From positions 82,740 through 146,739 of the forward strand of contig QPMI01000198.1 in NCBI GenBank assembly GCA_004431415.1: 64,000 nucleotides of DNA. Reading direction: 5' to 3'. The stretch comes from Cyanophora paradoxa CCMP329. Its lineage: Eukaryota > Plantae > Glaucophyta. The position numbers were made by a program, and so were the translations under genes. The notes under the pieces were generated by a model. That model saw only the letters and a program-made list of their open reading frames with translations. It had not been told where the DNA came from and made no database searches. Shown in pieces: positions 1 through 64,000 of the stretch (positions are counted from its first letter, which is position 1; every line of letters starts with the position of its first letter).

Positions 1-481
1 CTGGACGTGGTGGGGCTGACCTCCAGGCCTCGAGGCCTGGGCACTAGCACGTGCACTTCTCGTAGTGCCGTACTGCGACATGCGGAACTGCGGCGAGCCG
101 CGGCAGAACTGAGCGGAGCGTCGTTGGAAGAAAGCGAGGAAACCTTTAGCAAGGTACCTCGCGGGTGTGGCGGAGGCGCCAGGCGAGCTTCCGTCCAAGA
201 AGTGGTGGCGGCCCCCCTTCTTGAGGCGCAGAATTGCGATCACCTCGCCGGCGCTGTTTCGGAGAGGCGCGCGCGCGCTTCAGCTGCGTGTGAATGATAT
301 CGATGCTCCGGCTGCAGCCCGGCGGGATCCGAAACGGCTGCGCGAGGAGCACGGCCGCTTGCAGGCCTAGGACGCTGCGTTTCGAGTTAGCCGCTGCCTG
401 CGGTACTGCGGCAGCGTGACGGTGCGTGTGCGCGGAGACATCGCCTAGGCTACTGCTAGCGGCGTTGCGTTGAGTGAGCTC

Positions 482-659
482 GAGCGCGGGGTAACTGCCA
501 AGGCGACGCTCGCGGAGAAACTGCCAATGCAACGCTTGGAGCGCGGAGTAACTGCCAAGGCTCAAAGCTGCATAAGCTTTCAGCTTAGGCTGTTGCGACG
601 AAGCAGTGTCAAGGCAGCGACGAGGCAGCGTCGAGGCAGCGACGAGGCAGCGTCGAGGC
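482..659. repeat. Short direct repeats: 23-bp unit x2 (482-504, 539-561) and 11-bp tandem AGGCAGCGWCG x4 (612-659)
   Basis: GAGCGCGG(G/A)GTAACTGCCAAGGC occurs twice. AGGCAGCGACG/AGGCAGCGTCG alternate four times. Confidence 0.8.
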
Positions 660-1205
660 TTAGGAGGGGGGGTCCGAGGGGAGGGGCGGGGGGTAGTTCG
701 AGATAAGAACCGCTTCGGCGATCGTGCTGTCTACCCCGCCGGCTAGAGTCGCTTTGAGTTCAAACCGTATCGCGTACCTCTTTCGATTCGCGTCTTCTGT
801 TCCTAGCTTCCCTTGCGATCATAAATGTACAGCTATAATGGAGGACGCTTCAAGGCCTGCAGCTGTGTGCAGCAGCTGTGTGCAGCAGCTTCAAGGCATT
901 ATGCTATTCAGCAGCAGCGCGATCCGCGCCCGCGCGACTCGGCGCGAGCCGCGACGCGAACAGAGGCGCTCATCGGGCGGGCAACTTGCTCCAGGTTATT
1001 ATGATCAATGCACTAGCTTTAGAATCTGCTTAGGGGTGGCGGTTCACGCGGCGAGCGAGCACACTCAGAGGAGCTCCATTTCAAGCGCAGCGCCTAGCTA
1101 GCAGCCTGCACCCGCGCATAGCAGCACTCGCAGGCCAGAAGCAGAAGCAGCGCATACGCACGTACATCCTCTCGGCGAAGCCCTCGACGCCTCTCAGCGG
1201 CGAAG

Positions 1206-2469
1206 ATGCCTACCTCGAACGTTTCTTTGCCCGAGCTTCCGAGATCCATGCGGATGTTGTCGAATTTCGAGTTCTCGATATTGCCCGAAGAAGACGCTTT
1301 CCATCAGGTGTGCTTGCTGCGTCTACGCGCCGCCGACGGGCCGCCGATCTGACCCCGCGCGCCCCCGCAGGGCCGGGGCGTGTACATCCACCGGTCTCCG
1401 AGCCGCGAGCCGTCGGGCAACGCGCTGCCGCTGCAGGAGCTGCAGCGGGCGACGATCTTCATCTCCCGCCTGCGCGTCGTCATCGTGTACGAGGTCCCCG
1501 ACGACGAGCTCTTCGTCGGGCGGCGCGTCTGGTCCATCCCCTTGGACTGCATCGACGAGGGTGCGCCCGGCCCCCTGGTATCCGCGTACGCGTGCGCGCC
1601 GAGCTGACGGCCGCGCGCGCAGAGGAGCTCGTGACGAGCGGGCAGCGCCCGTTCCTGCGCTTGCGCTCGCACGCGGCCTCGGCGCCGGGCTACTTCGAGG
1701 TCATCTGCGCGATCCCCGACCGAGCGCTCGCCGTCCAGGGCATGATCTACACCTCCTTCGTCATCCTCGGGTGAGCCCCGCCCCGCCCTCCCGCCCGGCG
1801 AGCGTTCCCCCACCGCCGCCGCTGACGCACGCGCGCAGGCGGCTATTCGAGTCGCGCTTCCCGGCGACGCTGGAGACGGTGGAGGTCGAGGAGGGCGAGG
1901 CGGCCGCCCCGGGCCCCTCGTCGGGGGCGGGGGCGAGGACGCCGTCGCCCCGGCCCGCGCCCCGGGGCGGCTCGCCCTGGCCCGACGAGGGCGCCTCGCC
2001 CCGCGAGAAGAAGCCCCGCTCCTCCGCCTCCCCGGCGCCCTCCGCCTTCCCCGCCATCCGCAGCGCCACCGGCTCCCCGCGCGCCTCCCCGACCCACGCC
2101 CACGCCGCCACCGCCCGCCCCGCCTCGCCCTCCCCCGCCTCGCCCTCCCCCGCCTCGCTCCCCCTCGAGCTGCGCCCCGCGCCGGCGCCGGCGCCAACGC
2201 CAGCGCCGGTGGACCCGCTCTACTGCGTCAAGGTGCCCGTGGTGGACGTGGCGACGGGCGAGCTCTGCGTCGCCTCCCGCACCTTCGAGCGGCGCCGCGC
2301 CGCCTTCGTCGACGAGGCCACGGGGCAGGTCTACCTCGCCGAGGAGCAGCGGCCGGCGCCGCTGCGGGCGCCGCGGCAGCTGCCGCACCTCGCGGCGAGC
2401 CGCCTCGCGGAGCGCGGCATGCGGCAGCTCTCCGACCTCTGCGCCCTCTACTCCGCCAGCAGGGCCTAG
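1206..2469 (+). CDS. Hypothetical multi-exon protein (N-terminal beta-rich, possibly PH/GRAM-like domain; Pro/Ser-rich middle)
   Basis: ATG at 1206 (MPTSNVSLPELPRSMRMLSNFEFSILPEEDAFHQ). GT-AG introns at about 1309-1370, 1561-1622 and 1771-1838 join coding-looking segments (ATIFISRLRVVIVYE..VWSIPLDCIDE; FLRLRSH..YFEVIC) to the ORF ending at TAG 2469. Confidence 0.55.
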
Positions 2470-2861
2470 GCCCCGCCGCGCCCATCTGCCATCTCTGCTA
2501 TCGTCATCTTCTAGCGCGCGTGGTTTTGTGCAGTGCAGATCTGATAAGTGTCGCCGATTCGATTTCCGGTCTGAGATACGTACCTTGCACATGGTGTTGT
2601 TGGCGATCATGGCTGAGCTCCCAGTGTAGTGGGTTGTACAGCGCCTTTCATTTTGTCTACAGTCATAGCGTGTACTTTATCCATTTGAATTCGAATCCCC
2701 TCTAGATTTTCTAGTTTAAGTATACATTCTGTACGATACGAACTTGGATTCCGAAATGGAACGGACTCCGATGCAAGATCTGCAAGATCGAACGCGAGCG
2801 GATGCGGGAGGGGTGAGGGGGAGAGGGGAAGGGAGGGGGGGAGGGGGGGGGGAGAAGGAGT

Positions 2862-5800
2862 CTAGGCGACCATGGTCTCTCCCCAGAGGAAGCAGTCGGA
2901 CCCGACGCGGAGCGAGGGGGCCGGGGCCCCGCCCGGCCCGTCGCCCGCCTCCCAGAGGGTCCCCGCCGGCCCCGAGACGGCGGCGAGGCCGCAGCAGCGG
3001 GCGCCGGCCTCGCCGCCCCGCCCGCCTCCGCCAGCGCCGCGGCGAACCAGGGCGGGGCGGCGAGGAGGAGCGCGACGGCGCCGGGGGCGGCCTCGCGGGC
3101 GGCGAGGAGGCGGCAGCGGCGGTGGAGGTCGAGAGCGAGGGCGGCGGCGCGCTCGGGGCCGGCCCCGGCTGCACCCGCGGCAGCGCCACGATCGCCAGGC
3201 AGCGCAGGTGCTCCGCGAGGCCGTGCCTGCCGGGCCGGGGCGCTCAGACGGAGAGCGCCTCGGGCGGGGCGGGGCGGCGCGGGGCGGCACCGGTCGAGGC
3301 GGGGGAGGGCGCCGGCGTGGCGCGTGGCCACCTCCAGCAGCGCGCCTCCAGGATCCGCCGCCTTGGCCGGCCGTCCTGCGCCCCCCGGGGGTGAGCCGGG
3401 CAGACAGGGAGGGGGCATGGGCGGCGAGGCGCCTCCGGGGCGGGGAGGAGGAGGCGGCGGGCGGCGGCGGCGAGGCGGGCCGGCTCGCGCAGGAGGGCCC
3501 CCGCCTCCTCCGCGGGGGCGAGCTCCAGCGGCAGCTGCAGGCCCCGCGAGCGCCCCGCCGGCCCCGGGCCGGGGGCGGGCGGGTGGGCTTTGGCGGGGTG
3601 CGGAGCGCCCCTGAAGAGGGACGCGAGGTCGGGCATCGCGAGGCCGAAGAGCCCCGGCCCCCGCTGCCCCCCCGGCACGCTTTAGGACGGGTCGAGGGAG
3701 GAGCCGGGGAGGGAGGGGGCGCGCCTTGGACTTGGCCGCCGCGTGCCGCTGGAAGACCGCCGCCCCCTCCGCCAGCGACTCCGCCTGCGAGGGGGCGCGG
3801 TGTCGGGGTCGCGGGGGGTACGCGGAGGCGGCGGGGGCGACCTTCAGCTCGAGCTTCTCGAGGGCCTCGCCGCGCTCCGCCGCCCGCCGCTGGGACGTCG
3901 GCGCGGGGGAGGCCGAGGAGGAAGAGGAGGGGGCGGGGGGCACGGGCTTGGGGGCTCCTGGGGCCGGGCGAGGGAGTGGCGGGCGAGGCCCGAGGCGGCC
4001 TGCTGCAGCCGCTGGGGCGCCGCGGAGGCGAAGGAGAAGGCCGCCGCCGCCGCCGCCGCGATCGGCGCCGCCGCCGCCTGCGGCGCGGAGAGCGCCAAGG
4101 CCGGCGGGGGCGGGGCGGCGGGAGCGGGCGGGGCGGGTGCGGGGAGGAGACGGGCTTGGGCCGGGCGCGGAGGCGGGCGATGAGGTCGTCGCTGATGGCC
4201 ACGCGCGCCGCCGCCGGCGCCGTGGCGGGCGGGCGGGCGGGCGGGTCAAGGCGCGTGGGGCGGTCCGCACGGGGCGTCGCGGCCAACGGCTTCTTCGGAG
4301 CGGCCGCCTCCGGCGGCGGTCGCGCTGCGGCAAAGGGACTCGCCCTCAGCGGCAGACGAGAGGCGGAGCGGGCTACGGGCGGCCCCGGCGCACCGGCCGC
4401 CGCCTCCTTCTTCGCGTGGGGGCGAAGGCCGGCCAGGGCCGCCCCTGCGGCAGAGCGGGGCCTCAGCGAGGGAGGAAGGCCGCCGGCTGGCCGGCCGAGC
4501 GTTGGCCGGGGCACACCGACGCGGCTGGCGAGGCTCTTGCGGGGCACCGGCGCCGCGTCCGCCGCCGCCAGTTTGGCCGACTCTGCCGGCGACGCCCGTG
4601 GGCGGCGGGCGTCGCGGGGCGGAGCGGGGGGAGGGCGCACGCTCGAAGGGCCGCGGGCGCTCCTTCTTCTTCTCCGTCGCCTCTGCGGCGCCGCCTCAGC
4701 CCGGCCGGGCGGGGCGGGCAGGCGGGGCGGGGCGGCGCACCCTTCTGCTCTGCCGGGGGCCGCGCCGACGTGAAGAGGCGGGTAGGCGTCTCCTCCGCTG
4801 GCGGGGCCCGCGTGAGGCTGCGGGGGCCGAGCGATGCGACGGGAGGGGCGGGGCGGGGCGGACCCTCGTCCCGCAGGGCCCCCGCCATGACGTCCGAGTC
4901 CGGCGGGGGGGCCGCCCCGGGCCGCCTCGCCCGCGCCCTCCCCGAGCCCGCCGGCGCCTTCTTCGACGCGAAGACGGCCTTCTGCTGCTGCGCCGCCGCC
5001 GCCGCTGCGGGGCGCACGGGGTCCGACGGGCGCGACCTCTGAAGGCTCGGCGGGCGGGGCGGGGCGGGGCGGGCGCACCCTTGCCGCCCTTAGCAGCGAA
5101 CATCCCCTCCTCCTCCTCCTCCTCCTCGCGGTCCTTGTCCTCCTCGCCCTCCTCCTCCTCCTCCTCCTGCTCGGCCTCCTCGAGGGCGAGCCGGGCGATC
5201 TCGGCCTCTAGCCCCGAGGCCCGCCGCCCCGGCCCCTCCTCCTTCTCCTTCTCCTTCGCTTCGCCGGGGACGGCCGCGGCCCCGCGCTCGGCCCGCGGCG
5301 CCTCGTCCTCGTCGACCTGGCGCTTGGAGTTGCGCGGCCGCCGCCTCGGCGCCTGCTCCCCGCCCTTCCTCGTGTCCTCCTTCGCCCCGCCGAAGGGGTC
5401 GGGCGGGGACACCTCCCCGACGCCGACCCGAGGCGTGAGCTTGGGCGGGGGCCCCGCGAACCGCCTCCTCGGCGGCGTAGCGTCCCTCCGCTCGAGGGGT
5501 CCGGGCGGGGCGAGGGGGCGCGCCTCCTCCTCCCGCTCCTGCCTCTCCTGCTCGAAGAAGAAGGCGGCGGCGGCGTCGTCCGCCCAGGGCGCCTCCTCCT
5601 CGTCGACCGCGCGCCTGCTCCAGCGGCGGTGCCTCGCCGGCGCCGCCGCCGCCCTCCGCTCGCCCGCCTCCGCAAGCTCCGCCGCGAGCCCGAACTCCTC
5701 CCGCGCCGGCTGCCGGGCCGCCCGCCCCGGCCCCGCCTCCCGCGCCGGCGACGGCAGGAGGTCCTCCAGCGACTCGGCCTCGGGCGGCGGCGCCCGCTGC

Positions 5801-8041
5801 TGCTGCTGAACCTGCTGCTGCTGGAGCTCCACGGGGGGGAAGTCGAGGAGGCTCGGCGCCGCCTGCTGCGCCTGCGGGGGCCCCGCCGGGGAGAGCCCCG
5901 CCTCGAATCCCCGCTCCTCTTGGGGAGGCGGCGTCGGGCTGGACGCCCGCTGCGCCGCGGGGAGCGCCGCCTGCTGCTGCATCTGCTGCATGGCCTCCTG
6001 CGCGACCCGCTGCGGCTCAGGCTGCGGTGGAGGGGGAGGGCCAAAGTCCTCGCGGCGCAGGGGGGGCGCGAGGGGCGCCTGGAGGCCGGGAGGGGGGAGG
6101 AAGCCCGAGGGGGGCAAGAGCCCCGCTCCGCCACCCCCGCCCCCTCCGAAGTCGTCGGGCGGGGCGCCGCCGCCGCCATCGTCGCCACCGGTGCCGGGGC
6201 CGGGGCCGTCTGCGAAGTCGGCCTCGTCGAAGCCGGCGGCGCGGCGCACGTCCGAGGCGCTCTGCAGCCGCTCCGTGTACACGTGCCGCGTCCTGCGGGG
6301 GCGGTCGGACCACCGAGGAGGGCGCCCCGGGGGGCGATGGGGCCGCACATGGCCTCGACGAGGTCGACGAGGCGCGGGGGAACGTTCCTCTCCGCCGCGA
6401 GTTGCCGCCAGAGGCGCTGCTGGGGCGGCCGCGGCGAGCCCAGCAGCATGCACGCCGCCACCCGCCTGGCCCCGCAAGCTCAGCGGCGCTCTGGAAAGGC
6501 CGAGTCGGGCCCCGGCGGTCCGGCGAACTGGGCACCCGAGGGAGTAGACGTCGGAGTAGGGCCCGGGCTCCGGCGGGTCCTCCACCTGCGCCCCGCCCCC
6601 GCCCGCCTCAGGGGACGCGGCGCCTCCGGGGGGAGCCCCGCGCCTGCTCGGGGGCCGCGAAGTTGGCCGGCCCGACCGACGTGTAGTCGCTCCGGCCCGT
6701 CGTCTGCGGCGGCGTCGGGGGCGCGGGCGGGGCGGGGCGGGGCGCGGACGGTGGCGATGCCGAAGTCGATGAGGAAGAAGCGGGCGGGGCGGGGCCCGGG
6801 CGCCTGGCCCCCGCCCCCCGCGGGGCGGCGGACGATGTTGCTGGGGGAGACGTCGCGGTGCACGAGCCCTGCCGGCCCGTCACGGCGGGGCCGGGCGGCG
6901 TGCGGGCCGGGGGGGCCTCACCCTTGGCGTGGACGTAGAGGAGGGCGTCGGAGAGGTCCTCCAGCATCCCCAGCACCTCCCCGGGGGGGAAGGGGCGCGC
7001 CTGCCCGCCCCGCCGTCCGCAGTCTAAGCGAGGGCGGGGTGCGGGAGGCGGCGGGCGGGGCGCACGGGGCCGCGGTCGGCGAGCTCGCGGGCGACGCTCT
7101 GCCCCTCGATCAGGTCCATCACGTACGCCCTGCCCGGGCCGGGCGTCGGGGGAGCGACGGGGGGAGGAGGGGCACAGGGAGGCGGGCGGGCGGGCGGGGC
7201 GGACCGGCGGCGGTGGAACTCGAAGGCGTCCCAGAGGGCGGGGATGAGCGGGTGCCGCAGCGCCCGCAGCAGCTCCTGCCCGCGGGGCGCCCGTGAGGCC
7301 GGCGAAGAGGCGCGGGGCGGGCGGGCGGGCGCACCTGCTCGCACTCGAAGGAGCCCTCGGCGTACTCCTCTGGTATGCACGAGCGGCCCGCTCCCTTCAG
7401 GCACTTAAGCGCCTTCGCCAGCGGGTCCCGCCCCGCCCCGGGTCCCGCCGCCGCCGCCGCCTCGGCCTCCGCCCCGGACGGCCGCGGCGGTCGCTGGAGA
7501 AAGATGCGTTTCTCCGTGCAGCGGTACGTTGTCGCGAAGGCGCCGTCCCCGAGGCGCTCCCACGCTGCGCGGGGCCGTGAGCGCCGCGGCGGCGCGGCGC
7601 ACGCGCGCCTGGCTGGCATAACGGCGGCGCACCGACGTACTCGCCCTCGCTCCCGCGCGCAGTGAGCGGCGTGCGGCTGCCGTGGCACTCGCAGACACAG
7701 GAGCAGGAGCCGCCGGCCGCCTTCTCTGCATCGTCCCCGCCGCAGCTGCTGTCGCACCGCAGGCAGAAGAGCTGGAAGGCCGGCGCCGCCCCGACGACGA
7801 GTGACCGCGTCTGAGAGGAGGCCGACGACGCGGCTGCAGCAGAGCCCGCGCCGGACCCAGATCCCGCAGAGCCGGCGAGGCTCACATTCCCGTAGCCGCC
7901 GCTCGCCGCACCGGAGGATTCGGCGGAACCTCCAGAGCCCTGAGAAATGCCGTAGCCGCTGGAGACGCGGCCGGTCGAGCCCGCGGACCCCGACCCGCCG
8001 GAGCGGGACAGATAGCCGTAGCCGCTCGACCCGGCGCTCAT
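2862..8041 (-). CDS. Ser/Thr protein kinase (bacterial Pkn2-like catalytic domain) with Gly/Ser-rich, Cys-cluster N-terminus and a long low-complexity C-terminal extension; multi-exon
   Basis: Spliced subdomains: LGDGAFATTY, ALK, FECEQELL, LRHPLIP, YVMDLIEG, YVHAKGLVHRDVSPSNI, FLIDFGIA, GPANFAAPEQ, YSDVYSLG, ERLQSASDV. Subdomain XI runs in frame into the Pro/Glu-rich ORF 4696-6585. The 3' end at 2862 (..CFLWGETMVA*) is less certain and could be a separate gene. Confidence 0.75.
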
Positions 8042-8337
8042 CGCCCGCGTCTCACAGCGCGGGATACGGCTCAGCAACGGATCAAACTGAGGCGCTGGAC
8101 GTATGCATGCGCTGGGCTTCGGCGACCTTGCTTCAGACGCGTACAAGACACAAAACAATTCGGCCCGCTTGAATGCTGCCAATGTGCACGATGTGCACGT
8201 CTACACGCCTTGGATCTGCTCGTCGGCAACGCGATCGGCGCTGCGGTTGTTGGGGTACGCGAATTGGGGGCGGTCACTCAACTCGCTGCGCACGTATACG
8301 CAGCACGTACGCGCTCATTTCACATTGAATACATCGC

Positions 8338-11300
8338 TCACAGGCCGTAGCCGGTGCTGTAGTGGGCCCCCTCGTCGCCCCACGTGTCGTCCAGGAAACC
8401 GGGCTCGAGGGGGCGGGGCGGCGGCGGCGGCTGTTCTCGTGCCGGGGGCGCCGCCTCGCGAGGATCGGGCCCCGGGGCGAACGCCTTCCGCGCGCTGTCC
8501 GGCGCCGGCAGGCGGGCCGAGGGGGGCCCCGAGGCCCGCAGCCCGTCCCCCTCGGGGTGCCCCCGGCGCGCCGAGTAGGGGCCGCTGGCGGACCCCGCGG
8601 GGTACTGGCCGGCCCCGTACTGCGCCGACGGCGCCGCCGGCGGCCGGCCCTGCGAGCCCGAGTGCGCGTACGGCTCCTGCGCCGCCCAGCCTCCGGCCTG
8701 CGCCCCCGGCGCCCAGGAGCCCGAGGCGAGCACCCTGCGCCCGAGCCGCCGTGCTGCAGCGGCGTCGAGCCGCGCGCTGAGGGCGGGCGCGCCGAGGGGC
8801 CGGCGCCGCTGTCGCTCCCGCGGCGCGACGCCGCGCGGCCCGAGCTGCGGGGGCCGTCAGTGCCGGGGGCGCGACGCGCGGGGCGCGCGGCATGGGCGCG
8901 CGCACTCCGGCCCGGCGGCGAAGGCGCCTGTGGAGAGGTACGCGAGGCCGGGCCCGGGCCCTGATTCGTCCTCGTACCCCGCCCCCTCCTGCGGCCCCGT
9001 GGGTCGGCGTGGGCCGGCCGCGTCGACGCGAGGGGTGGGCACGCACGCGCTGCTGGGAGGGGCGCCGGAGGAGGCGAAGCCGCCCGCGCGCCCGCGCCGC
9101 GCGCTCTGCGGCTCCTCCTGCGGGCGGCCCGTGAGCGGGGCTGGTACGGGCGGCTCGGCCCGGCCCGGCCGACCTCCGCGTAGGAGCCCGCGGTGTAAGC
9201 GCGGCCGCGCCGCACGGAGCCGCCGGCCTGCACCGGCGTGGCCGCCTGCTGCTGCCACCCGTCCGGGCGCTCCTCCTGCACCGGGCCGCCGGTCAGCGCG
9301 AAGGGCGCGGCGCCGGCGGCGGGGACGCCCGCGCACCTCGTCGTAGTGCCGCGCGCCGGACGGTCGCGTCCGCTGGGAGCCCTGGCGCCGAGGCCTCAGA
9401 AGGAGAGAGACACTGGCGAGGCGGCAAGGGAGCGCGGGGGCGCACGTCGGTCTGGGCGGAGAAGGGCCCGTGGAGGCGCTCGAGGGCGGCGGCGCGGTCC
9501 TCGGCGCGGGCGGCGCGCTCCTGCAGCGCCGCCTCGCGCCCCCGCGCCTCCTCCGCCGCCCGCTCCGCCGCCTCCGCCTTGGCGCGCGCCGTCGCGAGCG
9601 TCTTCCGCAGCTCCTGCTCCGCCGCCGCCTGCTCCCTCTCCCGCTGCCGCAGCGCGTCCACCTGCGGGACGAGGGGAATGAGCCCCAAAATAGACGCCTG
9701 AAAGCAACGCCACGCGCCTCGGCGGTGCTCCGCGTGACCGCTGGGGCCGCCCCCGGCGCTGCGGCGCTGCGGGCCGGCGTCAGGAGCGGCGGGGGCGGCG
9801 GGGCGGGGCGGTGGGGCACCGGAGCTGCTGCTGGGCGGCGGCGAGCTGCTGGCGGAGCGCGTCGGCGTCGGCGGCGAGCTGCGCCTCCCGCTCCCGCGCC
9901 CGCCCCGCCGCCGCCGCCGACTCGCCCAGCTGCTTCCGCAGCTGCGCCACCGTCGCCTCCAGCTGCGAGGGCCGGGCCGCCGTCAGGGAGCGTCCAGAGC
10001 CGCGAGGGGCAGCGCCGGACCGTGGCGAGGGCCTCGGCGGGGACGCCGGACGAGCCGGACGGCGGCTGGCCCGGGGCCGAGGCCGACGCGGCGGCGAGGT
10101 CCCGCTCCCGCTGGGCCGCCGCGAGGGCGATCCGCAGATCGGCGACCTGCGCCCGCAGCGCCGAAGCCTCTTTCTCCACCGCCTCCAGCCTCCCCTCCAG
10201 CCGCGCTGCGCGGGGCCGCGGCGTGAGTGGCGGGGCCTCGCTGGGAGCGCGCGGCGGGCACCGCGCTCGTCGGCGGCGCGGTTGCGCTCTTCCTGCGCGG
10301 CGGCGACGGCCTCCTGCCACTTGGCCGTCAGCGCCGTCTCCCGCGCCGCCAGCTGCGACTCCGCCTCCCGCAGCTGCGCGCCGCCCGTCGGCCCCGGCTG
10401 CGCGGCGGTGTCGAACGCCCACACGCGGACCTTGGACTGCAGCGCGGCCGCCTCGTTGCGGGCCGCCGCAAGCTCGGGCAGCACGGAGGAGGCCGATGCC
10501 CGCCCCGACGCCGACGCTGGCCGGGAGCCCGGGGCGGGCGCGGCCGGCGACTCGGCTGCCGCTGCGGGCGCGGGGCACCGGCCACCCCAGACGGCGTCGC
10601 CGGCGGCTGCGGAGCCGGGGCGGCGGGCGTCTGCGGGGCGGCGGCGGCTGCGGCCTGCTTCGCGGCGGCGGCCTGCAGCTCCGCCTGCCGCGCGAGCGCC
10701 GTCTCGACCTCCCGCCTCGCCGCCTCCGCCTCCCGCTGCGCCGCCCGCGCCGCCTCCTCCGCCTGCACCCCGTCTCAGACGAGAAAGGGGGGGTTGGCGT
10801 CCCAGCGCACCCGCGTGCGCTCCGCAAAGAGGGCGGCGCTCTCCCAGCGCAGCTCGTTGACGCGGCTCTCCAGCTTCTCGCGCTCCTGCGCCCACTTCGC
10901 CCACTCCTCCTCCGCCCTGCATCGCGCTCAGCGAGCGCCGCATAGAGCGCGAGGGGCGGCCGCACGCTCGGAGGCGCCGCAGGTCGGCGGCTAGCTCCGT
11001 GTTCAGCTCCGTGAGCTTCTTCTCCGCCGCCGCCCGCGCCGCCGCCTCCGCCTGCAGCTCCTCCACTTGCCGCGCCAGGTCCTCCATTCGCGCAACTGCC
11101 GGCATGGCGTCAGAGGCGCGGAGAGAGGGCGATGCAAGGCCCGCTCGCCCGTCTTCTGGTGCTCCCTGTACGTGATCCGCGTGTCCGCGTCCGGCGACGG
11201 GACCGACGCCTTCTCCGCTGCCACAATCGCCACGCGCGCCTTCGCTTCCATTGCCTCGTGCTGCGCCTGCGTCGCCTTCGCTTGCAGTTGCTTCAGCTGC

Positions 11301-12013
11301 GCGAACGTGCGGCGTCAGCTAACGCGGGTCAGCGGGGCCTGGCTGCGCAGCGGTCACCTCTTTCTGTAGGCGCTCGCGGTGCGGAATCCTGACTCGGTCG
11401 TAGGCGTAGCCGTGCGCCCTCGCGATGAGCTCGTCCACCTGCGGCGCGCGGGGTCAGGGGCGCAAGATTCGCACTGGCGCAGCTGGGGCACCTTCTCATC
11501 GTTCAGGCGAGCGCTGTTGACGAGCTCGCGTCTCAGGATTGCAATGGTGACCTCCTGGTCCTTCAGATCTTGCTGTGCGGACCAGCGCATCAGTTCAAGC
11601 GAACCAGACCGCGAGCCCACATGCGCTTGCCTCGAGTAGCTTGATGAGGTTGGATCGCTTGTTCTCCTTGTTCTGTATCTCTGCATCCTTGATGCGCTTC
11701 TCCAACAGCTGGATCGTGCCCATCAACGCCCGGACCTTCTTGTTGTGCACTTCCGTCAGCGCCCTGATCCTGGCCGCTGCCAGCTCTGTGCAGCCAGCGG
11801 GGTTAGCTAGAGCTAAAGAGGCGCTCGAGACGGGTGCGCGCCTCCGCCGAGCATGGCCTCGGCATCTTTCGCTGCATGCGAACCGCTCGCTTCTCTCGGC
11901 TGGCGAGAGCTGCTGGGGCCTGCAATCGCTGCAGAAGGAGTAGCATGCGCGTGCGGTGCCCTTCCCGCGCTTGGCGGGCGGCTCCGCGGGGCGCTGGCCG
12001 GGCGCGAGGACAT
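8338..12013 (-). CDS. Long coiled-coil protein, copy 1 (complete; multi-exon)
   Basis: ATG at 12013 (MSSRPASAPR..). Heptad-rich exons ELAAARIRALTEVHNKKVRALMGTIQLLEKRIKDAEIQNKENKRSNLIKLLE, DLKDQEVTIAILRREL and EDLARQVEELQAEAAARAAAEKKLTELN are separated by short GT/GC-AG introns. Low-complexity C-terminus ends ..HYSTGYGL* at 8338. Confidence 0.7.
8494..12009 (-). repeat. Left arm of a ~3.3-3.5 kb inverted segmental duplication (partner 34714-38007)
   Basis: The reverse complement matches 34714-38007 through exons and introns at roughly 90% identity by eye. Many ORFs in the track appear twice on opposite strands. Confidence 0.95.
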
Positions 12014-12244
12014 TCGAAAATACCCGCCTGGCCCGATTCGAACACGCAGCGTACGGGGGTGTCTGAATTTGATCGCATGCGCAGCTCGAGCTTGCAATTG
12101 ATCATGATCGATATCATGATCATGACCGGCGTCGCGGCCGCGGCCGAGTCGGCGAAGCTCAAGCAGCCTGGCAGTCGATGTACACAACGCGTACGTCAAC
12201 GCGAGCTTGACCTACCAGGCTACCTCCGAAACGCTAGGGTCGAG

Positions 12245-13797
12245 CTAGGCTCGCCCCGGGGGGAGGTGCTGCAGGGGCGAGTCGCTCAGGTCGGGGCCGA
12301 TGGATGTGACAGTTTCCGTGGCGGGGGGAGGCAGGGCGGACGCGGGGAGGACCAGCCCGCTGACCGTTCGCCCCAGCGCGTGGAGGGGTGCCGGGCAGCG
12401 CGTGGGCGACGGCGGGTCAGCCGGCGGGCGGGGCGCGAGCTGTGGGGAAGGCGGCGCCGGCGCCGGCGAGATGGAGGCGGAGCGGAGGGAATTGGATCCG
12501 CAGGGGGGGTGCGGGGAGAGCGGGGGGCGGGGCGAGAGCGGGGGACGGGGCGAGAGGGCTCGGTCGACGTCGCCGCTGGCGTGCGCGTGCGCATTCGTAT
12601 CGGAGTAGCGGCGGGATCGGAACGAGAGCGAGTTGCATCCGGGGGAGGACGGAGCAGGGTCCGTCGACCCAGTGTCGTCGGAGGCCGCGGCGGGCGCCGA
12701 GGCTCGGCGCGAACTGATGGAGGGTGGGGACGGGGAGACGCGGGGGGAGGCGGGGGGTAGGCCGAGGGCTTCACGATCCCGGCCCGAGTCGGACGCGGCG
12801 ACCAGCGCCCGGCGGCCCCTGCGCGTGCGCGAGGCCCTCGGCGTCAGAGGCGTCGGAGGGAGCACGTCGCGGGATGCGTTTCGGACCGCAGGCTGGAGTT
12901 CCCCGCTGCGATGGCGGCGGGATGAGTGAGGCGAGATCTAGAGCGCTGGCCATTGCCCAGCGCGCGACCGCGGCACGCACCGATGGGCGGCAAAGTCGGG
13001 CTGCGGGATTCTGGCCTGGACTCCTCGCCATCCCCAGGGGCTGGTAGGGCAAGAATTCAGGCGAGGTGCATCCTGAGCACATTCCACGCTGCGCACCATG
13101 CAGGAGGTCCAGCTGGGGCCGGGCCCTGCTCGATTTGATAGAAGAATCACGCCCGGAGCCTGTCGGCGCCAAAGGGAGCATGTGTCAGAGGCCTCGAGGT
13201 TCTGCCGACGGCCGCGATCGCACCTCCCTGCGCCTCGAAGGGGAGCTTCAGCGACGCGCCTGCGCCGGGGTCCGCCTCGATTGCCGCCCCGTCGCCGGCG
13301 CCCTTCGCGGCCATCTGGTACCGTCGCGCTCGCTGCAGAGCGCGGGCGGACGGCGTCGCTGTGGGCTCCAGGTCGCTGCTGGCCTCCCCCGCGACGGCCT
13401 CGTCGCTGTAGCAGTCGCTGCCGTCATCGGCGTCACTGCCACCCTCGTCCGCCGTAGGGCCATTTGCGTCCAACCGTTTCGCCTCCAGCTCCTCCTCGAG
13501 CACGCGGCGCAGCGAAGTCGCTCCGTACGATCGACTTAGCTGCGGACGCGTACGGCGTTCGACCCGCGCATGCGCACTCAAGACAAGACGCGCCAGCGGC
13601 GGCCTTGGCGATCGGCAAGGACGCACCCGATGGCATGTTTCCGGCTCCGGAGTCGGCGCATCGATAGAGACGCGAAGGGCCGGCCGGGCTGGCGCGGATC
13701 TGTCCCGATCTCCGTGGATGATGCCCTTGAGGCCATCGCCCGTCTGCAAGACTCGCTGGACCCCAACGTCCCCCGCATAGGGACTAAGGAACTCCAT
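12245..13797 (-). CDS. Hypothetical Ser/Pro-rich, probably disordered protein (5' end uncertain, may extend to ~14200)
   Basis: Chained minus-strand ORFs 13147-13797, 12771-13181 and 12245-12865 (LSPRPP repeats, acidic patch) fill the gap between two genes. No recognisable domain. Confidence 0.35.
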
Positions 13798-14332
13798 CCA
13801 GATCGCTCGCCGCGCCGGGCGGAAACTAACGCGTGCTGCTCTCGGCCGCGCGCCAAGCCCTCAATGGCTCGCTCCTGACTCGAATGGCGTTGGGGCGGGG
13901 CTGGGCGATACTAGTATGCCTACGCTGAGCGCTAGATGTTCCTCAGTTCGACCCGCTCTCCTGCTTGCGTACTCCTCGCACGTCCCTTGGGTCGGTCGGC
14001 GGGGCGACTCGAGGTGAAACTCGAGACGGCTTCGCGCGGTTTGCTTTGATGCTACAACAAGTCGGCGCGGCTGCCGCGACTCGCGGGAACCAGAGGACAA
14101 AGCTTCTTGTGAAGGGGGGTCGGCCCGGTCGGCCCGGGTCGGGTTCGCACCGGGTACGGGCACTTGCCAACTTCAGACAACGAGCAAGTCCCAGCGGAGC
14201 GCGCCTGCGACCATCTGCATCTCGGAGACGCACAGTTAGCTCGAGCGCGGGCAGAGTCCAGGCCCGGCCACTAGATCATCGGCACTGATACTTAGCTAAG
14301 CTTGGAAACTGGTGGCTGGAACCCGGATAGCG

Positions 14333-16628
14333 ATGCCCGGCCTGGGCGACAGCACAACCGGGGCGCGCGTCTCGGTGCGTGAATGCATGCATGAGAGCGG
14401 CCAGAAGGTCTTCTTCGCCGACCTCAGCGTGGACCTTGCATCGGCGGCCGGCCTCTTCAAGGCGCACATCGTCCGCACGGCCGGCTGGCCAAATGACGGC
14501 CCGCCGGTCTCGCTCTACTGTCGCGGCATTGTGCTGGATGACAGCAAGCCGGCGCGCCGTCGTCCTCGCCTCCCTAGCTCCTCTGCAGCTGGGACTGACG
14601 CCCCCGATGCAGCTAGTGGAGCAGGGCGTCAAGAACGGCAGTAGGATCGTAGTCATCAGGGTGCGCCTGCCCTCGCGCTTAGCTAAGCGCGCCTGACGTG
14701 CCGCAGCGGCGGCCGCCGCCATCGGAGGTCGTCAACACGAGGGAAGGGACCAGCGCCTACGTCTACCCGCCGCGGGGCCTCTACAGGCGCGCGCGAACGC
14801 CCTCCCCTCTGCGCCTGCAACGGCGAGCTAACCTGGCCCCGGCAGGTACGAGGGCGAGTGGGCGGACAAGAAGAAGTCAGGGCACGGGACGCTGTACCTG
14901 GACGGCTTCCCCGTGTACGAGGGCCAGTTCCAGGCGCGTGGCCCGCGGCGAACCCCTCCGGAGCTCTGTCCGTGACCCGGCAGCAGCACGGGGAGATCGT
15001 GGGCCACGGGATCAAGCGCTGGGTGGACGGCTCGAGCTACAGCGGGCAGTTCTACCTCGGGCACATGCACGGCCAAGGGACCTACCAGGGCGCGCGGGGC
15101 ACCCCCCTCCCTGGCCCCGGCGGCTCGCCCCGCTCACCGGCCTGCAGGGGCGAGCGGGGAGACGTACGAGGGGGAGCACAGGGCCAACCAGCGGCACGGC
15201 TTCGGCGTGCTGGCGCAGGCGCGTGCGGGCGACGCTGGCGCGGCCCCGCCCCTCACCTCTCCTCGCGCTCGCGGCAGGCGTCGGGGGAGCGGTACGAGGG
15301 GACGTTCCTGCGGCACCGCGCCCACGGCGAGGGCTCCTGGACCGGCCCCGCCGGCGAGACCTACACCGGGCAGTGCGCCCCTCCCACCCCGCCCCGCCCC
15401 GCCCCCCCGCGCCCCCGCGCTCCGGCCTCCGAGCGCGCGCGCGGGCAGGTGGTACGCGGGGAAGCGGCAGGGGCGGGGCCTGGCCAAGTGGCCCAGCGGC
15501 GACGTCTACGACGGCGAGGCGCGCCCCGGCCGCCCTCAGCGACGCGTGCCGCGCCTGACACCTCGCTCGCCGGCGCAGTGGTACGAGGACGCGCGGCAGG
15601 GGCTGGGCACCCTCATCGATATGGCGAGTGGCATCACCTACGTCGGCGCGCCCGCCGCCCTGGGCCCCGAGCTCGGCGCCGGCTCTGACGCGGGGTCGCA
15701 GGGGAGTGGCGGGACGACGCGCCGGCGGACCTCCCCGTCGCCCTCCAGTTCTCCTTCCCGCCCCGCGAGGAGGGCGCCCCCGAGGAGGCCGCTCCGCCCA
15801 TGCCCCCGACGCCCCGCACCGCCGCCGCCGCCCGCGCCAAGGCCGCCGGCGGCCTCGCCCCGGGCGGCCCCGCCGGCGCCGGCAGGCCGGCCGTCACGCC
15901 GGCGGCGGGGGCGAAGAAGGGCGCGGCGGCGGAGGCGGCGGGGGCGGTGGAGGAGGGCGGGGAGCCGCCGCAGCGGGTGCTCGAGGTGGAGGGCACCGCG
16001 CTGCCCCCCTGAGGCTCCTCTGCCTCCGCGAGGACGGCAACCCCTCCACCTCGGAGTCCAACCGCATCCTCCGCGTCCGCCCTTCGTCCCGCCGGCGCCC
16101 CTCCCCGCGCTGAGCGGCGCGGCAGGTCTCCGTCTTCCTCGAGGCGGAGGCCGTCGACCCGAAGGCGGGCGGCAAGCCGGCGGCGGCCGCAGCCGCCAAG
16201 GGCGGCGCCAAGGGCGGGGCGGGCAAGGGCGCGCCCCCGGCGCCCGCCGCCGGCGCGGCCACGGCGAAGGCCCCGGGGCGCCCGGCGCCCCCGCGGCGGA
16301 CGCCGGCCCGCCGCAGCCGACGCCGATCCCCTTCGCCGGCCCCAAGTTCGCTCGCTCGGCCCCCCCGCCCATCTCATCCGCCACGCTCACCGCCGCTCAG
16401 GTACCCGCCGGTGTGGTGGGCGACGGCGCGGACGTCGCAGGGGGCGGCGCTCTTCGAGGGCCTCGCCCTCGACCCCGCCGCCGCCCGCCCGGGCGCCTAC
16501 ACCCTCAAGGCCCGCCCCGCCCCCGCGCCCGTCGCGCGTTCGCTGACGCGCCGCAGTTCGAGGACGTGACGCCCAACGCGACGCCCCTCCGGCCCTTCTC
16601 CCAGCCCCTCAGGCTCTCCATCCTCTAG
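14333..16628 (+). CDS. MORN1: MORN1-like MORN-repeat protein with an N-terminal ubiquitin-like domain
   Basis: About seven MORN repeats after splicing (YEGEWADKKKSGHG, YEGQFQHGEIVGHG, YSGQFYLGHMHGQG, YEGEHRANQRHGFG, YEGTFLRHRAHGEG, YTGQWYAGKRQGRG, YDGEWYEDARQGLG). MORN1-type C-terminal motifs SESNRILRVS and PGAYTLKFEDVTP. The N-terminus FKAHIVRTAGWP..VSLYCRGIVLDDSKPLVEQGVKNGSRIVVIR fits the ubiquitin-fold pattern. Confidence 0.8.
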
Positions 16629-16778
16629 GCCCACGCCTGCTCTCGTCGCTCTCTTCCACTAGTACGCTCAGCGGCTCTTTGCGTACAGCTCTATCAAAAC
16701 CACACAATGTCCACAGCTCTCCCACATCTCTATCACTGCAGTGCGCCCGGCCGGCCGGCTTCGGGGGCCTACTACGGG

Positions 16779-19700
16779 CTAGAGGAGCCACCAGTGCCCC
16801 TTGAGCCCCTTGCCCGTCTCCCGCACCAGCGCCTCCTCCGCCGCCCGCTCGTCCTGCCGGGCGCTCAGCTTCAGTCTGGGCCGCACGTGCACCGGAGGGG
16901 GCGAGGGCGGCGCACGTTGACGCTGAAGAGGTTGAGGGAGGAGAGCGGGGCGGCGCGCGCGTGCACGCGCCCGCCCGCCGCCAGGATCCACCGCACCACC
17001 TGCAGGCCGTCCAGCTCCGCCTGCCGCGCCGACGACGCGGCGGTGCGCTGCGGGCCTCGTCTCTCAGCGTGGCGCTAAGGAGCGTATGGCTAAGGCTAGG
17101 GGGCGGACCTTGTCCTTGCGGGGCGGGGTGAGGCCGGAGGGCGGCGGGCCCGGGGCGGGGGCGGCGGGGGCGGGCTGCAGGAGGCGGCTCCGGACGACGT
17201 TGGCGGAGGGCAGGACGGCCAGGAACTCGAAGCGCGGCAGCGTCGAGCGCGAGCCGACCTGCGTGGACGTGGGTGAAGTCAGAGCCTCTAAAAAGAAGCA
17301 GGGCGGGGGGCGCGCCTCGAGCACGACGCGCCCCTCGGGCAGGCCCTTCACCAGCTCGTCCACCTGCGAGCGTTCTGTAAGGGGCGCGGGGCGGGCGGGG
17401 CCGCGGGCGGCGGCACCTTCTTGCGGCGGTCGGAGGGAGTGGCGCCGACGAGGGCGACGGCGGGGCCCCAGAAGGAGCGGAGCTTCTCCGAGTGCAGCGG
17501 CTTCCCCGCCTCCATCTGCTTCCTGCGCGCGGGTGGGTCGGAGTGGTACGCGGGGGAGACAGGGCCAAGAAGGGGCGCACTGGATTTTGCGGCAGAGGCG
17601 CCCGTCGCTCCAGGGGTACGCGTCCGGTCCGTCCGCGCCCCGCCGCAGTAGGGCGTAAGCGAGCTCGGCGGACTGCGGGCAGCGAGACTGAGGAGGCGCG
17701 GATTAGATTGGCGGCGGGAGAGCGTACCCAGGGGCCTCCGGGAGGGCAGGGGAGGGCCCGGACGGCGAGGCGGCCGCCGCAGAGGGCGATCTCCGTCGGG
17801 ACGTGGATCTGCGGGAGAGCTCGGGCGCCGGCAGAGAAAAGCGTGGCGCGACGCGCGGGGTGGCGGACGGCGGGGAAGAGCCCGTCGGACTCGCGGCGGC
17901 CGCCGAGGACCCCCACGAGGTGCTTCTGCGCGTCTGCCGGCGCCTCAGAGGCGCGCACGAGGCCGCGGGAGCGGAGCGCGGCGGGGCGCGCGCACCGCGA
18001 GCGAGCTCGATGCCGAGGGCGCGGTAGCCGTCCACCGCATCCTCCAGCCCGTACTGCCCGGCGCTCAGACGAGAGAAACGAGCCGCGGAGCCAGGGCGGC
18101 TTCGGACCTCGATGACGGCGGGCCCCGGCTGTGGCGCGACGCGCCGCGCGAAAGCGGCGATGTCGACCATCTGCGGCGTGTCCGTGAGGCACGCCGGGGA
18201 CCGTGAGAAGGGGGCGCGCCACGCCGGCGTCGAAGTCGTGCCAGCGGCCAAAGCCCTCGTGGACGTCCTAACAGAGCGTCAGCGAGAAGGAGCTCAGGCG
18301 GGCGGGCCGGGGCGGGCCTCGGCGGCGGCGTGGAGGGCGGCGCGGGCGACCTCGCGGCGCCGCTCGGCCTCGGCCGCCTCGGGGGCGGCGGCCTCGGCGA
18401 GGAGGTCGGCGTGGAGGGCGCGGAGGCCCGCCAGCCGCCCCGGCAGGTCGTCGTGCAGCTGGACTGCCCGCCCCGTCGGCGAGGGGCGCGGGGCAGGGCG
18501 GGGCGGGGCGGGCGCACTGGAGACGGAGACGACGGCGCGCTCGCCCCGCCATGGCGACACGAGCGACTTGTTCTTCGCGTGCGCCGCCCGCATCCTGATC
18601 TGCGCGGCGGTGAGGGCGGGCCCGGGGCGGGGCGGGGCGCGCGGGGACGGCTGAGAACCATACTGGGGGCCTCCTTGACGGCGGCGACGAAGGGGGCGAC
18701 GAGCCATGCCTCCGCAGAGGAGACGCGCCCGTACTGCGAGGGGCGTGGGCGCAGGAAGCGGAGCCGACGCGACGCGGAGCGGCGCACGAAGTTGCCGTTC
18801 AGGTCCACGGCGAACCAGGTGTCGTTGGGCCGGTGCCGCAGGCTCAGCTGCGGCCGGGCGGGCGTCGGCGAGGCAGAGAGGGGAGCGGGGCGGGGGCGGG
18901 CGGACGGAGCCCATCTCCTGGACGGCGCCGACGCAGGCAATGGTGACCTCCTTCCTCGCCTCCGGCCCCAGACGCGGCGCCGGCTGCTGCTCGATGGCCG
19001 CCGCCCGCTCCGCCTTCACCCGCCGCCCGATCCGCACCCCGTCCGACGGCGGCGGAGCTGGTGGGGCGGGCGGCGCGGCCGGCGGCGGCGGATCGGAGTC
19101 AAGGGCGTCGAAGAGGCCGTCCAGGGCGCCCAGGTCCTCGTCTCCGGCCCCCTGCACGGGCACGAGCTCCCGCCCCGCCGGCGCTGCCGCCTCGTCCAGG
19201 CGGGGCCGCTTCGGGGGCGAGGGGCGGCCCTCCCCCTCGCTCTCGCTGCCGCCGCTCGTGAGGCGGGAGGCGGCGGCGGGTGTGCCGGATCGATCGCACC
19301 TGGCGAGGTCGACGACCTCTGCCGCGGTCGACGAGGCGGGGGAGCTCCCGGCGCCCGAGCCGGTCTCTCCCGCGGTCCCGGCGGGCTGCGCGGGGCGAGT
19401 TAAAGGGATCCGGGAGGCGGCGGGCCGGCTCACTGTCGCGGTTGACGGGTGCTGCGCTAAATTGGGGGCTGGCGTCCTCGGGGGCGCCTACGAGAAGTCA
19501 ACTGGAAGCCAAACCTGGCGGGGAGGGGCAGGGGCGCACCGGCGCGGCATGAGGGGGCTTGGTCGGCGGGAGCGTCGAAGGCCCTTCTTCATCGCTGTCG
19601 ATCTCGATCACATCCACGTCGTTCGGAGCCGCCGGCGCTGCGGGCGCCGTCGCGACGGGGGCAGCTGCAGCTTCAGCAGACGCCGGCGCTGGGATCTCGG

Positions 19701-20156
19701 AGTTGGGGGGGCATTGGGCGCTCGTCACCTGCACAAGGTTAAAGAAACACGCGCTTAGAGGCTTAGAGCGCGGTGACGTTGCGCACGGAGCCGGGCGCGG
19801 TCGCGACGCCAGCGGTCGAGGCTGGACCGGAAGCGCCGTGCGTCGCCTGCCGCTTCTTGCCCGCAGACTTGTTCTTCTGCTTCTTTTGCTCTTCGCGCTC
19901 GCGCTCGATGGCGCGCCACTGGCGCCCGAGCTCGTCGATGAATGCTCGCTGGTCGAGGTCCGCCCGGATCCGAAGCAGCGACGGCGCGAAGCTGGGATCC
20001 TCTGAGATGCGCCTCCAGTTCTTGCCGTGCGCCTTGTGCGCCGCCAAGAGCGCCCGCTTTTCGTCCTGCGCGGCGGGCGCGTTCAAACTTGCGCCCGGCA
20101 CAGGGGCCGGCCCGGGCGAGCCGCACCTGCGTCCACTCCAGCGGAGCGCTCGACAT
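16779..20156 (-). CDS. Large protein with an N-terminal TRF/TRB-like Myb (SANT) domain; multi-exon
   Basis: Exons 1+2 give MSSAPLEWTQDEKRALLAAHKAHGKNWRRISEDPSFAPSLLRIR..IDELGRQWRAI, followed by a basic NLS-like stretch, an acidic/SIM-like motif (VDVIEIDSDEE) and further coding exons to ..KGHWWLL* at 16779. The single-gene interpretation is inferred. Confidence 0.6.
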
Positions 20157-20563
20157 TGAAAGCTGCAGGTTGACCCGGCCCGGCTAGCCCAGGAGTGCCC
20201 GGCGGCCGGCGGCCGGCTTTCGCTTGAATTTGATCGCTTCTGAGGCGGAGGGGGGTAGAATGCGGCTAGGAATTTGATCTCCGGATCCGACCGGCCAGCG
20301 CTCTCCCCAGCTGCAGCCCCTCAACGCCAGACGCAAGCAATTGGGTTTACTTGAATAGCATTATACATAGCGCTACCGAAACTCTGCTGCTCTAGGCGCA
20401 TCGAATATACGATAACCAACAAAATCGATCCGAGCGAGCGCGGCCTGAGTCACCCTCGGATCCCCCATCGATCGCGAGCTGTTGTCACGACCACGCGTGA
20501 GCGGGCGGGCGGGCCAGCGAGCCGGGGCTCGGGGTGGGGCGGGCAGAGGGCGCACCGCAGCCT

Positions 20564-22955
<2,392 letters not shown>

Positions 22956-23357
22956 CGCTCCCCGGCTCGGTCGGCGGATGGTGTGCTGGCGAACTCCTGA
23001 ACACTGCCGAGCTGAAAGGCCGGCGCTGCACGGGGTCCGGTCGGCTGGTCTCAGCTGTGCGTATCGTGTATGACTTCCGACTTCAGAGAAGTGTACCCGG
23101 CCACCGGCCACCGGCCCACCGCCGGCCCACCGGTACCGGGCTTCCTGCGAAGCCAGCCGCACCAGCGTTGCTTGAATAGTTGCAAGCCAGCAGCTCTGAC
23201 AACGTTTTCAGCCCCGAAACTCGCCCGCCGCCACTCGAGCGAGCTCCGGCTTCGAATTCCTGCGACGCCCCGAGCAACCATATCGATCAGGTCCGGCCAG
23301 TCGCGCCTCGCTTGCTTGCGTGGGAATGACCGAGCCGCGTTTCGTGCAGGCTGCAAG
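22956..23357. promoter_or_regulatory. Probable bidirectional promoter between divergent NTRC and ZFPL1
   Basis: Only about 400 bp separate the two head-to-head ATGs. Confidence 0.45.
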
Positions 23358-24491
23358 ATGGGCGTCTGGTTCGTTCATGCCGAAACCGCCGCGCGCGAGC
23401 CGCACCGCTCACTCCTTTTCGCGTCGCAGCAAATGTCGCTCCGTGTCGCAGATGTACTGCTTCTGCCACAGGCGCCCCTGAATTCCCTACGCGACCCTTT
23501 TCGCGCCCGGCTGACCTTCAGCGCCCGCAGGACGCACGTTTGCGAGAACTGCATATGCAAGGGGCATGAAGTCTGCGTCGTGCGTTCGTATCTGGAATGG
23601 GTGCAGGACAGCGAGTACGAGTGGCCGCAGAAGTGCCCGGTCTGCCAGCAGGCGCTGGAGGAGTCCGCGGACCCAGCCAACCCCACGACCATCCGCCTGA
23701 TGTGCCGCGACGTCTTCCACGTCGCCTGCCTCGACAAGTACGCCGCGCAGTTCCCCGCGCACACCGCCCCCGCCGGGTCCGCTCCTTTTCCTTTCCTTCT
23801 CGTCGTCGCCCGTAGCTGACGCCGCCGCGCCTCCGTTAGCTACGTATGTCCGCGGCACCCGAAGTGCGCGACGCCCATCCTGCCGCCGCCGGAGGCGAAG
23901 TCTCTGCTGGCGACGACCATCCGCAACCACGTCGCCGGCGCCAAGTGGGCCCAGTCCCTCTCCTCCGCCTCTGGGACCTCCGCCGCGGCCTCGGAGGCCT
24001 CTCTCGGAGCATCGCCTTCGCCCAGCAGCGGCATGGCGGCGGCCGACGGTGGCGACCGGTGGGGGCCGGCGAGCCCGTCCGGCAGCGCGGGCGGGGCGGG
24101 CGGCAGCGCGGCAGCCCCAACGGCGGCGGCGATGTCGATGGCGCGCGGCGTGGCGTCGCGAAAGCACCCCGGGGCGTACGAGCGGCCCGGCAGCGACGCG
24201 TACGACGGCGAGGAGGAGGACAAGTACCGCAAGCGCTCCTGGCTCAAGAGCGCCCTCGCGCGCTTCAGCGGCTCGGAGAGCGCGGCCGGCGGCGGCGGCG
24301 GCGGCGGTGGCCCGCTGCTGGGCGCGGTGGCGACGGCGCGGGAGCGGGGCGGGACGTCGCGACGGACGTACCTGACGGCCTTCGTGGCGCTGCTCCTCTG
24401 CTCGGCGATCGTTTTCTACGTGATGACCTCCCGCGTGCCCCACATCCCCAGCGCCCGCCCCAAGAAGGTCGCCTCCGACTCGTTCTCCTAG
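23358..24491 (+). CDS. ZFPL1: Zinc finger protein-like 1 (B-box-like + RING/PHD-like zinc fingers, C-terminal TM helix; Golgi protein family)
   Basis: Spliced [84 protein letters not shown], then EEEDKYRKRSW and TM YLTAFVALLLCSAIVFYVM. These are family-diagnostic motifs. Confidence 0.92.
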
Positions 24492-24791
24492 TGGCCCACC
24501 AAGGCCCCCGCCCTTGCCCCCTCTCCTTGTGGCCCTTCAAGCCTCTGTTGGTCCGTTGCGAGTTGAATGCATCTGAGGAGATCTCTTGTACAGCGACTCT
24601 CACTGAATTTATATCAAATCCCTGGCCCCAGGCGGTCTTGACCTCTCATGTGTAAATCCATCTCGTAGTAATTTCACGTATCAATCAGAGGATTGTCGTC
24701 ATGAACAATAATGCGCGCGATGGGGAGAGGATATCGCGTGAGAAGTCGATCATAGGGAAATCTACCTACAAGCTAGCTATTCACAGGTAGC

Positions 24792-27700
24792 CTAGTTCGC
24801 GCCGGCGCCCTCGCCGCCGGAGTAGACGGGGCCGGCAGGAGCCGACGAGTAGACGGGCTGCGGCGCCGCCGGCTGCTGCAGCGGGACGCGCTCGTAGCCG
24901 CCGTACGCCTCGACGTCCTTGGCCTTGCTGCTCTTGCGCTTCTGCCACCAGGTCTTGGCGAACCAGCCGCACACGCAGCCGCAGAAGGTCATGAGCGGGA
25001 TGCCAAGGCAGGCCAGGATGATCACGCCGTTGCGGTCGAGCATCGGGGTCTTGGACGGCGCGTCGGAGACGACCGAGACCGACTCGACGGTGAGCTTGGT
25101 ACGGGCGGCGACGTTGGTCCACTGGTCCATCGCACGGCTGCGGACGTCGTTGCCGACCTCGCCGAGCTCGCGGGCACCATTCTCGCGCGTCTCCTTGACC
25201 TCGATCTGTAGGACGACAGAGCCAGTGCTTTGGGAGAGGCGGCGGCGAGCGCCAGCGCCAGGCTGCTCGGACACGATGCGGAGACGGTCGGCGCGGACGG
25301 ACTGGCCAGTTTTGGTCAGGTCCTGCGACAGGCCAAGGATGAGGTTGTTGCGGTCCTCCGGAGACCACTGAGAGATGGTCTTGCCGCGAAGCGTCATGCC
25401 GAAGACCAGCGAGGTCGGCGAGACCTGGTCAGTGACAGCTGCACAACACAATGAGAATGCATGTTAAAAAATACAGCAACCAGGAATGGAACGGACCTTC
25501 GACCACGCTAAAGAGCTCACTCTTGACGAAGCCAGAAAATTCAGTCGGAGCACCAGAGCGAGATACAGCCTGGATGATAGAGTACTTGATGAAGTACACG
25601 CCAGCCGGCACAAATGGCGGGACGACGATGTTCGTGGAGCCCAGTCCGGAGCAGGGGCCGGTGCCGTCCTCCAAGTTGCAGCGGACGAGCGGGTTGGGGT
25701 GCACGAAGCCCAGAAGGCTGCGACGTGTGGTGTTGCGGGTGCCCGTCGAGTTCGTGGTGGTGCTCGGAGTAGTGGCTGAGCCGCCCGTCGAGTTCGTAGT
25801 CGTGCTTGGAGTAGTAGTCGAGCTTCCTGTCGTGTTCGTGCTCGGAGTCGTGGTCGATGTCGAGCCGCCGGCGGGCGCCGGGGACGGAGTCGGCGTAGCC
25901 ACGTTCGACGCGCCAACAGCAGCAACGCTCCGCAGCAGAGGCACGCAGGGAACGTTCGGCGTAGTAGCGCCACCGGTGAGATCAGTTCCCACCCCACCAG
26001 TCGTCGCACCACCAGCCATCGAGGTCGTCCACGTGTTGAACGGCCCGGCGCAGAGCTCGAGGCGCACAGTGGTCGTATCCAGATCAATGCCGCCAGTGAA
26101 CATCCAGGTTACGTTGTAGACGGTGCCCTTTGTCAGGATCGAGCCAGACGATGGGAAGACGGGTCCCAGTCCAGTCGGAACAATCGTATAGAACGGCGAG
26201 ATGTACAGGAGCTCGCGGTTGTTTGGCGCGGCTTGCGTGACAATTGCCAGGTGGACATCACCGCTGCCGGCGACGGTCCACTTGTAGCTGCCAGTGTCCG
26301 GAATGCTACGCTTCAAAATGTTGCTCGGAACGAACACCGTCGTGTCTGTCGCCTTGGGAAGAACACCGTCCTTGGGAGCGGGCACCTTATAAAGATCAAC
26401 TCGGCCCGTGCGGCGCGCATTTGTTGAAGGTGTCCAGGTGATCGTGAGCACACCGCCAAGGTTGAGGGTCTGATCCGCGGGAATGTTCGAAGGCAAGCCC
26501 ACGCGGAACGGTGAGGAAACGACAGCATTGGTGTTGTCGCCTCCGATGGCAAGAACACGAATTTGGAAGCGAGGATCGTCCGCTCGTCCACCTACACCAG
26601 CCGGACTCGCAACAGTCCAGCCAGAAGGAAGGTCCCAGCCACTGTCGCGAACAACGTTCCACATGTAGATATTTGAGCCGGAGGTGCAATCGACTTCAGC
26701 AATCCTTTGCGAAATTTGTATTTGTCAGCCATATCAGATGCTGTTTTCGAGAAAAAACGAACCGGTTTGCGAACACGAAGGTCGTCAGTGATGACTTCAG
26801 CTCGTAAAGCTGGATTGAAACACGAGTGCCACAGGCGCAGTTCCAGGTAATGTTCGTCATCATGTTGTACTGCACCCCGGGAACGGGATCCAGGTATTGG
26901 ATGCCGACGGCAACGGTGTCAATGGGAGCTGGGCGTGTGTAAGAATGGGCAAGGAGAAGAGGAACATCGTTACGCACTCGGATTGACGGTAACCCCAGAA
27001 ACTGCTCCGAAAACAAGCGAGTCTGCTGATTGGCGGACAAGAAGATTGAACTTCGCGCCGGGAGGTATCGGAATTCCTGAGGGAACGCTGACGGAGACTG
27101 TAGTCGTCGTTCCAGAAGTCGTGCCTGGTGCCGCCGTTGCGAACAAACCGACGGGCTGCGAAAATGTGAGAAAAGCAGATCACTCTAATCGCAGACCACC
27201 CTAATCGCGAACCGCAAGGGATGTGTCAAAGCGATAGCCGGTACCCGCAGTGTTATTTGCGAGACTCGCACTCAGGAAGCCAACGACGTCGTAAGAATTC
27301 GTCCAGGCACCAAGCGTTGGGATGAAGCCCTGTCCGCTGTATTGCATGCCCTTGGAAGACGGCGCAGTCGAAGTGAACGTCAGCGTGGCAGGGCAACCCT
27401 TGGTGATGACGTTGGCGGAGCCAATCGTGATATCGCGAAGAGCGTTGTTCGCATCAACGAGAGGCTTGGCCATGAGAATAAACGCGTCGGGAATTGCCGA
27501 GTAATAGCGAGGCACTGTGCGGTAGGTGCTGGCATCATAAGGTACGGAAGTGCGCGTGTTCATCGCGCCAGCGAAAGTAGAGTTTGCCAGAGCATCAACG
27601 TTGTCACGTGCCCAACGTGTACTGAAGGAGCCAAGGTTGCCCAGCGTAGAATACGTTCGTTCGTACGACTGACGTGCAGTCGGGCTGTCTCCGAAGGTGG

Positions 27701-30700
27701 ACATAACTGCCGCTGCGGAGCCCCACCACAACTTGTTCACAACTTGCTCGGAATGCACAGTCCTGCGTGTTGCGCGTCTCAAAAAAAAGGCGACACGCAA
27801 GAGCTCCGAAGGGAAAGGTGCAAATACCTCGCAACAGGCGAGAACCCTGGGGGGGGAGCAAGCCAGTACCAGCCAGAAGTGCTCGACGTATCAGTAACGG
27901 TCGCACTTGGGTCGAAAGTGGACGGGAAGACCCCGAAGCCGGAGGACGAAGTCGTCACCGCTAATAGAGCACTGTTGGAGCCCTGCTCGGTCGTATCCGC
28001 TTGAGGGAAATCGCCGCCAAGATCCATGTACAAAAACGTTCCGTCCGTGGCGTACGCATTGGTGAGGAGCAGCTGGATAATTCCACCCTTCGGGAGGGTC
28101 GCGCCGGCAGGCAGAGCAGCGACGGCAATGTCTCCAGTTGGGCATCCGGTGATAGCAGCAGGGAAGTAAATCGTAGTATCGAGTTTCAGGTCGTCCGCGA
28201 TCTTCAAGGAACGCTGCACCAAGAAATCTCGGTTGCGCACGCGGTGGAGCTGTCGCGATTGCTAAGAACGATGTCTGGGGAAGGAATAAAATGAAAATGT
28301 CTGTACCGCAGAACTCCCGGCAGAACCCCCGGCGACAGTAATGTACGTGAAGTCGTAACTCGGGCTGAACCAGATGTTCATAATGTGCTGGGAAGCAGTC
28401 CCGTACGGTGTTGAACCAAGACGCGTAATCACGGCCCCATTCACACTGAAGCGCACCACCCGGCCGCGATCTGCTTTAACGATCAGGAATCATTGAGTCG
28501 ATTCGCACACGGAAAAGCGTACTGGTTCCAACGTAAATGAGAGTGCCCTCCGGCGCCCAAGCGGCAGTCGTATGCTCTCCACTGTACATTCCCATGGCGT
28601 TAATAGCCGCAATGGTTGCACCTCCCGCCTTCCACTCGTCCTGCGTGCCAGAAATTCTTGACACTGAAGAGTTCGTCAACGAGATCGGCCCGAATTGCAC
28701 GGTGTGTGTCTGGACATCCAGCGAGATTCCATAACCGGCCGAAGTCCCCGCGTTGTCAAGATCAGCCCACGACGTCGTATCGGACGTGCCCGAGAGCCTT
28801 GCAGAGAAGAAGTATACGTATCCTGCGGACGGGGTTCCAGAGCGACCAGCAACTCCAGCGGTCCACCGAAGAGAGCTGAACACCGAGGCAGACTGGTTCG
28901 GGAGCCCATCGACGTACGCTCCAGTAATGGCAATTGATTCTCTGAGATGCAACGTGTCAACGAAAAAATATTTGCCAGAAAGTTACATAAAAACGCACAA
29001 AAAGTACATGTCAGCGAGGCGAATCTTAGCGATTGCCCCATTCATGCCCACAAATGCGAATTGCTCCGTATCGTCGACGACGAGAGAGAATGCTCCGGTC
29101 CCGCGCAGGTCAACTCGCGCGCCAGGGCAGAAAACATTGTTCGCATCGGAGCCGGTGCTTGCCAATTCAGGGCAATTACTCGGTGAGACTCCAGGTGGCA
29201 GATCAAGCCGGACCGGCTCGTTTGCAGTTGCGCCAGGAATAATGGACGCCTGCGCAGATCAATTAGAAAAATTTGATAACAAACGGAAGGCTTCACAAGC
29301 CTTACCTTCACAAGCCAAGCAGAGTTGCCCTGCCCGATTGACGAAGTCCTCGTCCAAAGAACGAAGATTAGGTTCGAAGCTTTATTAATGTACGATGCAG
29401 AGGCCGCAACATCTCCCGATGGCGCAGCAGGGAAATTCGCCGGACTCCGGACACGACGCAGATTAGTGTTGTCTTGCTTGGTATTGTCAAAACCAGGAAG
29501 ATTGGCGGAGTACTCATTCGGGGCGGTCGTGACCGGAACACGCACGTACTAGCGTAACGTAAGCGAACGCACAAATCCAATTGCGCAGGAAACGCACTGT
29601 CTCATACTGCGAGAGTCGCGAAGCAGTTCCATTTCCACCACGGAAGGTGAACAAGACTTGACCGTTCGGCATCCAAGCCGTAATTGAGGGCACAAAAGAC
29701 GGAGCTGACGCCGTTACTCCTGCGTTAACTCCGTTGCCACCGTTCGGGAGTGCGGTCATTACGTCGGCAGATGCTGCATATGGTGAGGTCAGGCAAAAGT
29801 GAGCGAAAGGCGAGGGAAACTTACAGAGTGCGGTATACTCGAGTTCGAAACCATCCGCAGTCTTGTCATCGCCATTTGATTCGAACTCAATGTACACATA
29901 GGGGCCAGTCGAAACGATTCCACGTGCGTCAGGCAATACACGATCACACGCCCCGCCATTGACGCAGAACCACTCGTACAGCTTTGGAGCTCTGTTGTCG
30001 ATTCCGTCATAAATCTGATCCCAGAACAATTTCAGCACAGGAAAACATAATAAACTCAAGCCAGACGCACTGTTAAGCGATCAGAAGACGATCCAGCGGA
30101 GGATGCCGGTTCATCTGTCGCTGAAGGGAAGGCGAATTTTGTGAAAACAAGCCGAACACGATCGGCCTTGAGGTTGCCCATCTGTCCACTTGCCGGTTTC
30201 AAGAATCGACGCGCGAATGTCGTGCGCGTGTCAAACGCATCCAATGTGTGTGTCCCGTTCCTCGTCTCGTCCAGATTGATGTGGAAGGGTTTTTCGTCGA
30301 AATCGGCAAGCTCGGGGAATCCATCGAAACCACCAGTCGTAGAAGCCGATGGAGTGATCCACCTGAAAACATTAAATGAAGGATGAGACTGAAATATAGG
30401 AGAAGCCGCACCACATGCAAAGCGTGTTTGGATGGTAGTTCCCGGTTCCAGAACCATCGACAATTAAACCGTGCATATTGCGATTCACCGAAGGCGTTGA
30501 TGGGTTTCCAAGGGGATTGAACACGCGCTTCAAGCCGTTGGCAAGGTTATTGGTTTCCAAGGGCTGGCCGGCCGTGTTATACGGCGTCGTTGACGGTGTA
30601 AGGGGGAAATCCCGGCAGCAATGATCTGAGATGAGCGTTGGGAATGCGCACGTTGGGTTCTGGCACTCAAAATTTCGCACTCTGAATGAGCTTAAAGCAC

Positions 30701-33700
30701 GACGAGTATCCGGTGAAAGAGGAGTCTCCAGATGCGAAAATACCAATCTGGACTTGGACATTGCCCTTCGGAAGAAGATAGTTTGTGGTAGCAGCAGTTG
30801 CAGCTGCATCGGTGATGCGGCAACCAAGTTGCCAATCGTAGGAGCCAGACGTGGCGCCGTTGTACTCGGGGTTCGGAACGTTACGAGCAATCAAAAACTG
30901 ACCTCCGCTGCCTTCGTGAGTGACGTAACCGTTCGCCTGTCCACCAACGGCGAAGACATAGATATCAATAAACTTGGGTGCAGCTCCGCGAGCACCAGTC
31001 CCGGACCACGTGATCGTGCAGGGAGCCCCGAATCGGCACGATGTCGCAGTGGCTCCAGTCAAGTCAGTGACGCCGATCCTCGCACGTGTTTGCGCTTGGG
31101 AGGGAGCGATGTTCAACTTGACAGGATTGACCAGTACGGCGTTGGACTTGACTTGCGCGAATGCGGTCGAGTCGATGACATTGTTAGATGCCGTGTAAAG
31201 TTGAAGTTCTGCCTGATACCTGCACATCTGTTACGCTTCGATATCTAGAGAAAGACAAAAATTGTTCGTACCACCCGATAGGGAACGGCTTCTGGTTATT
31301 GTTTCTGACAAAACCCACACCTGATCCTGATTGGGTAGTTCCAGTGGCCAGAGCCGCATCTGTAGCCGTTCCGACCGGAGACGAGTCAACAACAGCGTTT
31401 GGCGACGTTCCAGCACGCATGGCGTTGTTTGTGCTCGTAATTCCGGGAATGCTGAAGGTGTAATCAAGCGTAGAAGCGCCATCAATCTTGTTGTAGTTAG
31501 CGGGATCAGTCAGCCGCGCAGCTGTTGTGCCCCGATTGTTCTCGGGCTTCACAGCAATTGGAGTTCTTGCTGTTGCTGAAGCCAAAGCGCCTCCAGTCGA
31601 CAAAATGTCGTCTGCGTGTGGACGCCACGTTCTAGAGCGAAATGAATGAGGAAATTGAACTCACAAAGAGCAAAAGGAAAAGGAAAAAGCAAACACTCAC
31701 ATAGAGGTTCCTGCGCTCGTGCGGCTTACTCCGGCAACGTCACTTGTCTGGATCTTGTTGTTGAGTTCGGCCGGGCCGAGATAATACAACACGATGCGGT
31801 AATACGTTGGATTTCTCGTGTCTGATGATGCACAGGAGCTCAACGACCACGTGAAGGTGACCGAATCTCCATGGACGCCGGTTGCAATCTGAAACATGTC
31901 AAAACAATAAACGAACAACGTCTGTAACAACCTCTCACCCCACATTTCGATGCAGCAATAAATCTGGTGATGTCAGAGTAGTTCCTAGGACTCAACTCCG
32001 CCGGAGAAGTGTCGGGCAGGTCGCCCCACATTCCTTCATCCGTACCCTGATTTCCCAAGTCGTTTCCGTTTGCAAGAGTAGAGTTGTAAGTCGCAGGAAG
32101 GATCGAACGGGGTTCACACACTGCACTGGATTATTTTGGGTGACTTTTGGAATCAAAAAACGGCGCACTGGGGGTGTAAGTTGCTGCGATACACATGGGA
32201 ATGTCGGTCGACATGATGGTAGGCGTTGCCGGGTTCGGGTTGACTTTAGGAGTCCCTGTAGTGATTGCTCCGCGCGCTGCATTTCCGACGGCGGGGGCAA
32301 GGCCAGAACTGGAGTCAAAGGTGGCGGCAACATTCGAAAACCCAAGACGTCTGTTGGAGTCACTGTCTCCCGACGCCTTAGAGTTGAAGTCCGACCATTG
32401 GATGTTCCACATCTCCGCTGCTGAAGACCCCGTAGCAGGCGTGGCGGGGAAGTTGGTAGAGGCGTCCATTAGGCACTCCAGTCGCAGTGTCACGTTCGCA
32501 TAGGTTGTCACTTCCTGTACGCTCGATTTTAACATTTAATTTAAAAGGAAAATTTAGAAGGAAAACTGCAGCGCACATTTCCCGCCTGATTCAACCATCC
32601 GTCGTAAAACCCTTCTGTTTTAGAGTCATATCTGTGAAACTTGCCGAATTGGATCGCGCTGCCGGTATTTTTGAGGTCATTATGTGCGTTATACAGATCC
32701 TCGACGGTCGGGATTGGGATCGATAAAGTTGCTGGCGTCCCAAGAAGGAGACCCGTAATGGAAGTCGATGAAGCGTCAGTTCCAGACTTATTGTCGTCGC
32801 TGTCGGATTTCACTCTGTATATCTCGCCGGCGTGTGTAGTTGTATCCGCATTCCAATTGGTAGTGCCAGTTCGGACGGTCGGATACTTGATGATGCTCTC
32901 AGTGCTACCGCCGACTTTCGTTCTCCAGTGCGCGCGAATTCGGCGGCAAGCAGTTGAAATGGTGACAGCGGGATTAGGACCTACAATACTATTTCCCCCT
33001 TCTGAGTGTCCCTGAAGAAGAGGGTAGATGGCGTTCGACATCCCAACAGTAGCTCCAGTCAGGTTTACAGCAGTATACGGGACCGGGGCGTAGGTGACAG
33101 TGAGAACAAGGGTGTTTTGTCTGTGCAGAATGAGTTCGTATCTCCAAAACAGAATACGGGATAAGCGAGACATTCGCACTCGAGAGGAATGGTGGTGGCA
33201 CTTGTCCCCATTTTCAGTTTCGAGGCAGTGTAGCAAGTATGGGTAACGCCATCATGAACTACAGGCTTTGTTTTTCCAGCATCCGCGGTATGCGATAACG
33301 CCGTAACAGCCCAAGCTGGAAAAAACTATGTCAAAGGCGTCCAAATAAACTTCCTCGAGAAAAACGCACGAGCATAAATGAAGATGTTCGTCTCAATGGT
33401 AAAAAGGACGTCTTTGGTCTGCAGGTCCGTAGAAGTGGACGATACTGTAGTTCCTGCCATGCTCTTGAACACATTCAAACGAATCTGAGAAAAGTGAAAA
33501 GAGGAAGAAGAATAAGGAGAAAAGCGTCAAACCACGTAAGGCCCAGCAAGTGTATGACGAGTTTTGTCGGGGAGAATGATGCCAGGCGGGAGATAGTCGT
33601 TGAATTGATCGCCGTACTGAGCCTTAAACAGAGTAGACGCTTTCGTGGACTCTGTCACGATTGTTGGGGGCACATCCAGGATCTTTGCATCGGATTTGAG

Positions 33701-34276
33701 CATCTTCGTAGTCCACGGCCCGAGCCTGCGTACAGTTTGTCGACACTCCACACCAGGAAAAGATATCGATAAGAACATACTGCCATTCCGACGCAGGCGT
33801 AGTACCAGAGATGTCAAACATAGTTCCACAGTATTCGAAGAGTTCAGCAAGGAACTGCGGTGCTTTAGCGGGCATATTCGGTTCGTCGACGAGACAGTCG
33901 CACCAGATTGCCACGGTAAAGGCTGACTTGATAGCACGAGGCGGTGTTAGCGATTTGATACTCTTTCGATGTGATTGTGATTGTCTGAAGGCTTGGTCAA
34001 CTCATTGCCATCTATACAACCCGCTTTCATGAGCACCTGAGGAGCGAAGACGCGCCAGTGTCCACCGTTGCTGAGCTTCAATGTCGCAGCGTCTTGGCCT
34101 GCGCCGCGTTTGAATATGAGCTGAACGAAACACCGCTCCAAAACCACTCCGCTCCGGGGCTGCATTCGCTCGATTCATGACGCACCATTCCCAAACATAG
34201 CTAGAGACGCAAACAGGACTACAACGAGGGCCGCCCGGCCCGCCACAGCGGCGCCGGCTGCTGTGCGGCCTGCCAT
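24792..34276 (-). CDS. Giant type I membrane/cell-surface glycoprotein (signal peptide, several Ig-like Kre9/KNH-type repeats, CUB domain, beta-propeller-like region, Thr/Ser stalk, one TM, short tail); many exons
   Basis: ATG 34276 MAGRTAAGAAVAGRAALVVVLFASLAMFGNG-QD (signal peptide). Repeated G..(T/C)ITW...(V/I)DLY...G(S/T)Y.W motifs. CUB-like YIEFESNGDDKTADGFELEY. TPSTTTNSTG repeats. TM GVIILACLGIPLMTFCGCVCGWFA, then KRK and a Tyr-rich tail to the stop at 24792. Minus-strand ORFs are contiguous across the interval; a single gene is inferred. Confidence 0.7.
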
Positions 34277-34713
34277 CCGGCCCGACGAGTTCGAAAGTCC
34301 GCCGCGCTCTCCCGCGTCCAGACCAGCTTAGCTACCGCTGCGCTGTGTGCTTGTCTACCGTCGTGCGCTGGGTATTCCGACCTACGTACGCGCTCGATCG
34401 GGCTGGGTTGGCGGGCTGATTAGCTCGCCTTCCCTGCCAACCGTGCAAACACCGTACCAGCCGCAAGCGGTTATTTTGAGCAAGTCCAAAACCGTCGCTA
34501 TTCCTGGGTTTTTTAGTTGGGCCGAACGGGAATCTGGTGTTTTCAGAAGATTTCGGAGCACATTTCGAGACAACGCTAGGCACGCTCGCAGGCGCTAGGC
34601 AAGCTTGCAGGCGCTGTCGCTGCGCGCGCCAGCACTTTCGCTTTTGCGTTCGCGCTTTCGTACATTATGGGCGCGCACTTTCGTACTTTATGGGCGCGCA
34701 CCCGTCTCGAGCG

Positions 34714-37700
34714 CCTCGCGCCCGGCCAGCGCCCCGCGGAGCCGCCCGCCCAGCGCGGGAAGGGCACCGCACGGGCATGCTACTCCTTCTGCAGCGATTG
34801 CAGGCCCCAGCAGCTCTCGCCAGCCGAGAGAAGCGAGCGGTTCGCATGCAGCGAAAGATGCCGAGGCCATGCTCGGCGGAGGCGCGCACCCGTCTCGAGC
34901 GCCTCTTTAGCTCTAGCTAACCCCGCTGGCTGCGCAGAGCTGGCAGCGGCCAGGATCAGGGCGCTGACGGAAGTGCACAACAAGAAGGTCCGGGCGTTGA
35001 TGGGCACGATCCAGCTGTTGGAGAAGCGCATCAAGGATGCAGAGATACAGAACAAGGAGAACAAGCGGTCCAACCTCATCAAGCTACTCGAGGCAAGCGC
35101 GTGTGGGCTCACGGTGTCGTTCGCTTGAACTGATGCACCGGTCCGCACAGCAAGATTTGAAGGACCAGGAGGTCACCATTGCAATCCTGAGACGCGAGCT
35201 CGTCAACAGCGCTCGCCTGAACGATGAGAAGGTGCCCCAGCTGCGCCTGTGCGAATCTTGCGCCCCTGACCCCGCGCGCCGCAGGTGGACGAGCTCGTCG
35301 CGAGGGCGCACGGCTACGCATATGACCGCGTCAGGATTCCGCACCGCGAGCGCCTGCAGAAGGAGGTGACCGCTTGTGCAATCAGGCCCGCCGACCCGCG
35401 TTAGCTGACGTCACGCATACACACAGGTGAAGCAGCTGCAAGCGAAGGCGACGCAGGCGCAGCACGAGGCAATGGAAGCGAAGGCGCGCGTGGCGATTGT
35501 GGCAGCGGAGAAGGCGTCGGTCCCGTCGCCGGACGCGGACACGCGGATCACGTACAGGGAGCACCAGAAGACGGGCGAGCGGGCCTTGCATCGCCCTCTC
35601 TCCGCACCTCTGACGCCTTGTCGGCAGTTGCGCGGATGAAGGACCTGGCGCGGCAAGTGGAGGAGCTGCAGGCGGAGGCGGCGGCGCGGGCGGGGGCGGA
35701 GAAGAAGCTCACGGAGCTGAACACGGAGCTGACCGCCAACCTGCGGCGCCTCCGAGCGTGCGGCCGCCCCTCCCGCCCCGTGCGGCGCTCTCTGACGCGC
35801 GGTGCAGGGCGGAGGAGGAGTGGGCGAAGTGGGCGCAGGAGCGCGAGAAGCTGGAGAGCCGTGTCAACGAGCTGCGCTGGGAGAGCGCCGCCCTCTTCGC
35901 GGAGCGCACGCGGGTGCGCTGGGACGCCAACCCCCCCTTTCTCGCCTGAGACGGGATGTAGGCGGAAGAGGCGGCGCGGGCGGCGCAGCGGGAGGCGGAG
36001 GCGGCGAGACGGGAGGTCGAGACGGCGCTCGCGCGGCAGGCGGAGCTGCAGGCCGCCGCCGCGAAGCAGGCCGCAGCCGCCGCCGCGCCGCAGACGCCCG
36101 CCGCCCCGGCTCCGCAGCCGCCGGCGACGCCGTCTGGGGTGGCCGGTGCCCCCGCGCCCGCAGCAGCAGCCGAGTCGCCGGCCGCGCCCGCCCCCGGCTC
36201 CCGGCCGGCGCCGGCGTCGGGGCGGGCATCGGCCTCCTCCGCGCTGCCCGAGCTGGCGGCGGCCCGCAACGAGGCGGCCGAGCTGCAGTCCAAGGTCCGC
36301 GCGCGGGCGTTCGACACCGCCGCGCAGCCGGGGCCGACAGGCGGCGCGCAGCTGCGGGAGGCGGATTCGCAGCTGGCGGCGCGGGAGACGGCGCTGACGG
36401 CCAAGTGGCAGGAGGCCGTCGCGGCCGCACAGGAGGAGCGCAGCCGCGCCGCCGACGAGCGCGGTGCCCGCCGCGCGCTCCCAGCGAGCCCCCGCCGCTC
36501 ACGCCGCGGCCCCGCGCAGCGCGGCTGGAGGGGAACCTGGATGCGGTGGAGAAGGAGGGCGGCGGCGCTGCGGGCGCAGGTCGCCGAGCTGCGCATCGCC
36601 CTCGCGGCGGCCCAGCGGGAGCGCGACCTCGCCGCCGCCTCTGCCTCGGCCCCGGGCCAGCCGGCGACGGGCCAGTCCGGCGTGCCCGCCGAGGCCCTCG
36701 CCACGGTCCGGCGCTGCCCCTCGCGGCTCTGGACGCTCCCTGACGGCGGCCCGGCCCGGCAGCTGGAGGCGACGGTGGCGCAGCTGCGGAAGCAGCTGGG
36801 CGAGTCGGCGGCGGCGGCGGGGCGGGCGCGGGAGCGCGAGGCGCAGCTCGCGGCCGACGCTGACGCGCTCCGCCAGCAGCTCGCCGCCGCCCAGCAGCAG
36901 CTCCGGTGCCCCGCCGCCCCGCCCCCCCCCTCCCCGCCGCTCCTGACGCCGGCCTGCAGCGCCGCGGCGCCCGAAGCGGCCCCGGCAGTCACGCGGAGCA
37001 TCGCCGAGGCGCGTAGCGTTGCTTCCAGGCGTCTGCCCCGGGGCTAATCTCTCGCTCGTCCCGCAGGTCGACGCGCTGCGGCAGCGGGAGAGGGAGCAGG
37101 CGGCGGCGGAGCAGGAGCTGCGGAAGACGCTCGCGGCGGCGCGCGCCAAGGCGGAGGCGGCGGAGAGGGCATCGGAGGAGGCGCGGGGGCGCGAAGCGGC
37201 GCTGCAGGAGCGCGCTGCCCGCGCCGAGGACCGCGCCGCCGCCCTCGAGCGCCTCCACGGGCCCTCCTCCGCCCAGACCGACGTGCGTTCCCGCGCTCCC
37301 TCGCCGCCTCGCCAGTGTCTCTCGCTTTCTGAGCCCTTGGCGCCAGGGCTCCCAGCGGACGCGGCCGTCCGGCGCGCGGCACTACGACGAGGTGCGCGGT
37401 CGTCCCCGCCGCCGGCGCCGCGCCCTTCGCGCTGACCGGCGGCCCGCTGCAGGAGGAGCGCCCGGGCGGATGGCAGCAGCAGGCGGCCACGCCGGTGCAG
37501 GCCGGCGGCTCCGTGCGGCGCTGCCGCGCATACACCTCGGGCTCCTACGCGGAGGTCGGCCGGGCCGAGCCGAGCCGCCCGTACCAACCCCGCTCACGGG
37601 CCGCCCGCAGGAGGAGCCGCAGAGCGCGCGGCGCGGGCGCGGCGGCGGCTTCGCCTCCTCCGGCGCCCCCTCCCAGCAGCGCGTGCGTGCCCGCCGTTCC

Positions 37701-38007
37701 TGCCGACGCGGCCCCCTCACGCCGACCCATGGCGCCGCAGGAGCGGGCGGGGTACGAGGACGAATCAGGGCCCGGGCCCGGCCTCGTGTACCTCTCCACA
37801 GGCGCCTTCGCCGCCGGGCCGGAGTGCGCGTTCCCTTGCCGCACCCCACGCGTCTCGCCCCTCGCCCCCGGCACTAACGGCCCCCGCAGCTCGGGCCGCG
37901 CGGCGTCGCGCCGCGGGAGCGACAGTGGTGCCGGCCCCCCGGCGCGCCGGGCGCACCCTGCGGGGGAGGGGCTGCGGGCCTCGGACAGCCTGCCGGCACC
38001 GGACAGC
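34714..38007 (+). repeat. Right arm of the inverted segmental duplication (partner 8494-12009)
   Basis: Matches the reverse complement of 8494-12009, with an internal deletion of about 215 bp near 37940. Confidence 0.95.
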
Positions 38008-38208
38008 CCAATGCATTCCCTTCCCAGTTTTGCACTTGCGGTTCCATGTGCTTCAAGCTCATCTATCTGTCCTACCTGTAGTCCAGCAGGGTCCCGGCGT
38101 GCATGGTGGTCAGGGCGATGCCCATGGCCTGCAGGGGGCAGAGGGGGAAGCGGAAGTCGAGGGCGAACTCGTTGCTGCTCGTCTTCCCGAACTGCGAGCG
38201 CGGGATAA
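34869..38208 (+). CDS. Coiled-coil protein, copy 2 (original ATG lost, altered C-terminus; possibly a pseudogene)
   Basis: Homology starts just after the copy-1 ATG. The first in-frame ATG is at 34869 (MLGG|ELAAARIR). Splice sites are mostly retained. The last exon reads past the breakpoint to TAA 38208, overlapping the Tubby 3' end antisense. Confidence 0.55.
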
Positions 38209-40201
38209 TAAGCAGTTGCACACTTCCAAAGGCCACGCTACGGGCGCGCCTGCATGACCCAGGGGTGACGGGGGAGGACGGGCGCCCCGGGGCCCGAGCC
38301 GTCCGTCGCGCCCGTCCCCTCGGGCGTGGAGCCGGCGAGGACGAGCTGGAAGTTCTTCAGGCTCGCGATCTTTACGCGACCCCCGAAGTCCAGCACGTGC
38401 GACCGCCGCTCTGACGGAGCTGTTAGCGGTGTTTTACGGACGGACGATAGCGACGCACGGGGGTTCCAAATGGGTTGGGCAGTTTGCAGGAGAACGAAGG
38501 GGCCACGCGGCTGGGCCACGCCCTGCGCGGCATGGGCCACACACTGTACGGCCGAAATTAAGACCGAACCTCGGTGTTGACGGCCTCCTTGAGGCGATCG
38601 ATAAGGCCCGGTTGGCCGGCGGGGCGGCACGCGTGCTCCTCCCGCCGCCCGTCCTCGTGCACCTGCAGGGGAAGGCTTCAGGTTCGATCCGGGACGGAAC
38701 CATGAGGACGCACGACGGGGATGAGGACGTGCATGCAGCGCGGCTCGCGCGCCCGCGCGAAGAGCGGCACCTTGTGCTCCTTCTGCTCCCCGGGCTTCAG
38801 ATCCCTGTGGGCGACCGCAGAGCGCCGCGTGCGGGCGGACGAAGTGGATGGCGGCGAGCTCGTGGCGGCGGGAGCCGGCCTCGTCGCCGTCGTCGTCCCC
38901 CTCCTCCCCCCCCGCCCGCCGCTCCCCGCGGTCGTACAGCACGAAGTCCGTGCACACCGCGTTCAGCACCCTGCGGTCCCGTTCGACAAACGATTCCAGA
39001 ACGCAGAGCTTCGGCCGCACCGCATCTTCCCCATATACGACTCCGTCGACGACTTGCTCTTGCTCTTCGTCCTGCTGAAAGGTTAATCCAGCGCGGCGAA
39101 GCCGGAAAGGCACTACACACTTTTCGGTGAAGAAGGGATACGTCGCCTGCTTGTCGAGCTTCTTGCGCCTGCAGAAAGAGTGAGAAGGGCGTCGTGAATT
39201 AAGAGATCGCCGCGCGCACTTGACGTGGAGGAGGAGGCGGCGGCTGTCGTCGGGGAAGAGCTGGAAGGACGGGAAGAGCTTCTGCGCTCAGCGGTTAAGC
39301 GGTCGCTTCTTTGGGGGGAGGAAATTCACGGCACCTTCACGAGCGGGGCGTACTTTCGGATCATCATGCTCTGCACCGTCTCGCCCTTCGGCACGGGCCT
39401 ACCGAGCGGAGTCAGACGCGGCGAAAGAGCCCTGACGTTCGACGACGGACCGCAGCAGCCACTCCCGCAGAGCAGCCTGGTTGTTGGCTTGGGGGAATGC
39501 GGACAGGACGAGCGGGGGCCCCGCAGCAGCGCCTCCTGAAGGCGCGCCCGCATCCGCTACCGGGACGTGCCCGCTGCGTTCCGTCTCGTCCGCCTCGTCG
39601 GCGCCGCCGTCATCGCCGTCCCCGACATCGGCCTCGTCCGAGCCCGGCTCCTGGTCTTGCGGGGCGGGCCGCGCAGTCGCTGCGGCGGAGTTAAGACTCG
39701 CCTAGCAAAGCGCAGCTGGGGGCGGCACCGCGGTGCGCTTGGGTGGCCCGGGCTGCAGGCTGCGTCACTGCGGCGGGCGCGGGTACGGCGCGGGCGTGCG
39801 CCTGCGGCCGCATCAACGCGAGACAAACGAGATCTTCGGAAGCTTACCTGCGGCGGGGGCGCAGTGGGTTCCTCATGCTCCACTGGCTGCCTCCCCTGCT
39901 GCGTCTGCGTGCGCTGCTGCGGCTGCTGCCGCGTGGGCTGGGTGAAGTCCACGTCTTTGTTCACCCAGCCGAGGTCGCTGCGTCGGCGAGCGGCCTCCAG
40001 GATCTCGTCATCGTCGTCGCTATCATCGTCCTCGTCTTCGAAGTTCCCGTCCAGGCGCGTGACGGCGGAGCTTGCCGCAACGGGCTCGCGCACGCCAGGC
40101 TGGCTCAGTGTGCGCTCCACGCGGCGCGCTGGGGCAAGATCTGCGTCCGCCATCGAGCTCGCGCGCTGCATGCCCGCCGAGGGTGGCCGCCTCGTCGCCA
40201 T
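38072..40201 (-). CDS. Tubby-like protein (C-terminal Tub domain); multi-exon
   Basis: Tub signatures TDFVLYDRG, RHELAAIHF, QTAQPIWNP, HVLDFGGRVKIASLKNFQLV and QFGKTSSNEFALDFRFPLCPLQAMGIALTTM. Stop TAG at 38072-38074; ATG at 40201 (MATRRPPSAG..) with an acidic disordered N-terminus. Confidence 0.88.
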
Positions 40202-40415
40202 CTTAACGACAAAACCCGGCAAAAAAACGCGGCGGGTACACGGGGGTCGGCGTGGTTCGAAAACCCCGCAGAACCACGTCCCCCGCGCACTCAGTGGTGG
40301 TGCTGAACAAAGCGGGAGGACTCTGCCGGCTCGCTGCTGCCGCTCGCTGCCGGAGCGTCGAGTTCGCCGCTGCCGCGCCCCAGCGCTCTCCGGCGCCAGC
40401 TAGGCGCCACGAGGC

Positions 40416-41914
40416 ATGGCAAGCAGCGGCATCTCGTGCCTCTCCTTTGCCCAGCGTGAGGATGCGGAGAACCTGCCGCCCCTGCCGACCCCGCCCGGCG
40501 GAGTGTCGCGCCGTCGCCCCGCCGGCTCCCCCTCGCTCTCTGATCGCGTCCTGAACTTCTTCGAAAGGTGTGCTGTACCACCCGCTGCCGCCCGACGCGA
40601 CGAGACTGAGTGCGGTGCCAGCATCCCGAAGCTTCTGGCGGAAGGCGACGCCAGCGGATCATTCCTCTGCCCTGCCGGCATCGCGCGCGCTCCGCTCTGT
40701 AGGTGCGCCGACACCCTCTTCCGGCTGCTCGCGCTCACGCGGCGGCGCCAGTCTCGAGTGGCCGTGCAACGATCCGCATGCTTACAATCGAGAGCTGGAG
40801 CCGCGCGCGTCCCCTGCGCCTTCTTTTACAGACTGCGATGCGGTACATCTGCGAATAAGAGTGCGTCTTCTTGCCAAGTTGATTGAGACAGGATTCCTGC
40901 AGCCGACGCGTGGCGCAGACCCGGACGCTGCTCTCCACTGTCGGCGCCGGCCTCGCATCGACGAGGGCAGCGCTCGGCGAGCTCGGCTTCTTCTCGCACT
41001 TCGACGGAGCGTCGCTTCCGCAGCTCGACTGGACGCAGGCGGAGGGCCGGCCCCTGCCGCAGCTCATCGAGGGCGTGCGGGGTCTGCAGAAGGAGCTCCG
41101 CTTCCTGCGGGTGGCCGTCACCGGTGTCAGCCCCTGCGGAGAGAGCGCGCAGAGCGCGGAGGCTGCGCTCGAGGATGCGGTCCTGGAGCTGGTGCCTGTG
41201 ATCTTGTCTGTGTCCGCAAGCTGCCTGCCTCGCACTCACGGTTGCTCCGCAGGCCGAGGCCCAGCAGCTTGCGGAAGCGACGGATGATGAGGCGGCGCGA
41301 GTACAGTCGCAGCGATTGCGCCTCGCCGCCATCGAGCGCATCCTCGCATCTCCTTCGAAGGGTGCGCTCGCTCATTTCGAGGCCAACCCGTCCTGAGCCT
41401 TCAGCAGACCACGGCCCCGTCGCTCTATCGACCCGCCTCGAAGCCCGCCGATGGTGCCACCTCGCCGAGACCGTGCGCGCTCCTGCCCGACGCCTTTCTC
41501 TGTGACTTCAACAAAGCATGCAGGTCCTTCGCCGAGGCCGGGCCCTTGCGCAAGCAGGCCCCGCCTGCTTCACTTCCGCGCCCTTTTTGTACCCCCTCGT
41601 CTCCTGCCCCGCCCTCGCCCTCTCAGAGGCCCCGTTCTTTGCCGGTGAGCTCCCCGCGTGCCGCGCCGCCTCCCAGCCCTCACGAGCAAGCAGAGCTCGT
41701 GCCGCACGCCGCGTCCGCCGAGCTCTGCCTCGCCATCTTCGTCCTGCACCACTGGCTGCTTGCCCAGGGGCCCGGCTTCGACCTGCTCGTGCCGGCGGCG
41801 GTGCCGCTCACCCCGCGGCTGGCGGCGATGCACGAGCTGCTCCGCATGGCCGTCGACGAGCTCGACAGGCGGTCCGCCCCCGGCTCCCAGCTCGCCCCCT
41901 CGCGCCGGAGCTGA
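40416..41914 (+). CDS. Hypothetical multi-exon helical protein
   Basis: ATG 40416, divergent from Tubby. Short introns link helical-looking exons (LPQLIEGVRGLQKELRFLR; ELCLAIFVLHHWLL; RLAAMHELLRMAVDELDRR) to TGA 41914. Confidence 0.5.
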
Positions 41915-42263
41915 GCCCTCTGAATTGAGTCCCAGACGCTCCCGCCACTTCACCGACGTCCCGCGGGTCTGAATGTTTCCCCTCCCCTCCCCTGATTAGC
42001 CTCTTGAATTTAAAAACCCCCCTCTTTAGCTTTCTCCCCCCTCCTCCCCCTCCCCCATCGCCACATCCCCACCCCCTGAAAACCCCTCACCCCTCTCCCC
42101 CTCCCCGAGTTCAACGTCTCACTTCAACTGCAGAAATCTCTGCCCAGCGCCGCGTTACAAGATCGCATCCGCGGAATCGCAGGCCGGTCCCAGTCCAGGG
42201 TGATTTCTGAATCAAACCAGCGCGCGAATCGAAAGCTCAGATCACAGTGCTCCCCAGGACGCG

Positions 42264-42744
42264 ATGGCGGAGGTCGAAGCACAGCGACGACTCTGGCTCC
42301 AGTCCGAGGCCGCCGCCGCCGCGTCGGGGCCCCGCGACCCCCGTGCGTCAGAATTCGTTGCGGATGTCTGATTCAATCTCTTAATGCTGTCGGTGCAGTC
42401 GGGTGGCGCGGCTCGCAGGCAGCGGCGGCAGGGGCGTGCTTTCGGGACAGAGGCACGGGCCTCCTACGCCGCTCCATCCTCACCTCGCTTGCAGCGCTCC
42501 GCGTGCGCTCATGTTGCGCGCTTTCGTCCCCGTCGGCTCACTCTTCGTTTTTCTCACAGGACTCGGATCCCGAGGCGTTGCGCGTCATCAGCCAGCACGG
42601 CCCTCAGGCGCTTCCCTGCCTCGCCGTGCACGGAAAGGTCGGCTGCCGTTCCAGTTCTGTCGACTGCACCCGCTGATGTGCGCGCAGAGGTTCCTCGACA
42701 TTGTGGCTGCGTATGTAGGCCAGTTTGAAGAAAGTAGGCCATGA
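42264..42744 (+). CDS. Small hypothetical spliced ORF or gene fragment
   Basis: ATG 42264 and plausible short introns join MAEVEAQRRLWLQ.., DSDPEALRVISQHG.. and RFLDIVAAYVGQFEESRP*. Confidence 0.3.
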
Positions 42745-42836
42745 GATAATTGTCGGCGGCGCTTCAGTAATGATCAGTGGCTGAGTGACTGATCATGGTC
42801 GTGTCTGGCCCGCAGCTTAAGGGGGCAGTTAAGCCT

Positions 42837-42925
42837 GGGGGGGGGGGGGGGGGGGGGGGGGGAGGAGGAGGAGGAGGAGAGGGGGGGGGGCCGGAGGGGG
42901 GGACTGCGGCCGGGGGGGCCGGGGG
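42837..42925 (+). repeat. Poly-G / (GGA)n tract with G-quadruplex potential
   Basis: About 26 consecutive G followed by (GGA)n and further G-runs. Confidence 0.8.
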
Positions 42926-43264
42926 AGCTTCAATTTGGGCTCGGCGGGGCCCATCACCATCGCGCCGCGGCGAGTCCGGGCCCGATCCACATGGCCGCTG
43001 CCGGCCGGGGGCGGGGTCCGGATCCTGGACTCGGGCCCGGGGGATTCGGAGATCTAGAGCCCTCGGAGCTTTGAATTTTGCACTGGCGATATCGATCATC
43101 GATATCCCGGAGTCCGATGCCCGGAGGCCGGGGCCATGATATCGATGGCCGCGGGCCCATCCTGGCAGGGCCATGGGCCAGGTTCAGCGGTCTTCAGACC
43201 GTCGGACTCTCAGAGTCTGCCAAGCTGACTCAGGCTCTAGATCGATATCTATAGCTACGTATAC

Positions 43265-44097
43265 ATCTTCAGATTCGCCGCGGCGCCGAGGTTAAATTCC
43301 CTTCCCCGGACCCAACTGACGCGCACGGCAAGTCAGTGGCCCTTTATTTCAAATCTTCATGATCAGAACCTTAGACTCAGTGTGACTCGGATCCGGAAGG
43401 CCTTGAAGCCTTGATCATGACCTAGGCCTTCATGATCATGATCATGATGCCAAGACTCGAGGATGATGCCACGGTCAGGGCTGGGCCATGATGATCATGC
43501 CATGGCCATGATGAACTTTCGGAAGGCCGGCCGGCGGGCCGCCGGGCTTCCGAAGTTCAAGGCTTCAGGCTTGGAACTCATCCCGGAGTCCGGGCCCTGC
43601 CACTGGGCCAGGCTGCTGATCATGATGTGCTGGCCATGGATCGCCGAGTCGTGATCCAATGTTCCGACCGTCGGACTCGGGCGACGATCGCGATCGCGAC
43701 TCGGCGAGTAGACCGATATCATCGCCGAGTCGGATCACTGTCAGGCCCTGACTCAGTGAGGCCCACCCGGTCACGGGTGACGGGAGGCAATTGCAACCTA
43801 CCAGGCCAGGCTCGGCCCTGGCCCAGTGGCAGGTTGAACCCCATCATGGCATGGTGCCACGGCGAACGTCGGACCTAGCCTCGGCTTAGCCTAGGCCTCA
43901 GGGCCTCGTCTAGGGCCCTAGGCCGGTCAGGACAAGCAGGGGGGCTCCGCCCCCCCGCACCCCCCCAGTGTTTTTTTGGGTTCTTTGATTTCTTGTGGTT
44001 TTTATTCTTCTTCTTATTATTATTAAAAGGGCCACTGACTTGCCGCGCGCGTCAGTTGGGTCCGGGGAAGGGCATTTAACCTCGGCGAATCCAAGAT
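43265..44097. mobile_element. MITE-like non-autonomous element bounded by 62-bp (to ~80-bp) inverted repeats
   Basis: 43284-43345 (CGCCGAGGTTAAATTCCCTTCCCCGGACCCAACTGACGCGCACGGCAAGTCAGTGGCCCTTT) is the reverse complement of 44026-44087 with 2 mismatches. The interior is non-coding and palindrome-rich. No clear TSD. Confidence 0.65.
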
Positions 44098-45309
44098 CTA
44101 GATGCGCGCATGCAGAGGGCAGCTGCAGGGAATTAAACTAGCGCTTAATTAAGCTTAAGAAGGCGCGCACACGGTGGCCGGGCGAGCCGCTGGGCCGGCT
44201 CCGGCTGAGGCTGGCCATGCCAGGCGAGCTCAGCGGCTGCAGCTGTCCTCGCGATCGAGGCGAGCTGTCCTCTTAGAGGTAGGCCTCATGATCGGGGCCT
44301 AGCGAGCTAGCTCTAGCTATGTAAGGCGCGGGCCTTGAGAAGGGGGAGGGAACCTTGTCTGGCCATGGACGTGCTCCAGCTCCTGCAGCTGCCAGGCTGC
44401 GCATGCCCCGTGGCCGTCGCGCGCGGAGGCGTGGCAGGTGCACGAGTGCATGCGCACGAGTGCGCATGTGCTGCGGGTGCACGTGCGTCACGGCGTGGCT
44501 ACATAGCTAGGGGCTGGCCGGCGCCTCGGCCTCCGCGCGATCTGGGCGCGGGCACGGGGACGCTGCTCAAGCTCACGTTCCGCTCAAAAAGCGGCGCAGC
44601 GGGCCAGCTCATGATCAGCGGCGCCGGCTGCATGCGCAGCGCTAGCAGGCATGCGCATCGCGCGCGCGCGGGGGCTCTGCGTCGCGCAGCACGCGCGCCG
44701 CGCTGGCATCGGCTTGTTGGAAGTGGCATAGCCCGCCAAGTGCGGCCGGCTTGCGGCCGGCTTGTGCAATTGCGTCGGGGCGCGGTTGGCGCGGGTGAAG
44801 CGTGCGCGGCTGGCGCGGCTAGCCGCTGAGCCACAGCAAGCTGCCGCGCGGGCGAGAGGCGTAACCATTGTTGAGCCGAGCCGAGCTGCGGCGCCCGGGG
44901 GAGAAAGCGGCCGGGGGTACTTTAAGAGGTTTTCTCAGGGTAAGTTCGCACTCTCCAATGTGATTGGCTAGCGCGCGCGGCGTCCTCCCACGCGACCGCG
45001 TTCGCGCCCGGCCTCGCTCTCGCAGTACGGAATGTCGAACATGATGCGCGCAACGACCTCGAACTGGTCTGGCCCGTATATCTGCTCCCTGTGCGTCGCT
45101 GGACCCATTTTTGTCCCGGGTGTTGGTGCCTGTTCCTGGATCACCCTTTGGTCGGACGGGACCGGGAGACATGGTTTCGGGGTCCCCTGGGGATGCGCTT
45201 TCAGGGTGTACCGCGCGGCCCCGGTTTTGCGGAGGTCGGGGAAATGGGATTTGGGGTAGGGTTGGACCCAAGGGACAGGGACAGGGGAAGTGTTTTACCC
45301 TTCCCCAAT

Positions 45310-46000
45310 TAATTAGAATAAAGAATGAGACTGAAGTACTAAAATTCTGAAGACAGAATAGAAGAAGCTGAACTGAACATAACTTAGTAAAGAACAGAAC
45401 AGATCTGAGTGCATGAAAGATGTAGAAATTAAACACTGATAATGTAATCATGAAACAATGCACATGCACCAAATGCAATGTATTCCAAAGCTAGGCTTCA
45501 TCATAGGTTGGATTTGTCATTCAGCACCACATTACAGTTTACAGAAACTGTCTCACCATGACGCCTACCATGAATCCTAGGATTGGCACTGAGGCACTTA
45601 CATCTTTGGAAAATAGGAACCGAAGCTTTGAGTGCTGGAGGAAGCAGTGAAGCTAGAACTACAGTAGAGAACAACAGCTGACAGGGATAAAGAGGGAGAG
45701 GAAGTGGGTGGGCAGAACACCGTGCTACTACTGGCCCCGATAAGGCCAGCCTGGTCTACCAGCGGGAGGATCACGCCTCCACCATAGCGAGTAGCTCCAG
45801 CGCGCGCCCAGTCCGCCCGCCTCCCGTCTCTCGATCCCAAGGCTGCTGCGCCCCGCTGCAGGTGCAACACCATCCTAAAAGAGGACCGGAAACCGGAGCT
45901 CGTGATCATGAGAGCCCGGGTGAAAACCGGTGGGCGCACAGCGCCGCCAGCCGCAGCCAGCGGTCTGTGCTCCTCGGCCGAGAGATACCTCCTCCAGTTG
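45310..46000 (+). pseudogene. Decayed, CpG-depleted coding relic of unknown origin
   Basis: A reading frame such as K*EPKL*VLEEAVKLELQ*RTTADRDKEGEEVGG..PPP*RVAP is interrupted only by TAG/TGA stops explicable as CAG/CGA C>T transitions. The region is AT-rich and CpG-poor relative to its flanks. Confidence 0.35.
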
Positions 46001-46713
46001 GCGCGCGCACACGCGCGTGGGGTCCGCTGCGGCGGGGGTTGGGAGGCCCCGGGCCGCCCGCCCGAGTGCTCAGAAGCACATCGCCTCGCCAGGAATCCAA
46101 GCATCTGTGCGGCCGCGACGCCCAAGGCCGCGACGCGGGCGTGCAATCACACGACCGACGATCATCTGCGCGGGCGCAACACAGGTCGCCGGCCCCATAG
46201 CCGCGGGCGGCCGATCGCTGCCGCAGAGCTAGGCTTCATCATTTATGTTTTGTCATGAAACATAGTGCTTTGCAATTGGTGATCATGATCATGATCAATA
46301 ATCATAGTGCATGCATCATGATCAATATATATATACACTGTGACAAATACCATCTAGAAAAGAATGTTGTTTATTTTGCGAGATAAAAAATTGCAAGTAC
46401 AAGCCCTTTTGCTTTTCTGTTTTGGAAATTTAGAGGGCCGACCGGCACCGCACCTCTTTTGCATCCGAGTGTTTCGTGCATGCACTAACTGCATTTGCGT
46501 GTTGGTGCGGCGCGAACCCAAATTATCGAGGTTGCCGCCTCCAGCCATTTCCATACATGGCCAAGTTTGGATTTTTTTTGTTGGCGCGGCAAGCTCGCTC
46601 ATGATGCAGCATTCAGAGGGGTATGCCCCCGTATGTACACTCGCGCGGCGGGCTCTGTTCCTGCTCCTGTCGCGCTGGGGGCGGGCAGGTCGCCGACGGC
46701 GTCCGGCACGCTT

Positions 46714-47681
46714 TCACTCGTCCGTCCCGCGGATCTTTTTGCGGAGCTGCATGTCCTTGGGCTGGATTGTGATGCTGCGCGCCCCCGGCGGTTATGTGCC
46801 CCTGTACGGGGCGCTACAGAGTTTTGGAGGGGGTGGAATATTAATGGGCGGCATATATACCGCTTGGCATGGATCGCGAGGAGGTTGCTCCCCTCGAACG
46901 TCTCGATGGCGTAACTGCGTCTCGACGATCAGTTGCAGAGGCGGCGTTCTATGAACTTGCAAATTTCGCGAACTGCTCAGTGGCCTCGCGGAGAGCGAGG
47001 ACGGCCTGCCGGCACCAGCGAAGAGCGGTGGTGTCGGTCAGCCTCGCCTCGCGAAGCTCCTTCAGGACATCCTCGGTGATCTCCTTGACGGTGCGGGTGA
47101 ATGGGGCGAGCGCAATGATGGGTTCGGTTCGCTTCTGCCACTTGCGAATCTCCCTGCGAGCGGTGGATTCACTGAGCCTCTGATAGTGTTTATTGCACTT
47201 GAGACAACATCAACGTACCGGAGGGCAACCGTGCCTCCGCAAAGGCGTGCGCGGTTATAAACAAATTTAAATCAGATAGAGAAACATTATGAATGATAGT
47301 CACTTCAAAAGGCTTTAAGATAGTAAGATCTAGAAAAAACGTTAATTTAGAAAAAACGTTAATTAAAATATAAGATCTAGAAATGATAGTTGAATTCCGA
47401 CTCGGCGAAGTTCGAAATCACTGACTAGAGTCACTTTAGTCACTTTAAAGTTAACCCTGCTATAGCGCTAGCTAGGCCTAGGTTCGCATACTGATCATGA
47501 ATAAATATAAAAGTGAACTCGGACCTGGACGGTAACGGTGTGGCTTCTTGACGCCTCCTGCTGCAGGAGCCGCTCGACGGGCCGCCTTTGATGCGAGCTT
47601 CCGCTCGCCCATGTTTGCGAATCGCTTCCGCGGGGCCTTGCCCCCCGTGCTCTTTTGCCCCGTGTGCTTTGTCCGTGCCAT
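46714..47681 (-). CDS. Divergent histone H3 variant, 155 aa (H3-like tail with K27R/S28A; cenH3-like histone fold)
   Basis: Exons 47681-47525, 47234-47219, 47153-46974, 46914-46861 and 46774-46714 splice in frame to [155 protein letters not shown]. All four introns are GT-AG; the intron 1 acceptor is a weak GAG. Confidence 0.9.
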
Positions 47682-47820
47682 CTGGCTATAGCTTGATCGG
47701 GCCGAAAGGCCCTGCGGCCTTGCCGGAGTGCGCACACGTGGGTGCTCTTATTTATATATTTGTATACACATGGAGTTTTTGCGTCGTGCATTTCAGATTC
47801 AGAGTCAAGAACTTCGGAAA

Positions 47821-49852
47821 TCAAGGGGCGTCGGACTCGGATTTCGAGCCGTCGGCGTCCGAGGCCCCGGGCCCGGCCGCCTTGATGCGAAAGACGTTCT
47901 TCGGCATGCGAACGAGCGGCTCGCCCTTGCTGTCGACGAGCTTCTTCACGCGCTCATCGAGCCGCTTCTCGATCTCCTCGAGCGCCGCGTCGTCGGCGCG
48001 CTGCAGGTTGGGAGAAAGGCGACAAAGTCCGCCGGGCTGACGCCGTCGCCCACCACGCGCGCGAGGCCCGGGAGGCGCTGCAGGACGCGGGCGCAGGCGG
48101 CCAGGTCCGAGTAGGCCTTGGCGCACACCGAGCGCTCCTCCAGGCGGAGGCCGCAGGCCTCGAGGATGTGGTTGTAGCGCGGCTCGACGCGGTCCCGCCG
48201 AAAGTAGCCCCAGCTGCGGGGTTCCGCCCGTTGGCCTCGACGTAGCGCTCGTACGCCCGAGGATGCCCGTCGAGGCGAGGAGGAGGCAGCGGATCCGCTC
48301 CCGCCCGCGTGCTGGGCCCGCAGGAGGAGGGCCCGCCGCGCCGCGGGGTCCCCGTCGAGCTGGATCCCGACGAGGGCGGCGTCGACGCCGCGCCGCAGCC
48401 CCCGCTCGAGCTCACGGAGGGAGAGAGTCCCCTCGCTCCTCTCCGAGACCGCCTCTTCCCCTCGCCGCCCTCGCCGCCACCGCTGCCGCCGCCGCCGCCG
48501 CCGCCGCCCTCGTGCTCCGCGTCCGCATCCGAGCCCGAGTCCGACGTCCCCTCGCCGTCCCGATCGCGATCGGCCGCCTCGAGCTGGGTCTCGAACTCGG
48601 CCCGCTTCTGCTCCTCCCACTCGTTCATCGGCCCGTCTTCGCCGGCGGGCTCGCCTCCGCCTCCACCGCCGCCGCCCGCGCCGGGGGCCTCGGTCTCCTC
48701 GCCCTCGCCCTCGCCCTCGCCCGCGCCCTCCTCGTCGTCCTCCTCGTCAAAGTCCTCGCGCTTGCACGTGTAGGCGTCGTAGAGGATGCGCTGCAGCTTC
48801 TCGCTTTCCCACGGCGGCCGCCGCTCCGACGAGGCGGGGCGGCGCTGCCGCTTGGCCGGCGGGCCCTTGGGCGCCTCGATGGCCAGCGGCGGCTCCTCGT
48901 CCTCGAGCTCGTCCTTGTCCTGGGCGGCGGCGGGGGCCATGCGCCTCGCGCGCGTCGCCCGGGCCGCGGCTGCCGGCGCCGGCGCCGGAGCTCCCTTGGC
49001 CGCCGACGCCGAGCTCCCCTCGGCCGCCGTCGAGGCCTGCGAGGCCCCGGCGCGCCCCGAGCGGCGGGGCGTCGACGCGTTCGAGTCGGTCCCGCCCTTG
49101 TGCGCGGCCGCGGGCTGGGCGGCCGCGGGGGAGCCCGCGGCAGTAGGCTCCTGGGAGGCAGACTCGGCCGCTGGCGCCGCCTGTCCCCTGGACGAAGAGG
49201 GCCCCGCCCCGCCGCTCGTCGGGGCGCGCGGCGGCACGAGGCAAGCGCGGCGAGCTGGATCGCGCGCGAGACGCCCTCGGCAGCCGTCCAGGACTCGGGG
49301 CGCTCGGCCTCGTGGACAAAGGCGCGGTAGGCGAGGTAGCCGTCGACGCGCGACGAGGGGACGAGGTGGAGAGGGTCGGGTGCGGCTCGCTGCACGCATT
49401 CTGGAGCATGGGGCACTCGACCTCGCCCTCTTCGTCTCCGGCCGCGCCCGTGGGCGCCAGAACCTGCGCAGAAGGGGACGTCGAGGGGGGCGGGGGGTAC
49501 GGTGGGGGTATGGGCGCGGGGCTGGCACCTTGGGAACGCAGGCGAGGCACACGAGGCCGTGGCGCTGGAGCAGGTGGCCCGTCGGCTCGTCGTTGAGGTC
49601 GATCGCGCGGTCGAGGTCGCCCCCGCCGGCGAGCTCGGCGATGCTCCTGGCCAGGCATGCCGGCACGTACGCCGGCGGGAGGAGCCGCTCCGCAGCGCAG
49701 ACGCTGCACCGGGGGCGCACGTCGAGCTCCAGCCAGGCCGAGATGTACTTGGGGCGGGCGATCCGCACGGGCCGCGCGTCGATCGGCGGGGCCCCCGACG
49801 CTGCCTCCTCCTGGGAGGACGCCGCCTGCTTGCCCTTGGCCTTGGCCCCCAT
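47821..49852 (-). CDS. RING-like zinc-finger protein with long acidic/Gly-rich disordered region; a few frameshifts
   Basis: ATG 49852 (MGAKAKGKQ..). CSVC..C..RHGLVCLACVPK, intron 49528-49464, VLAP..VECPM..C. NLS-like PPAKRQRR, acidic tract, and a helical C-terminus ending ..SESDAP* at 47821. Two to three single-base frameshifts are needed. Confidence 0.55.
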
Positions 49853-50164
49853 CGAGACCGCGGGACCCGTGTTCCCGGTACCCTCCCCGCTCGAGTCGAG
49901 GGGGTACGCAGGCCCTTTCAATCCTGCACGCGGGAATGAGACGGACGGCGTGCGACCGTCGGACGTGCAGCCATTTATGAATTCGGGAGATGCACGCCCC
50001 TCTCGCTTTTCCTTGGTGCGCATGCGCACCTGCGAACCGCGCGGCAGCGTCCAACAGGCCCGCGTGCGCTCGGCCTCTAGATCTGTGCCCGTTAAGGCCG
50101 GTGCGCCTCGCGACTCGTTCTAGCGGCGGCAGGCTTGTACCCCCGTTCACTTCACATGGACCCG

Positions 50165-50960
50165 AAATCGGCCGGGCTCTGGTCGGGGAGGGGGGGGGAA
50201 GGGGGGAGGGGGGGAAGCGCGGCTAGGTGCGGGTCTTGCAAGGCGTACCCGGCCCTCTCGACTTGCCGGATTTCGAGAGCGGTTTCCGAAGTGGCTCCGT
50301 ACCCCTGACCATACGGTACATAGACCTGGAATCGGCCGAGCTCTGGTCGGGGGAGCTCGAGTAGGGGGGGTAGAGGGTGAGGCCGCAAGGGTACCAGACG
50401 GACAAGGTCGCAAAAGACGCCGTTCCCCACACCCTCGGCAGAGCGACCAGAGCTCGGCCGATTTCAGGCCTAGAAAGAGGGGGCAGAACGATCTGTACCC
50501 CTCTTTCGCCGCCGACCAGAGCTCGGCCGATTTCAGGCCTAGAAAGGGGGGCAGAACGATCTGTACCCTTCTTTCGCCGCCGACCAGAGCTCGGCCGATC
50601 CCAGGTCTAGAAGAGGGGGACAGAACGATCTCGGCCTTTATCTTGAGGCTGTACCCCCCGATCGCGTGGTGCATCTAGACCGGGGATTGGCCGAGCTCTG
50701 GTCAGTGCACGTGGTGGGGGGGGAATTCAAAGGGGTTATATATAGAGGGGAAGGGTTGAAGGAAACCGGTATACCCCCCTCCCCTCCCCTCCCCTCCCCC
50801 TCCCCCCCCCAAGGCCCGCAGACTGCAGAAGATCCAACCAGAGCTCGGCCGATTTCGCGACCAAATATAAAGGGGGCAAGGTTAAGAGAGCGCGTCAAAG
50901 ACCACTACCCCTCAGAATCACCACAACTAGACCTGGAATCGGCCGAGCTCTGGTCAGCGG
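50165..50960. repeat. Left array part A: dispersed copies of the CAGAGCTCGGCCGAT core, including a 68-69-bp tandem repeat x3 (50444-50636) with an internal hairpin
   Basis: Unit CGACCAGAGCTCGGCCGATTTCAGGCCTAGAAAGAGGGGGCAGAACGATCTGTACCCCTCTTTCGCCGC starts at 50444, 50513 and 50581; stem GAAAGAGGGG/CCCCTCTTTC. Further core copies in both orientations near 50168, 50331, 50686, 50838 and 50938. Confidence 0.9.
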
Positions 50961-50982
50961 GGGGAGAGGGGATCCCGCCCCC

Positions 50983-52100
50983 TAATCGGCCGAGCTCTGC
51001 GCAGGGACTGCTGCCGCCAGGGCTGCGCGGTGCCGGACGCTTCCTGATCCGTACCCCCGCCCGCTCCCCCCCCCTCCTCTTCCTCCCCCTGCACAGAGCT
51101 CGGCCGATCGCGGCTCTATGAGCGGCGGCGGCAGAGGTGCGTACCCCTCTCTGTCTACCTCGCCCCCTAATCGGCCGAGCTCTGCGCAGGGGGCCGCTGC
51201 CGCCGAGGGTAGGGCGATACCGGACGCTTCCTGATCCGTACCCCCGTCCGCTCCGCCCCTCTCCCCCTTGCCCCCCCTGCACAGAGCTCGGCCGATCGCG
51301 GCTCTATGAGCGGCGGCGGCAGCGGTGCGTACCCCTCTGTCCGTTTTTCGCCTCTCTCTCTCGTCCCGTAATCGGCCGAGCTCTGCGCAGGGGGCCGCTG
51401 CCGCCGAGGGTAGGGCGATACCGGACGCTTCCTGATCCGTACCCCCGTCCGCTCCGCCCCTCTCCCCCTTGCCCCCCCTGCACAGAGCTCGGCCGATCGC
51501 GGCTCTATGAGCGGCGGCGGCAGCGGTGCGTACCCCTCTGTCTGTTCTCGCCCTCGCTCTCGTCCCGTAATCGGCCGAGCTCTGCGCAGGGGGCCGCTGC
51601 CGCCGAGGGTAGGGCGATGCCGGACGCTTCCTGATCCGTACCCCGCCCGCTCCGCCCCTCTCCCCCTTGCCCCCCTTGCACAGAGCTCGGCCGATCGCGG
51701 CTCTATGAGCGGCGTCGGGAGAGTGCGTACCCCTCTGCTTAGTTCTCGCGCCCTTTGTCCCGTAAATCGGCCGAGCTCTGCGCAGGGGGCCGCTGCCGCC
51801 GAGGGTAGGGCGATGCCGGACGCTTCCTGATCCGTACCCCCGCCCGCTCCGCCCTCCCCCTCTTTCTCCCCCTGCACAGAGCTCGGCCGATAGCGGCTCT
51901 ATGATCGGCGGCCGCACAGGTGCGTACCCCTCTGCCTGTTCTCGCCCTCTCTCTCGCCCCGTAATCGGCCGAGCTCTGCGCAGGGGGCCGCTGCCGCCGA
52001 GGGTAGGGCGATACCGGACGCTCACCTTGATCCGTACCCCCGTCCGCTCCGCCCCCCCCCCCTTGCCCCCCTGCACAGAGCTCGGCCGATCGCGGCTCTA
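50983..52100. repeat. Left array part B: six tandem ~185-201-bp units, each containing a 23-bp inverted repeat
   Basis: Units start at 50983, 51168, 51369, 51568, 51763 and 51962. Each has ATCGGCCGAGCTCTGCGCAGGGG ... CCCCTGCACAGAGCTCGGCCGAT around a conserved spacer. Confidence 0.95.
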
Positions 52101-52453
52101 CGAGGCGACGGCGGCAGGGTTCGAAAATCCCCCAGGCACCTCGCAACCGCATGTCGATTGTTTGAAAGAGAAAAAAAACATTCTTGATCACGAAAATGCC
52201 CTCACGCGCGCTCTGGGGCCGGCGCCGGCGCCGCGCGCGCCAAACTGCAGCGACCCCACTCGAGAGCCCCGCGTGCATTGAGCCTGTACGTCCACTAGCT
52301 CGAGCTGGCTCCCACGGTTATGCGTAAAGCCGGAAACGAGAGCACGCGCGCGTGCGCGCGTCTCGGTTCGATTCTCAGTCCCACACCGCACATGTACACG
52401 TGCACAAAAAACTCCACGCACTTTTGATGCGCTCGGCACAATATACTCTCTGC

Positions 52454-53022
52454 TCACGAGATCGCCGACAGAACATTGCCGGCGGCGGCGCGAATCTTGC
52501 CGGTGCGGAGCATCGTGAGGAAAAGGGGGACCATCCCGAGGACGACGCGCTCGTACAGGTCCAGGTGCAAAATGTCGACTCCCTGGCACGACAGCAGCTC
52601 GAACCAGAGCTCCACGGGAAAGACGACGTACGCCAGATCTAGATCGGAGGAGGTGGCCAGCGGGCCCTGGGCGGCGCGTGCGCGCGGGGCCAAGATCGCG
52701 TCGACGCGGTCCGCAAAGGCGCGCCCGAGCACGTTCTCGAGTTGGACGAGACCCTCCGAATACTTTTTGGCGCTCGCCGCGAACAGGCCCGTCACGATGG
52801 GGAGGATGCGCTCCGCGGTCGGCCGGAGCGTCTGGAGCGCGTCGTCCGTCTCGCGCGCGGGACCTTGCCGCCCTTGGCCTTGGTCGCGAGGGCGACGATG
52901 TCGCTGTCGTAGAGGTTGCGGTCCTCGTCGTCGTAGTTGTAGTGGATAAAGTCGCTGACCAGCTCTCCCATGTCGATCAGGACGCTGCGACGAGGGTGCT
53001 GGCAGGGCTGGGCGGCGGCCAT
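52454..53022 (-). CDS. Intronless orphan helical protein, ~190 aa (one frameshift near 52860)
   Basis: MAAAQPCQHPRRSVLIDMGELVSDFIHYNYDDEDRNLY.. continues after a frame change into ..TAERILPIVTGLFAASAKKYSEGLVQLENVL..VFPVELWFELL..NVLSAIS*. Confidence 0.55.
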
Positions 53023-53470
53023 ACTTGAGCTTGTTCTCGGTTCTTGACGATGTGAAAGAATGGCCGCATCGCGCACCTGCTCGTCGTTTTGGGAGACCAG
53101 AGGACCCTTTTGTTTGAATCGGGCCCCTCTACATTGCTGCGCTCAACCAACTCGGTGCGCCAGAGGGTACCCCTCGCCCCCACCCGCCGCCCCCCATGGC
53201 CAGCCCCGCTCACTTGGGGCCCCGCGGCCGTCCATCTGCCCTCGCCCGCCCCGGCCCCGCGCCCCCGGCCCACCGTGGCGCAAAGGAGCACGCAAAACAA
53301 ACTTGGATTAATCGCATGTACATGTGAACCACAGAAGACACTATATAGCTATCATAGTACTAGTATCGATATCGAACGAGAAGACTCTGAGAATCGGCGG
53401 CGCGGGAGAAAAACGCACACGAGAGTGCACGGTGCGCCGCTCAGCGCTAGCGGGTCACACGTGCAGCGTA

Positions 53471-55281
53471 CTATACGGTAGGCTGCGAGTCGCCGGGGAA
53501 GAACGTGAGCGTGTAGTTGTGCCGTTCGCCTTCGACGGTGCAGTAGCGGTCGCGCAGCCACTCGCAGGTCGGCTTAAACGTGTTGTGCTGCAGATGGGTG
53601 CTGATCGACGCCGCAAACGGGCCGCCCTGACCCGTCAGCCTCCCGATCTCCGACCACTGGATGTACCGGACGACGCTGAACGGCGCGGGGGCGTCCTGGT
53701 CCTCTCCGAACGCGAGCGCCGCCACGCCGTGCAGTCCGACGGCTCCCAGCGGGCGGATGGAGCGCGCGTCCAGCAGGCCGCTGGCCACGGGTACCTCGAA
53801 ATACTCCAGGTCGCGGGCGTAGGGCGTCACGGAGACGAGAAAGGGGCGATCGACGCCGGTTCCTTCGAACTCGAACTGGCCGGCGGCCTGGTAGATGAAG
53901 TTCCAGTCGCCGACGGGCGTGACGCAGCCGTACGACTTGCCCTCGCAGGGCATGTGCAGCTCGATCATGGTGGGGCGACCAGCGCCGCTGCCAGCGAGGT
54001 AGTACATGTACATGGACGCGCTCCGGATGCTGCCCACGTTCCGAGCCGCGTGGAGGAGCCAGTTCTCGCCCAGACCGACGGCAAAGGCCTCTGCGGGCTC
54101 GGCGCCGCAGACGATCCACCAGCCCTGGCGCGCAGCGCCGCCCGAGAGCCGCACCGATGCGATGAACTCGACAAAGGCCTCCTCGCGGGCGGCGGGTTCG
54201 TCGACGCTGGAATCGTCCTCCATCATGTCGACTTCGTCCGCACCGCCCATCTCCATACCGCTGCGCAACACCTTGACCCGCACCAGCACGGCGTTGCCGC
54301 GCGCGTTCCACGTCAGGCTCGCGTCGCACTCGTGCAGGGGCACGTCGCTCCAGTCGCCGAGGGCCGAGGGGTCCCCGGAGCCGTCCACCTCGGCGAGCTC
54401 GTGGGAGAGCCGCGCGCGCGCCGCTGTCGAGTGCAGGGGGCCGGCGTCGGCCGCGGGCGCCGCGGCGGCGCCCTCTGCAGACTCGCCAGAGCCCACGAAG
54501 CGGACGAGGACGCGGCCGCCCGCGGAGCCGCCGTCGCCGGCGACGCTGCAGATCGCGACGCGCGAGGCGTCGGGAGAGGGGCGGCACGCCACCACGCCGG
54601 CGACCGCCGCGCCGACGTCGACGGTCGAGACGCCGCCGTCGGCGGACCAGACGAGCCAGCCGCGCTCGCCGCCGAGCACGATCGTCCCGTCGCCGGCAAT
54701 GGAGACGGAACCGCGAGCAAAGTCGCGGATGGGGAACCCGGCCGGGATCTGCAGGGCGTCGCCGAACCCGCCCGGCCCGTAGCGGACGATGGCGCCTCGC
54801 GGGGCGAGGTCCTCGGCCGCCGCCGCCGCCGCCGCCGGGGGAAGAGGATGCACACCCAGCGGCCCTCGCTCCCGGGCTCTGTCGGGAGGGCAAAGGTCGC
54901 GTCGAGGCCGCCGAGGCGCGACGGGATCGGGATCTCCGCCCCGCGACCGCGCCCCGCGATGAGACGGAGGCGGGCGCCGCGCGACGCGCCGGGCCCTCCG
55001 AGCAGCAGGGCGAGCGCGTCGTCGACGGCGAGGGCGTCGAACCAGCCGCTGGAGACGTCCGAGGTGCCGATCGCAAAGGAGCGGGACTGCTGGCACACGG
55101 TGAGCATCTTGAGGCGGTCCTCGCGCCCGAGGTAGTTCAGGATCGCCTCGGACAGGTCGGCCGGGAGGGATTCCATCCGTTTGCAGAACTCGCTCTCCGC
55201 GGCGCCGTGGACAAAGGGTTTCTCGACGAGGCGGGGCGCGCCGGCAGCGGTCATCGTGGCGAGGTTTGCGTTGGTGGCCAT
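53471..55281 (-). CDS. Intronless F-box protein with C-terminal beta-propeller-like domain, ~600 aa (one frameshift near 54840)
   Basis: F-box pattern MESLPADLSEAILNYLGREDRLKMLTVCQQSR in ORF 54313-55281. Beta-strand blades (VSIAGDGTIVLG, CRPSPDASRVAIC, LTWNARGNAVLV) in ORF 53471-55096. Confidence 0.7.
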
Positions 55282-55489
55282 CGTCGCCGTAGAGTCCAGT
55301 TAATGTTCGTGACCTGCGAAAGAGGAGGAGAAGAGAGTGAGCGCAGCGGCGCGGGCGAGGCTTTTATCGACGCCGAGGCCCGATTCGAGCGAAAGAGCGG
55401 CGGGCAAAAAAAAACCAAGTCGGGAGAAAGCAAAAACGCAGCGGCGCGCTTTCAAAGGACTCGGCGAGGCCGCGCATCGAATTTCGCAT

Positions 55490-58400
55490 TCACGCAGGGG
55501 GAGCGGGGGTAGGTGCCGGGGCGGGGCGGGGGGGAAGGGCCAAGAGGGGTACGCCAAAGTGCTGAAAGGTGGAGCGGGGTACGAAGAGGAGCATCTTCGC
55601 CCCGCACGAGCGCGGCCCGCGGGCGACGCGCGGGCGCGCGAGGTCCTCGGGCAGGAGCCGCGCCGCGCCGTCCACGAAGAGGCTGATGCCCGAGGTGTCG
55701 GAGCCCGTGCGCGCCACGTCGATTCCGGACGAGGGAGCGTGCGGCGCTCCTGGGGAGGTCCCGCGCAAAGATCGACGTGTACGCAAACCCGACGCAGGGT
55801 CCGGCCCCTCCCGCCCCTCCACGATGGGGCACCACTCCGAGGCGCGCTGGGCGGGGCGCCGGCGGCCTCGGCGAGGCGGCAGAGGAGCCAGGTCGCGTCC
55901 TCGGTGGGGAGGGCGGGAGACTCCTCCGCGGCGGGGAAGCCGAGGCCATCCCGCGCCGCCCCGTCGTCCATCGCGAGGGCGGCGCGCGCCAGGTCCGCGC
56001 GCAGAGCGCCGCGACGTCGGGTCGGCGCCGGCGCCGAGGGCGGCGCGATCGGGGCGAGGGCCTCGGGGGCCTCGGAGGCGGCGGCGCGCGCCAGGACCTC
56101 TGCGTAGGGCGACGCGCGGGAGGCCCCGTCCCCTCCTCCTCCCCGTCGCCGGCCCCGCGCCAGCAGCGGGCGGCGTCCTCGCCGAGGACCGCGCGCGCCG
56201 CCTGCGAGAAGAAGACCGCCGAGTGCACGCCCGACTTGAGGAGCCGGAAGACGCGCTGCGCCGCGTCGCTCGGGCGGGGGCGGGCCCCCGCCTCTGCCGG
56301 CGCGCCCGGGGCGCCACCCTCGCCGCCCTCGCCGCCGCCGCCGCCCGCGCCCGCCGCCCGGAGCTTGGACTTTGGATCCTGGACGAGCGCGATCTGGAGG
56401 AGCGCACGCCGGCCGCCAGGAGCGCCCCGAGCGTCGCGTCGGGCGGGACGTCCCGCGGCCGTCCCGATCGCGCCCGTAGAGGCGCAGGCCGAGGAGGACG
56501 GTCTCGGGTCGAAGCAGTAGCGCGTGCGCTTGACGGTCCTGCGCGCGCCGCCCCGCACCACGCGCCGCGCGTCGGCCGCCGCGACGAGCACGCCGAGGCC
56601 CAGCTGCTCCGCGGCGTGGACGACGAGGTCGTGCAGGAGGCGCCGCGCGCAGTCCCCGATCGGGGAGGGGCGGCCCCCTTGTTGCGCTTCTCCGGGCGGA
56701 GGCACTCGAGCTGCAGAGCTCGGCGCACTGCCAGCGGAGGCGTCGGCGCGGTACGCGGCGATCGCGAGTAGGGATCGCGATCCGCTCCCACGCCGCGCGG
56801 CAGGCGTCCGCAAAGAGCCGCCCGAGGGGCCCGTCGGTAAAGATGCCACCCTCCTCGATCGCCTCGCCGAGCCCGCGCAGGCGCGCCGCGCCGCAGTCCT
56901 CCGGCCCCTCCCACGTCGCCCAGAAGAGGTAACGGAGGCCGCCGCGACGTCGCTCGCCGCCGCCGCCGCGCCGCCGCCGGGCGGGACGCGCGCGCCGAGC
57001 AGCTCAAAGAGCCGCAGGGCGCTCTCAAAGGGGCGGCGCCGCTCGCGGTGGTCCGGGAGGAGCGTCGCGCTCTCCTCGTCGGGGGCCGCCCCGAGGCGAG
57101 GTACGGGAGGGTGTCGAGGGCGAACCGCTTGGAGAGGCGGAAGATCTCCGCCGCGGGCTCTGCTCCGAGAGGCGGACCTCGGCGACGCCCACCTGCTCGG
57201 GCCGCAGCCCGAAGCGCGCGGCGGCCTTTTCGCGCTTCCAGGCGCGCCGCGCCGCGTCGGAGACCTCCACCGTGGACGTCCCGTACTCCATGGCCCCCGG
57301 ATCGCCTTGGCGCAGTCGTAGCCCAGCAGCCGCGGCGCGGCGACGATGGGGAGGAGCCGCTCGCGCGCCTCGACCTCGGCCGCCAGGGGACGGCAGAGTC
57401 CGAGTACCCCTCCGGCATCCAGGGAGGCCCCCCGCCGCCGGCGCCGCCGGCGCGCTCGGCCCGCGCGCGCGCCGCCCTTGGGCTTCTTCGGGGGCTGGGC
57501 AGGGGGTACACGTAGAGGCCCTCGTTGCCGAGCGAGCGGAGCTTCAGGTGAAACGCCAGCATGGGGCACGCGTGCGTCGCGTTCCGGAGCGCCGTGCGGA
57601 CGGCCCGCACGCGGAGGTAGTGCTCCTCGGTCGCCACGCGCCTCTCCGCGGGGAGCCGCTCGTTCCACGCGCGCACCGAGTCCACCAGCTCGCCGTAGAT
57701 CGCCCGCCAGTCGACGGGGGCGTGCAGGGGCCGCCCCTGCCGGTCGGGGAGGGGGCCTTGCGGGGAACCGGCAGAAGAAAAAGGCGTCGGGCCCGATCAC
57801 GTGACGGCGGCGGCGGACGAGCTGAAAGCCGGCGTTGACGTCGGCGGTCCGCCCCTCCTCGATGTAGGCGACAAAGTTGGCGGCGGCCCGCTGGAAAAGT
57901 CGGTGCCCTGGGCATCGCGTAGTTGGAAGCGTAGCAGAGGGCGGAGCAGACGTAGTCCGAGTCCGTCATCGTCTGCCTCGCGCGCCGGTCCGCGTCGGCG
58001 TACAGGAACTCGCAGCGGCGCCCGGAGAGCCGCATGTGGCGCCGCACGATGGACTCGATCTCCCAGAGGGCGCGCCGCGTCGAGCAGGCGATGTAGCCGA
58101 CCTCGCCGGCGAGGAGCTTGGCGGCGATCACGGCGGCGGCGTAGCGAATGTCGATGGCCGTCCAGCGCAGGCGCGCGTCGTTGCTGCCGCGCTTGAGGTA
58201 CGAGATGACGTCGCCCCCGGGCGGCGCGCGGCGTAGAGGGCGGCGTCCTCGTCCAGCAGGTCGGCGTCGGCGACGATCACGAGCGCCGGCGCCTCCAGCG
58301 CCCTGTCGAACCAGGCGACCGTCTGCGCGTGGTGCTCGGGCCCCTTGAACGGCCCGCCCGTCGTGAGGGTCGTGAGGGCCCGCGCCCCTCGTCGACGATG

Positions 58401-61400
58401 ACGACGTCAAAGTCGCCCTCGAGCCGGCGGCCGCTCTGCACCGTGCACATGACGAACGAGGCGTCGGCGAGCTCCTCGGGGCGGGCCTCCTTGTAGACGG
58501 TCCAGGCGACCGGCACGCGCTCGCCCGACGCCGAGGGGTAGGAGAGGGCCGCGAAGCGGGGGTCCTTGACGAGGATGTCGGGCTGAACTCGCCCCGCCGT
58601 CACGTAGAGGACGCGGGGCGGCGCGCCGGGGACGCTGGGGAGCCCACGAGCGTCGGGTCGTCCAGCACCGCCTGCAGGATCCCCGGGGGCCCGGCCCCGC
58701 CGCGCCCTCGCGGCCCCCCACGCACGTCTCCGTCTTGCCGCTCCGGTCTCTGCCCGCACAAAGATCGTCTTCCTCCGCCGTCGAGGCGCGCGAGGATGGG
58801 GGCCGGCTGCAGAAGCGCTGGGCCCCGGGCCCGCCGGCTCGTCGATGTCGATCCAGCGTCGGGCGACGGGATCAAAGTCCGCCGGGATCGCGAGGGGCCG
58901 GGAGAGCTCGGGAGGCGGAGGGCAGCGCGCCACGTCGCGAGGTCCGGCAGCATGGCGCGCAGCCGCGCCGCCGGCCCGCCGGTCGCGCCGTCCTCGAGGG
59001 GAAAGGAGCCGGGGCCCGACGCCGCGGGCCGGACGCGCCGCTCGGGCCGCCGTCGGAGGGAGCGCCGCGCGGCGCCGAGCGTGCGCAGCCACGCGACGAC
59101 GGCATCGAGGTAGTCGACGGCGCCCTGAGGGAGCTCCGCCCAGTACGGGTTGCGGGCCGTCGCGCCAAAGGTGCCGGCGCCCATGGACTTGGCCTGCTCG
59201 GGGAAGAGCCGGAGGGAGAACATGTCCACCTCGTCCTCGCGAGGCGGAGCTCGGTCGCGTCGTCCTCGCCGAGCTCCAGCGGCCCGCAGGCCAGCGCCCG
59301 CCGCACGCCGCCGCGCCGCACGCCCGGACGCGCACCTGACCGCGCTCCTCGCCTCCCCGCTCGTCTGGTCGATGAAGAGCTTCCCTTGCGGTGACCGCAG
59401 CTCCAGCAGGGACGCGGACAAAGTAGGAGCGGCCTCGACGTGCGAGGCGACGCGGACGGGGGGCAGCGCCCCGCCGGCCGCTGCGGGAGGGCGGGGGCGG
59501 CCGGCGCCGGCGCCGCCCGCGCGCACCGTCCTGGGGCCCGTCCCCCTGCCCCCTCCCCCTCTGCCGCCGCCGCTGCCGCCTGCGCCTCTGCCGCCGCCGC
59601 CGCCGCCGCCGCGCGCGCGAGCCTCTCCGCGAGCTGGAGGCTCCGGTCGGCGATGCGGGCGACGGTGGCGTGGAGCCCCAGGAGCGCCGCGTCGGCCTGG
59701 GCGAGGGTCGAGGCGCCGCCAAAGGCGCCCGGCTGGGCCCACGCGAGGGCGCCCAGGAGCGGCTCGCCGGCGCAGCGGAGCGAGTAGCAGTGCGCCGTCG
59801 CGGCGAGGACGCCGGGGATGCGCTCTCCGCCACCCACATGCTCGTCTCCACGCGCTCGTGGTCCGGCCGTGGGGGCAGAGCTCGCCCCCGTCCGCGTCGG
59901 GCGGCGAAACAAAGTGGGAGATCGAGGGGCCGCCGCGGCCGCGCGGCCGCGGCGGGGGCGGCGCTCCAGCCCCGCCCGCGCCCGCCCCGCACGCGAGGAG
60001 CCCGAGCGCTCCACCACGCCCTCGCTGATCGTCGCCTCGTCCTCGGCGTCCCGTCCTCCGCATTCCCGCCCTCCTCCTCCTCCTCCTCTTCTCGCCCTCC
60101 GATCGAGCGTCGGCGGCGCCGGGGGCCCGGGGGGCGCGCGGGGCTTGGGCGGCGGAGGCGGGCGCCGTCCGCGGGGCCGCCACGTGGAGGGTGTGCTTGG
60201 GGCGATCTCGCGCGCGAGCTCGCGCAGCCAGCGCCACTCGTCGCTGTTCCACGCGACGAGGAGCGGGTCGGGCCGCGTGGCGTGCAGGCGGACGTCGCCG
60301 CGATCGCCGCGTCGTCGACGGCCTCCAGGGGTACCGCCACGGGGTAGTAGGAGGTCCAGCGTGGCGGTGCTCGTCGGAGCGGCAGCGCTGTTGACGCGGA
60401 ACGGCGCGAGGTCCAGGACGCCCTCCTTTCCAGCTGCTCCACCATCGCCCGATCCCGCGCTCCTCCGCAAACGGGACGACGACGCGCTCAAAGCCTCGCG
60501 CCCCTCCACCGTCCCGCCTTGTACATGCCGGGGACGCGCCGCGGCCAGCGGCGCGCGTGGCCTTGGACCAGAAGGAGCGGCGGAGGCGGCTCTTCTCCCC
60601 TGCGGGACCGACGGTCGCGCAGCGCCGCCGCCGAGTCCTCCTCGAGCCGCTTGAGCTTGGCGCGCACGATGCCCACCACTGGTCGAGGTCCTCCTTGGCG
60701 TACACGGCGGCGCCGGGCCCCTCGACCGCCGCGACGAGGTCGGCGTCGCGCACGTAGACGTGGAAGCCCTTAAGGCCGAGAAGACGACGAGGACGGCGAC
60801 GCCGCGCGCCTGGAGGGCCGGGCAAAGTCGCGCGCGCGGCGGGCGACGCCGAGGATCTCGGGACCTCGGTCCAGTAACTGGGCGAGGGTCTCGCACCGCG
60901 CCAGCACGCCGGCGAGGTACTCTTTCTTGGCGTTCTTCAGCTGCTCCCTCCGAGCGAGCCGCCCTCCAGCGCCTCGGGGAAGCGGATGTTGGGGACGTCA
61001 AAGTCAAAGACGTTGAACGCGCGGAGGGTGCGCCGGCGCCGCCCGCGTGCTCGACGAGGATCTGGGGCGAGATCTGGACGACGGCGCGGCGCGCGACCGG
61101 CGACTCGAGCCTCTCCACGTCGGCGGGCTGCAGGGGACGGCAAAGATCGCGTCGCGCGCGGCGCCCTTGCGCGGGTTGCTCTTGACGAGGACCGTGGTCC
61201 GCACGATCTGGTTCGCGGCGGGGGCGGGAGGGGCGCGCCGAGGGCGGCGCGGTCGCGCCCGCCGGCGCCTTGTCCTCCATCTCGAGGTCGCCCTCTGCAT
61301 CGGCGCCGGCGCCTCCTTGGGCGGCAGCGGCACCGCCGGCGGTGCCGCCCCTCGCGCTTGGCCTGCGCCGCGGCGGCGCACGGCGGCACCGCCTGCGGTG

Positions 61401-61522
61401 CCGCCCCCTCGCGCTTGATCGTGACTTGTGCGCTGCGTTGCACGGTGGCACGCCGGCGGTGCTACTCCGGTTCGGTCGCCGGTGGGACCCTCGGACGCAT
61501 CGTGGTCCGCCGGGCGTTTCAT
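55490..61522 (-). CDS. AEP primase-polymerase + UL52-type Zn finger + herpes UL9/OBP-like SF2 helicase fusion, ~2000 aa, intronless, many single-base frameshifts (pseudogene or assembly error)
   Basis: AEP motif I AFNVFDFDV (~60995-61020), motif II VVFS/GLKGFHVYV (~60750-60790) and possible motif III GVLDLAPF (~60400-60430). Zn finger LCPHGR/DH...HCYSLRC (~59770-59880). Walker A TIFVRAETG/SGKTE (~58725-58770), RVLYVT, VMCTVQS, Walker B FDVVIVDE (~58388-58412), UL9-like LVIVADADL, YIACST. Confidence 0.8.
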
Positions 61523-62149
61523 CGTGCAGTCGAGACTGACGCCCCGACCGATGGCGCCTTCTTTTATGGTTGGAGCGCCGCCGGCCGCGAGTCGCTCGAT
61601 TCGGTCCGTTGGGCCGAATCGGCGAGAGGGGAGGGGATGGAGGGGGGTGGGGTGGGGGGGGGGGAAGGGGCAAGAGCGAGGCGGGGCAAGGGAGATTTCA
61701 ATCTCTTGCATTCGCACACAACACATGTACAACTACAATGAGTTTCACATCGCCAACATCTCTCCGACTAGATACTACTGAGGATCGTCGCATGCTGTGT
61801 TTTAGAAACGATGCAAAATGAACGAAAGGTTCGAGGGTTTTCGTATCTAGCTAGCTTGCCGCCCCAGTAGGTTGGGCTACTGGCTCTCCCTCCCGTCGCC
61901 GCCGCCGTCGCTCCCGTGATGGTGTCGTGTCCTCCAATCCCGTCCTCTGGGGATGGCGTGAGGGAAGGGGCAGAGCGTAGAGGGAAGGAGGAGAGAAGGG
62001 AGGGATTGGGGGTAGCGGGCAAGGTGAGGGAGGGGGTACGGGGGAGGGGGAGGTCAAACGGCTAAATACCCCCGGGAATTCTCTAGGAGTAGAGGGGTGC
62101 CCCCACACCGGCCCGGCTCCCCCCGTACCCCCGCCAGCACCCTCTGGCA

Positions 62150-62775
62150 ATGGCCTCTGCCGCTGCGCCCGCGCCGAGCGCACCTACGACCTCGGACGGT
62201 GGAAGTATCTGGACGGCACGCCTACGACGACCGCCCGGGGCGTGATCGCCGCGCCGCTCGCCAGCTCGGCGTCAAGTCCAGCCGCATCGGTGAGCGAGAT
62301 CGTCGGGCGCCCGGCCGGGGGCGACCCGCACCGCGACCCTCTGCCCCGCCCGCGCCGGCGCCTGGGCGCCTACGAGGCGGTCGGCCGCGCCGCCCACGTC
62401 GCCTGGACGTGCACGAGCAACCTGTGGCGCCCCGCCGCGCGCGCGCGCTCGACGACCGACGCGCCGGTGCGCGCGTCTGCTCCAGCTCCCGTGCCGCCGA
62501 CGCGCCTCGGGTGCGGGCACGTCTTCTGCCTCGGCTGCCTCCTCCCGATCGCGCCGCTCGGTGCCCCCTCTGCCGCGCCGACCCGGGCTCGAGATCGTGC
62601 CGATCCGCCGGCGGCGCACCGGCGCCTCTACGAGGCGGTCGCGAGGCCTACGCGGCGCGGCTCGCCGAGGCCGCCGCGGGGCTGGACCCGGCCCTCCCGC
62701 GGGCCCTCTGCGCGCGCTTCGTCGATCCCGCTGGCTCTCCCCGCCCGATCGAGACGGCGCCGCGCGAGCGCGTGA
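62150..62775 (+). CDS. RING-HC (C3HC4) finger protein, intronless, frameshifted; 3' end uncertain
   Basis: C..C, then PTRLGCGHVFCLGCL and ARCPLCRA (62470-62580). ATG 62150; divergent from the primase-helicase gene. Confidence 0.65.
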
Positions 62776-62965
62776 GCCGGCGCGCGCCGCGCCTCGCGCC
62801 TTGCCCTTGTATGTGTGTGTATATATACGTACCCTGTGGCCTGCGCAGGGCGTTATATAACATATATATATCTCGTACCGAATTTGAATTGTATTTGAAT
62901 TATATTAGAGGGGGGACGCGTACCCGGGATCGGTGCGGTTTTTTTTTCCTTGCGCGCTCGTCGCT

Positions 62966-63830
62966 GTGCCCTTGAGGTTGCGGTAGCCCCCTTTCTCCAC
63001 ATAGAAGCGGGAAATGGCCGAGCTCTGCGCGGGGGGGGAGTGTGAAAAAGGGGGTACGGTAGCCGACGAACAAGGTGCGGGGGGGGAGGGGGTGGAAGAG
63101 GAGGGGAGAGGGGGCAAGACGAACAAAGGGGCGGACCGAGACGCCTTGCCGCCGCTCTACCCCCTAGACTCCTCCCCCCTGCACAGAGCTCGTCCGATTA
63201 CCGGCAATGCGGGGAGCGGGACGGGGAGGGTGTGAAAAGGGGGTACGGTAGCCGACGAGAGGGTGCGGGGGGGTGAAGAGGGGGGGAGAGAGGGGGCAAG
63301 ACGAACAACAGGGCGGGACCGAGACGCCCTTGCCGCCGCTCTACCCCTTGACCTCCTCCCCCTGCACAGAGCTCGTCCGATTACCGGGCAATGCGGGAGC
63401 GGACGGGGGAGTGTGAAAAGGGGTACGTGAAAGAGGGGGGAGATGGGGGCAGACGAACAAAAGGGCGGACCGAGACGCCTTGCCCGCCGCTCTACCCCCC
63501 TGGACCTCCTCCCCCCTGCACAGAGCTCGTCCGATTACCGGGCAATGCGGGCGGGACGGGGGCGCGTACCGGCCGACGCCGTGCACGGAGGTACTGCTTC
63601 CGGATCGACTCGCTCACCTACCTCTCGCCGTGCCCTTGAGGTCGCGGTACCCCCCTTCTCCACATAGAAGCGGGAAATGGCCGAGCTCTGTGCGGGGGGA
63701 GAGTGTGAAAATGGGGTACGGTAGCCAACGAGAGGGTGCGGGGGGGGTGAAAGAGGGGGGTGAGGGGGGCAAGACGAACAAAGGGGCGGGACCGAGACGC
63801 CTTGCCCGCCGCTCTACCCCCCCTAGACCT
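62966..63830. repeat. Right array: ~155-185-bp tandem units within a ~664-bp higher-order repeat, sharing the left-array core
   Basis: CCCCTGCACAGAGCTCGTCCGATTACCG at about 63177, 63360 and 63514. GTGCCCTTGAGGT..CACATAGAAGCGGGAAATGGCCGAGCTCTG at 62966 and 63630. GACGAACAAAGGGGCGGACCGAGACGCCTTG occurs x4. Confidence 0.9.
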
Positions 63831-64000
63831 CCTCCGCGGGCGGGGGCGCGTACCCCCGCAGCACCCGGGGCAGCCGCGCCACCCCCCCGTGCACGCCTGC
63901 GCAGCCGAGGGGGGTAGGCCCGCGCCGACGAGGCGCCGAACAGATGAAGGCGTCTCCGGCTCTGCAAAATTAGTTGAATCGGTACGGCGCGGCGGGTGGA

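Follow-up and report, generated by a model that had tools for sequence, protein, structure and literature searches.

The analyzed window, a stretch of 64,000 nucleotides that forms part of Cyanophora paradoxa tig00000849, contains a histone H3 gene without Lys27 near a replication gene of viral character (Table 1). Does this histone belong to the host chromosome, or is it carried by an element? Tentatively, the locus is explained by a host-derived H3 that was co-amplified, as cargo, with a virus- or plasmid-like multi-copy element and that is predicted to be poorly marked by H3K9/DNA-methylation silencing.

Table 1. Features of the H3 locus and the adjacent cassette, in window positions.
Feature	Position	Strand	Remarks
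Five-exon gene of the H3 variant (155 aa)	46714..47681	-	annotated in part as tig00000849_g4783; exons 47681-47525, 47234-47219, 47153-46974, 46914-46861, 46774-46714
H3 micro-exon, 16 nt	47219..47234	-	frame-keeping; canonical residues 44-49
Neighbor, g4784, ~640 aa	47821..49852	-	Cys/His-rich N-terminus, acidic middle, helical C-terminal domain
Left array	50157..52117	.	18 exact 12-mer copies, orientation alternating in ~200-bp units; candidate origin
ORF of unknown function, ~190 aa	52454..53022	-	split by one apparent indel
Gene with weak N-terminal F-box match	53471..55281	-	E 0.005, below cut-off
Primase/UL9-like helicase, g4787, ~1,900 aa	55490..61522	-	weak AEP-type primase motifs fused to superfamily-2 helicase
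Second, small RING-finger gene	62150..62775	+	bounds approximate; Pfam zf-RING_UBOX E 3e-4, below cut-off
Right array, ~183-bp unit	63000..63850	.	three copies of a one-base 12-mer variant

The 468-nt coding sequence of the H3 variant is interrupted by four introns, all with GT-AG borders, and its frame is open throughout. The public gene model comprises 95 residues and omits the micro-exon. A pseudogene was considered and dropped because the phase clash after exon 1 is only apparent and is resolved by the micro-exon. The K27-less H3 reported from the sequence alone is thus borne out: Lys27 is replaced by Arg and Ser28 by Ala in an intact five-exon gene. Exon 3 by itself gives a Pfam Histone match above cut-off, and a sequence search of the PDB returned H3 matches at 1e-17. 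A tblastn search found one H3 locus in the window and no other histone was present among the 273 frames scanned, a count that applies to the window while the element may reach past it. One run of presumed RNA reads gave zero cover in the bin 46668-47334, which is uninformative either way on expression.

The tail of the variant differs little from canonical H3 (80% identity, 35 of 44 positions), and in the fold 37 of 72 positions (51%) are identical to animal-type canonical H3. Changes in the tail comprise A7G, R8Q, K27R, S28A and an insertion of eight residues. An apparent K18R in the alignments results from gap placement, as the residues from K14 to K18 are contiguous in the sequence. Within the fold, Q68T, F84W, T107S and C110L are found, and loop 1 is 11 residues longer than in canonical H3, with 16 residues instead of 5 between D77 and R83. 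Retained are K4, K9, K14, K23, K36, K37, K56, H113, D123, L126 and I130, as well as S10. Of the nine tail substitutions, four lie within the eight ARKS positions, with a post hoc P of about 0.05.

The H3 gene starts 139 nt downstream of a co-oriented gene, which agrees with the 140 bp given earlier, and the start of this neighbor lies ~330 nt from the first motif of the left array (50179). The neighbor had been described as RING-like and acidic. Its acidic stretch is evident (24–38% Asp/Glu in residues 301–450). The RING part amounts to a Cys/His pattern: C49, C52, C66, H98, C102, C105, C125 and C132 have RING-like spacing in a region with pLDDT below 50, and Pfam gave no RING match, either for the window frames (E<=0.01) or for one copy (E<=1). 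The AlphaFold model (pLDDT 39) is too poor for use; a fold search returned helical bundles with a best Z of 5.7, and an ESM Atlas search with the C-terminal part gave no coherent family. Eight annotated copies form two homogeneous subfamilies, and in one homology search all eight matches came from Cyanophora paradoxa itself. A role as chaperone or E3 had been proposed for the neighbor; it may be a dedicated chaperone that deposits the H3 variant via the long loop 1.

All four annotated near-identical copies of the H3 variant adjoin a copy of the neighbor (accession pairs P004929/30, P018422/23, P023441/42 and P023459/60), and one gene model fuses both genes. At one of these four loci the protein sequence matches that of the window exactly, and the two could be a single locus assembled twice. 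The stretch between H3 and neighbor is spanned by a short-read contig with no substitutions. Among the exon-3 differences listed against another H3 copy, six of seven are silent (26–30% expected, P 0.002–0.004). The objection that the H3 might be single-copy therefore fails, because both the variant and the helicase are multi-copy. The proposal of an element-borne H3 is upheld in that the histone and the Cys-rich/acidic gene travel together, but not in that helicase or array copies elsewhere lie beside an H3. Linkage of H3 to helicase is found only in the error-rich long-read contig of the window, and neither of the two further annotated helicase copies (the window's own being P0003) is on a contig known to hold H3.

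Left of 62 kb, all six genes are co-oriented. The first ESM Atlas match of the helicase (0.98) is a cluster in which 53% of the members bear Herpes_ori_bp. Walker A and B-like motifs, which we take to be those of superfamily 2, are visible, and a Pfam Herpes_ori_bp match is absent at E<=1. Of the AEP primase motifs DxD, SGxKGxH and a third acidic one, the first two are visible in P0002. Matches to Pfam DNA_primase_S and LigD_Prim-Pol are weak (E 0.09), that to CyRepA1 in NCBIfam is far under cut-off, and a PDB sequence search gave only a P-loop chance match. Searches with a reach of close relatives returned no relative of the helicase, the neighbor alignment or H3 exon 3 among viral contigs, no relative of the helicase alignment among metagenome contigs, and no relative among plasmids. 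The ~190-residue ORF matched no family at the Pfam, PHROGs and NCBIfam thresholds used, and neither PHROGs nor NCBIfam yielded any match above cut-off. The frameshifts in neighbor and helicase look like indel errors of the long reads, because several short-read contigs match with no substitutions and many gaps and because other copies read through.

The repeat array reported beside the H3 locus is real. It contains a 201-bp tandem unit (4.8 copies, 51159-52117) and a 68-bp unit (2.7 copies, 50444-50631); the length of its long unit varies from 196 to 201 bp. In the whole window, the 12-mer pattern is found 21 times (0.09 expected): 18 times in the left and three times in the right array and never outside them. 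Both arrays are related (76% over 91 nt) and short, with about 2 kb and 1 kb, respectively; the end of the window falls within the right array, which may continue. The pair of H3 and neighbor lies outside the interval that the arrays bound. Rfam gave no match.

Cargo status is suggested because the same two genes are paired at four annotated loci and a virus-like replication gene is present here. The H3 variant would have been derived, as genomic DNA, from the host H3 family. The inverted 12-mers may serve as an origin that the primase-helicase binds, with the H3 pair inside the unit that this enzyme copies. Pairing of the variant with host H4 would be expected because H113, D123, L126 and I130 of the H3-H3 interface are kept. 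With both ARKS motifs lost (A7G/R8Q and K27R/S28A), methylation of K9 and K27 and phosphorylation of S10 and S28 would be blocked, while retention of K4, K14, K23 and K36 would still allow active marks. Variant nucleosomes would then be poorly marked by the silencing enzymes of the host, and the long loop 1 could steer deposition via a dedicated chaperone, possibly the acidic neighbor. If true, the locus offers a natural test of whether selfish DNA can escape silencing through a nucleosome of its own; the alga can be cultured and its methylome has been published.

Both viral acquisition of a lone H3 and loss of K27 in host H3 variants are already known. The available text of PMC9145170 describes single H3 genes in DSLPV1, Manila clam xenomavirus, sylvanvirus and three NCLDV MAGs. 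As here, H3 is the sole histone in a virus-like context, and host H4 and chaperones are presumed to complement it. Those proteins share 73–87% fold identity with host-type H3 and mostly keep the tail sites, according to the same text. In contrast, the present variant has 51% fold identity, four introns, a long loop 1 and neither K27 nor S28, and no virion genes were found nearby. Arabidopsis H3.15 (K27H) also lacks K27; in the accessible part of PMC10426802 it is a host developmental variant that works against PRC2, whereas the variant described here is multi-copy, lies beside a replicon gene and is found in a host apparently without PRC2. Mirusviruses are intron-rich, and their core functions include histones and C3HC4 RING genes (PMC12768974, available portion); methylated endogenous regions of giant-virus origin are present in C. 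paradoxa (PMC12344493, available portion). Unlike these, the window gave no match to capsid, packaging ATPase, terminase, portal, PolB, integrase or transposase in Pfam, PHROGs and NCBIfam, with frames fragmented by indels and a window that stops inside the right array. The helicase resembles UL9-type helicases and CyRepA1-type plasmid initiators in its superfamily-2 core, its Herpes_ori_bp-like features and its position beside inverted repeated boxes. It differs from them in matches below cut-off, an AEP-like fusion, its size of 1,900 residues and integration in an algal nuclear contig. An integrated multi-copy element with a spliced, selectively maintained H3 lacking both repressive motifs was not among the systems found in the literature searched.

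A possible, if rather unlikely, alternative is an ordinary host family: a long-loop H3 radiation in which the pair was segmentally duplicated in repeat-rich DNA, K27 was lost by drift once PRC2 had disappeared, and the helicase element merely inserted nearby. Further long-loop H3 paralogs, at least five, are located on other contigs, and one of these paralogs keeps K27. In a tree of 14 rows, which leaves out the host CenpA candidates and host canonical H3, the seven Cyanophora rows form one clade (100/98), separate from the one canonical row and the six cenH3-like rows; with the near-identical copy set aside, the other clade members share 39–57% fold identity with the variant. The four spliceosomal introns, the position of the pair outside the arrays, other H3 loci with no demonstrated helicase and the missing entries for EZH, EED and SUZ12 fit this alternative as well. 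However, one search gave the neighbor no relatives beyond the species, and its two homogeneous subfamilies are as in element genes. Contig depth, a rough measure, is also alike over H3 and neighbor (268–286 in X1, 237–362 in X2) and the cassette (231–434 and 228–458, respectively). Furthermore, loss of PRC2 alone does not explain the loss of S28 and of the R8 context. Even on this ordinary reading, the paralogs are an undescribed long-loop H3 clade that mimics cenH3 diagnostics and could mislead the annotation of glaucophyte centromeres.

A more far-reaching version of the element is unlikely. Here, a capsid-less glaucophyte nuclear replicon captured a host H3, the whole Cyanophora long-loop clade is element-borne, and an H3K9/CpG arms race takes place in a host without PRC2. 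Such a replicon would possess the primase-UL9 helicase, inverted-12-mer origins and the F-box and RING genes, and the repressive ARKS sites would have been erased from its histone while the lysines for active marks were retained. A cenH3-like loop would route this histone onto element DNA through the acidic neighbor.

Quite improbable is a segregation module, in which a cenH3-like histone on the ~200-bp arrays would provide a kinetochore, or hitch-hiking on centromeres, for element copies or episomes. The 196–201 bp unit of the left array, Q68T, F84W, T107S and the long loop 1 point in this direction; two cenH3-like rows have 15–16 residues between D77 and R83. Residue 107, which we take to be the cenH3-diagnostic threonine, is Ser, while T118 is kept. 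The available text of PMC4359364 names replacement of T118 as a criterion for cenH3, together with a long loop 1 and replaced Q68 and F84. The cenH3-like reading had been offered as an alternative in the earlier account; it is weak because the tail is near-canonical and because five different C. paradoxa genes are listed as CenpA (PMC5579357, supplement 3, as far as available). Additionally, Cse4 and H3 score equally well in the PDB search (67.8 and 67.3 bits), the variant does not group with the six cenH3-like rows of the small tree, and the arrays are merely about 2 kb and 1 kb long. The AlphaFold model of the paralog P0030 (pLDDT 47) is too poor for use.

An assembly artefact at the array, with a real H3-neighbor pair falsely joined to the helicase cassette, is very unlikely. 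The contig is full of indel errors, none of the listed short-read contigs spans the arrays, and near-identical copies of the pair and of the helicase, both free of errors, are separated onto two contigs at a distance of 135 accession numbers. However, contig depths are similar on either side of the array, the six genes up to 62 kb are co-oriented, and an array of 2 kb is within the span of long reads.

Most doubtful is the escape from PRC2-dependent H3K27me3 proposed in the sequence-only reading: K27R is real, repeats of the red alga C. merolae are marked by H3K27me3 and C. paradoxa extract gave an anti-K27me3 band, but the same study detected none of the core PRC2 members in C. paradoxa and regarded the mark as inconclusive (PMC5405695), and a 2023 ortholog set enters the species only under PCGF, RBBP and RING. 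The idea is weak because two surveys thus list no EZH or EED; a third, with BUSCO 0% for this species, is uninformative on PRC2. From the literature, with annotation gaps possible, C. paradoxa appears to lack PRC2; if it does, the loss of K27 needs no adaptive explanation. The silencing avoided in this host is more likely H3K9/CpG methylation. CpG methylation on repeats and virus-derived genes of C. paradoxa is described in the available part of PMC12344493. K27R is common to the H3 variant and one paralog, and the K9 site is altered in all three full-tailed members of the H3 clade.

The H3 variant gene (g4783) is interrupted by four introns of 290, 65, 59 and 86 nt, all with GT-AG boundaries; no other H3 locus occurs in the window. 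The frame seems at first to break after exon 1, a reading rejected because a 16-nt micro-exon (47234-47219) restores it. Compared with canonical H3 from one database record, the tail carries the changes Q5H, A7G, R8Q, T22S, K27R, S28A and T32A and, following K18, an insertion of 8 residues; K4, K9, S10, K14, K23, K36 and K37 are retained. The absence of K27, noticed in the sequence-only reading, is thus confirmed as K27R in an intact frame of 155 residues. Identity is 35/44 in the tail and 37/72 in the fold. Loop 1 comprises 16 residues instead of 5, and the fold differs by Q68T, F84W, T107S and C110L and retains H113, R116, D123, L126 and I130. Four of the nine tail substitutions fall on the eight positions of the ARKS motifs around K9 and K27 (P about 0.05, post hoc). 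R8 would be required by K9 methyltransferases and Aurora kinases.

Features of the window and related loci in C. paradoxa
Feature	Position	Strand	Remarks
Inverted duplication	8529-12009 and 34714-37984		~3.4 kb, 89-97% identity, around ~23 kb of host genes
Long intron-rich gene	24795-34200	minus	about 50-55% GC in ~70% GC contig; likely membrane anchor at end; no Pfam match in frames scanned
Inverted repeat, MITE-like	43284-43345 and 44026-44087		62 nt, 97%, 680 nt apart
Very high-copy repeat	44667-45333		bin depth 10,000-17,000 in runs X1 and X2
High-copy repeat	45334-46667		contig bin means 4,500-41,000 in X20 (run guessed as RNA); no match in Rfam; may be a SINE- or LTR-like element that is transcribed
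H3 variant gene g4783	47681-46714	minus	five exons, 468 nt, 155 aa
Intron 1 of g4783	47235-47524	minus	AT-rich, contains a 17-nt tandem repeat
Neighbour gene g4784	49852-47821	minus	upstream of H3, 139 nt from its start codon
Left array	50.2-52.1 kb		right of g4784
Cassette			order right of g4784: array, small ORF, F-box-like gene, ~1,900-aa gene, small RING gene, second array
X20 contig over F-box-like gene	53813-55098		leaves out 51 nt at 54236-54286, intron-like
Helicase gene g4787	61522-55490	minus	about 1,900 aa
P0017, P0020, P0021, P0030, P0031	other contigs		five more divergent long-loop H3 paralogs

A search with exon 3 against 1.84 billion representatives gave 26 matches, and C. paradoxa is the source of six of the ten whose origin was looked up. 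In a 14-row tree, the H3 variant, a near-identical copy and the C. paradoxa matches form one clade (support 100/98), apart from one canonical H3 and six rows that we take to be cenH3-like from their features. All members of this clade have the long loop 1 and W84. Three have a full H3-like tail: K27R/S28A and A7G/R8Q occur together in two of them, and R8K/K9R with an unchanged K27 in the third. Because of these changes, the K9 site is altered in all three and K27 is lost in two. Among the five more divergent paralogs, the tail is lost in two, P0020 has K9R with K27 kept and P0030 has K27R/S28A and S10G. In the C. paradoxa CenpA models in the available part of PMC5579357 supplement 3, a single residue is missing at G44 and, in one model, at R116. 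The codons of G44 and R116 are split by introns 1 and 4 in the H3 variant, and we infer that the missing residues would fit introns placed alike in both and an origin of the variant in the host.

The proposal that an element carries this H3 depended on its occurring more than once. Four near-identical copies are annotated under EukProt accessions, P004929 and P018422 with one sequence and P023441 and P023459 with another, and each stands one accession from a copy of the neighbour (P004930, P018423, P023442 and P023460). Gene names link three of these pairs as well (g4783/g4784, g22645/g22646 and g22662.t2, a single gene model fusing both). The window's own genes are g4783, g4784 and g4787 of tig00000849, assigned by exact 10-mer coverage of 99-100%; the protein-identical pair on tig00021046 might be the same locus assembled twice. 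The neighbour has eight matches among 1,988 candidates, all from the C. paradoxa assembly: five window-like copies, at least four of them adjoined by H3, and three about 60% identical. In two sequencing runs, one contig matches the start of exon 3 and, separated by sequence without a match, pieces of the neighbour 3' end (the joints lie at 47161 and 48097-48327, and their sides are just 20-30 bases long), a hint that the diverged neighbour type also pairs with H3. The spacing between the two genes agrees with the 140 bp stated earlier, and their junction is not a chimera because a short-read contig bridges the gap with 0 substitutions.

The neighbour has RING-like Cys/His spacing, and its residues 301-450 are 24-38% acidic. 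Profile, model and fold searches established no family, fold or partner, and a putative role as E3 or chaperone is a guess.

The dominant exon 3 contig in the runs X1 and X2 was compared with the window. Six of the seven differences listed among the best supported are silent, and the seventh replaces T by P, as in the tig00021583 copies. Only 26-30% of changes would be expected to be silent (P 0.002-0.004), so the H3 variant is likely kept as a protein by selection. Joints in X1 and X2 suggest a greater difference between copies in intron 1.

A 12-mer pattern occurs 21 times in the window (0.09 expected), with 18 copies of alternating orientation in the left array and three in the right. The central part of the ~1,900-aa protein has an ESM Atlas score of 0.98 to a cluster in which 53% of members carry Herpes_ori_bp, and the primase matches of the N-terminal part are weak (E 0.09). 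Such a fusion of primase and UL9-like helicase, lying next to inverted boxes, would point to a candidate origin with its initiator. Among 7,971 candidates of 616-2000 residues, three match this protein, one being its own model and two lying on other contigs. Capsid, ATPase, PolB, integrase and transposase gave no match in Pfam, PHROGs or NCBIfam among the window frames scanned. Contig depth over H3 and neighbour lies within the range of the cassette in X1 and X2 and is about double in the run X7 (14-15 vs 6-7). The pair lies outside both arrays. Of the proposed linkage, multiple H3 copies paired with the neighbour are borne out, but only this contig shows the helicase linked to H3. The H3 variant is probably cargo of the element.

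Lone viral H3 genes (reviewed in PMC9145170), histones, RING genes and introns in mirusviruses (PMC12768974), chromatin readers captured by transposons (bioRxiv 2021.11.30.470311) and the absence of K27 from H3.15 (PMC10426802) are described in these sources; PMC4751559 and PMC2995078 are further prior art. No title or abstract start in the searched literature, which leaves out most subscription papers, describes this H3 family or element.

CpG methylation in C. paradoxa amounts to 32% and lies on repeats, silent genes and virus-derived regions, according to the accessible text of PMC12344493. The accessible text of PMC5405695, allowing for annotation gaps, reports no core PRC2 member in this species and calls H3K27me3 inconclusive. 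In supplement file 2 of PMC10638273, the code CYAPAR, read as C. paradoxa, has four occurrences, all under PCGF, RBBP and RING, and is absent from the files of EED, EZH and SUZ12. A third survey (PMC9018016) lists zero for C. paradoxa, which is set aside because that data set has a BUSCO of 0%, and, for a different glaucophyte, describes a SET domain resembling that of E(z). Given the PRC2 surveys and the methylation of repeats, the silencing that the variant would gain from escaping is more likely to act through CpG/H3K9 than through PRC2. A role of the H3 variant against K9 marking or methylation, predicted from its sequence, is plausible. The alternative of a cenH3-like segregation module gains from the fold, which shows several cenH3 features of PMC4359364 (as far as available); but the tail does not, and the accessible part of PMC5579357 supplement 3 holds five other C. 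paradoxa CenpA candidates with divergent tails. The variant may, like cenH3, be specially deposited, and should not be classed as cenH3. Escape from PRC2, as first proposed, is unlikely.

The C. paradoxa assembly consists of PacBio contigs, and haploidy is called probable (PMC6704402). Many frameshifts in the neighbour and the cassette have the appearance of indel errors: alignments of several short-read contigs show 0 substitutions and 6-18 gaps, and in other copies the frame continues across these sites. In a scan of 150 of the 152 frames of at least 150 aa, the genes to the left of 43 kb are ordinary ones (MORN, Myb, thioredoxin reductase-like and Tubby).

Follow-up and report, generated by a model that had tools for sequence, protein, structure and literature searches.

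The H3-like gene on the minus strand of the 64,000-nucleotide stretch of Cyanophora paradoxa CCMP329 DNA analysed here (the window) sets an H3-like tail on a cenH3-like fold, and the question it raises is whether it is an unusual cenH3 or a novel variant, the two possibilities that the initial annotation placed side by side. The presence of an H3-like gene at this locus is not due to chance: H3 scores 60.5 bits at best by tblastn, where 500 resamples matched in composition reach no more than 24.6, the AG-GTVALR-GT micro-exon pattern is found a single time in the 128 kb of the two strands of the window, and exon 3 scores above the cut-off of the Pfam Histone family. With exon limits set from splice-site anchors and each exon translated separately, five exons of compatible phase give 468 nt, encoding 155 amino acids and a stop (Table 1), in agreement with the uninterrupted 155-residue H3 first proposed.

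Table 1. The H3 variant gene and the adjoining block (positions in the window)
Feature	Position	Strand	Remarks
Intronless, frameshifted gene without assigned family	47821..50030	-	same strand as the H3 gene; its end is about 140 nt upstream of the H3 ATG
TATA-like box	47750..47758	-	about 70 nt upstream of ATG; putative, from sequence
Exon 1	47525..47681 (157 nt)	-	start codon and H3-like tail (residues 1-43 and the insertion); phase 1 at its end
8-aa insertion after K18	47601..47624	-	related insertion in paralogs P0002 and P0233
K27R and S28A codons	47571..47576	-	sequence and alignment
Intron 1	47235..47524 (290 nt)	-	GT...GAG; 35% GC
Exon 2	47219..47234 (16 nt)	-	micro-exon encoding G-T-V-A-L-R, the start of H3 alpha-N; R49 kept
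Intron 2	47154..47218 (65 nt)	-	GT...CAG
Exon 3	46974..47153 (180 nt)	-	alpha-N end, alpha-1, loop 1, alpha-2 start
Long loop-1 segment	47024..47077	-	18 aa against 7 in H3; K79 site absent
Intron 3	46915..46973 (59 nt)	-	GT...CAG; junction also in P0135
Exon 4	46861..46914 (54 nt)	-	alpha-2 end; T107S, C110L, H113 kept
Intron 4	46775..46860 (86 nt)	-	GT...CAG; junction also in P0135
Exon 5	46714..46774 (61 nt incl. TGA)	-	loop 2, alpha-3, D123 kept, A127R, acidic C-end of H3 length
Repeat array, 68-nt and ~200-nt units	50167..52117	.	20 copies of a 15-nt motif, both orientations
F-box gene	about 53500-55300		weak match
Long intronless, heavily frameshifted ORF (~6 kb)	55450..61500	-	primase-like and helicase-like motifs by eye
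RING gene	about 62100-62800		weak match

All four introns begin with GT; those numbered 2 to 4 end in GCAG, and intron 1 ends in GAG, the rarest acceptor class in a crude host set (7/74). No AG in intron 1 besides this GAG gives a stop-free frame into exon 2 or exon 3, and skipping of exon 2 was rejected because a compatible acceptor is absent. The junctions between exons 3, 4, and 5 are identical in the public model P0135 and recur in the models of the other near-identical copies. Introns 1 and 2 are predicted to be spliced out, and expression of the gene is unproven, since GAG is the sole possible acceptor of intron 1 and since the public RNA-seq-trained models of all four near-identical copies of the gene lack exons 1 and 2. 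The rare acceptor, these incomplete models, a long fold branch (0.66-0.8), frameshifted neighbours, and the lack of any full-length window-gene protein among 5.8 billion clusters would suit a copy that is silent or decaying as a pseudogene, whatever the role of the family; we treat this as a real possibility but a doubtful one, as the exons are free of stops and frameshifts while the adjacent genes carry many, the micro-exon keeps the exact H3 sequence, and the core structural residues are kept. A CpG-decay test of constraint was dropped because intron 1 shows no depletion of CpG (o/e 1.49), and an NCA excess was discarded because it was based on one control ORF and came without a matching T|G excess. 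If intron 1 is retained (47478-47681, minus strand), translation of exon 1 would run on to a stop codon and yield a 67-residue peptide that is almost pure H3 tail.

Relative to canonical H3 and H3.3, the tail is identical at 36 of 43 aligned residues, keeps K4, K9, S10, K14, K18, K23, K36, and K37, and differs by R8Q, K27R, S28A, and the eight-residue insertion. The fold, about 54% identical, carries Q68T (codon 47096-47098), F84W (codon 47015-47017), and T107S, and the stretch between I74 and L82 holds 18 residues against 7, an extension of 11. The substitutions, kept residues, insertion, and loop extension had all been listed initially, and all are present by alignment. The fold also carries Y54W, R63A, K64L, C110L, and A127R and has lost the K79 site; the likeness to H3 extends to alpha-N, to R49, K56, R83, H113, R116, T118, and D123, and to the length of the C-terminal end, which is acidic. 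The canonical set of an ARKS motif with K27, Q68, F84, T107, and a seven-residue loop segment is thus not present. Database searches were made exon by exon, with the proteins P0135 and P0161 standing in for the fold. The AlphaFold model of P0161, a relative with two substitutions (47 sequences, pLDDT 86), predicts an intact histone fold in which alpha-1 is lengthened by about 6 residues and followed by a 12-residue loop; the top Foldseek matches of this model are nucleosome structures, and viral histones match far more weakly.

The gene is one of many, which the initial annotation did not notice, nor its near-identical copies and virus-like surroundings. A HMMER search with exon 3 found P0135, a C. 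paradoxa model (EukProt EP00741, tig00000849_g4783), to be 100% identical; this protein is entered twice, and so is P0161, giving four near-identical copies. The best genuine match to the tail is another C. paradoxa protein, P0002, and profile searches added P0143/P0192, P0193/P0221, P0233/P0384/P0385, P0140/P0144, and P0154. The resulting family has at least 15 annotated loci on different contigs, in about seven subfamilies that are near-identical internally and 41-71% identical in the fold between one another. All members have W84, have lost Q68 and T107, and have a loop segment of 17-18 residues in place of 7; the annotated tails are H3-like (29-37 of 44 residues identical), with R49 present. 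The family forms one clade, without the divergent C. paradoxa histone P0311 that is considered below, with support of 98 (SH-aLRT), 93/86 (34 rows), and 100/99 (14 rows). Neither protein and profile searches nor searches of IMG/VR and the JGI metagenomes found a member outside C. paradoxa. A literature search, which reached few subscription papers, found no description of these genes, and the supplements of three Cyanophora papers contain no expression or methylation data on them; they apparently make up an undescribed, lineage-specific family of non-centromeric H3 variants.

The position of K27 is occupied by R in the window gene, P0002, and P0193 and by K in P0143 and P0233. As some members keep K27, its loss does not define the family; it varies, unlike the loop and W84, which all members have, and the loop is therefore the defining trait. 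To our knowledge, the Arabidopsis variant H3.15, which also lacks K27, has no long loop 1. The initial emphasis on escape from Polycomb is weakened because P0143 and P0233 keep K27 and because a survey of C. paradoxa, based on an older assembly, did not find core PRC2 (PMC5405695). In that survey, the H3K27me3 signal was inconclusive, and the closest C. paradoxa H3 keeps K27 (PMC5405695).

In the tail tree, the window gene groups with P0002 and P0233 (93/99), with which it has G7-Q8 and the insertion in common; in the fold tree, it groups with P0143, P0140, and P0154 (83/90). This disagreement suggests that paralogs may have exchanged sequence near intron 1, with AU tests (p 0.12 and 0.128) compatible with a single history. 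The public models of most members are fragmented, and those of P0154, P0221, P0192, and P0144 contain retained-intron stretches at sites where the window gene has no intron. Judged from retained-intron stretches in public models, intron positions appear to differ between subfamilies.

The block in which the gene lies is non-host in character. Host-type branch-point/acceptor motifs number 33 in the first 42 kb of the window, which is intron-rich host DNA, against 0 between 42 and 64 kb. The 15-nt motif of the repeat array recurs in three further copies at 63184-63535, a total of 23 where 0.05 are expected, and the palindromic arrays resemble replication-origin repeats. In the 6-kb ORF, we recognised what we take to be primase and UL9-type (origin-binding) helicase motifs; Pfam, PHROGs, NCBIfam, PDB, phage tblastn, and a single-sequence fold prediction gave it no identity. 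Among the frameshifted ORFs of the window, none was confirmed as a capsid, polymerase, integrase, or transposase gene, and no viral hallmark gene was found in the visible 21 kb of the block, which continues past the window end. Rfam gave no match, no element boundary was found, and searches of viral contigs, which reach close relatives only, returned no close relative of the window gene. A weak NCBIfam capsid-fusion match (E 0.013) was put down to chance, being absent from the ten long ORFs tested. By its gene content and repeats, the block looks virus- or transposon-derived.

Elsewhere in the window, 62-nt inverted repeats that are 97% complementary and 680 nt apart (43284-44087) probably represent a MITE, and the region at 42.8-46.4 kb is rich in the short palindromes CTAG, GATC, and CATG. 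Within the host part, a multi-exon host-type gene that looks coiled-coil-rich lies in a 3.2-kb inverted duplication (8786-12009 and 34714-37948, 94.5% identical). A very large multi-exon minus-strand gene at about 25400-34000, with 50-56% GC in a window of about 69% GC, has one weak, sub-threshold match to Kre9/KNH Ig-like domains and is possibly a surface protein.

We suggest, with about even confidence, that the window gene is a copy of a Cyanophora-specific, non-centromeric H3 variant family that has spread with virus- or transposon-like repeated DNA. The family is probably carried by mobile DNA. The element-borne reading is favoured by the non-host block, by arrays far above chance, by the weak RING and F-box matches, by the fused upstream sequence that P0140 and P0144 share, from which we conclude that neighbours were duplicated together with the histone, by the divergent H3 genes found elsewhere, in a contig with pPolB and a Sputnik-type capsid gene and in intronless, orphan-dense contigs, and by the mirusvirus and giant-virus precedents (PMC12768974, PMC12344493). 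Against such an origin, the gene has four introns and its neighbours have none, it lies to the left of and outside the repeat arrays, a viral relative was not found, and the contig of P0002 also carries ordinary host genes. C. paradoxa is haploid and about a third of its assembly, 34.7 Mb, is duplicated sequence (PMC6704402); a high copy number is therefore not in itself a sign of mobility.

Mirusviruses commonly have histones and RING proteins as well as spliceosomal introns (PMC12768974). Cyanophora is not named in the text of a mirusvirus host survey. C. paradoxa itself carries methylated giant-virus insertions, and methylation affects 21% of its genes, most of which are silent (PMC12344493). 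At L007:10001-10453 and L008:4857-5309 (P0375), a Sputnik-type major capsid gene is only two genes away from an H3-like gene whose tail is divergent; L007 also carries pPolB and is a virophage- or Polinton-type element with its own H3. Single divergent H3 genes also occur in a giant-virus MAG (L001) and in intronless, orphan-dense contigs (L003-L005 and L009-L011; P0277, P0278, P0305, P0328); several of these have W84 or lack Q68, T107, or K27, such that these changes recur beyond centromeric histones. Viral H3 genes (those of mirusviruses, skiaviruses, L001, and L007) resemble the window gene in being single divergent genes, several of them H3-tailed and with W84 or without Q68 or T107, in their association with RING genes, and, in mirusviruses, in having introns. 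They differ in that none has a loop extended by 10 or 11 residues and none falls inside the Cyanophora clade, and the window block is only putatively viral.

If expressed, the protein of this putatively element-borne family would be expected to pair with H4 and replace H3 in nucleosomes, since R83, H113, R116, T118, D123, and the alpha-N residue R49 are kept and the fold is predicted to be intact. Its tail could still take marks at K4, K9, K14, K18, K23, and K36 and would be closed to methylation or acetylation of K27 and to phosphorylation of S28. The longer alpha-1 and loop 1 remove the K79 site and would present a changed surface, one that may not be recognised as H3 by the chaperones, remodellers, and silencing readers of the host. 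Its most likely use would be in packaging element DNA, or host chromatin during element activity, such that it is poorly silenced by the host; the window copy itself may now be silent.

The genes could instead be replacement H3 variants of the host, segmentally duplicated and resetting chromatin in some state such as stress, encystment, or a cryptic sexual stage. The spliceosomal introns, the contrast between exon GC3 (78%) and intron GC (35-59%), the conservation of tail lysines across subfamilies of such divergent fold, and the extent of duplicated DNA in a haploid assembly all speak for host genes, and H3.15, which lowers H3K27me3 after wounding (PMC10980418), provides a precedent. Expression and function have been shown for H3.15, whereas in Cyanophora K27 is lost in some members only and PRC2 may be absent. 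With the non-host character of the block, the fragmented models of most members, the failure of one survey to find core PRC2, and intron positions that appear to differ between subfamilies weighing against it, we place this explanation on the unlikely side.

A bolder version of the element-borne reading is that families of endogenous nuclear DNA viruses or giant transposons of Cyanophora each carry their own intron-bearing H3 variant, H3-tailed and with an extended, centromere-like loop 1, for silencing-resistant nucleosomes or for segregation through the centromere pathway; we think this unlikely.

The remaining question is that of cenH3. A hydrophobic C-terminal end that contacts CENP-C and the replacement of R49 are supporting traits of cenH3. 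The published criteria are a long loop 1, replacement of Q68, F84, and T107, and a highly divergent tail (PMC4359364). A survey for a separate cenH3, suggested by the initial annotation, found P0311 (tig00000123_g6917), a C. paradoxa singleton with Q68K, W84, T107A, a loop extended by 3, K49, a hydrophobic last residue (F), and a tail too divergent to be aligned with that of H3 (16 of 44 residues identical). We prefer P0311 as the candidate for the true C. paradoxa cenH3 because it has the full published profile, divergent tail included, and is single-copy; a literature search found no paper naming it.

The window gene resembles cenH3, CENP-A, and Cse4 in its longer loop 1 (loops of 15-17 residues occur in basidiomycete Cse4) and in the replacement of Q68, F84 (to W), and T107, and differs from them in its H3-like tail, R49, acidic C-terminal end, and membership of a multi-copy clade. 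What had been called classic cenH3 diagnostics are indeed present, yet they are not specific: W84 and loss of T107 are seen again in H3-tailed proteins of probable viral origin, P0277 and P0278 combining H3 tails with W84 and A107. In fold trees that cover cenH3 rows other than those of plants and red algae, and in which these rows are themselves not monophyletic, AU tests reject neither family plus P0311 (p 0.118) nor family plus H3 (p 0.097). The former result, together with the fold residues, the best PDB sequence match of P0135 (a chain of yeast Cse4, with a negligible lead), and the disagreement of tail and fold trees within the family, whereby tails may be exchanged, would allow the family to consist of cenH3 paralogs that have multiplied, or of cenH3 folds joined to H3 tails by recombination at the intron-1 junction, with a role at centromeres or in competition for them. 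We consider this improbable, given an H3-like tail, R49, and an acidic C-terminal end that lacks the hydrophobic contact to CENP-C, a position in these trees apart from every cenH3, a separate single-copy candidate, and at least 15 loci. The fold diagnostics would also suit the ordinary single cenH3 of the species with an atypical tail, but this is largely refuted, as the window gene belongs to a separate clade with four near-identical copies and 11 relatives and P0311, single-copy, fits better. Of the two initial possibilities, the novel variant is thus retained and the unusual cenH3 is disfavoured, and we do not file the gene as cenH3; the cenH3-like residues of the family are most likely parallel acquisitions in this part of the surface.

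Tail-swap chimeras likewise combine an H3 tail with a centromere-type alpha-1, loop 1, and alpha-2. The engineered H3-CATD (PDB 5Z23) has the same arrangement; the family differs from both in being natural and multi-copy, and neither cenH3 descent nor centromere targeting is implied.

H3 is among the most conserved of proteins, and cenH3 is routinely called in new genomes by rules based on loop 1, Q68, F84, and T107; in C. paradoxa, at least 15 genes satisfy these fold rules and yet are unlikely to be cenH3. Whether the fold suffices for centromere targeting has so far been asked mainly by engineered chimeras, and C. paradoxa, which is available in axenic culture, would allow a direct test of this with an H3-like tail. 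If endogenous viruses or giant transposons do carry these genes, selfish DNA would be entering the conflict over silencing by the host with an H3 variant of its own.

Follow-up and report, generated by a model that had tools for sequence, protein, structure and literature searches.

A candidate virus-derived replicon family with a primase-helicase gene between arrays of a 15-base box in Cyanophora paradoxa

The window analysed here, a stretch of 64,000 nucleotides of Cyanophora paradoxa, contains towards its right end a cassette of four genes situated between two tandem arrays. The largest of these, the primase-helicase gene (55490..61522, minus strand), encodes a protein of about 2000 aa with the domain order AEP primase, C-H-C-C zinc finger, second cysteine cluster, UL9-like SF2 helicase, and a C-terminal region of around 700 aa. 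About 70 frame switches interrupt the gene, and neither it nor the RING-finger gene is an open frame in this assembly; in the helicase gene these frameshifts look like assembly errors, being absent both from short-read contigs and from a near-identical copy located on a different contig. The protein P0004 covers 96% of the gene in exact 7-mers. Both in P0004 and in the frames of the window, the AEP motifs VFDFD, FSGLKGFH, and VLDL are found in order, corresponding to DxD, SGxKGxH, and a third acidic residue, and the zinc finger follows the pattern CPH..H..HC..C. The SF2 motifs (Walker A as GSGKT / GCGKT, and VIVDE) exhibit the UL9-like form, which we take to be Walker A, IVDE, xDAD, and the later motifs.

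Concerning similarity to known families, the first Atlas match of the helicase core is a Herpes_ori_bp cluster (0.96; 195/256 features; family on 48% of members), and the N-terminal part matches unnamed phage clusters (0.95) and primase clusters (0.91-0.92). HMM matches to DNA_primase_S and LigD_Prim-Pol (both E 0.09) are weak, as is the profile match to CyRepA1 (E 0.08, far below the family cut-off). PF02399 yielded no match for P0001 and P0002 (E<=1) or for P0004 (E<=5), and the protein is therefore termed UL9-like and not a PF02399 member; by inspection, the UL9 motif RVKNL is absent from P0002 and P0004. Structure models, in which an RRM-like palm fold was sought, are of low confidence (pLDDT 41 and 33), and Foldseek returned zero matches for the single-sequence model of pLDDT 41. 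The catalytic motifs together with the Atlas matches support the AEP, zinc-finger, and UL9-like assignment of an earlier note, which had been made from the letters of the sequence.

The orphan gene (52454..53022, minus strand; 189 aa, one assembly frameshift) has zero matches in Pfam, PHROG, and NCBIfam. The F-box-like protein (53471..55281, minus strand; 603 aa), predicted to be a substrate adaptor of a ubiquitin ligase, matches the Pfam F-box at E 0.005-0.012, and the RING-finger gene (around 62150-62775, plus strand, end approximate), which points away from the helicase gene and is frameshifted in this assembly, partially matches zf-RING_UBOX at E 0.0002; both matches are sub-threshold, and the two earlier family assignments stand at that level. 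All four genes had also been called intronless. This holds for the orphan and the F-box-like gene, to which identical models (tig00021045_g17659 for the orphan, a model from another contig for the F-box-like gene) map without a jump, whereas the helicase gene is probably intronless, not confirmed by RNA. For two cassette genes, the RNA observed is spliced in antisense: contigs assembled from runs X15 and X17 skip 51 nt (GT..AG) at 54236..54286 on the plus strand, representing a spliced antisense RNA opposite to the F-box-like gene, and one low-depth contig (X17, depth 2.1) skips 53 nt (GT..AG) at 60917..60969 on the plus strand, opposite the primase domain. Upstream of the helicase start, a short palindrome (61588..61626; joints of one contig, depth 149 / 105) is retained en bloc in a diverged copy and is, judging by its sequence, likely a promoter element. 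A short high-copy host repeat (61666..61811) is inserted between the helicase and RING genes and does not belong to the cassette core; its contig depth is 3800-12000, compared to about 95 for host DNA.

The arrays are built on a 15-mer box, CAGAGCTCGKCCGAT, with 23 matches at <=1 mismatch in the whole 64 kb window, whereas shuffles average 0.05 matches (maximum 1). Twenty of the 23 are located at 50167-52090 and three at 63184-63535, with zero in the 50 kb flank within the window (1-50166), which confirms the earlier description of two different tandem arrays on one core; at two mismatches, further boxes appear at 63013 and 63676. The outer part of the left array (50167..50952) contains 8 boxes in mixed orientation and includes a 68-bp unit repeated 2.7 times. 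The inner part (50985..52117) contains 12 boxes in six units of around 200 bp (TRF period 201, 91% matches), and box orientation alternates. Every unit bears two GTACCCC motifs and an inverted pair of boxes at a distance of about 97 bp. The right array (62987..63850) consists of units of around 150-185 bp (period 183, 86% matches) with 5 boxes, of which 3 are forward and have T and 2 are reverse, and with GGGGTAC in every unit. The units of the two arrays are different, yet as much as 28 bp of sequence surrounding the box is common to both. Since boxes are inverted, a long hairpin is expected from the inner left unit and is obtained on folding one of them (z -3.7, 0/200 shuffles as good); the right array folds with z -2.3 (3/200 shuffles equally good). 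Spacers between boxes have 66-75% GC, and AT-rich patches are restricted to the inner array edges. The second motif, GTACCCC, has 39 matches versus 4.8 expected; within the arrays it reaches 7.0 and 5.7 per kb, versus 0.17 per kb in 1-46700. Judged from this window with its box-free flank, a genome-wide satellite is unlikely. The proposal that the arrays are terminal repeats finds no support, their outer ends having <=10 exact bases in common; the true right end may lie beyond the window, which ends 150 bp past the right array. Inverted matches between the arrays are only box-sized (38 nt, 74-76%), and no target-site duplication was found at the cassette within the window.

To the left, the boundaries drawn earlier leave out two further multi-copy, intron-bearing genes, which adjoin the left array at a depth similar to that of the cassette. 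The first (47821..49852, minus strand; about 650 aa; depth 2.9-4.3x) is called a RING-like zinc-finger gene from its cysteine spacing by eye, with zero family matches, and has one 65-nt GT-AG intron (49525-49461), present as an identical jump in all three other models. Its four gene models are situated on four contigs, and the F-box-like gene is present on two of these as well. The second (46714..47681, minus strand; depth 2.5-2.8x) encodes a divergent histone H3 of 155 aa in five exons with four GT-AG introns, which when joined contain zero internal stops (Pfam Histone, E 1.5e-9). Its tail is of canonical type with K27R, S28A, and an 8-aa insertion. CENH3 histones are diagnosed by the lack of Q68, W for F84, and a change at T107. 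In the variant, loop 1 is long and fold substitutions of this diagnostic kind occur, and its best PDB matches are Cse4/Cnp1 by a small margin (34 vs 33 bits); its tail, however, aligns with H3 (E 3e-12), unlike the unalignable tail of CENH3. Both genes may be captured cargo. In the 50 kb left of the cassette, only host genes and repeats are found (Myb, thioredoxin reductase, RING, Tubby; 150/257 frames scanned), with host introns of 48-69 nt (12 RNA skips listed in 30359-33904).

Copies of the cassette are present at three divergence levels with one gene order. Three helicase models, on three contigs, each have an F-box model as their neighbour in the numbering, with the orphan following in two of the three; the F-box-like gene has five models on four contigs, and one contig bears two cassette copies, five gene models apart. 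Element contigs have about 3-6 times host depth (eight listed pieces: 2.9-5.4x in run X1, 3.3-6.0x in X8), and diverged variants form further contigs at 1.5-2.9x, contig depth not being equal to copy number; as the ratios are alike in both DNA runs, no amplification is seen in either. Conservation along the helicase peaks in the motor (88-94%), and in an old copy identity is 78% for the helicase core and 42% for the F-box protein, a contrast that continued selection on the motor would predict. The cassette is thus multi-copy, with several copies of different age, and a single-copy host gene is excluded, in agreement with the non-host, multi-copy element proposed earlier. Neither sequence-level relatives outside Cyanophora nor relatives in viral contigs and metagenomes were found.

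The arrays, the domain order, the intact catalytic motifs, the several copies, the helicase-F-box(-orphan) order, and the integration beside host genes are observed. We tentatively interpret them as one chromosomal member of an integrated, low-copy, virus-derived replicon family in C. paradoxa whose initiator likely binds the arrays. The AEP and helicase motifs, the copy number, the helicase-F-box adjacency, the stronger conservation of the motor, the apparently small size of the unit, the confinement of boxes to the cassette, and their arrangement mostly as inverted pairs were counted for this interpretation. Counted against it were the GC-rich spacers, the missing RVKNL, the unmatched PF02399, the similar depth ratios in both DNA runs, the antisense splicing of the RNA, and the lack of a terminal repeat, target-site duplication, or integrase in a window that stops soon after the right array. 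A single primase-helicase protein would bind the repeated 15-base boxes, and unwind and prime there: by analogy to HSV UL9/OriS and plasmid CyRepA1, the C-terminal region would recognise inverted box pairs, the SF2 motor would open the DNA, and the AEP domain would prime. Host polymerases would then copy the element, a capsid or polymerase of its own not being needed, and the products (circles or concatemers) would re-enter chromosomes by recombination or repair, a route proposed because no integrase is seen. The F-box and RING proteins would retune host ubiquitin ligases.

Possible as well, though more doubtful, is that the cassette belongs to a larger endogenous DNA virus (a yaravirus-group mriyavirus, an ariadnavirus-like virus, or another nucleocytovirus), of which it forms the replication end, with structural genes beyond the window or deleted and with the arrays as interspersed origin/enhancer repeats. 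Large DNA viruses commonly carry F-box, RING, and histone genes, which fits this alternative. For the viral option, the earlier note had named NCLDV or mirusviruses; in the literature consulted, the nearest described carriers of an intact AEP plus UL9-like SF2 helicase are some Yaraviridae, mimivirus R8, ASFV pF1055L, and OsHV-1 (PMC11253617), and SmDNAV (10.64898/2026.08.29.747986). Furthermore, a glaucophyte assembly is reported to contain mriyavirus-related regions (10.1101/2025.04.19.649669), and for C. paradoxa giant-virus insertions (PMC12344493) and 366 capsid-gene matches (PMC10120064, supplement) are reported; however, none of the six capsid-bearing contigs named among the representative rows listed there is one of the six contigs found here. 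Two arrays of different units on one core, 11 kb apart, would fit baculovirus homologous regions (PMC4535591). Against a larger virus, its hallmark genes are not seen: capsid, pPolB, HUH, and integrase, as noted earlier, and likewise packaging ATPase, VLTF3, and RuvC gave no match in the window (cassette proteins and 150/257 flank frames; Pfam can miss), nor did SF3 primase-helicase and rve or tyrosine integrase in the frames scanned, up to the window's stop at the right array, past which capsid genes may follow. The searched viral contigs and metagenomes gave no relative, and on tig00021045 a helicase model (g17653) and the next F-box copy (g17657) have only three gene models between them, too small a gap to house a 35-45 kb genome on this flank, an argument built on the gene numbers of an error-prone annotation.

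A more specific version of the replicon interpretation, which we consider unlikely, would be a capsid-less chromosomal replicon of about 14-18 kb that multiplies through one virus-type primase-origin-binding helicase working at the element's arrays. It would give rise to dimers and insert anew with no transposase involved, and its ubiquitin-ligase parts and K27R H3 with centromeric-type features would shape its own chromatin or segregation. Less probable still is an old viral gene cluster passively multiplied by segmental duplication in repeat-rich DNA, its arrays being promoter/enhancer repeats or local satellites with no role in replication. The block is indeed surrounded by high-copy host repeats (depth 1700-12800 at 42878-46187), the intron-bearing genes share the cassette depth, the RING-like gene also lies on two contigs with zero cassette genes found, GTACCCC occurs upstream of cassette genes too, and depth is steady from run to run; the constant gene order at three divergence levels, the catalytic motifs intact in two copies, and the peak of conservation in the motor argue against mere duplication. 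Assembly artefacts in the copies or the host junction, or a contaminant, are very improbable: polishing is poor (about 180 indel rows against short-read contigs in 10.8 kb, helicase and RING genes included) and no listed short-read contig runs from single-copy host DNA into the cassette, but in 14 DNA runs of one species label the share of sampled words present is 0.67-0.68, depth stays at a constant few-fold multiple of that of host DNA, and diverged copies form separate contigs and gene models.

The AEP plus UL9-like architecture as such is already known; no prior description of this element and no defined origin for AEP-UL9-like proteins, the predicted replication initiators of giant viruses and mriyaviruses, were found in the literature consulted. 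In the cassette, a candidate initiator lies side by side with a sharply delimited 15-bp box in a cultured alga, which opens binding and origin activity to direct testing. Should the unit end at the arrays, it would represent a eukaryotic nuclear element that spreads by replicating, with no transposase, HUH nuclease, polymerase, or capsid; should it belong to a virus, it would mark a glaucophyte virus lineage for which the collections searched gave no relative.

Among known systems, Polinton-like viruses and transpovirons are likewise small integrated or capsid-less protist or virus DNA elements with a helicase (SF1 in transpovirons), whereas the cassette shows no pPolB, capsid, integrase, or terminal inverted repeats, its true right end possibly lying beyond the window. 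Baculoviruses differ in their genes, none of which the cassette possesses, and their hr-binding protein IE1 is unrelated to the cassette protein. Their homologous regions (hrs) are several intergenic arrays of palindrome-bearing repeats that serve as origins and enhancers (PMC4535591). The SF2_hel protein of Yaraviridae (Mriyaviricetes), mimivirus R8, ASFV pF1055L, and the OsHV-1 and SmDNAV proteins equally combine an intact N-terminal AEP with a C-terminal UL9-like SF2 helicase (PMC11253617; 10.64898/2026.08.29.747986). Like mriyaviruses and ariadnaviruses, the cassette has no DNA polymerase nearby, and in the frames scanned it shows a combination characteristic of Mriyaviricetes (a primase-helicase of one of three types, here SF2_hel, and DNA polymerase absent); those viruses, however, encode MCP, packaging ATPase, and VLTFs (mriyaviruses also HUH nuclease), none of which is seen in the cassette. 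HSV-1 UL9 (OBP) and OriS similarly combine a UL9-like motor with inverted boxes that can fold into a hairpin, but UL9 has the RVKNL motif and is without an active primase, whereas the cassette protein has AEP primase motifs, and OriS has three boxes with an AT-rich spacer (PMC12543377), compared with 25 boxes here, which are arranged as tandem units and separated by GC-rich spacers. CyRepA1 (Slr7037) of the cyanobacterial plasmid pSYSA differs in being a bacterial plasmid protein of 958 aa, whereas the cassette is nuclear and integrated, but it too is a single primase-helicase, and it is required for the autonomous replication of a capsid-less replicon (PMC9978351).

The cassette between the two arrays, with its orphan, F-box and primase-helicase genes (all minus strand) and its RING gene (plus strand), is real and multi-copy, and it amounts to a replication cassette of viral type whose candidate origin motif is well defined. 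Its protein type is already known; the element is a new form of a known kind, and its autonomy is putative.

The large protein is, by motifs and language-model similarity, an AEP joined to a UL9-like helicase, which bears out the domain order proposed in the earlier note. In the protein models P0004 (1919 aa) and P0002 (1338 aa, without the N-terminus), the AEP motifs are followed by an acidic linker and a C-H-C-C zinc finger, and behind these come another cluster of cysteines, the SF2 motifs and ~700 more residues; the first half of the zinc finger, skipped by the gene model, was taken from window frames. Among the language-model feature clusters of the Atlas, the top match of the helicase core (the SF2 part) is a Herpes_ori_bp cluster (0.96), and the N-terminal part matches primase clusters (0.91-0.92). 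The assignment rests on these two lines, since Pfam PF02399 did not match the helicase protein models and both AlphaFold models are of low confidence, such that fold searches with them carry no meaning. The frameshifted helicase pieces were equally without a Pfam match. Kinesins among the PDB sequence matches were P-loop matches only, and P0003, an unrelated repeat protein, was dropped.

Concerning the copies, a 102-aa piece, searched without profiles, brought up two close proteins, both Cyanophora paradoxa gene models. As P0001, another model of the primase-helicase, is covered to 99.9% by exact 7-mers from window frames, and the three gene numbers preceding it correspond to the neighbouring genes, the window is most likely tig00000849. 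Helicase models exist on three contigs (tig00000849_g4787, tig00021045_g17657, tig00000540_g1925), accompanied by F-box models (g4786, g17658, g17653, g1926, tig00021583_g22655) and orphan models (g4785, g17659); on 3/3 helicase contigs, helicase and F-box models are numbered consecutively. These counts are lower bounds, as ~8000 candidates were scored within set lengths; the helicase-core search covered 7992 candidates of 735-2342 aa and found only the three models from Cyanophora. The assembly is described as PacBio-based and the genome as probably haploid (PMC6704402). In the short-read DNA runs, host single-copy contigs have a depth of 91-102 (X1) and 48-61 (X8); the listed cassette pieces reach 2.9-5.4 times (X1) and 3.3-6.0 times (X8) host depth and diverged variant contigs 1.5-2.9 times, contig depth not being a copy number. 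The gene models agree with this raised depth, and a single-copy host gene, the case that the earlier note had set against its own proposal, is contradicted by helicase models on three contigs and a depth several-fold that of the host. Copies of three ages are present (identical; F-box at 87%; F-box at 42% with the helicase core at 78%), and between the helicase and RING starts one diverged contig retains short blocks. At 53635-53726, the nine differences listed for the diverged F-box copy match amino-acid changes in P0006; in this small sample, most of them change a residue. A short high-copy repeat between helicase and RING (61666-61811) is abundant in one RNA run and skipped in a diverged copy.

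Relative to P0004, the copy on tig00021045, the large gene contains ~70 frame switches; P0004 is covered to 96% by exact 7-mers of window frames, and 54 of 66 small offsets represent one base missing from the window. Short-read contigs over 52150-62950 gave 180 indel rows, and the eight X1 pieces listed there exhibit 0-5 substitutions and 2-29 gaps each, compared with 4/5 listed X1 pieces lacking any difference over 30300-43937. We attribute the frameshifts to imperfect polishing of a region present in several copies; real decay was rejected.

Both arrays are built on a common 15-mer box, exactly as the earlier note had claimed: There are 23 matches at ≤1 mismatch in the 64-kb window vs 0.05 by chance, all confined to 50167-52090 and 63184-63535, and the right array is completed by two more boxes that deviate from the 15-mer at two positions. 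The inner left array consists of six units of ~200 bp with two oppositely oriented boxes per unit, the outer one of 8 boxes, and the units of the right array are shorter than and different from those of the left. Around the box, left and right units have up to 28 bp in common, as well as a second motif, GTACCCC (39 matches vs 4.8 expected). The long hairpin predicted for one left unit (z -3.7) arises because the boxes are inverted and hence is not independent evidence. In viral contigs, the 15-mer had 32 matches, all single and none in an array; a 24-mer had 0 matches in metagenomes, and two Rfam matches were both below threshold.

UL9 binds inverted boxes with its C-terminal domain (PMC12543377), and the autonomy of a plasmid depends on the primase-helicase CyRepA1 (PMC9978351). 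By likeness to both, the protein is predicted to act on the boxes: It would bind box pairs, unwind and prime there, and elongation would be left to host enzymes. An integrated virus-derived replicon is the reading we place first, at slightly below an even chance. The earlier note had already remarked that no capsid, pPolB, HUH or integrase gene is visible in the window. A small capsid-less unit is in line with the 150 flank frames scanned, out of 257, none of which held a hallmark gene (the scan left aside two frames and the 105 richest in R/A/G/P), and with a three-gene gap between the cassette copies on tig00021045. On this contig, two F-box copies lie five gene numbers apart, a spacing compatible with an inverted or direct dimer. 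The replicon mechanism is, however, opposed by GC-rich spacers (66-75%), by the lack of an RVKNL motif and of an integrase, by the lack of amplification signs in two DNA runs, and by the failure to find terminal repeats, as which the arrays had alternatively been interpreted (a possibility rejected here). That the cassette is part of a larger virus has roughly one chance in three; rightward, the sequence ends at 64000, and giant-virus regions and 366 capsid-gene hits have been reported for C. paradoxa (PMC12344493; PMC10120064), as have mriyavirus-related regions from a glaucophyte (10.1101/2025.04.19.649669). Passive duplication, as the source of copies of differing age, is improbable.

To the left of the left array are a RING-like gene that contains an intron (four models, each on its own contig, two of these contigs also carrying F-box) and a divergent, multi-copy histone H3 gene (46714-47681, minus strand; 155 aa, five exons, four introns), both at 2.5-4.3 times host depth, which is no copy number; they are possible cargo. 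The tail, of the canonical H3 type, carries K27R, S28A and an 8-aa insertion, and the fold domain bears centromeric-type (CENH3-like) marks. As H3K27me3 in this alga was reported inconclusive (PMC5405695), no function is claimed for K27R. Given its five exons, an intronless viral fragment was rejected. A diverged variant contig covers 47029-47108; missing RNA cover of the gene in one bin was not counted as evidence. Further leftward, high-copy repeats are followed by intron-rich expressed host genes. A ~740-bp insertion (45490-46228) between ~15-bp duplication copies resembles a SINE or truncated LINE and has no Rfam match; its end (46054-46228) is many-copy, with RNA contig depth up to ~115,000. 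At 42263-42830, a host gene is seemingly truncated at the start of a G-rich run and nested repeats, and the block from ~42830 onward may be an insertion cluster. A long expressed host gene (25430-34470, minus strand), rich in introns, 48-56% in GC and covered by RNA contigs 8.3-9.6 kb long, has no Pfam match in the frames scanned and probably encodes a large surface protein. In a GC-rich coiled-coil gene (35672-36534), a contig at single-copy depth differs from the window at 32 places, in contrast to the clean flanks.

Two runs were taken as RNA by guess, no run being recorded as such; in both, host introns are spliced and parts of the cassette are covered at low depth. Two spliced skips over the F-box and primase regions (54236-54286 and 60917-60969) have GT..AG on the plus strand, opposite to both genes, and point to antisense transcription, the contigs giving neither strand nor level.

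Relatives were found neither in viral contigs (one match counted, locus not returned) nor in metagenome contigs, nor among plasmids or phages, and a 105-aa piece gave no match in a word-indexed search. The published full texts searched contain no description of the cassette and no mention of tig00000849, and one supplement of PMC12344493 lacks the cassette contig names; other supplements (e.g., of 10.1101/2025.04.19.649669) could still name contigs. The AEP-UL9-like architecture itself is reported for some Yaraviridae, mimivirus R8, ASFV pF1055L and OsHV-1 (PMC11253617) as well as for SmDNAV (10.64898/2026.08.29.747986), and what the cassette has in common with them is this architecture, its membership in Mriyaviricetes being putative.

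Follow-up and report, generated by a model that had tools for sequence, protein, structure and literature searches.

Does a heavily interrupted gene of the glaucophyte Cyanophora paradoxa encode a primase-helicase of the kind described from large DNA viruses, and what would such a protein do in an algal genome? The gene lies in a stretch of 64,000 nucleotides from strain CCMP329, which was analysed as a whole and is referred to here as the window. A preliminary description had read it as a fusion of an AEP primase, a UL52 zinc finger and a UL9-like SF2 helicase, hidden by frameshifts and foreign to the normal set of eukaryotic nuclear genes. AEP-UL9 primase-helicases are known from descriptions of large DNA viruses, in which most of their role is a matter of prediction.

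Here, we report that the gene very likely forms one frame that encodes a predicted AEP primase, a zinc finger and a UL9-like helicase. With a confidence somewhat above even, we regard its product as likely to initiate the replication of a multi-copy, virus-derived DNA element in Cyanophora paradoxa.

A reading frame very likely broken by assembly errors

The primase-helicase gene (55490..61522, minus strand) starts at an ATG at 61522, stops at a TGA at 55492-55490 and is estimated at ~2,040 codons, interrupted in the window by ~67 frame breaks; this reconstruction is based on a codon path, on short-read contigs and on P0003, a near-identical gene model from another contig. All six motifs to which the preliminary description had pointed, from VFDFD to IVADADL, lie in the expected order on the minus strand. 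VFDFD (61011), VIVDE (58402) and IVADADL (58277) are read in single frames, as is the partial motif LKGFH (60774), while three cross a break, namely SGLKGFH, ETGSGKT (ETG at ~58750, SGKT at 58742) and C-x5-H...C-x4-C. That no single open reading frame would reveal the fusion was borne out as well: single-frame searches of the gene region gave no match in Pfam or the PDB, and the stop-free path through a self-trained codon model takes 2,030 steps and 48 breaks.

Exact 7-mers shared between the window and P0003 span 5,359 of the 6,033 bases of the gene and fall into 68 frame runs. A step of one missing base accounts for 56 of the 67 frame changes in this comparison, and for 52 of the 53 that are tightly located. 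Twenty DNA runs of one organism contain 58-59% of the sampled words, and their contigs tile most of the gene, none of them spanning it whole. In one of the runs (X1), seven short-read contigs over 5,325 bases differ from the window by six substitutions and 79 net missing letters. Among the best-supported indels, up to 12 for each comparison, 11 fall inside the gene, and 10 of these 11 are located at most 5 bases from a frame change, as 22% of positions would be by chance (binomial 2e-6). Over 13 overlapping, non-independent tiles, the net number of missing letters matches the required frame shift in 10; the three misfit tiles have their ends close to 59518 or 59863, positions at which the P0003 model itself seems unreliable.

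The frame breaks are very likely assembly errors and not decay, because the short-read contigs differ from the window almost only by missing single bases and because P0003 reads the motifs in one frame. Decay of a pseudogene was rejected, since the same contigs restore the missing letters with almost no substitutions. The primase-helicase gene is very likely one intact reading frame, inferred rather than read directly, because the indels compared are the best-supported ones and no contig covers the whole gene.

The helicase core resembles herpesvirus UL9

The SF2 helicase core (57800..58830, minus strand) carries GxGK (~58745), DE (58402), DAD (58277), ACST (~58090), QGxDF (~57905) and QxxRxR (57824). 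SF2 motifs I-VI are present, with DA in motif III and Q-x3-R-x-R, and G-x-G-K, DAD, QG and Q-x3-R-x-R are invariant in five paralogues. When a profile of these five paralogues was run against 177,635 PDB sequences, the best match was HSV-1 UL9 (E 2.5e-4), with an alignment that runs from Walker A through to motif VI. In the Atlas, the top cluster for the helicase part of the paralogue P0002 scores 0.98 (224 of 256 features), and 53% of its members carry Herpes_ori_bp.

Both structure models used in this study are of paralogues (P0004 for the AEP domain, P0002 for the helicase) and not of the window's copy. The P0002 helicase model (pLDDT 54) has a Marseillevirus origin-binding helicase as its top fold match in BFVD (E 5.8e-14), with Catovirus and Clandestinovirus proteins also among the matches. 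Its best match in VIA is UL9 (Z 15.6, rmsd 5.1, 363 aligned; next family 13.7), and in Foldseek against the PDB Mfd comes first by E-value and UL9 second with a higher TM-score. By both profile and VIA, HSV-1 UL9 is the closest solved structure, with DE, DA and Q-x3-R-x-R aligned, and the helicase is closer to UL9 than to other SF2 families. The profile support foreseen in the preliminary description was therefore found in part: the paralogue profile matched UL9 as its best PDB sequence, but the Pfam cut-offs for AEP, UL52 and Herpes_ori_bp were missed, and for Herpes_ori_bp none of P0001-P0006 gave a row even with E allowed up to 10.

Beyond the core extends a C-terminal region of ~770 aa (55490..57790, minus strand), the first part of which aligns to segments after the UL9 helicase core; the helicase model itself aligns to UL9 residues 44-505 in VIA. 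The last 150 aa of P0003 align to P0002, and not significantly to P0004 or P0005. The C-terminus of UL9 contains dimerisation and SAP DNA-binding subdomains (bioRxiv 10.1101/2025.10.31.685793, available text), and by analogy the region is a candidate for the origin-binding part of the Cyanophora protein.

A predicted AEP primase domain and zinc sites

The predicted AEP catalytic domain (60350..61200, minus strand) was delimited by its motifs, by the Atlas and by a model fold. Motif I (DxD/E) is the DFD at 61011, read as FDFD in the window and in P0003 and as FDLD in P0004. Motif II, with the nucleotide-binding His, is SGLKGFH (~60780), present in P0003 and P0004 and crossing a break in the window copy, and a motif III-like VLDLAPFRVN has its Asp at ~60413. 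The pattern D-x3-F/W-x2-N-x3-R is conserved in P0003 and P0004, in a part of the P0004 model that has low confidence, and we take its Asp to be AEP motif III by likeness to the PrimPol pattern. Atlas clusters of primase or prim-pol type score 0.89-0.92, the best (0.92) with 147 of 256 features.

The P0004 AEP model is poor (pLDDT 41). The top matches to its residues 60-320 are AEP structures (NHEJ polymerase, CAPP, PriS, a human replisome chain and LigD), all with Z under 8, from 6.3 (rmsd 3.4, 119 aligned) to 5.5, and its best Foldseek match in BFVD reaches only E 0.026. SGLKGFH gives weak Pfam matches to the PriS and LigD models, below cut-off; the bit scores against the curated cut-offs are 13.6 vs 26.8 for DNA_primase_S and 15.9 vs 27.4 for LigD_Prim-Pol. 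The evidence for the AEP domain is weaker than that for the helicase.

Downstream of the AEP domain, a C-H-C-C zinc finger of UL52/PrimPol type spans 59774..59877 (minus strand), with its ligands at C 59877, H 59860, C 59789 and C 59774. The pattern C-x5-H ... C-x4-C stands in one frame in P0004, at residue 485, and runs across one break in the window. It fits, by pattern only and with a model pLDDT < 50 at this place, the C-H-C-C definition given for human PrimPol (C419, H426, C446, C451; PMC4027207, available text), and Pfam returned no row for the UL52/PrimPol finger at E up to 10. A further pattern, CxxC...CxxC (59290..59420, minus strand), is complete in P0004 at residue 603 and has its first pair in P0003; it is likely a second zinc site, of putative function.

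A paralogue family in Cyanophora paradoxa

A helicase profile searched against 1.84 billion representative proteins gave five matches at E <= 0.001, which are P0002, P0001, P0004, P0005 and P0006, all from Cyanophora paradoxa; no orthologue outside this species was found among these representatives. Over the helicase region, identity to P0002 is 79% for P0003, 32% for P0004, 26% for P0005 and 22% for P0006. P0001 is most likely the gene model of the window's own locus, since it repeats the window's wrong-frame stretches. The five-paralogue profile, used in a word-indexed search, retrieved P0001-P0003 and nothing else. PHROGs contained no family for P0002 and P0003, repeated scans of viral contigs yielded no confirmed locus of the family, none of 588 pattern matches in metagenome contigs was confirmed, and no viral member of the F1055L/R8/SF2_hel type was retrieved by sequence. 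Searches of single paralogues against the PDB with phmmer, which gave non-significant matches only, with kinesin P-loops at the top, were discarded.

In the P0003 gene model, the motifs of both AEP and helicase are read in one frame; helicase motif II is missing from this model, yet it is present in the window and in the other paralogues. P0004, a model of 1,775 aa, carries FDLD, SGLKGFH, the motif III-like Asp, C-x5-H-x23-C-x4-C, CxxC...CxxC and a full helicase, and its alignment to P0003 covers both the AEP (36%, E 1e-46) and the helicase (27%, E 2e-28). An intact AEP and a UL9-like helicase are present in one polypeptide in both P0004 and P0003. Because P0004 carries all parts in one model and aligns to P0003 in both halves, the fusion is not a product of reading across breaks, and the possibility of two separate genes is ruled out by these two gene models. 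The preliminary view of a single fused protein is upheld, and its naming of the three parts is backed by paralogue profiles, language-model features and folds; we are highly confident that the protein is an AEP primase with a zinc finger and a UL9-like helicase.

Not all members of the family have kept the whole architecture. P0005 retains the helicase, with AEP and finger motifs absent, and P0006 consists of the helicase only; loss of the primase has also been reported for mriyavirus helicases (bioRxiv 10.1101/2024.02.29.582850, available text).

Neighbouring genes and transcripts

Downstream of the primase-helicase lies an F-box-like gene (53471..55284, minus strand; Pfam F-box E 0.005-0.01, below cut-off), whose relatives were found in Cyanophora only. 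Helicase and F-box models are numbered side by side at three loci (g4786/g4787, g17657/g17658 and g1925/g1926), adjacency at the other loci being taken from the gene-model numbers. The g1925/g1926 pair lies on another contig and has diverged, to 62% and 43% identity. One more near-identical F-box copy is g17653, five gene numbers away. Sequence variants exist among the F-box copies. A short gene without a Pfam match (52454..53022, minus strand), marked by a coding path, also lies inside the high-depth block described below. Upstream of the primase-helicase and divergent from it is a RING-finger gene (62150..62800, plus strand), recognised from Pfam zf-RING (E 1.8e-4, below cut-off) and from depth. 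A Cys-rich acidic gene with a coding path (47820..49930, minus strand), left of the left array, is possibly part of the block, as the five-gene spacing of the model numbers, its one indication, would suggest.

No RNA run was listed as containing the gene stretch, and the short exact pieces of the gene in the RNA-labelled runs X22 and X24, at depth 2-3, are too little to show expression. RNA contigs of X24 over 53301-55327 (plus strand) skip 54236-54286 and 55100-55155; both skips are GT-AG on the plus strand, so the F-box-like gene is likely crossed by a spliced antisense transcript. Another X24 contig, over 61818-62834 (minus strand), skips ~61946-62183, with a GT start on the minus strand and an acceptor one base off AG. 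This skip likely marks a spliced leader that lies upstream of where the primase-helicase starts and is antisense to the RING gene.

Flanking arrays and sequencing depth

The block is flanked by two repeat arrays. The left array (50167..52090) contains 20 copies of the 15-bp site ATCGG(A/C)CGAGCTCTG, the last 12 of them arranged as inverted pairs 94-97 bases apart in tandem units of ~200 bp. The right array (63013..63835) is built of ~180-bp units with three exact copies of the site (63184-63535) and two looser ones; it is cut by the window end and may extend past it, and no ends of the element were found. The site occurs 23 times in the window against 0.04 expected and is confined to the two arrays. 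Between paired sites the spacer sequence has a GC content of 75%, in contrast to the herpes origin, whose spacer is AT-rich. AT-rich patches lie beside the arrays, and such patches also occur in other intergenic places.

Across the block (52200-62950, 10.7 kb) depth is ~3-6 times background. The depth of long contigs over 53145-61088 is 220-560, and that of most unrelated contigs with a chance match to the stretch is ~80-110; the contig piece over the gene start reaches only 137-165, and every bin of the block sums to at least 348 in two DNA runs. Although contig depth is not a copy number, the depth of the block fits a few copies, and depth and gene-number adjacency at three loci together indicate several copies with a conserved gene set. 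A very high depth at 61730-61800 was gone at stricter likeness and was set aside. One DNA contig (depth 126-149) joins 61305 to 61588, 61626 to 62050 and 62077 to 62149, with sides of 22-34 letters, and is possibly a deleted or diverged copy without the gene start.

Relation to known primase-helicases

In ASFV pF1055L, mimivirus R8, Ostreid herpesvirus 1 AAS00940 and mriyavirus SF2_hel, one protein combines an AEP domain at the N-terminus, its motifs intact, with a UL9-related SF2 helicase at the C-terminus (available text of bioRxiv 10.1101/2024.02.29.582850 and PMC10653895), in the same order as in the Cyanophora protein. By analogy, the latter may work like primase-helicases of the F1055L/R8 type, the likeness being one of architecture. 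Identity to these proteins is only 8-15%, with no sequence-level match. Unlike the F1055L/R8 systems, the Cyanophora gene belongs to a multi-copy block of an algal assembly, in a window where neither a capsid nor an HUH gene was seen, and at ~2,000 aa its product is longer than the top giant-virus matches in BFVD (~1,000-1,200 aa). HSV-1 UL9, in contrast to the Cyanophora protein, is without a primase domain. Human PrimPol and herpesvirus UL52 have an AEP followed by a C-H-C-C finger (PMC4027207, available text), as in the C-x5-H-x23-C-x4-C of P0004, but they differ from the Cyanophora protein in motif I (DxE vs DxD) and motif II (SxH vs SGLKGFH) and have no helicase fusion. We agree with the preliminary description that this is not a normal eukaryotic nuclear gene, the fusion type being known in viruses.

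Giant endogenous viral elements have been reported in C. paradoxa (PMC12344493, available text), in the same host species and likewise with viral-type genes in the assembly. Those elements were found by best hits to viral proteins, whereas the primase-helicase family has no such match. The available text of that paper contains no mention of helicase, and the names of the paralogue contigs are absent from the one supplement searched; a term search of the main text of the C. paradoxa genome paper (PMC6704402) gave no match for virus or viral. No published description of the primase-helicase family or of the block was found in what was mainly open literature, of which the tables of the mriyavirus preprint could mention it. 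What is known, then, is the AEP-UL9 fusion type in viruses, and what was not found in print is its setting as a repeated algal block. Best-hit screens would miss the family because it has no sequence-level match outside the species and because its gene models are damaged by assembly errors; its discovery would bring to light a glaucophyte family of virus-derived elements that lies outside the reach of such screens. A small repeated block, in which the enzyme stands beside a simple iterated site, would also provide a minimal system for testing origin binding, opening and priming by fusions of this kind.

Proposed role and alternative explanations

As a replication initiator, the protein would bind the paired iterated 15-bp sites via its C-terminal region, by analogy with UL9, which binds its origin boxes (bioRxiv 10.1101/2025.10.31.685793, available text). 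The SF2 helicase core would open the DNA, the AEP with its C-H-C-C finger would lay primers, and host polymerases would complete synthesis, a step proposed because no polymerase of the element was seen. The F-box-like and RING proteins may redirect host ubiquitin ligases, and new copies would arise via re-replication and recombination, partly in tandem, which is proposed because no integrase was seen. What was observed is the set of domains and the order in which one gene model carries them, the F-box pairing by numbering, the raised depth and the flanking arrays. More tentatively, and with some doubt, we suggest that the block could represent a new class of small, capsid-less eukaryotic DNA element with iterated 15-bp origins and its own AEP-UL9 primase-initiator, without polymerase or integrase, with ubiquitin-ligase cargo and with tandem or dispersed spread, of which at least four old families would be present in one glaucophyte genome.

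The protein could have the same role if the block, in its several copies or tandem pieces, belonged to a larger endogenous virus (Nucleocytoviricota, mriyavirus-like or mirusvirus-like) whose capsid and other genes lie outside the window. This reading has a real but minor share of our confidence: an AEP-helicase fusion is a viral architecture, giant-virus proteins head the fold matches, genes of F-box and RING type are often carried by giant viruses, and the window stops inside the right array. Endogenous giant-virus regions reported from C. paradoxa (PMC12344493, available text) also speak for it. However, the 293 frames scanned in Pfam, at a sensitivity lowered by missing bases and in a window that ends in the right array, include no capsid, polymerase, packaging ATPase, integrase or HUH gene; host-type genes begin by 47.2 kb on the left of the block; no relative was found in viral contigs; and a short repeat unit is suggested by the five gene numbers that separate two F-box copies.

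A once-viral gene could instead have been domesticated as a host replication or repair enzyme and have spread with its neighbours by segmental duplication, the arrays being unrelated satellites. A 3.4-kb inverted duplication of other sequence in the window, catalytic motifs kept by paralogues at 22-32% identity and a region that is transcribed and spliced would all suit such a history, which we nevertheless consider unlikely: on another contig the helicase is still paired with the F-box-like gene at 62% and 43% identity, no orthologue beyond Cyanophora paradoxa was found among the 1.84 billion representatives, the same 15-bp site stands on both flanks and nowhere else in the window, and helicase copies are almost without substitutions in short-read contigs, which points to recent spread. 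With the same protein function, the block might also be a free episome, that is, a circular or linear nuclear plasmid at few copies per cell, joined to the chromosome or written as a tandem by the assembly. Since the window links the block to intron-bearing host-type genes, the F-box copies show sequence variants and no circular joint is listed within 52200-62950 (a range that excludes the arrays), this appears highly improbable to us, even though the raised depth, the near-identity of the copies, a possible tandem period of five genes and the lack of an integrase would fit, and a primase-initiator together with iterated sites is a plasmid-like anatomy.

Other features of the window

No tRNA was found in the window. 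Host-type genes at 14687-39287 include MORN, Myb, pyridine nucleotide-disulphide oxidoreductase (with a thioredoxin-like part), RING and Tub matches. A long, intron-rich gene at 24850-34300 (minus strand), with a GC content of 48-63%, below that of its surroundings, reads like a secreted or membrane protein and had no Pfam match. The ~3.4-kb inverted duplication consists of 8529-12009 and 34714-37984, which are 84-97% complementary in ungapped pieces and 23-29 kb apart. A divergent histone H3-like gene with a long loop 1 (46720-47200, minus strand; Pfam Histone E 1.4e-9) possibly encodes a centromeric H3. Finally, a 62-bp inverted repeat (43284-43345 and 44026-44087), 97% complementary and with its arms 680 bases apart, is possibly a small non-autonomous transposon.
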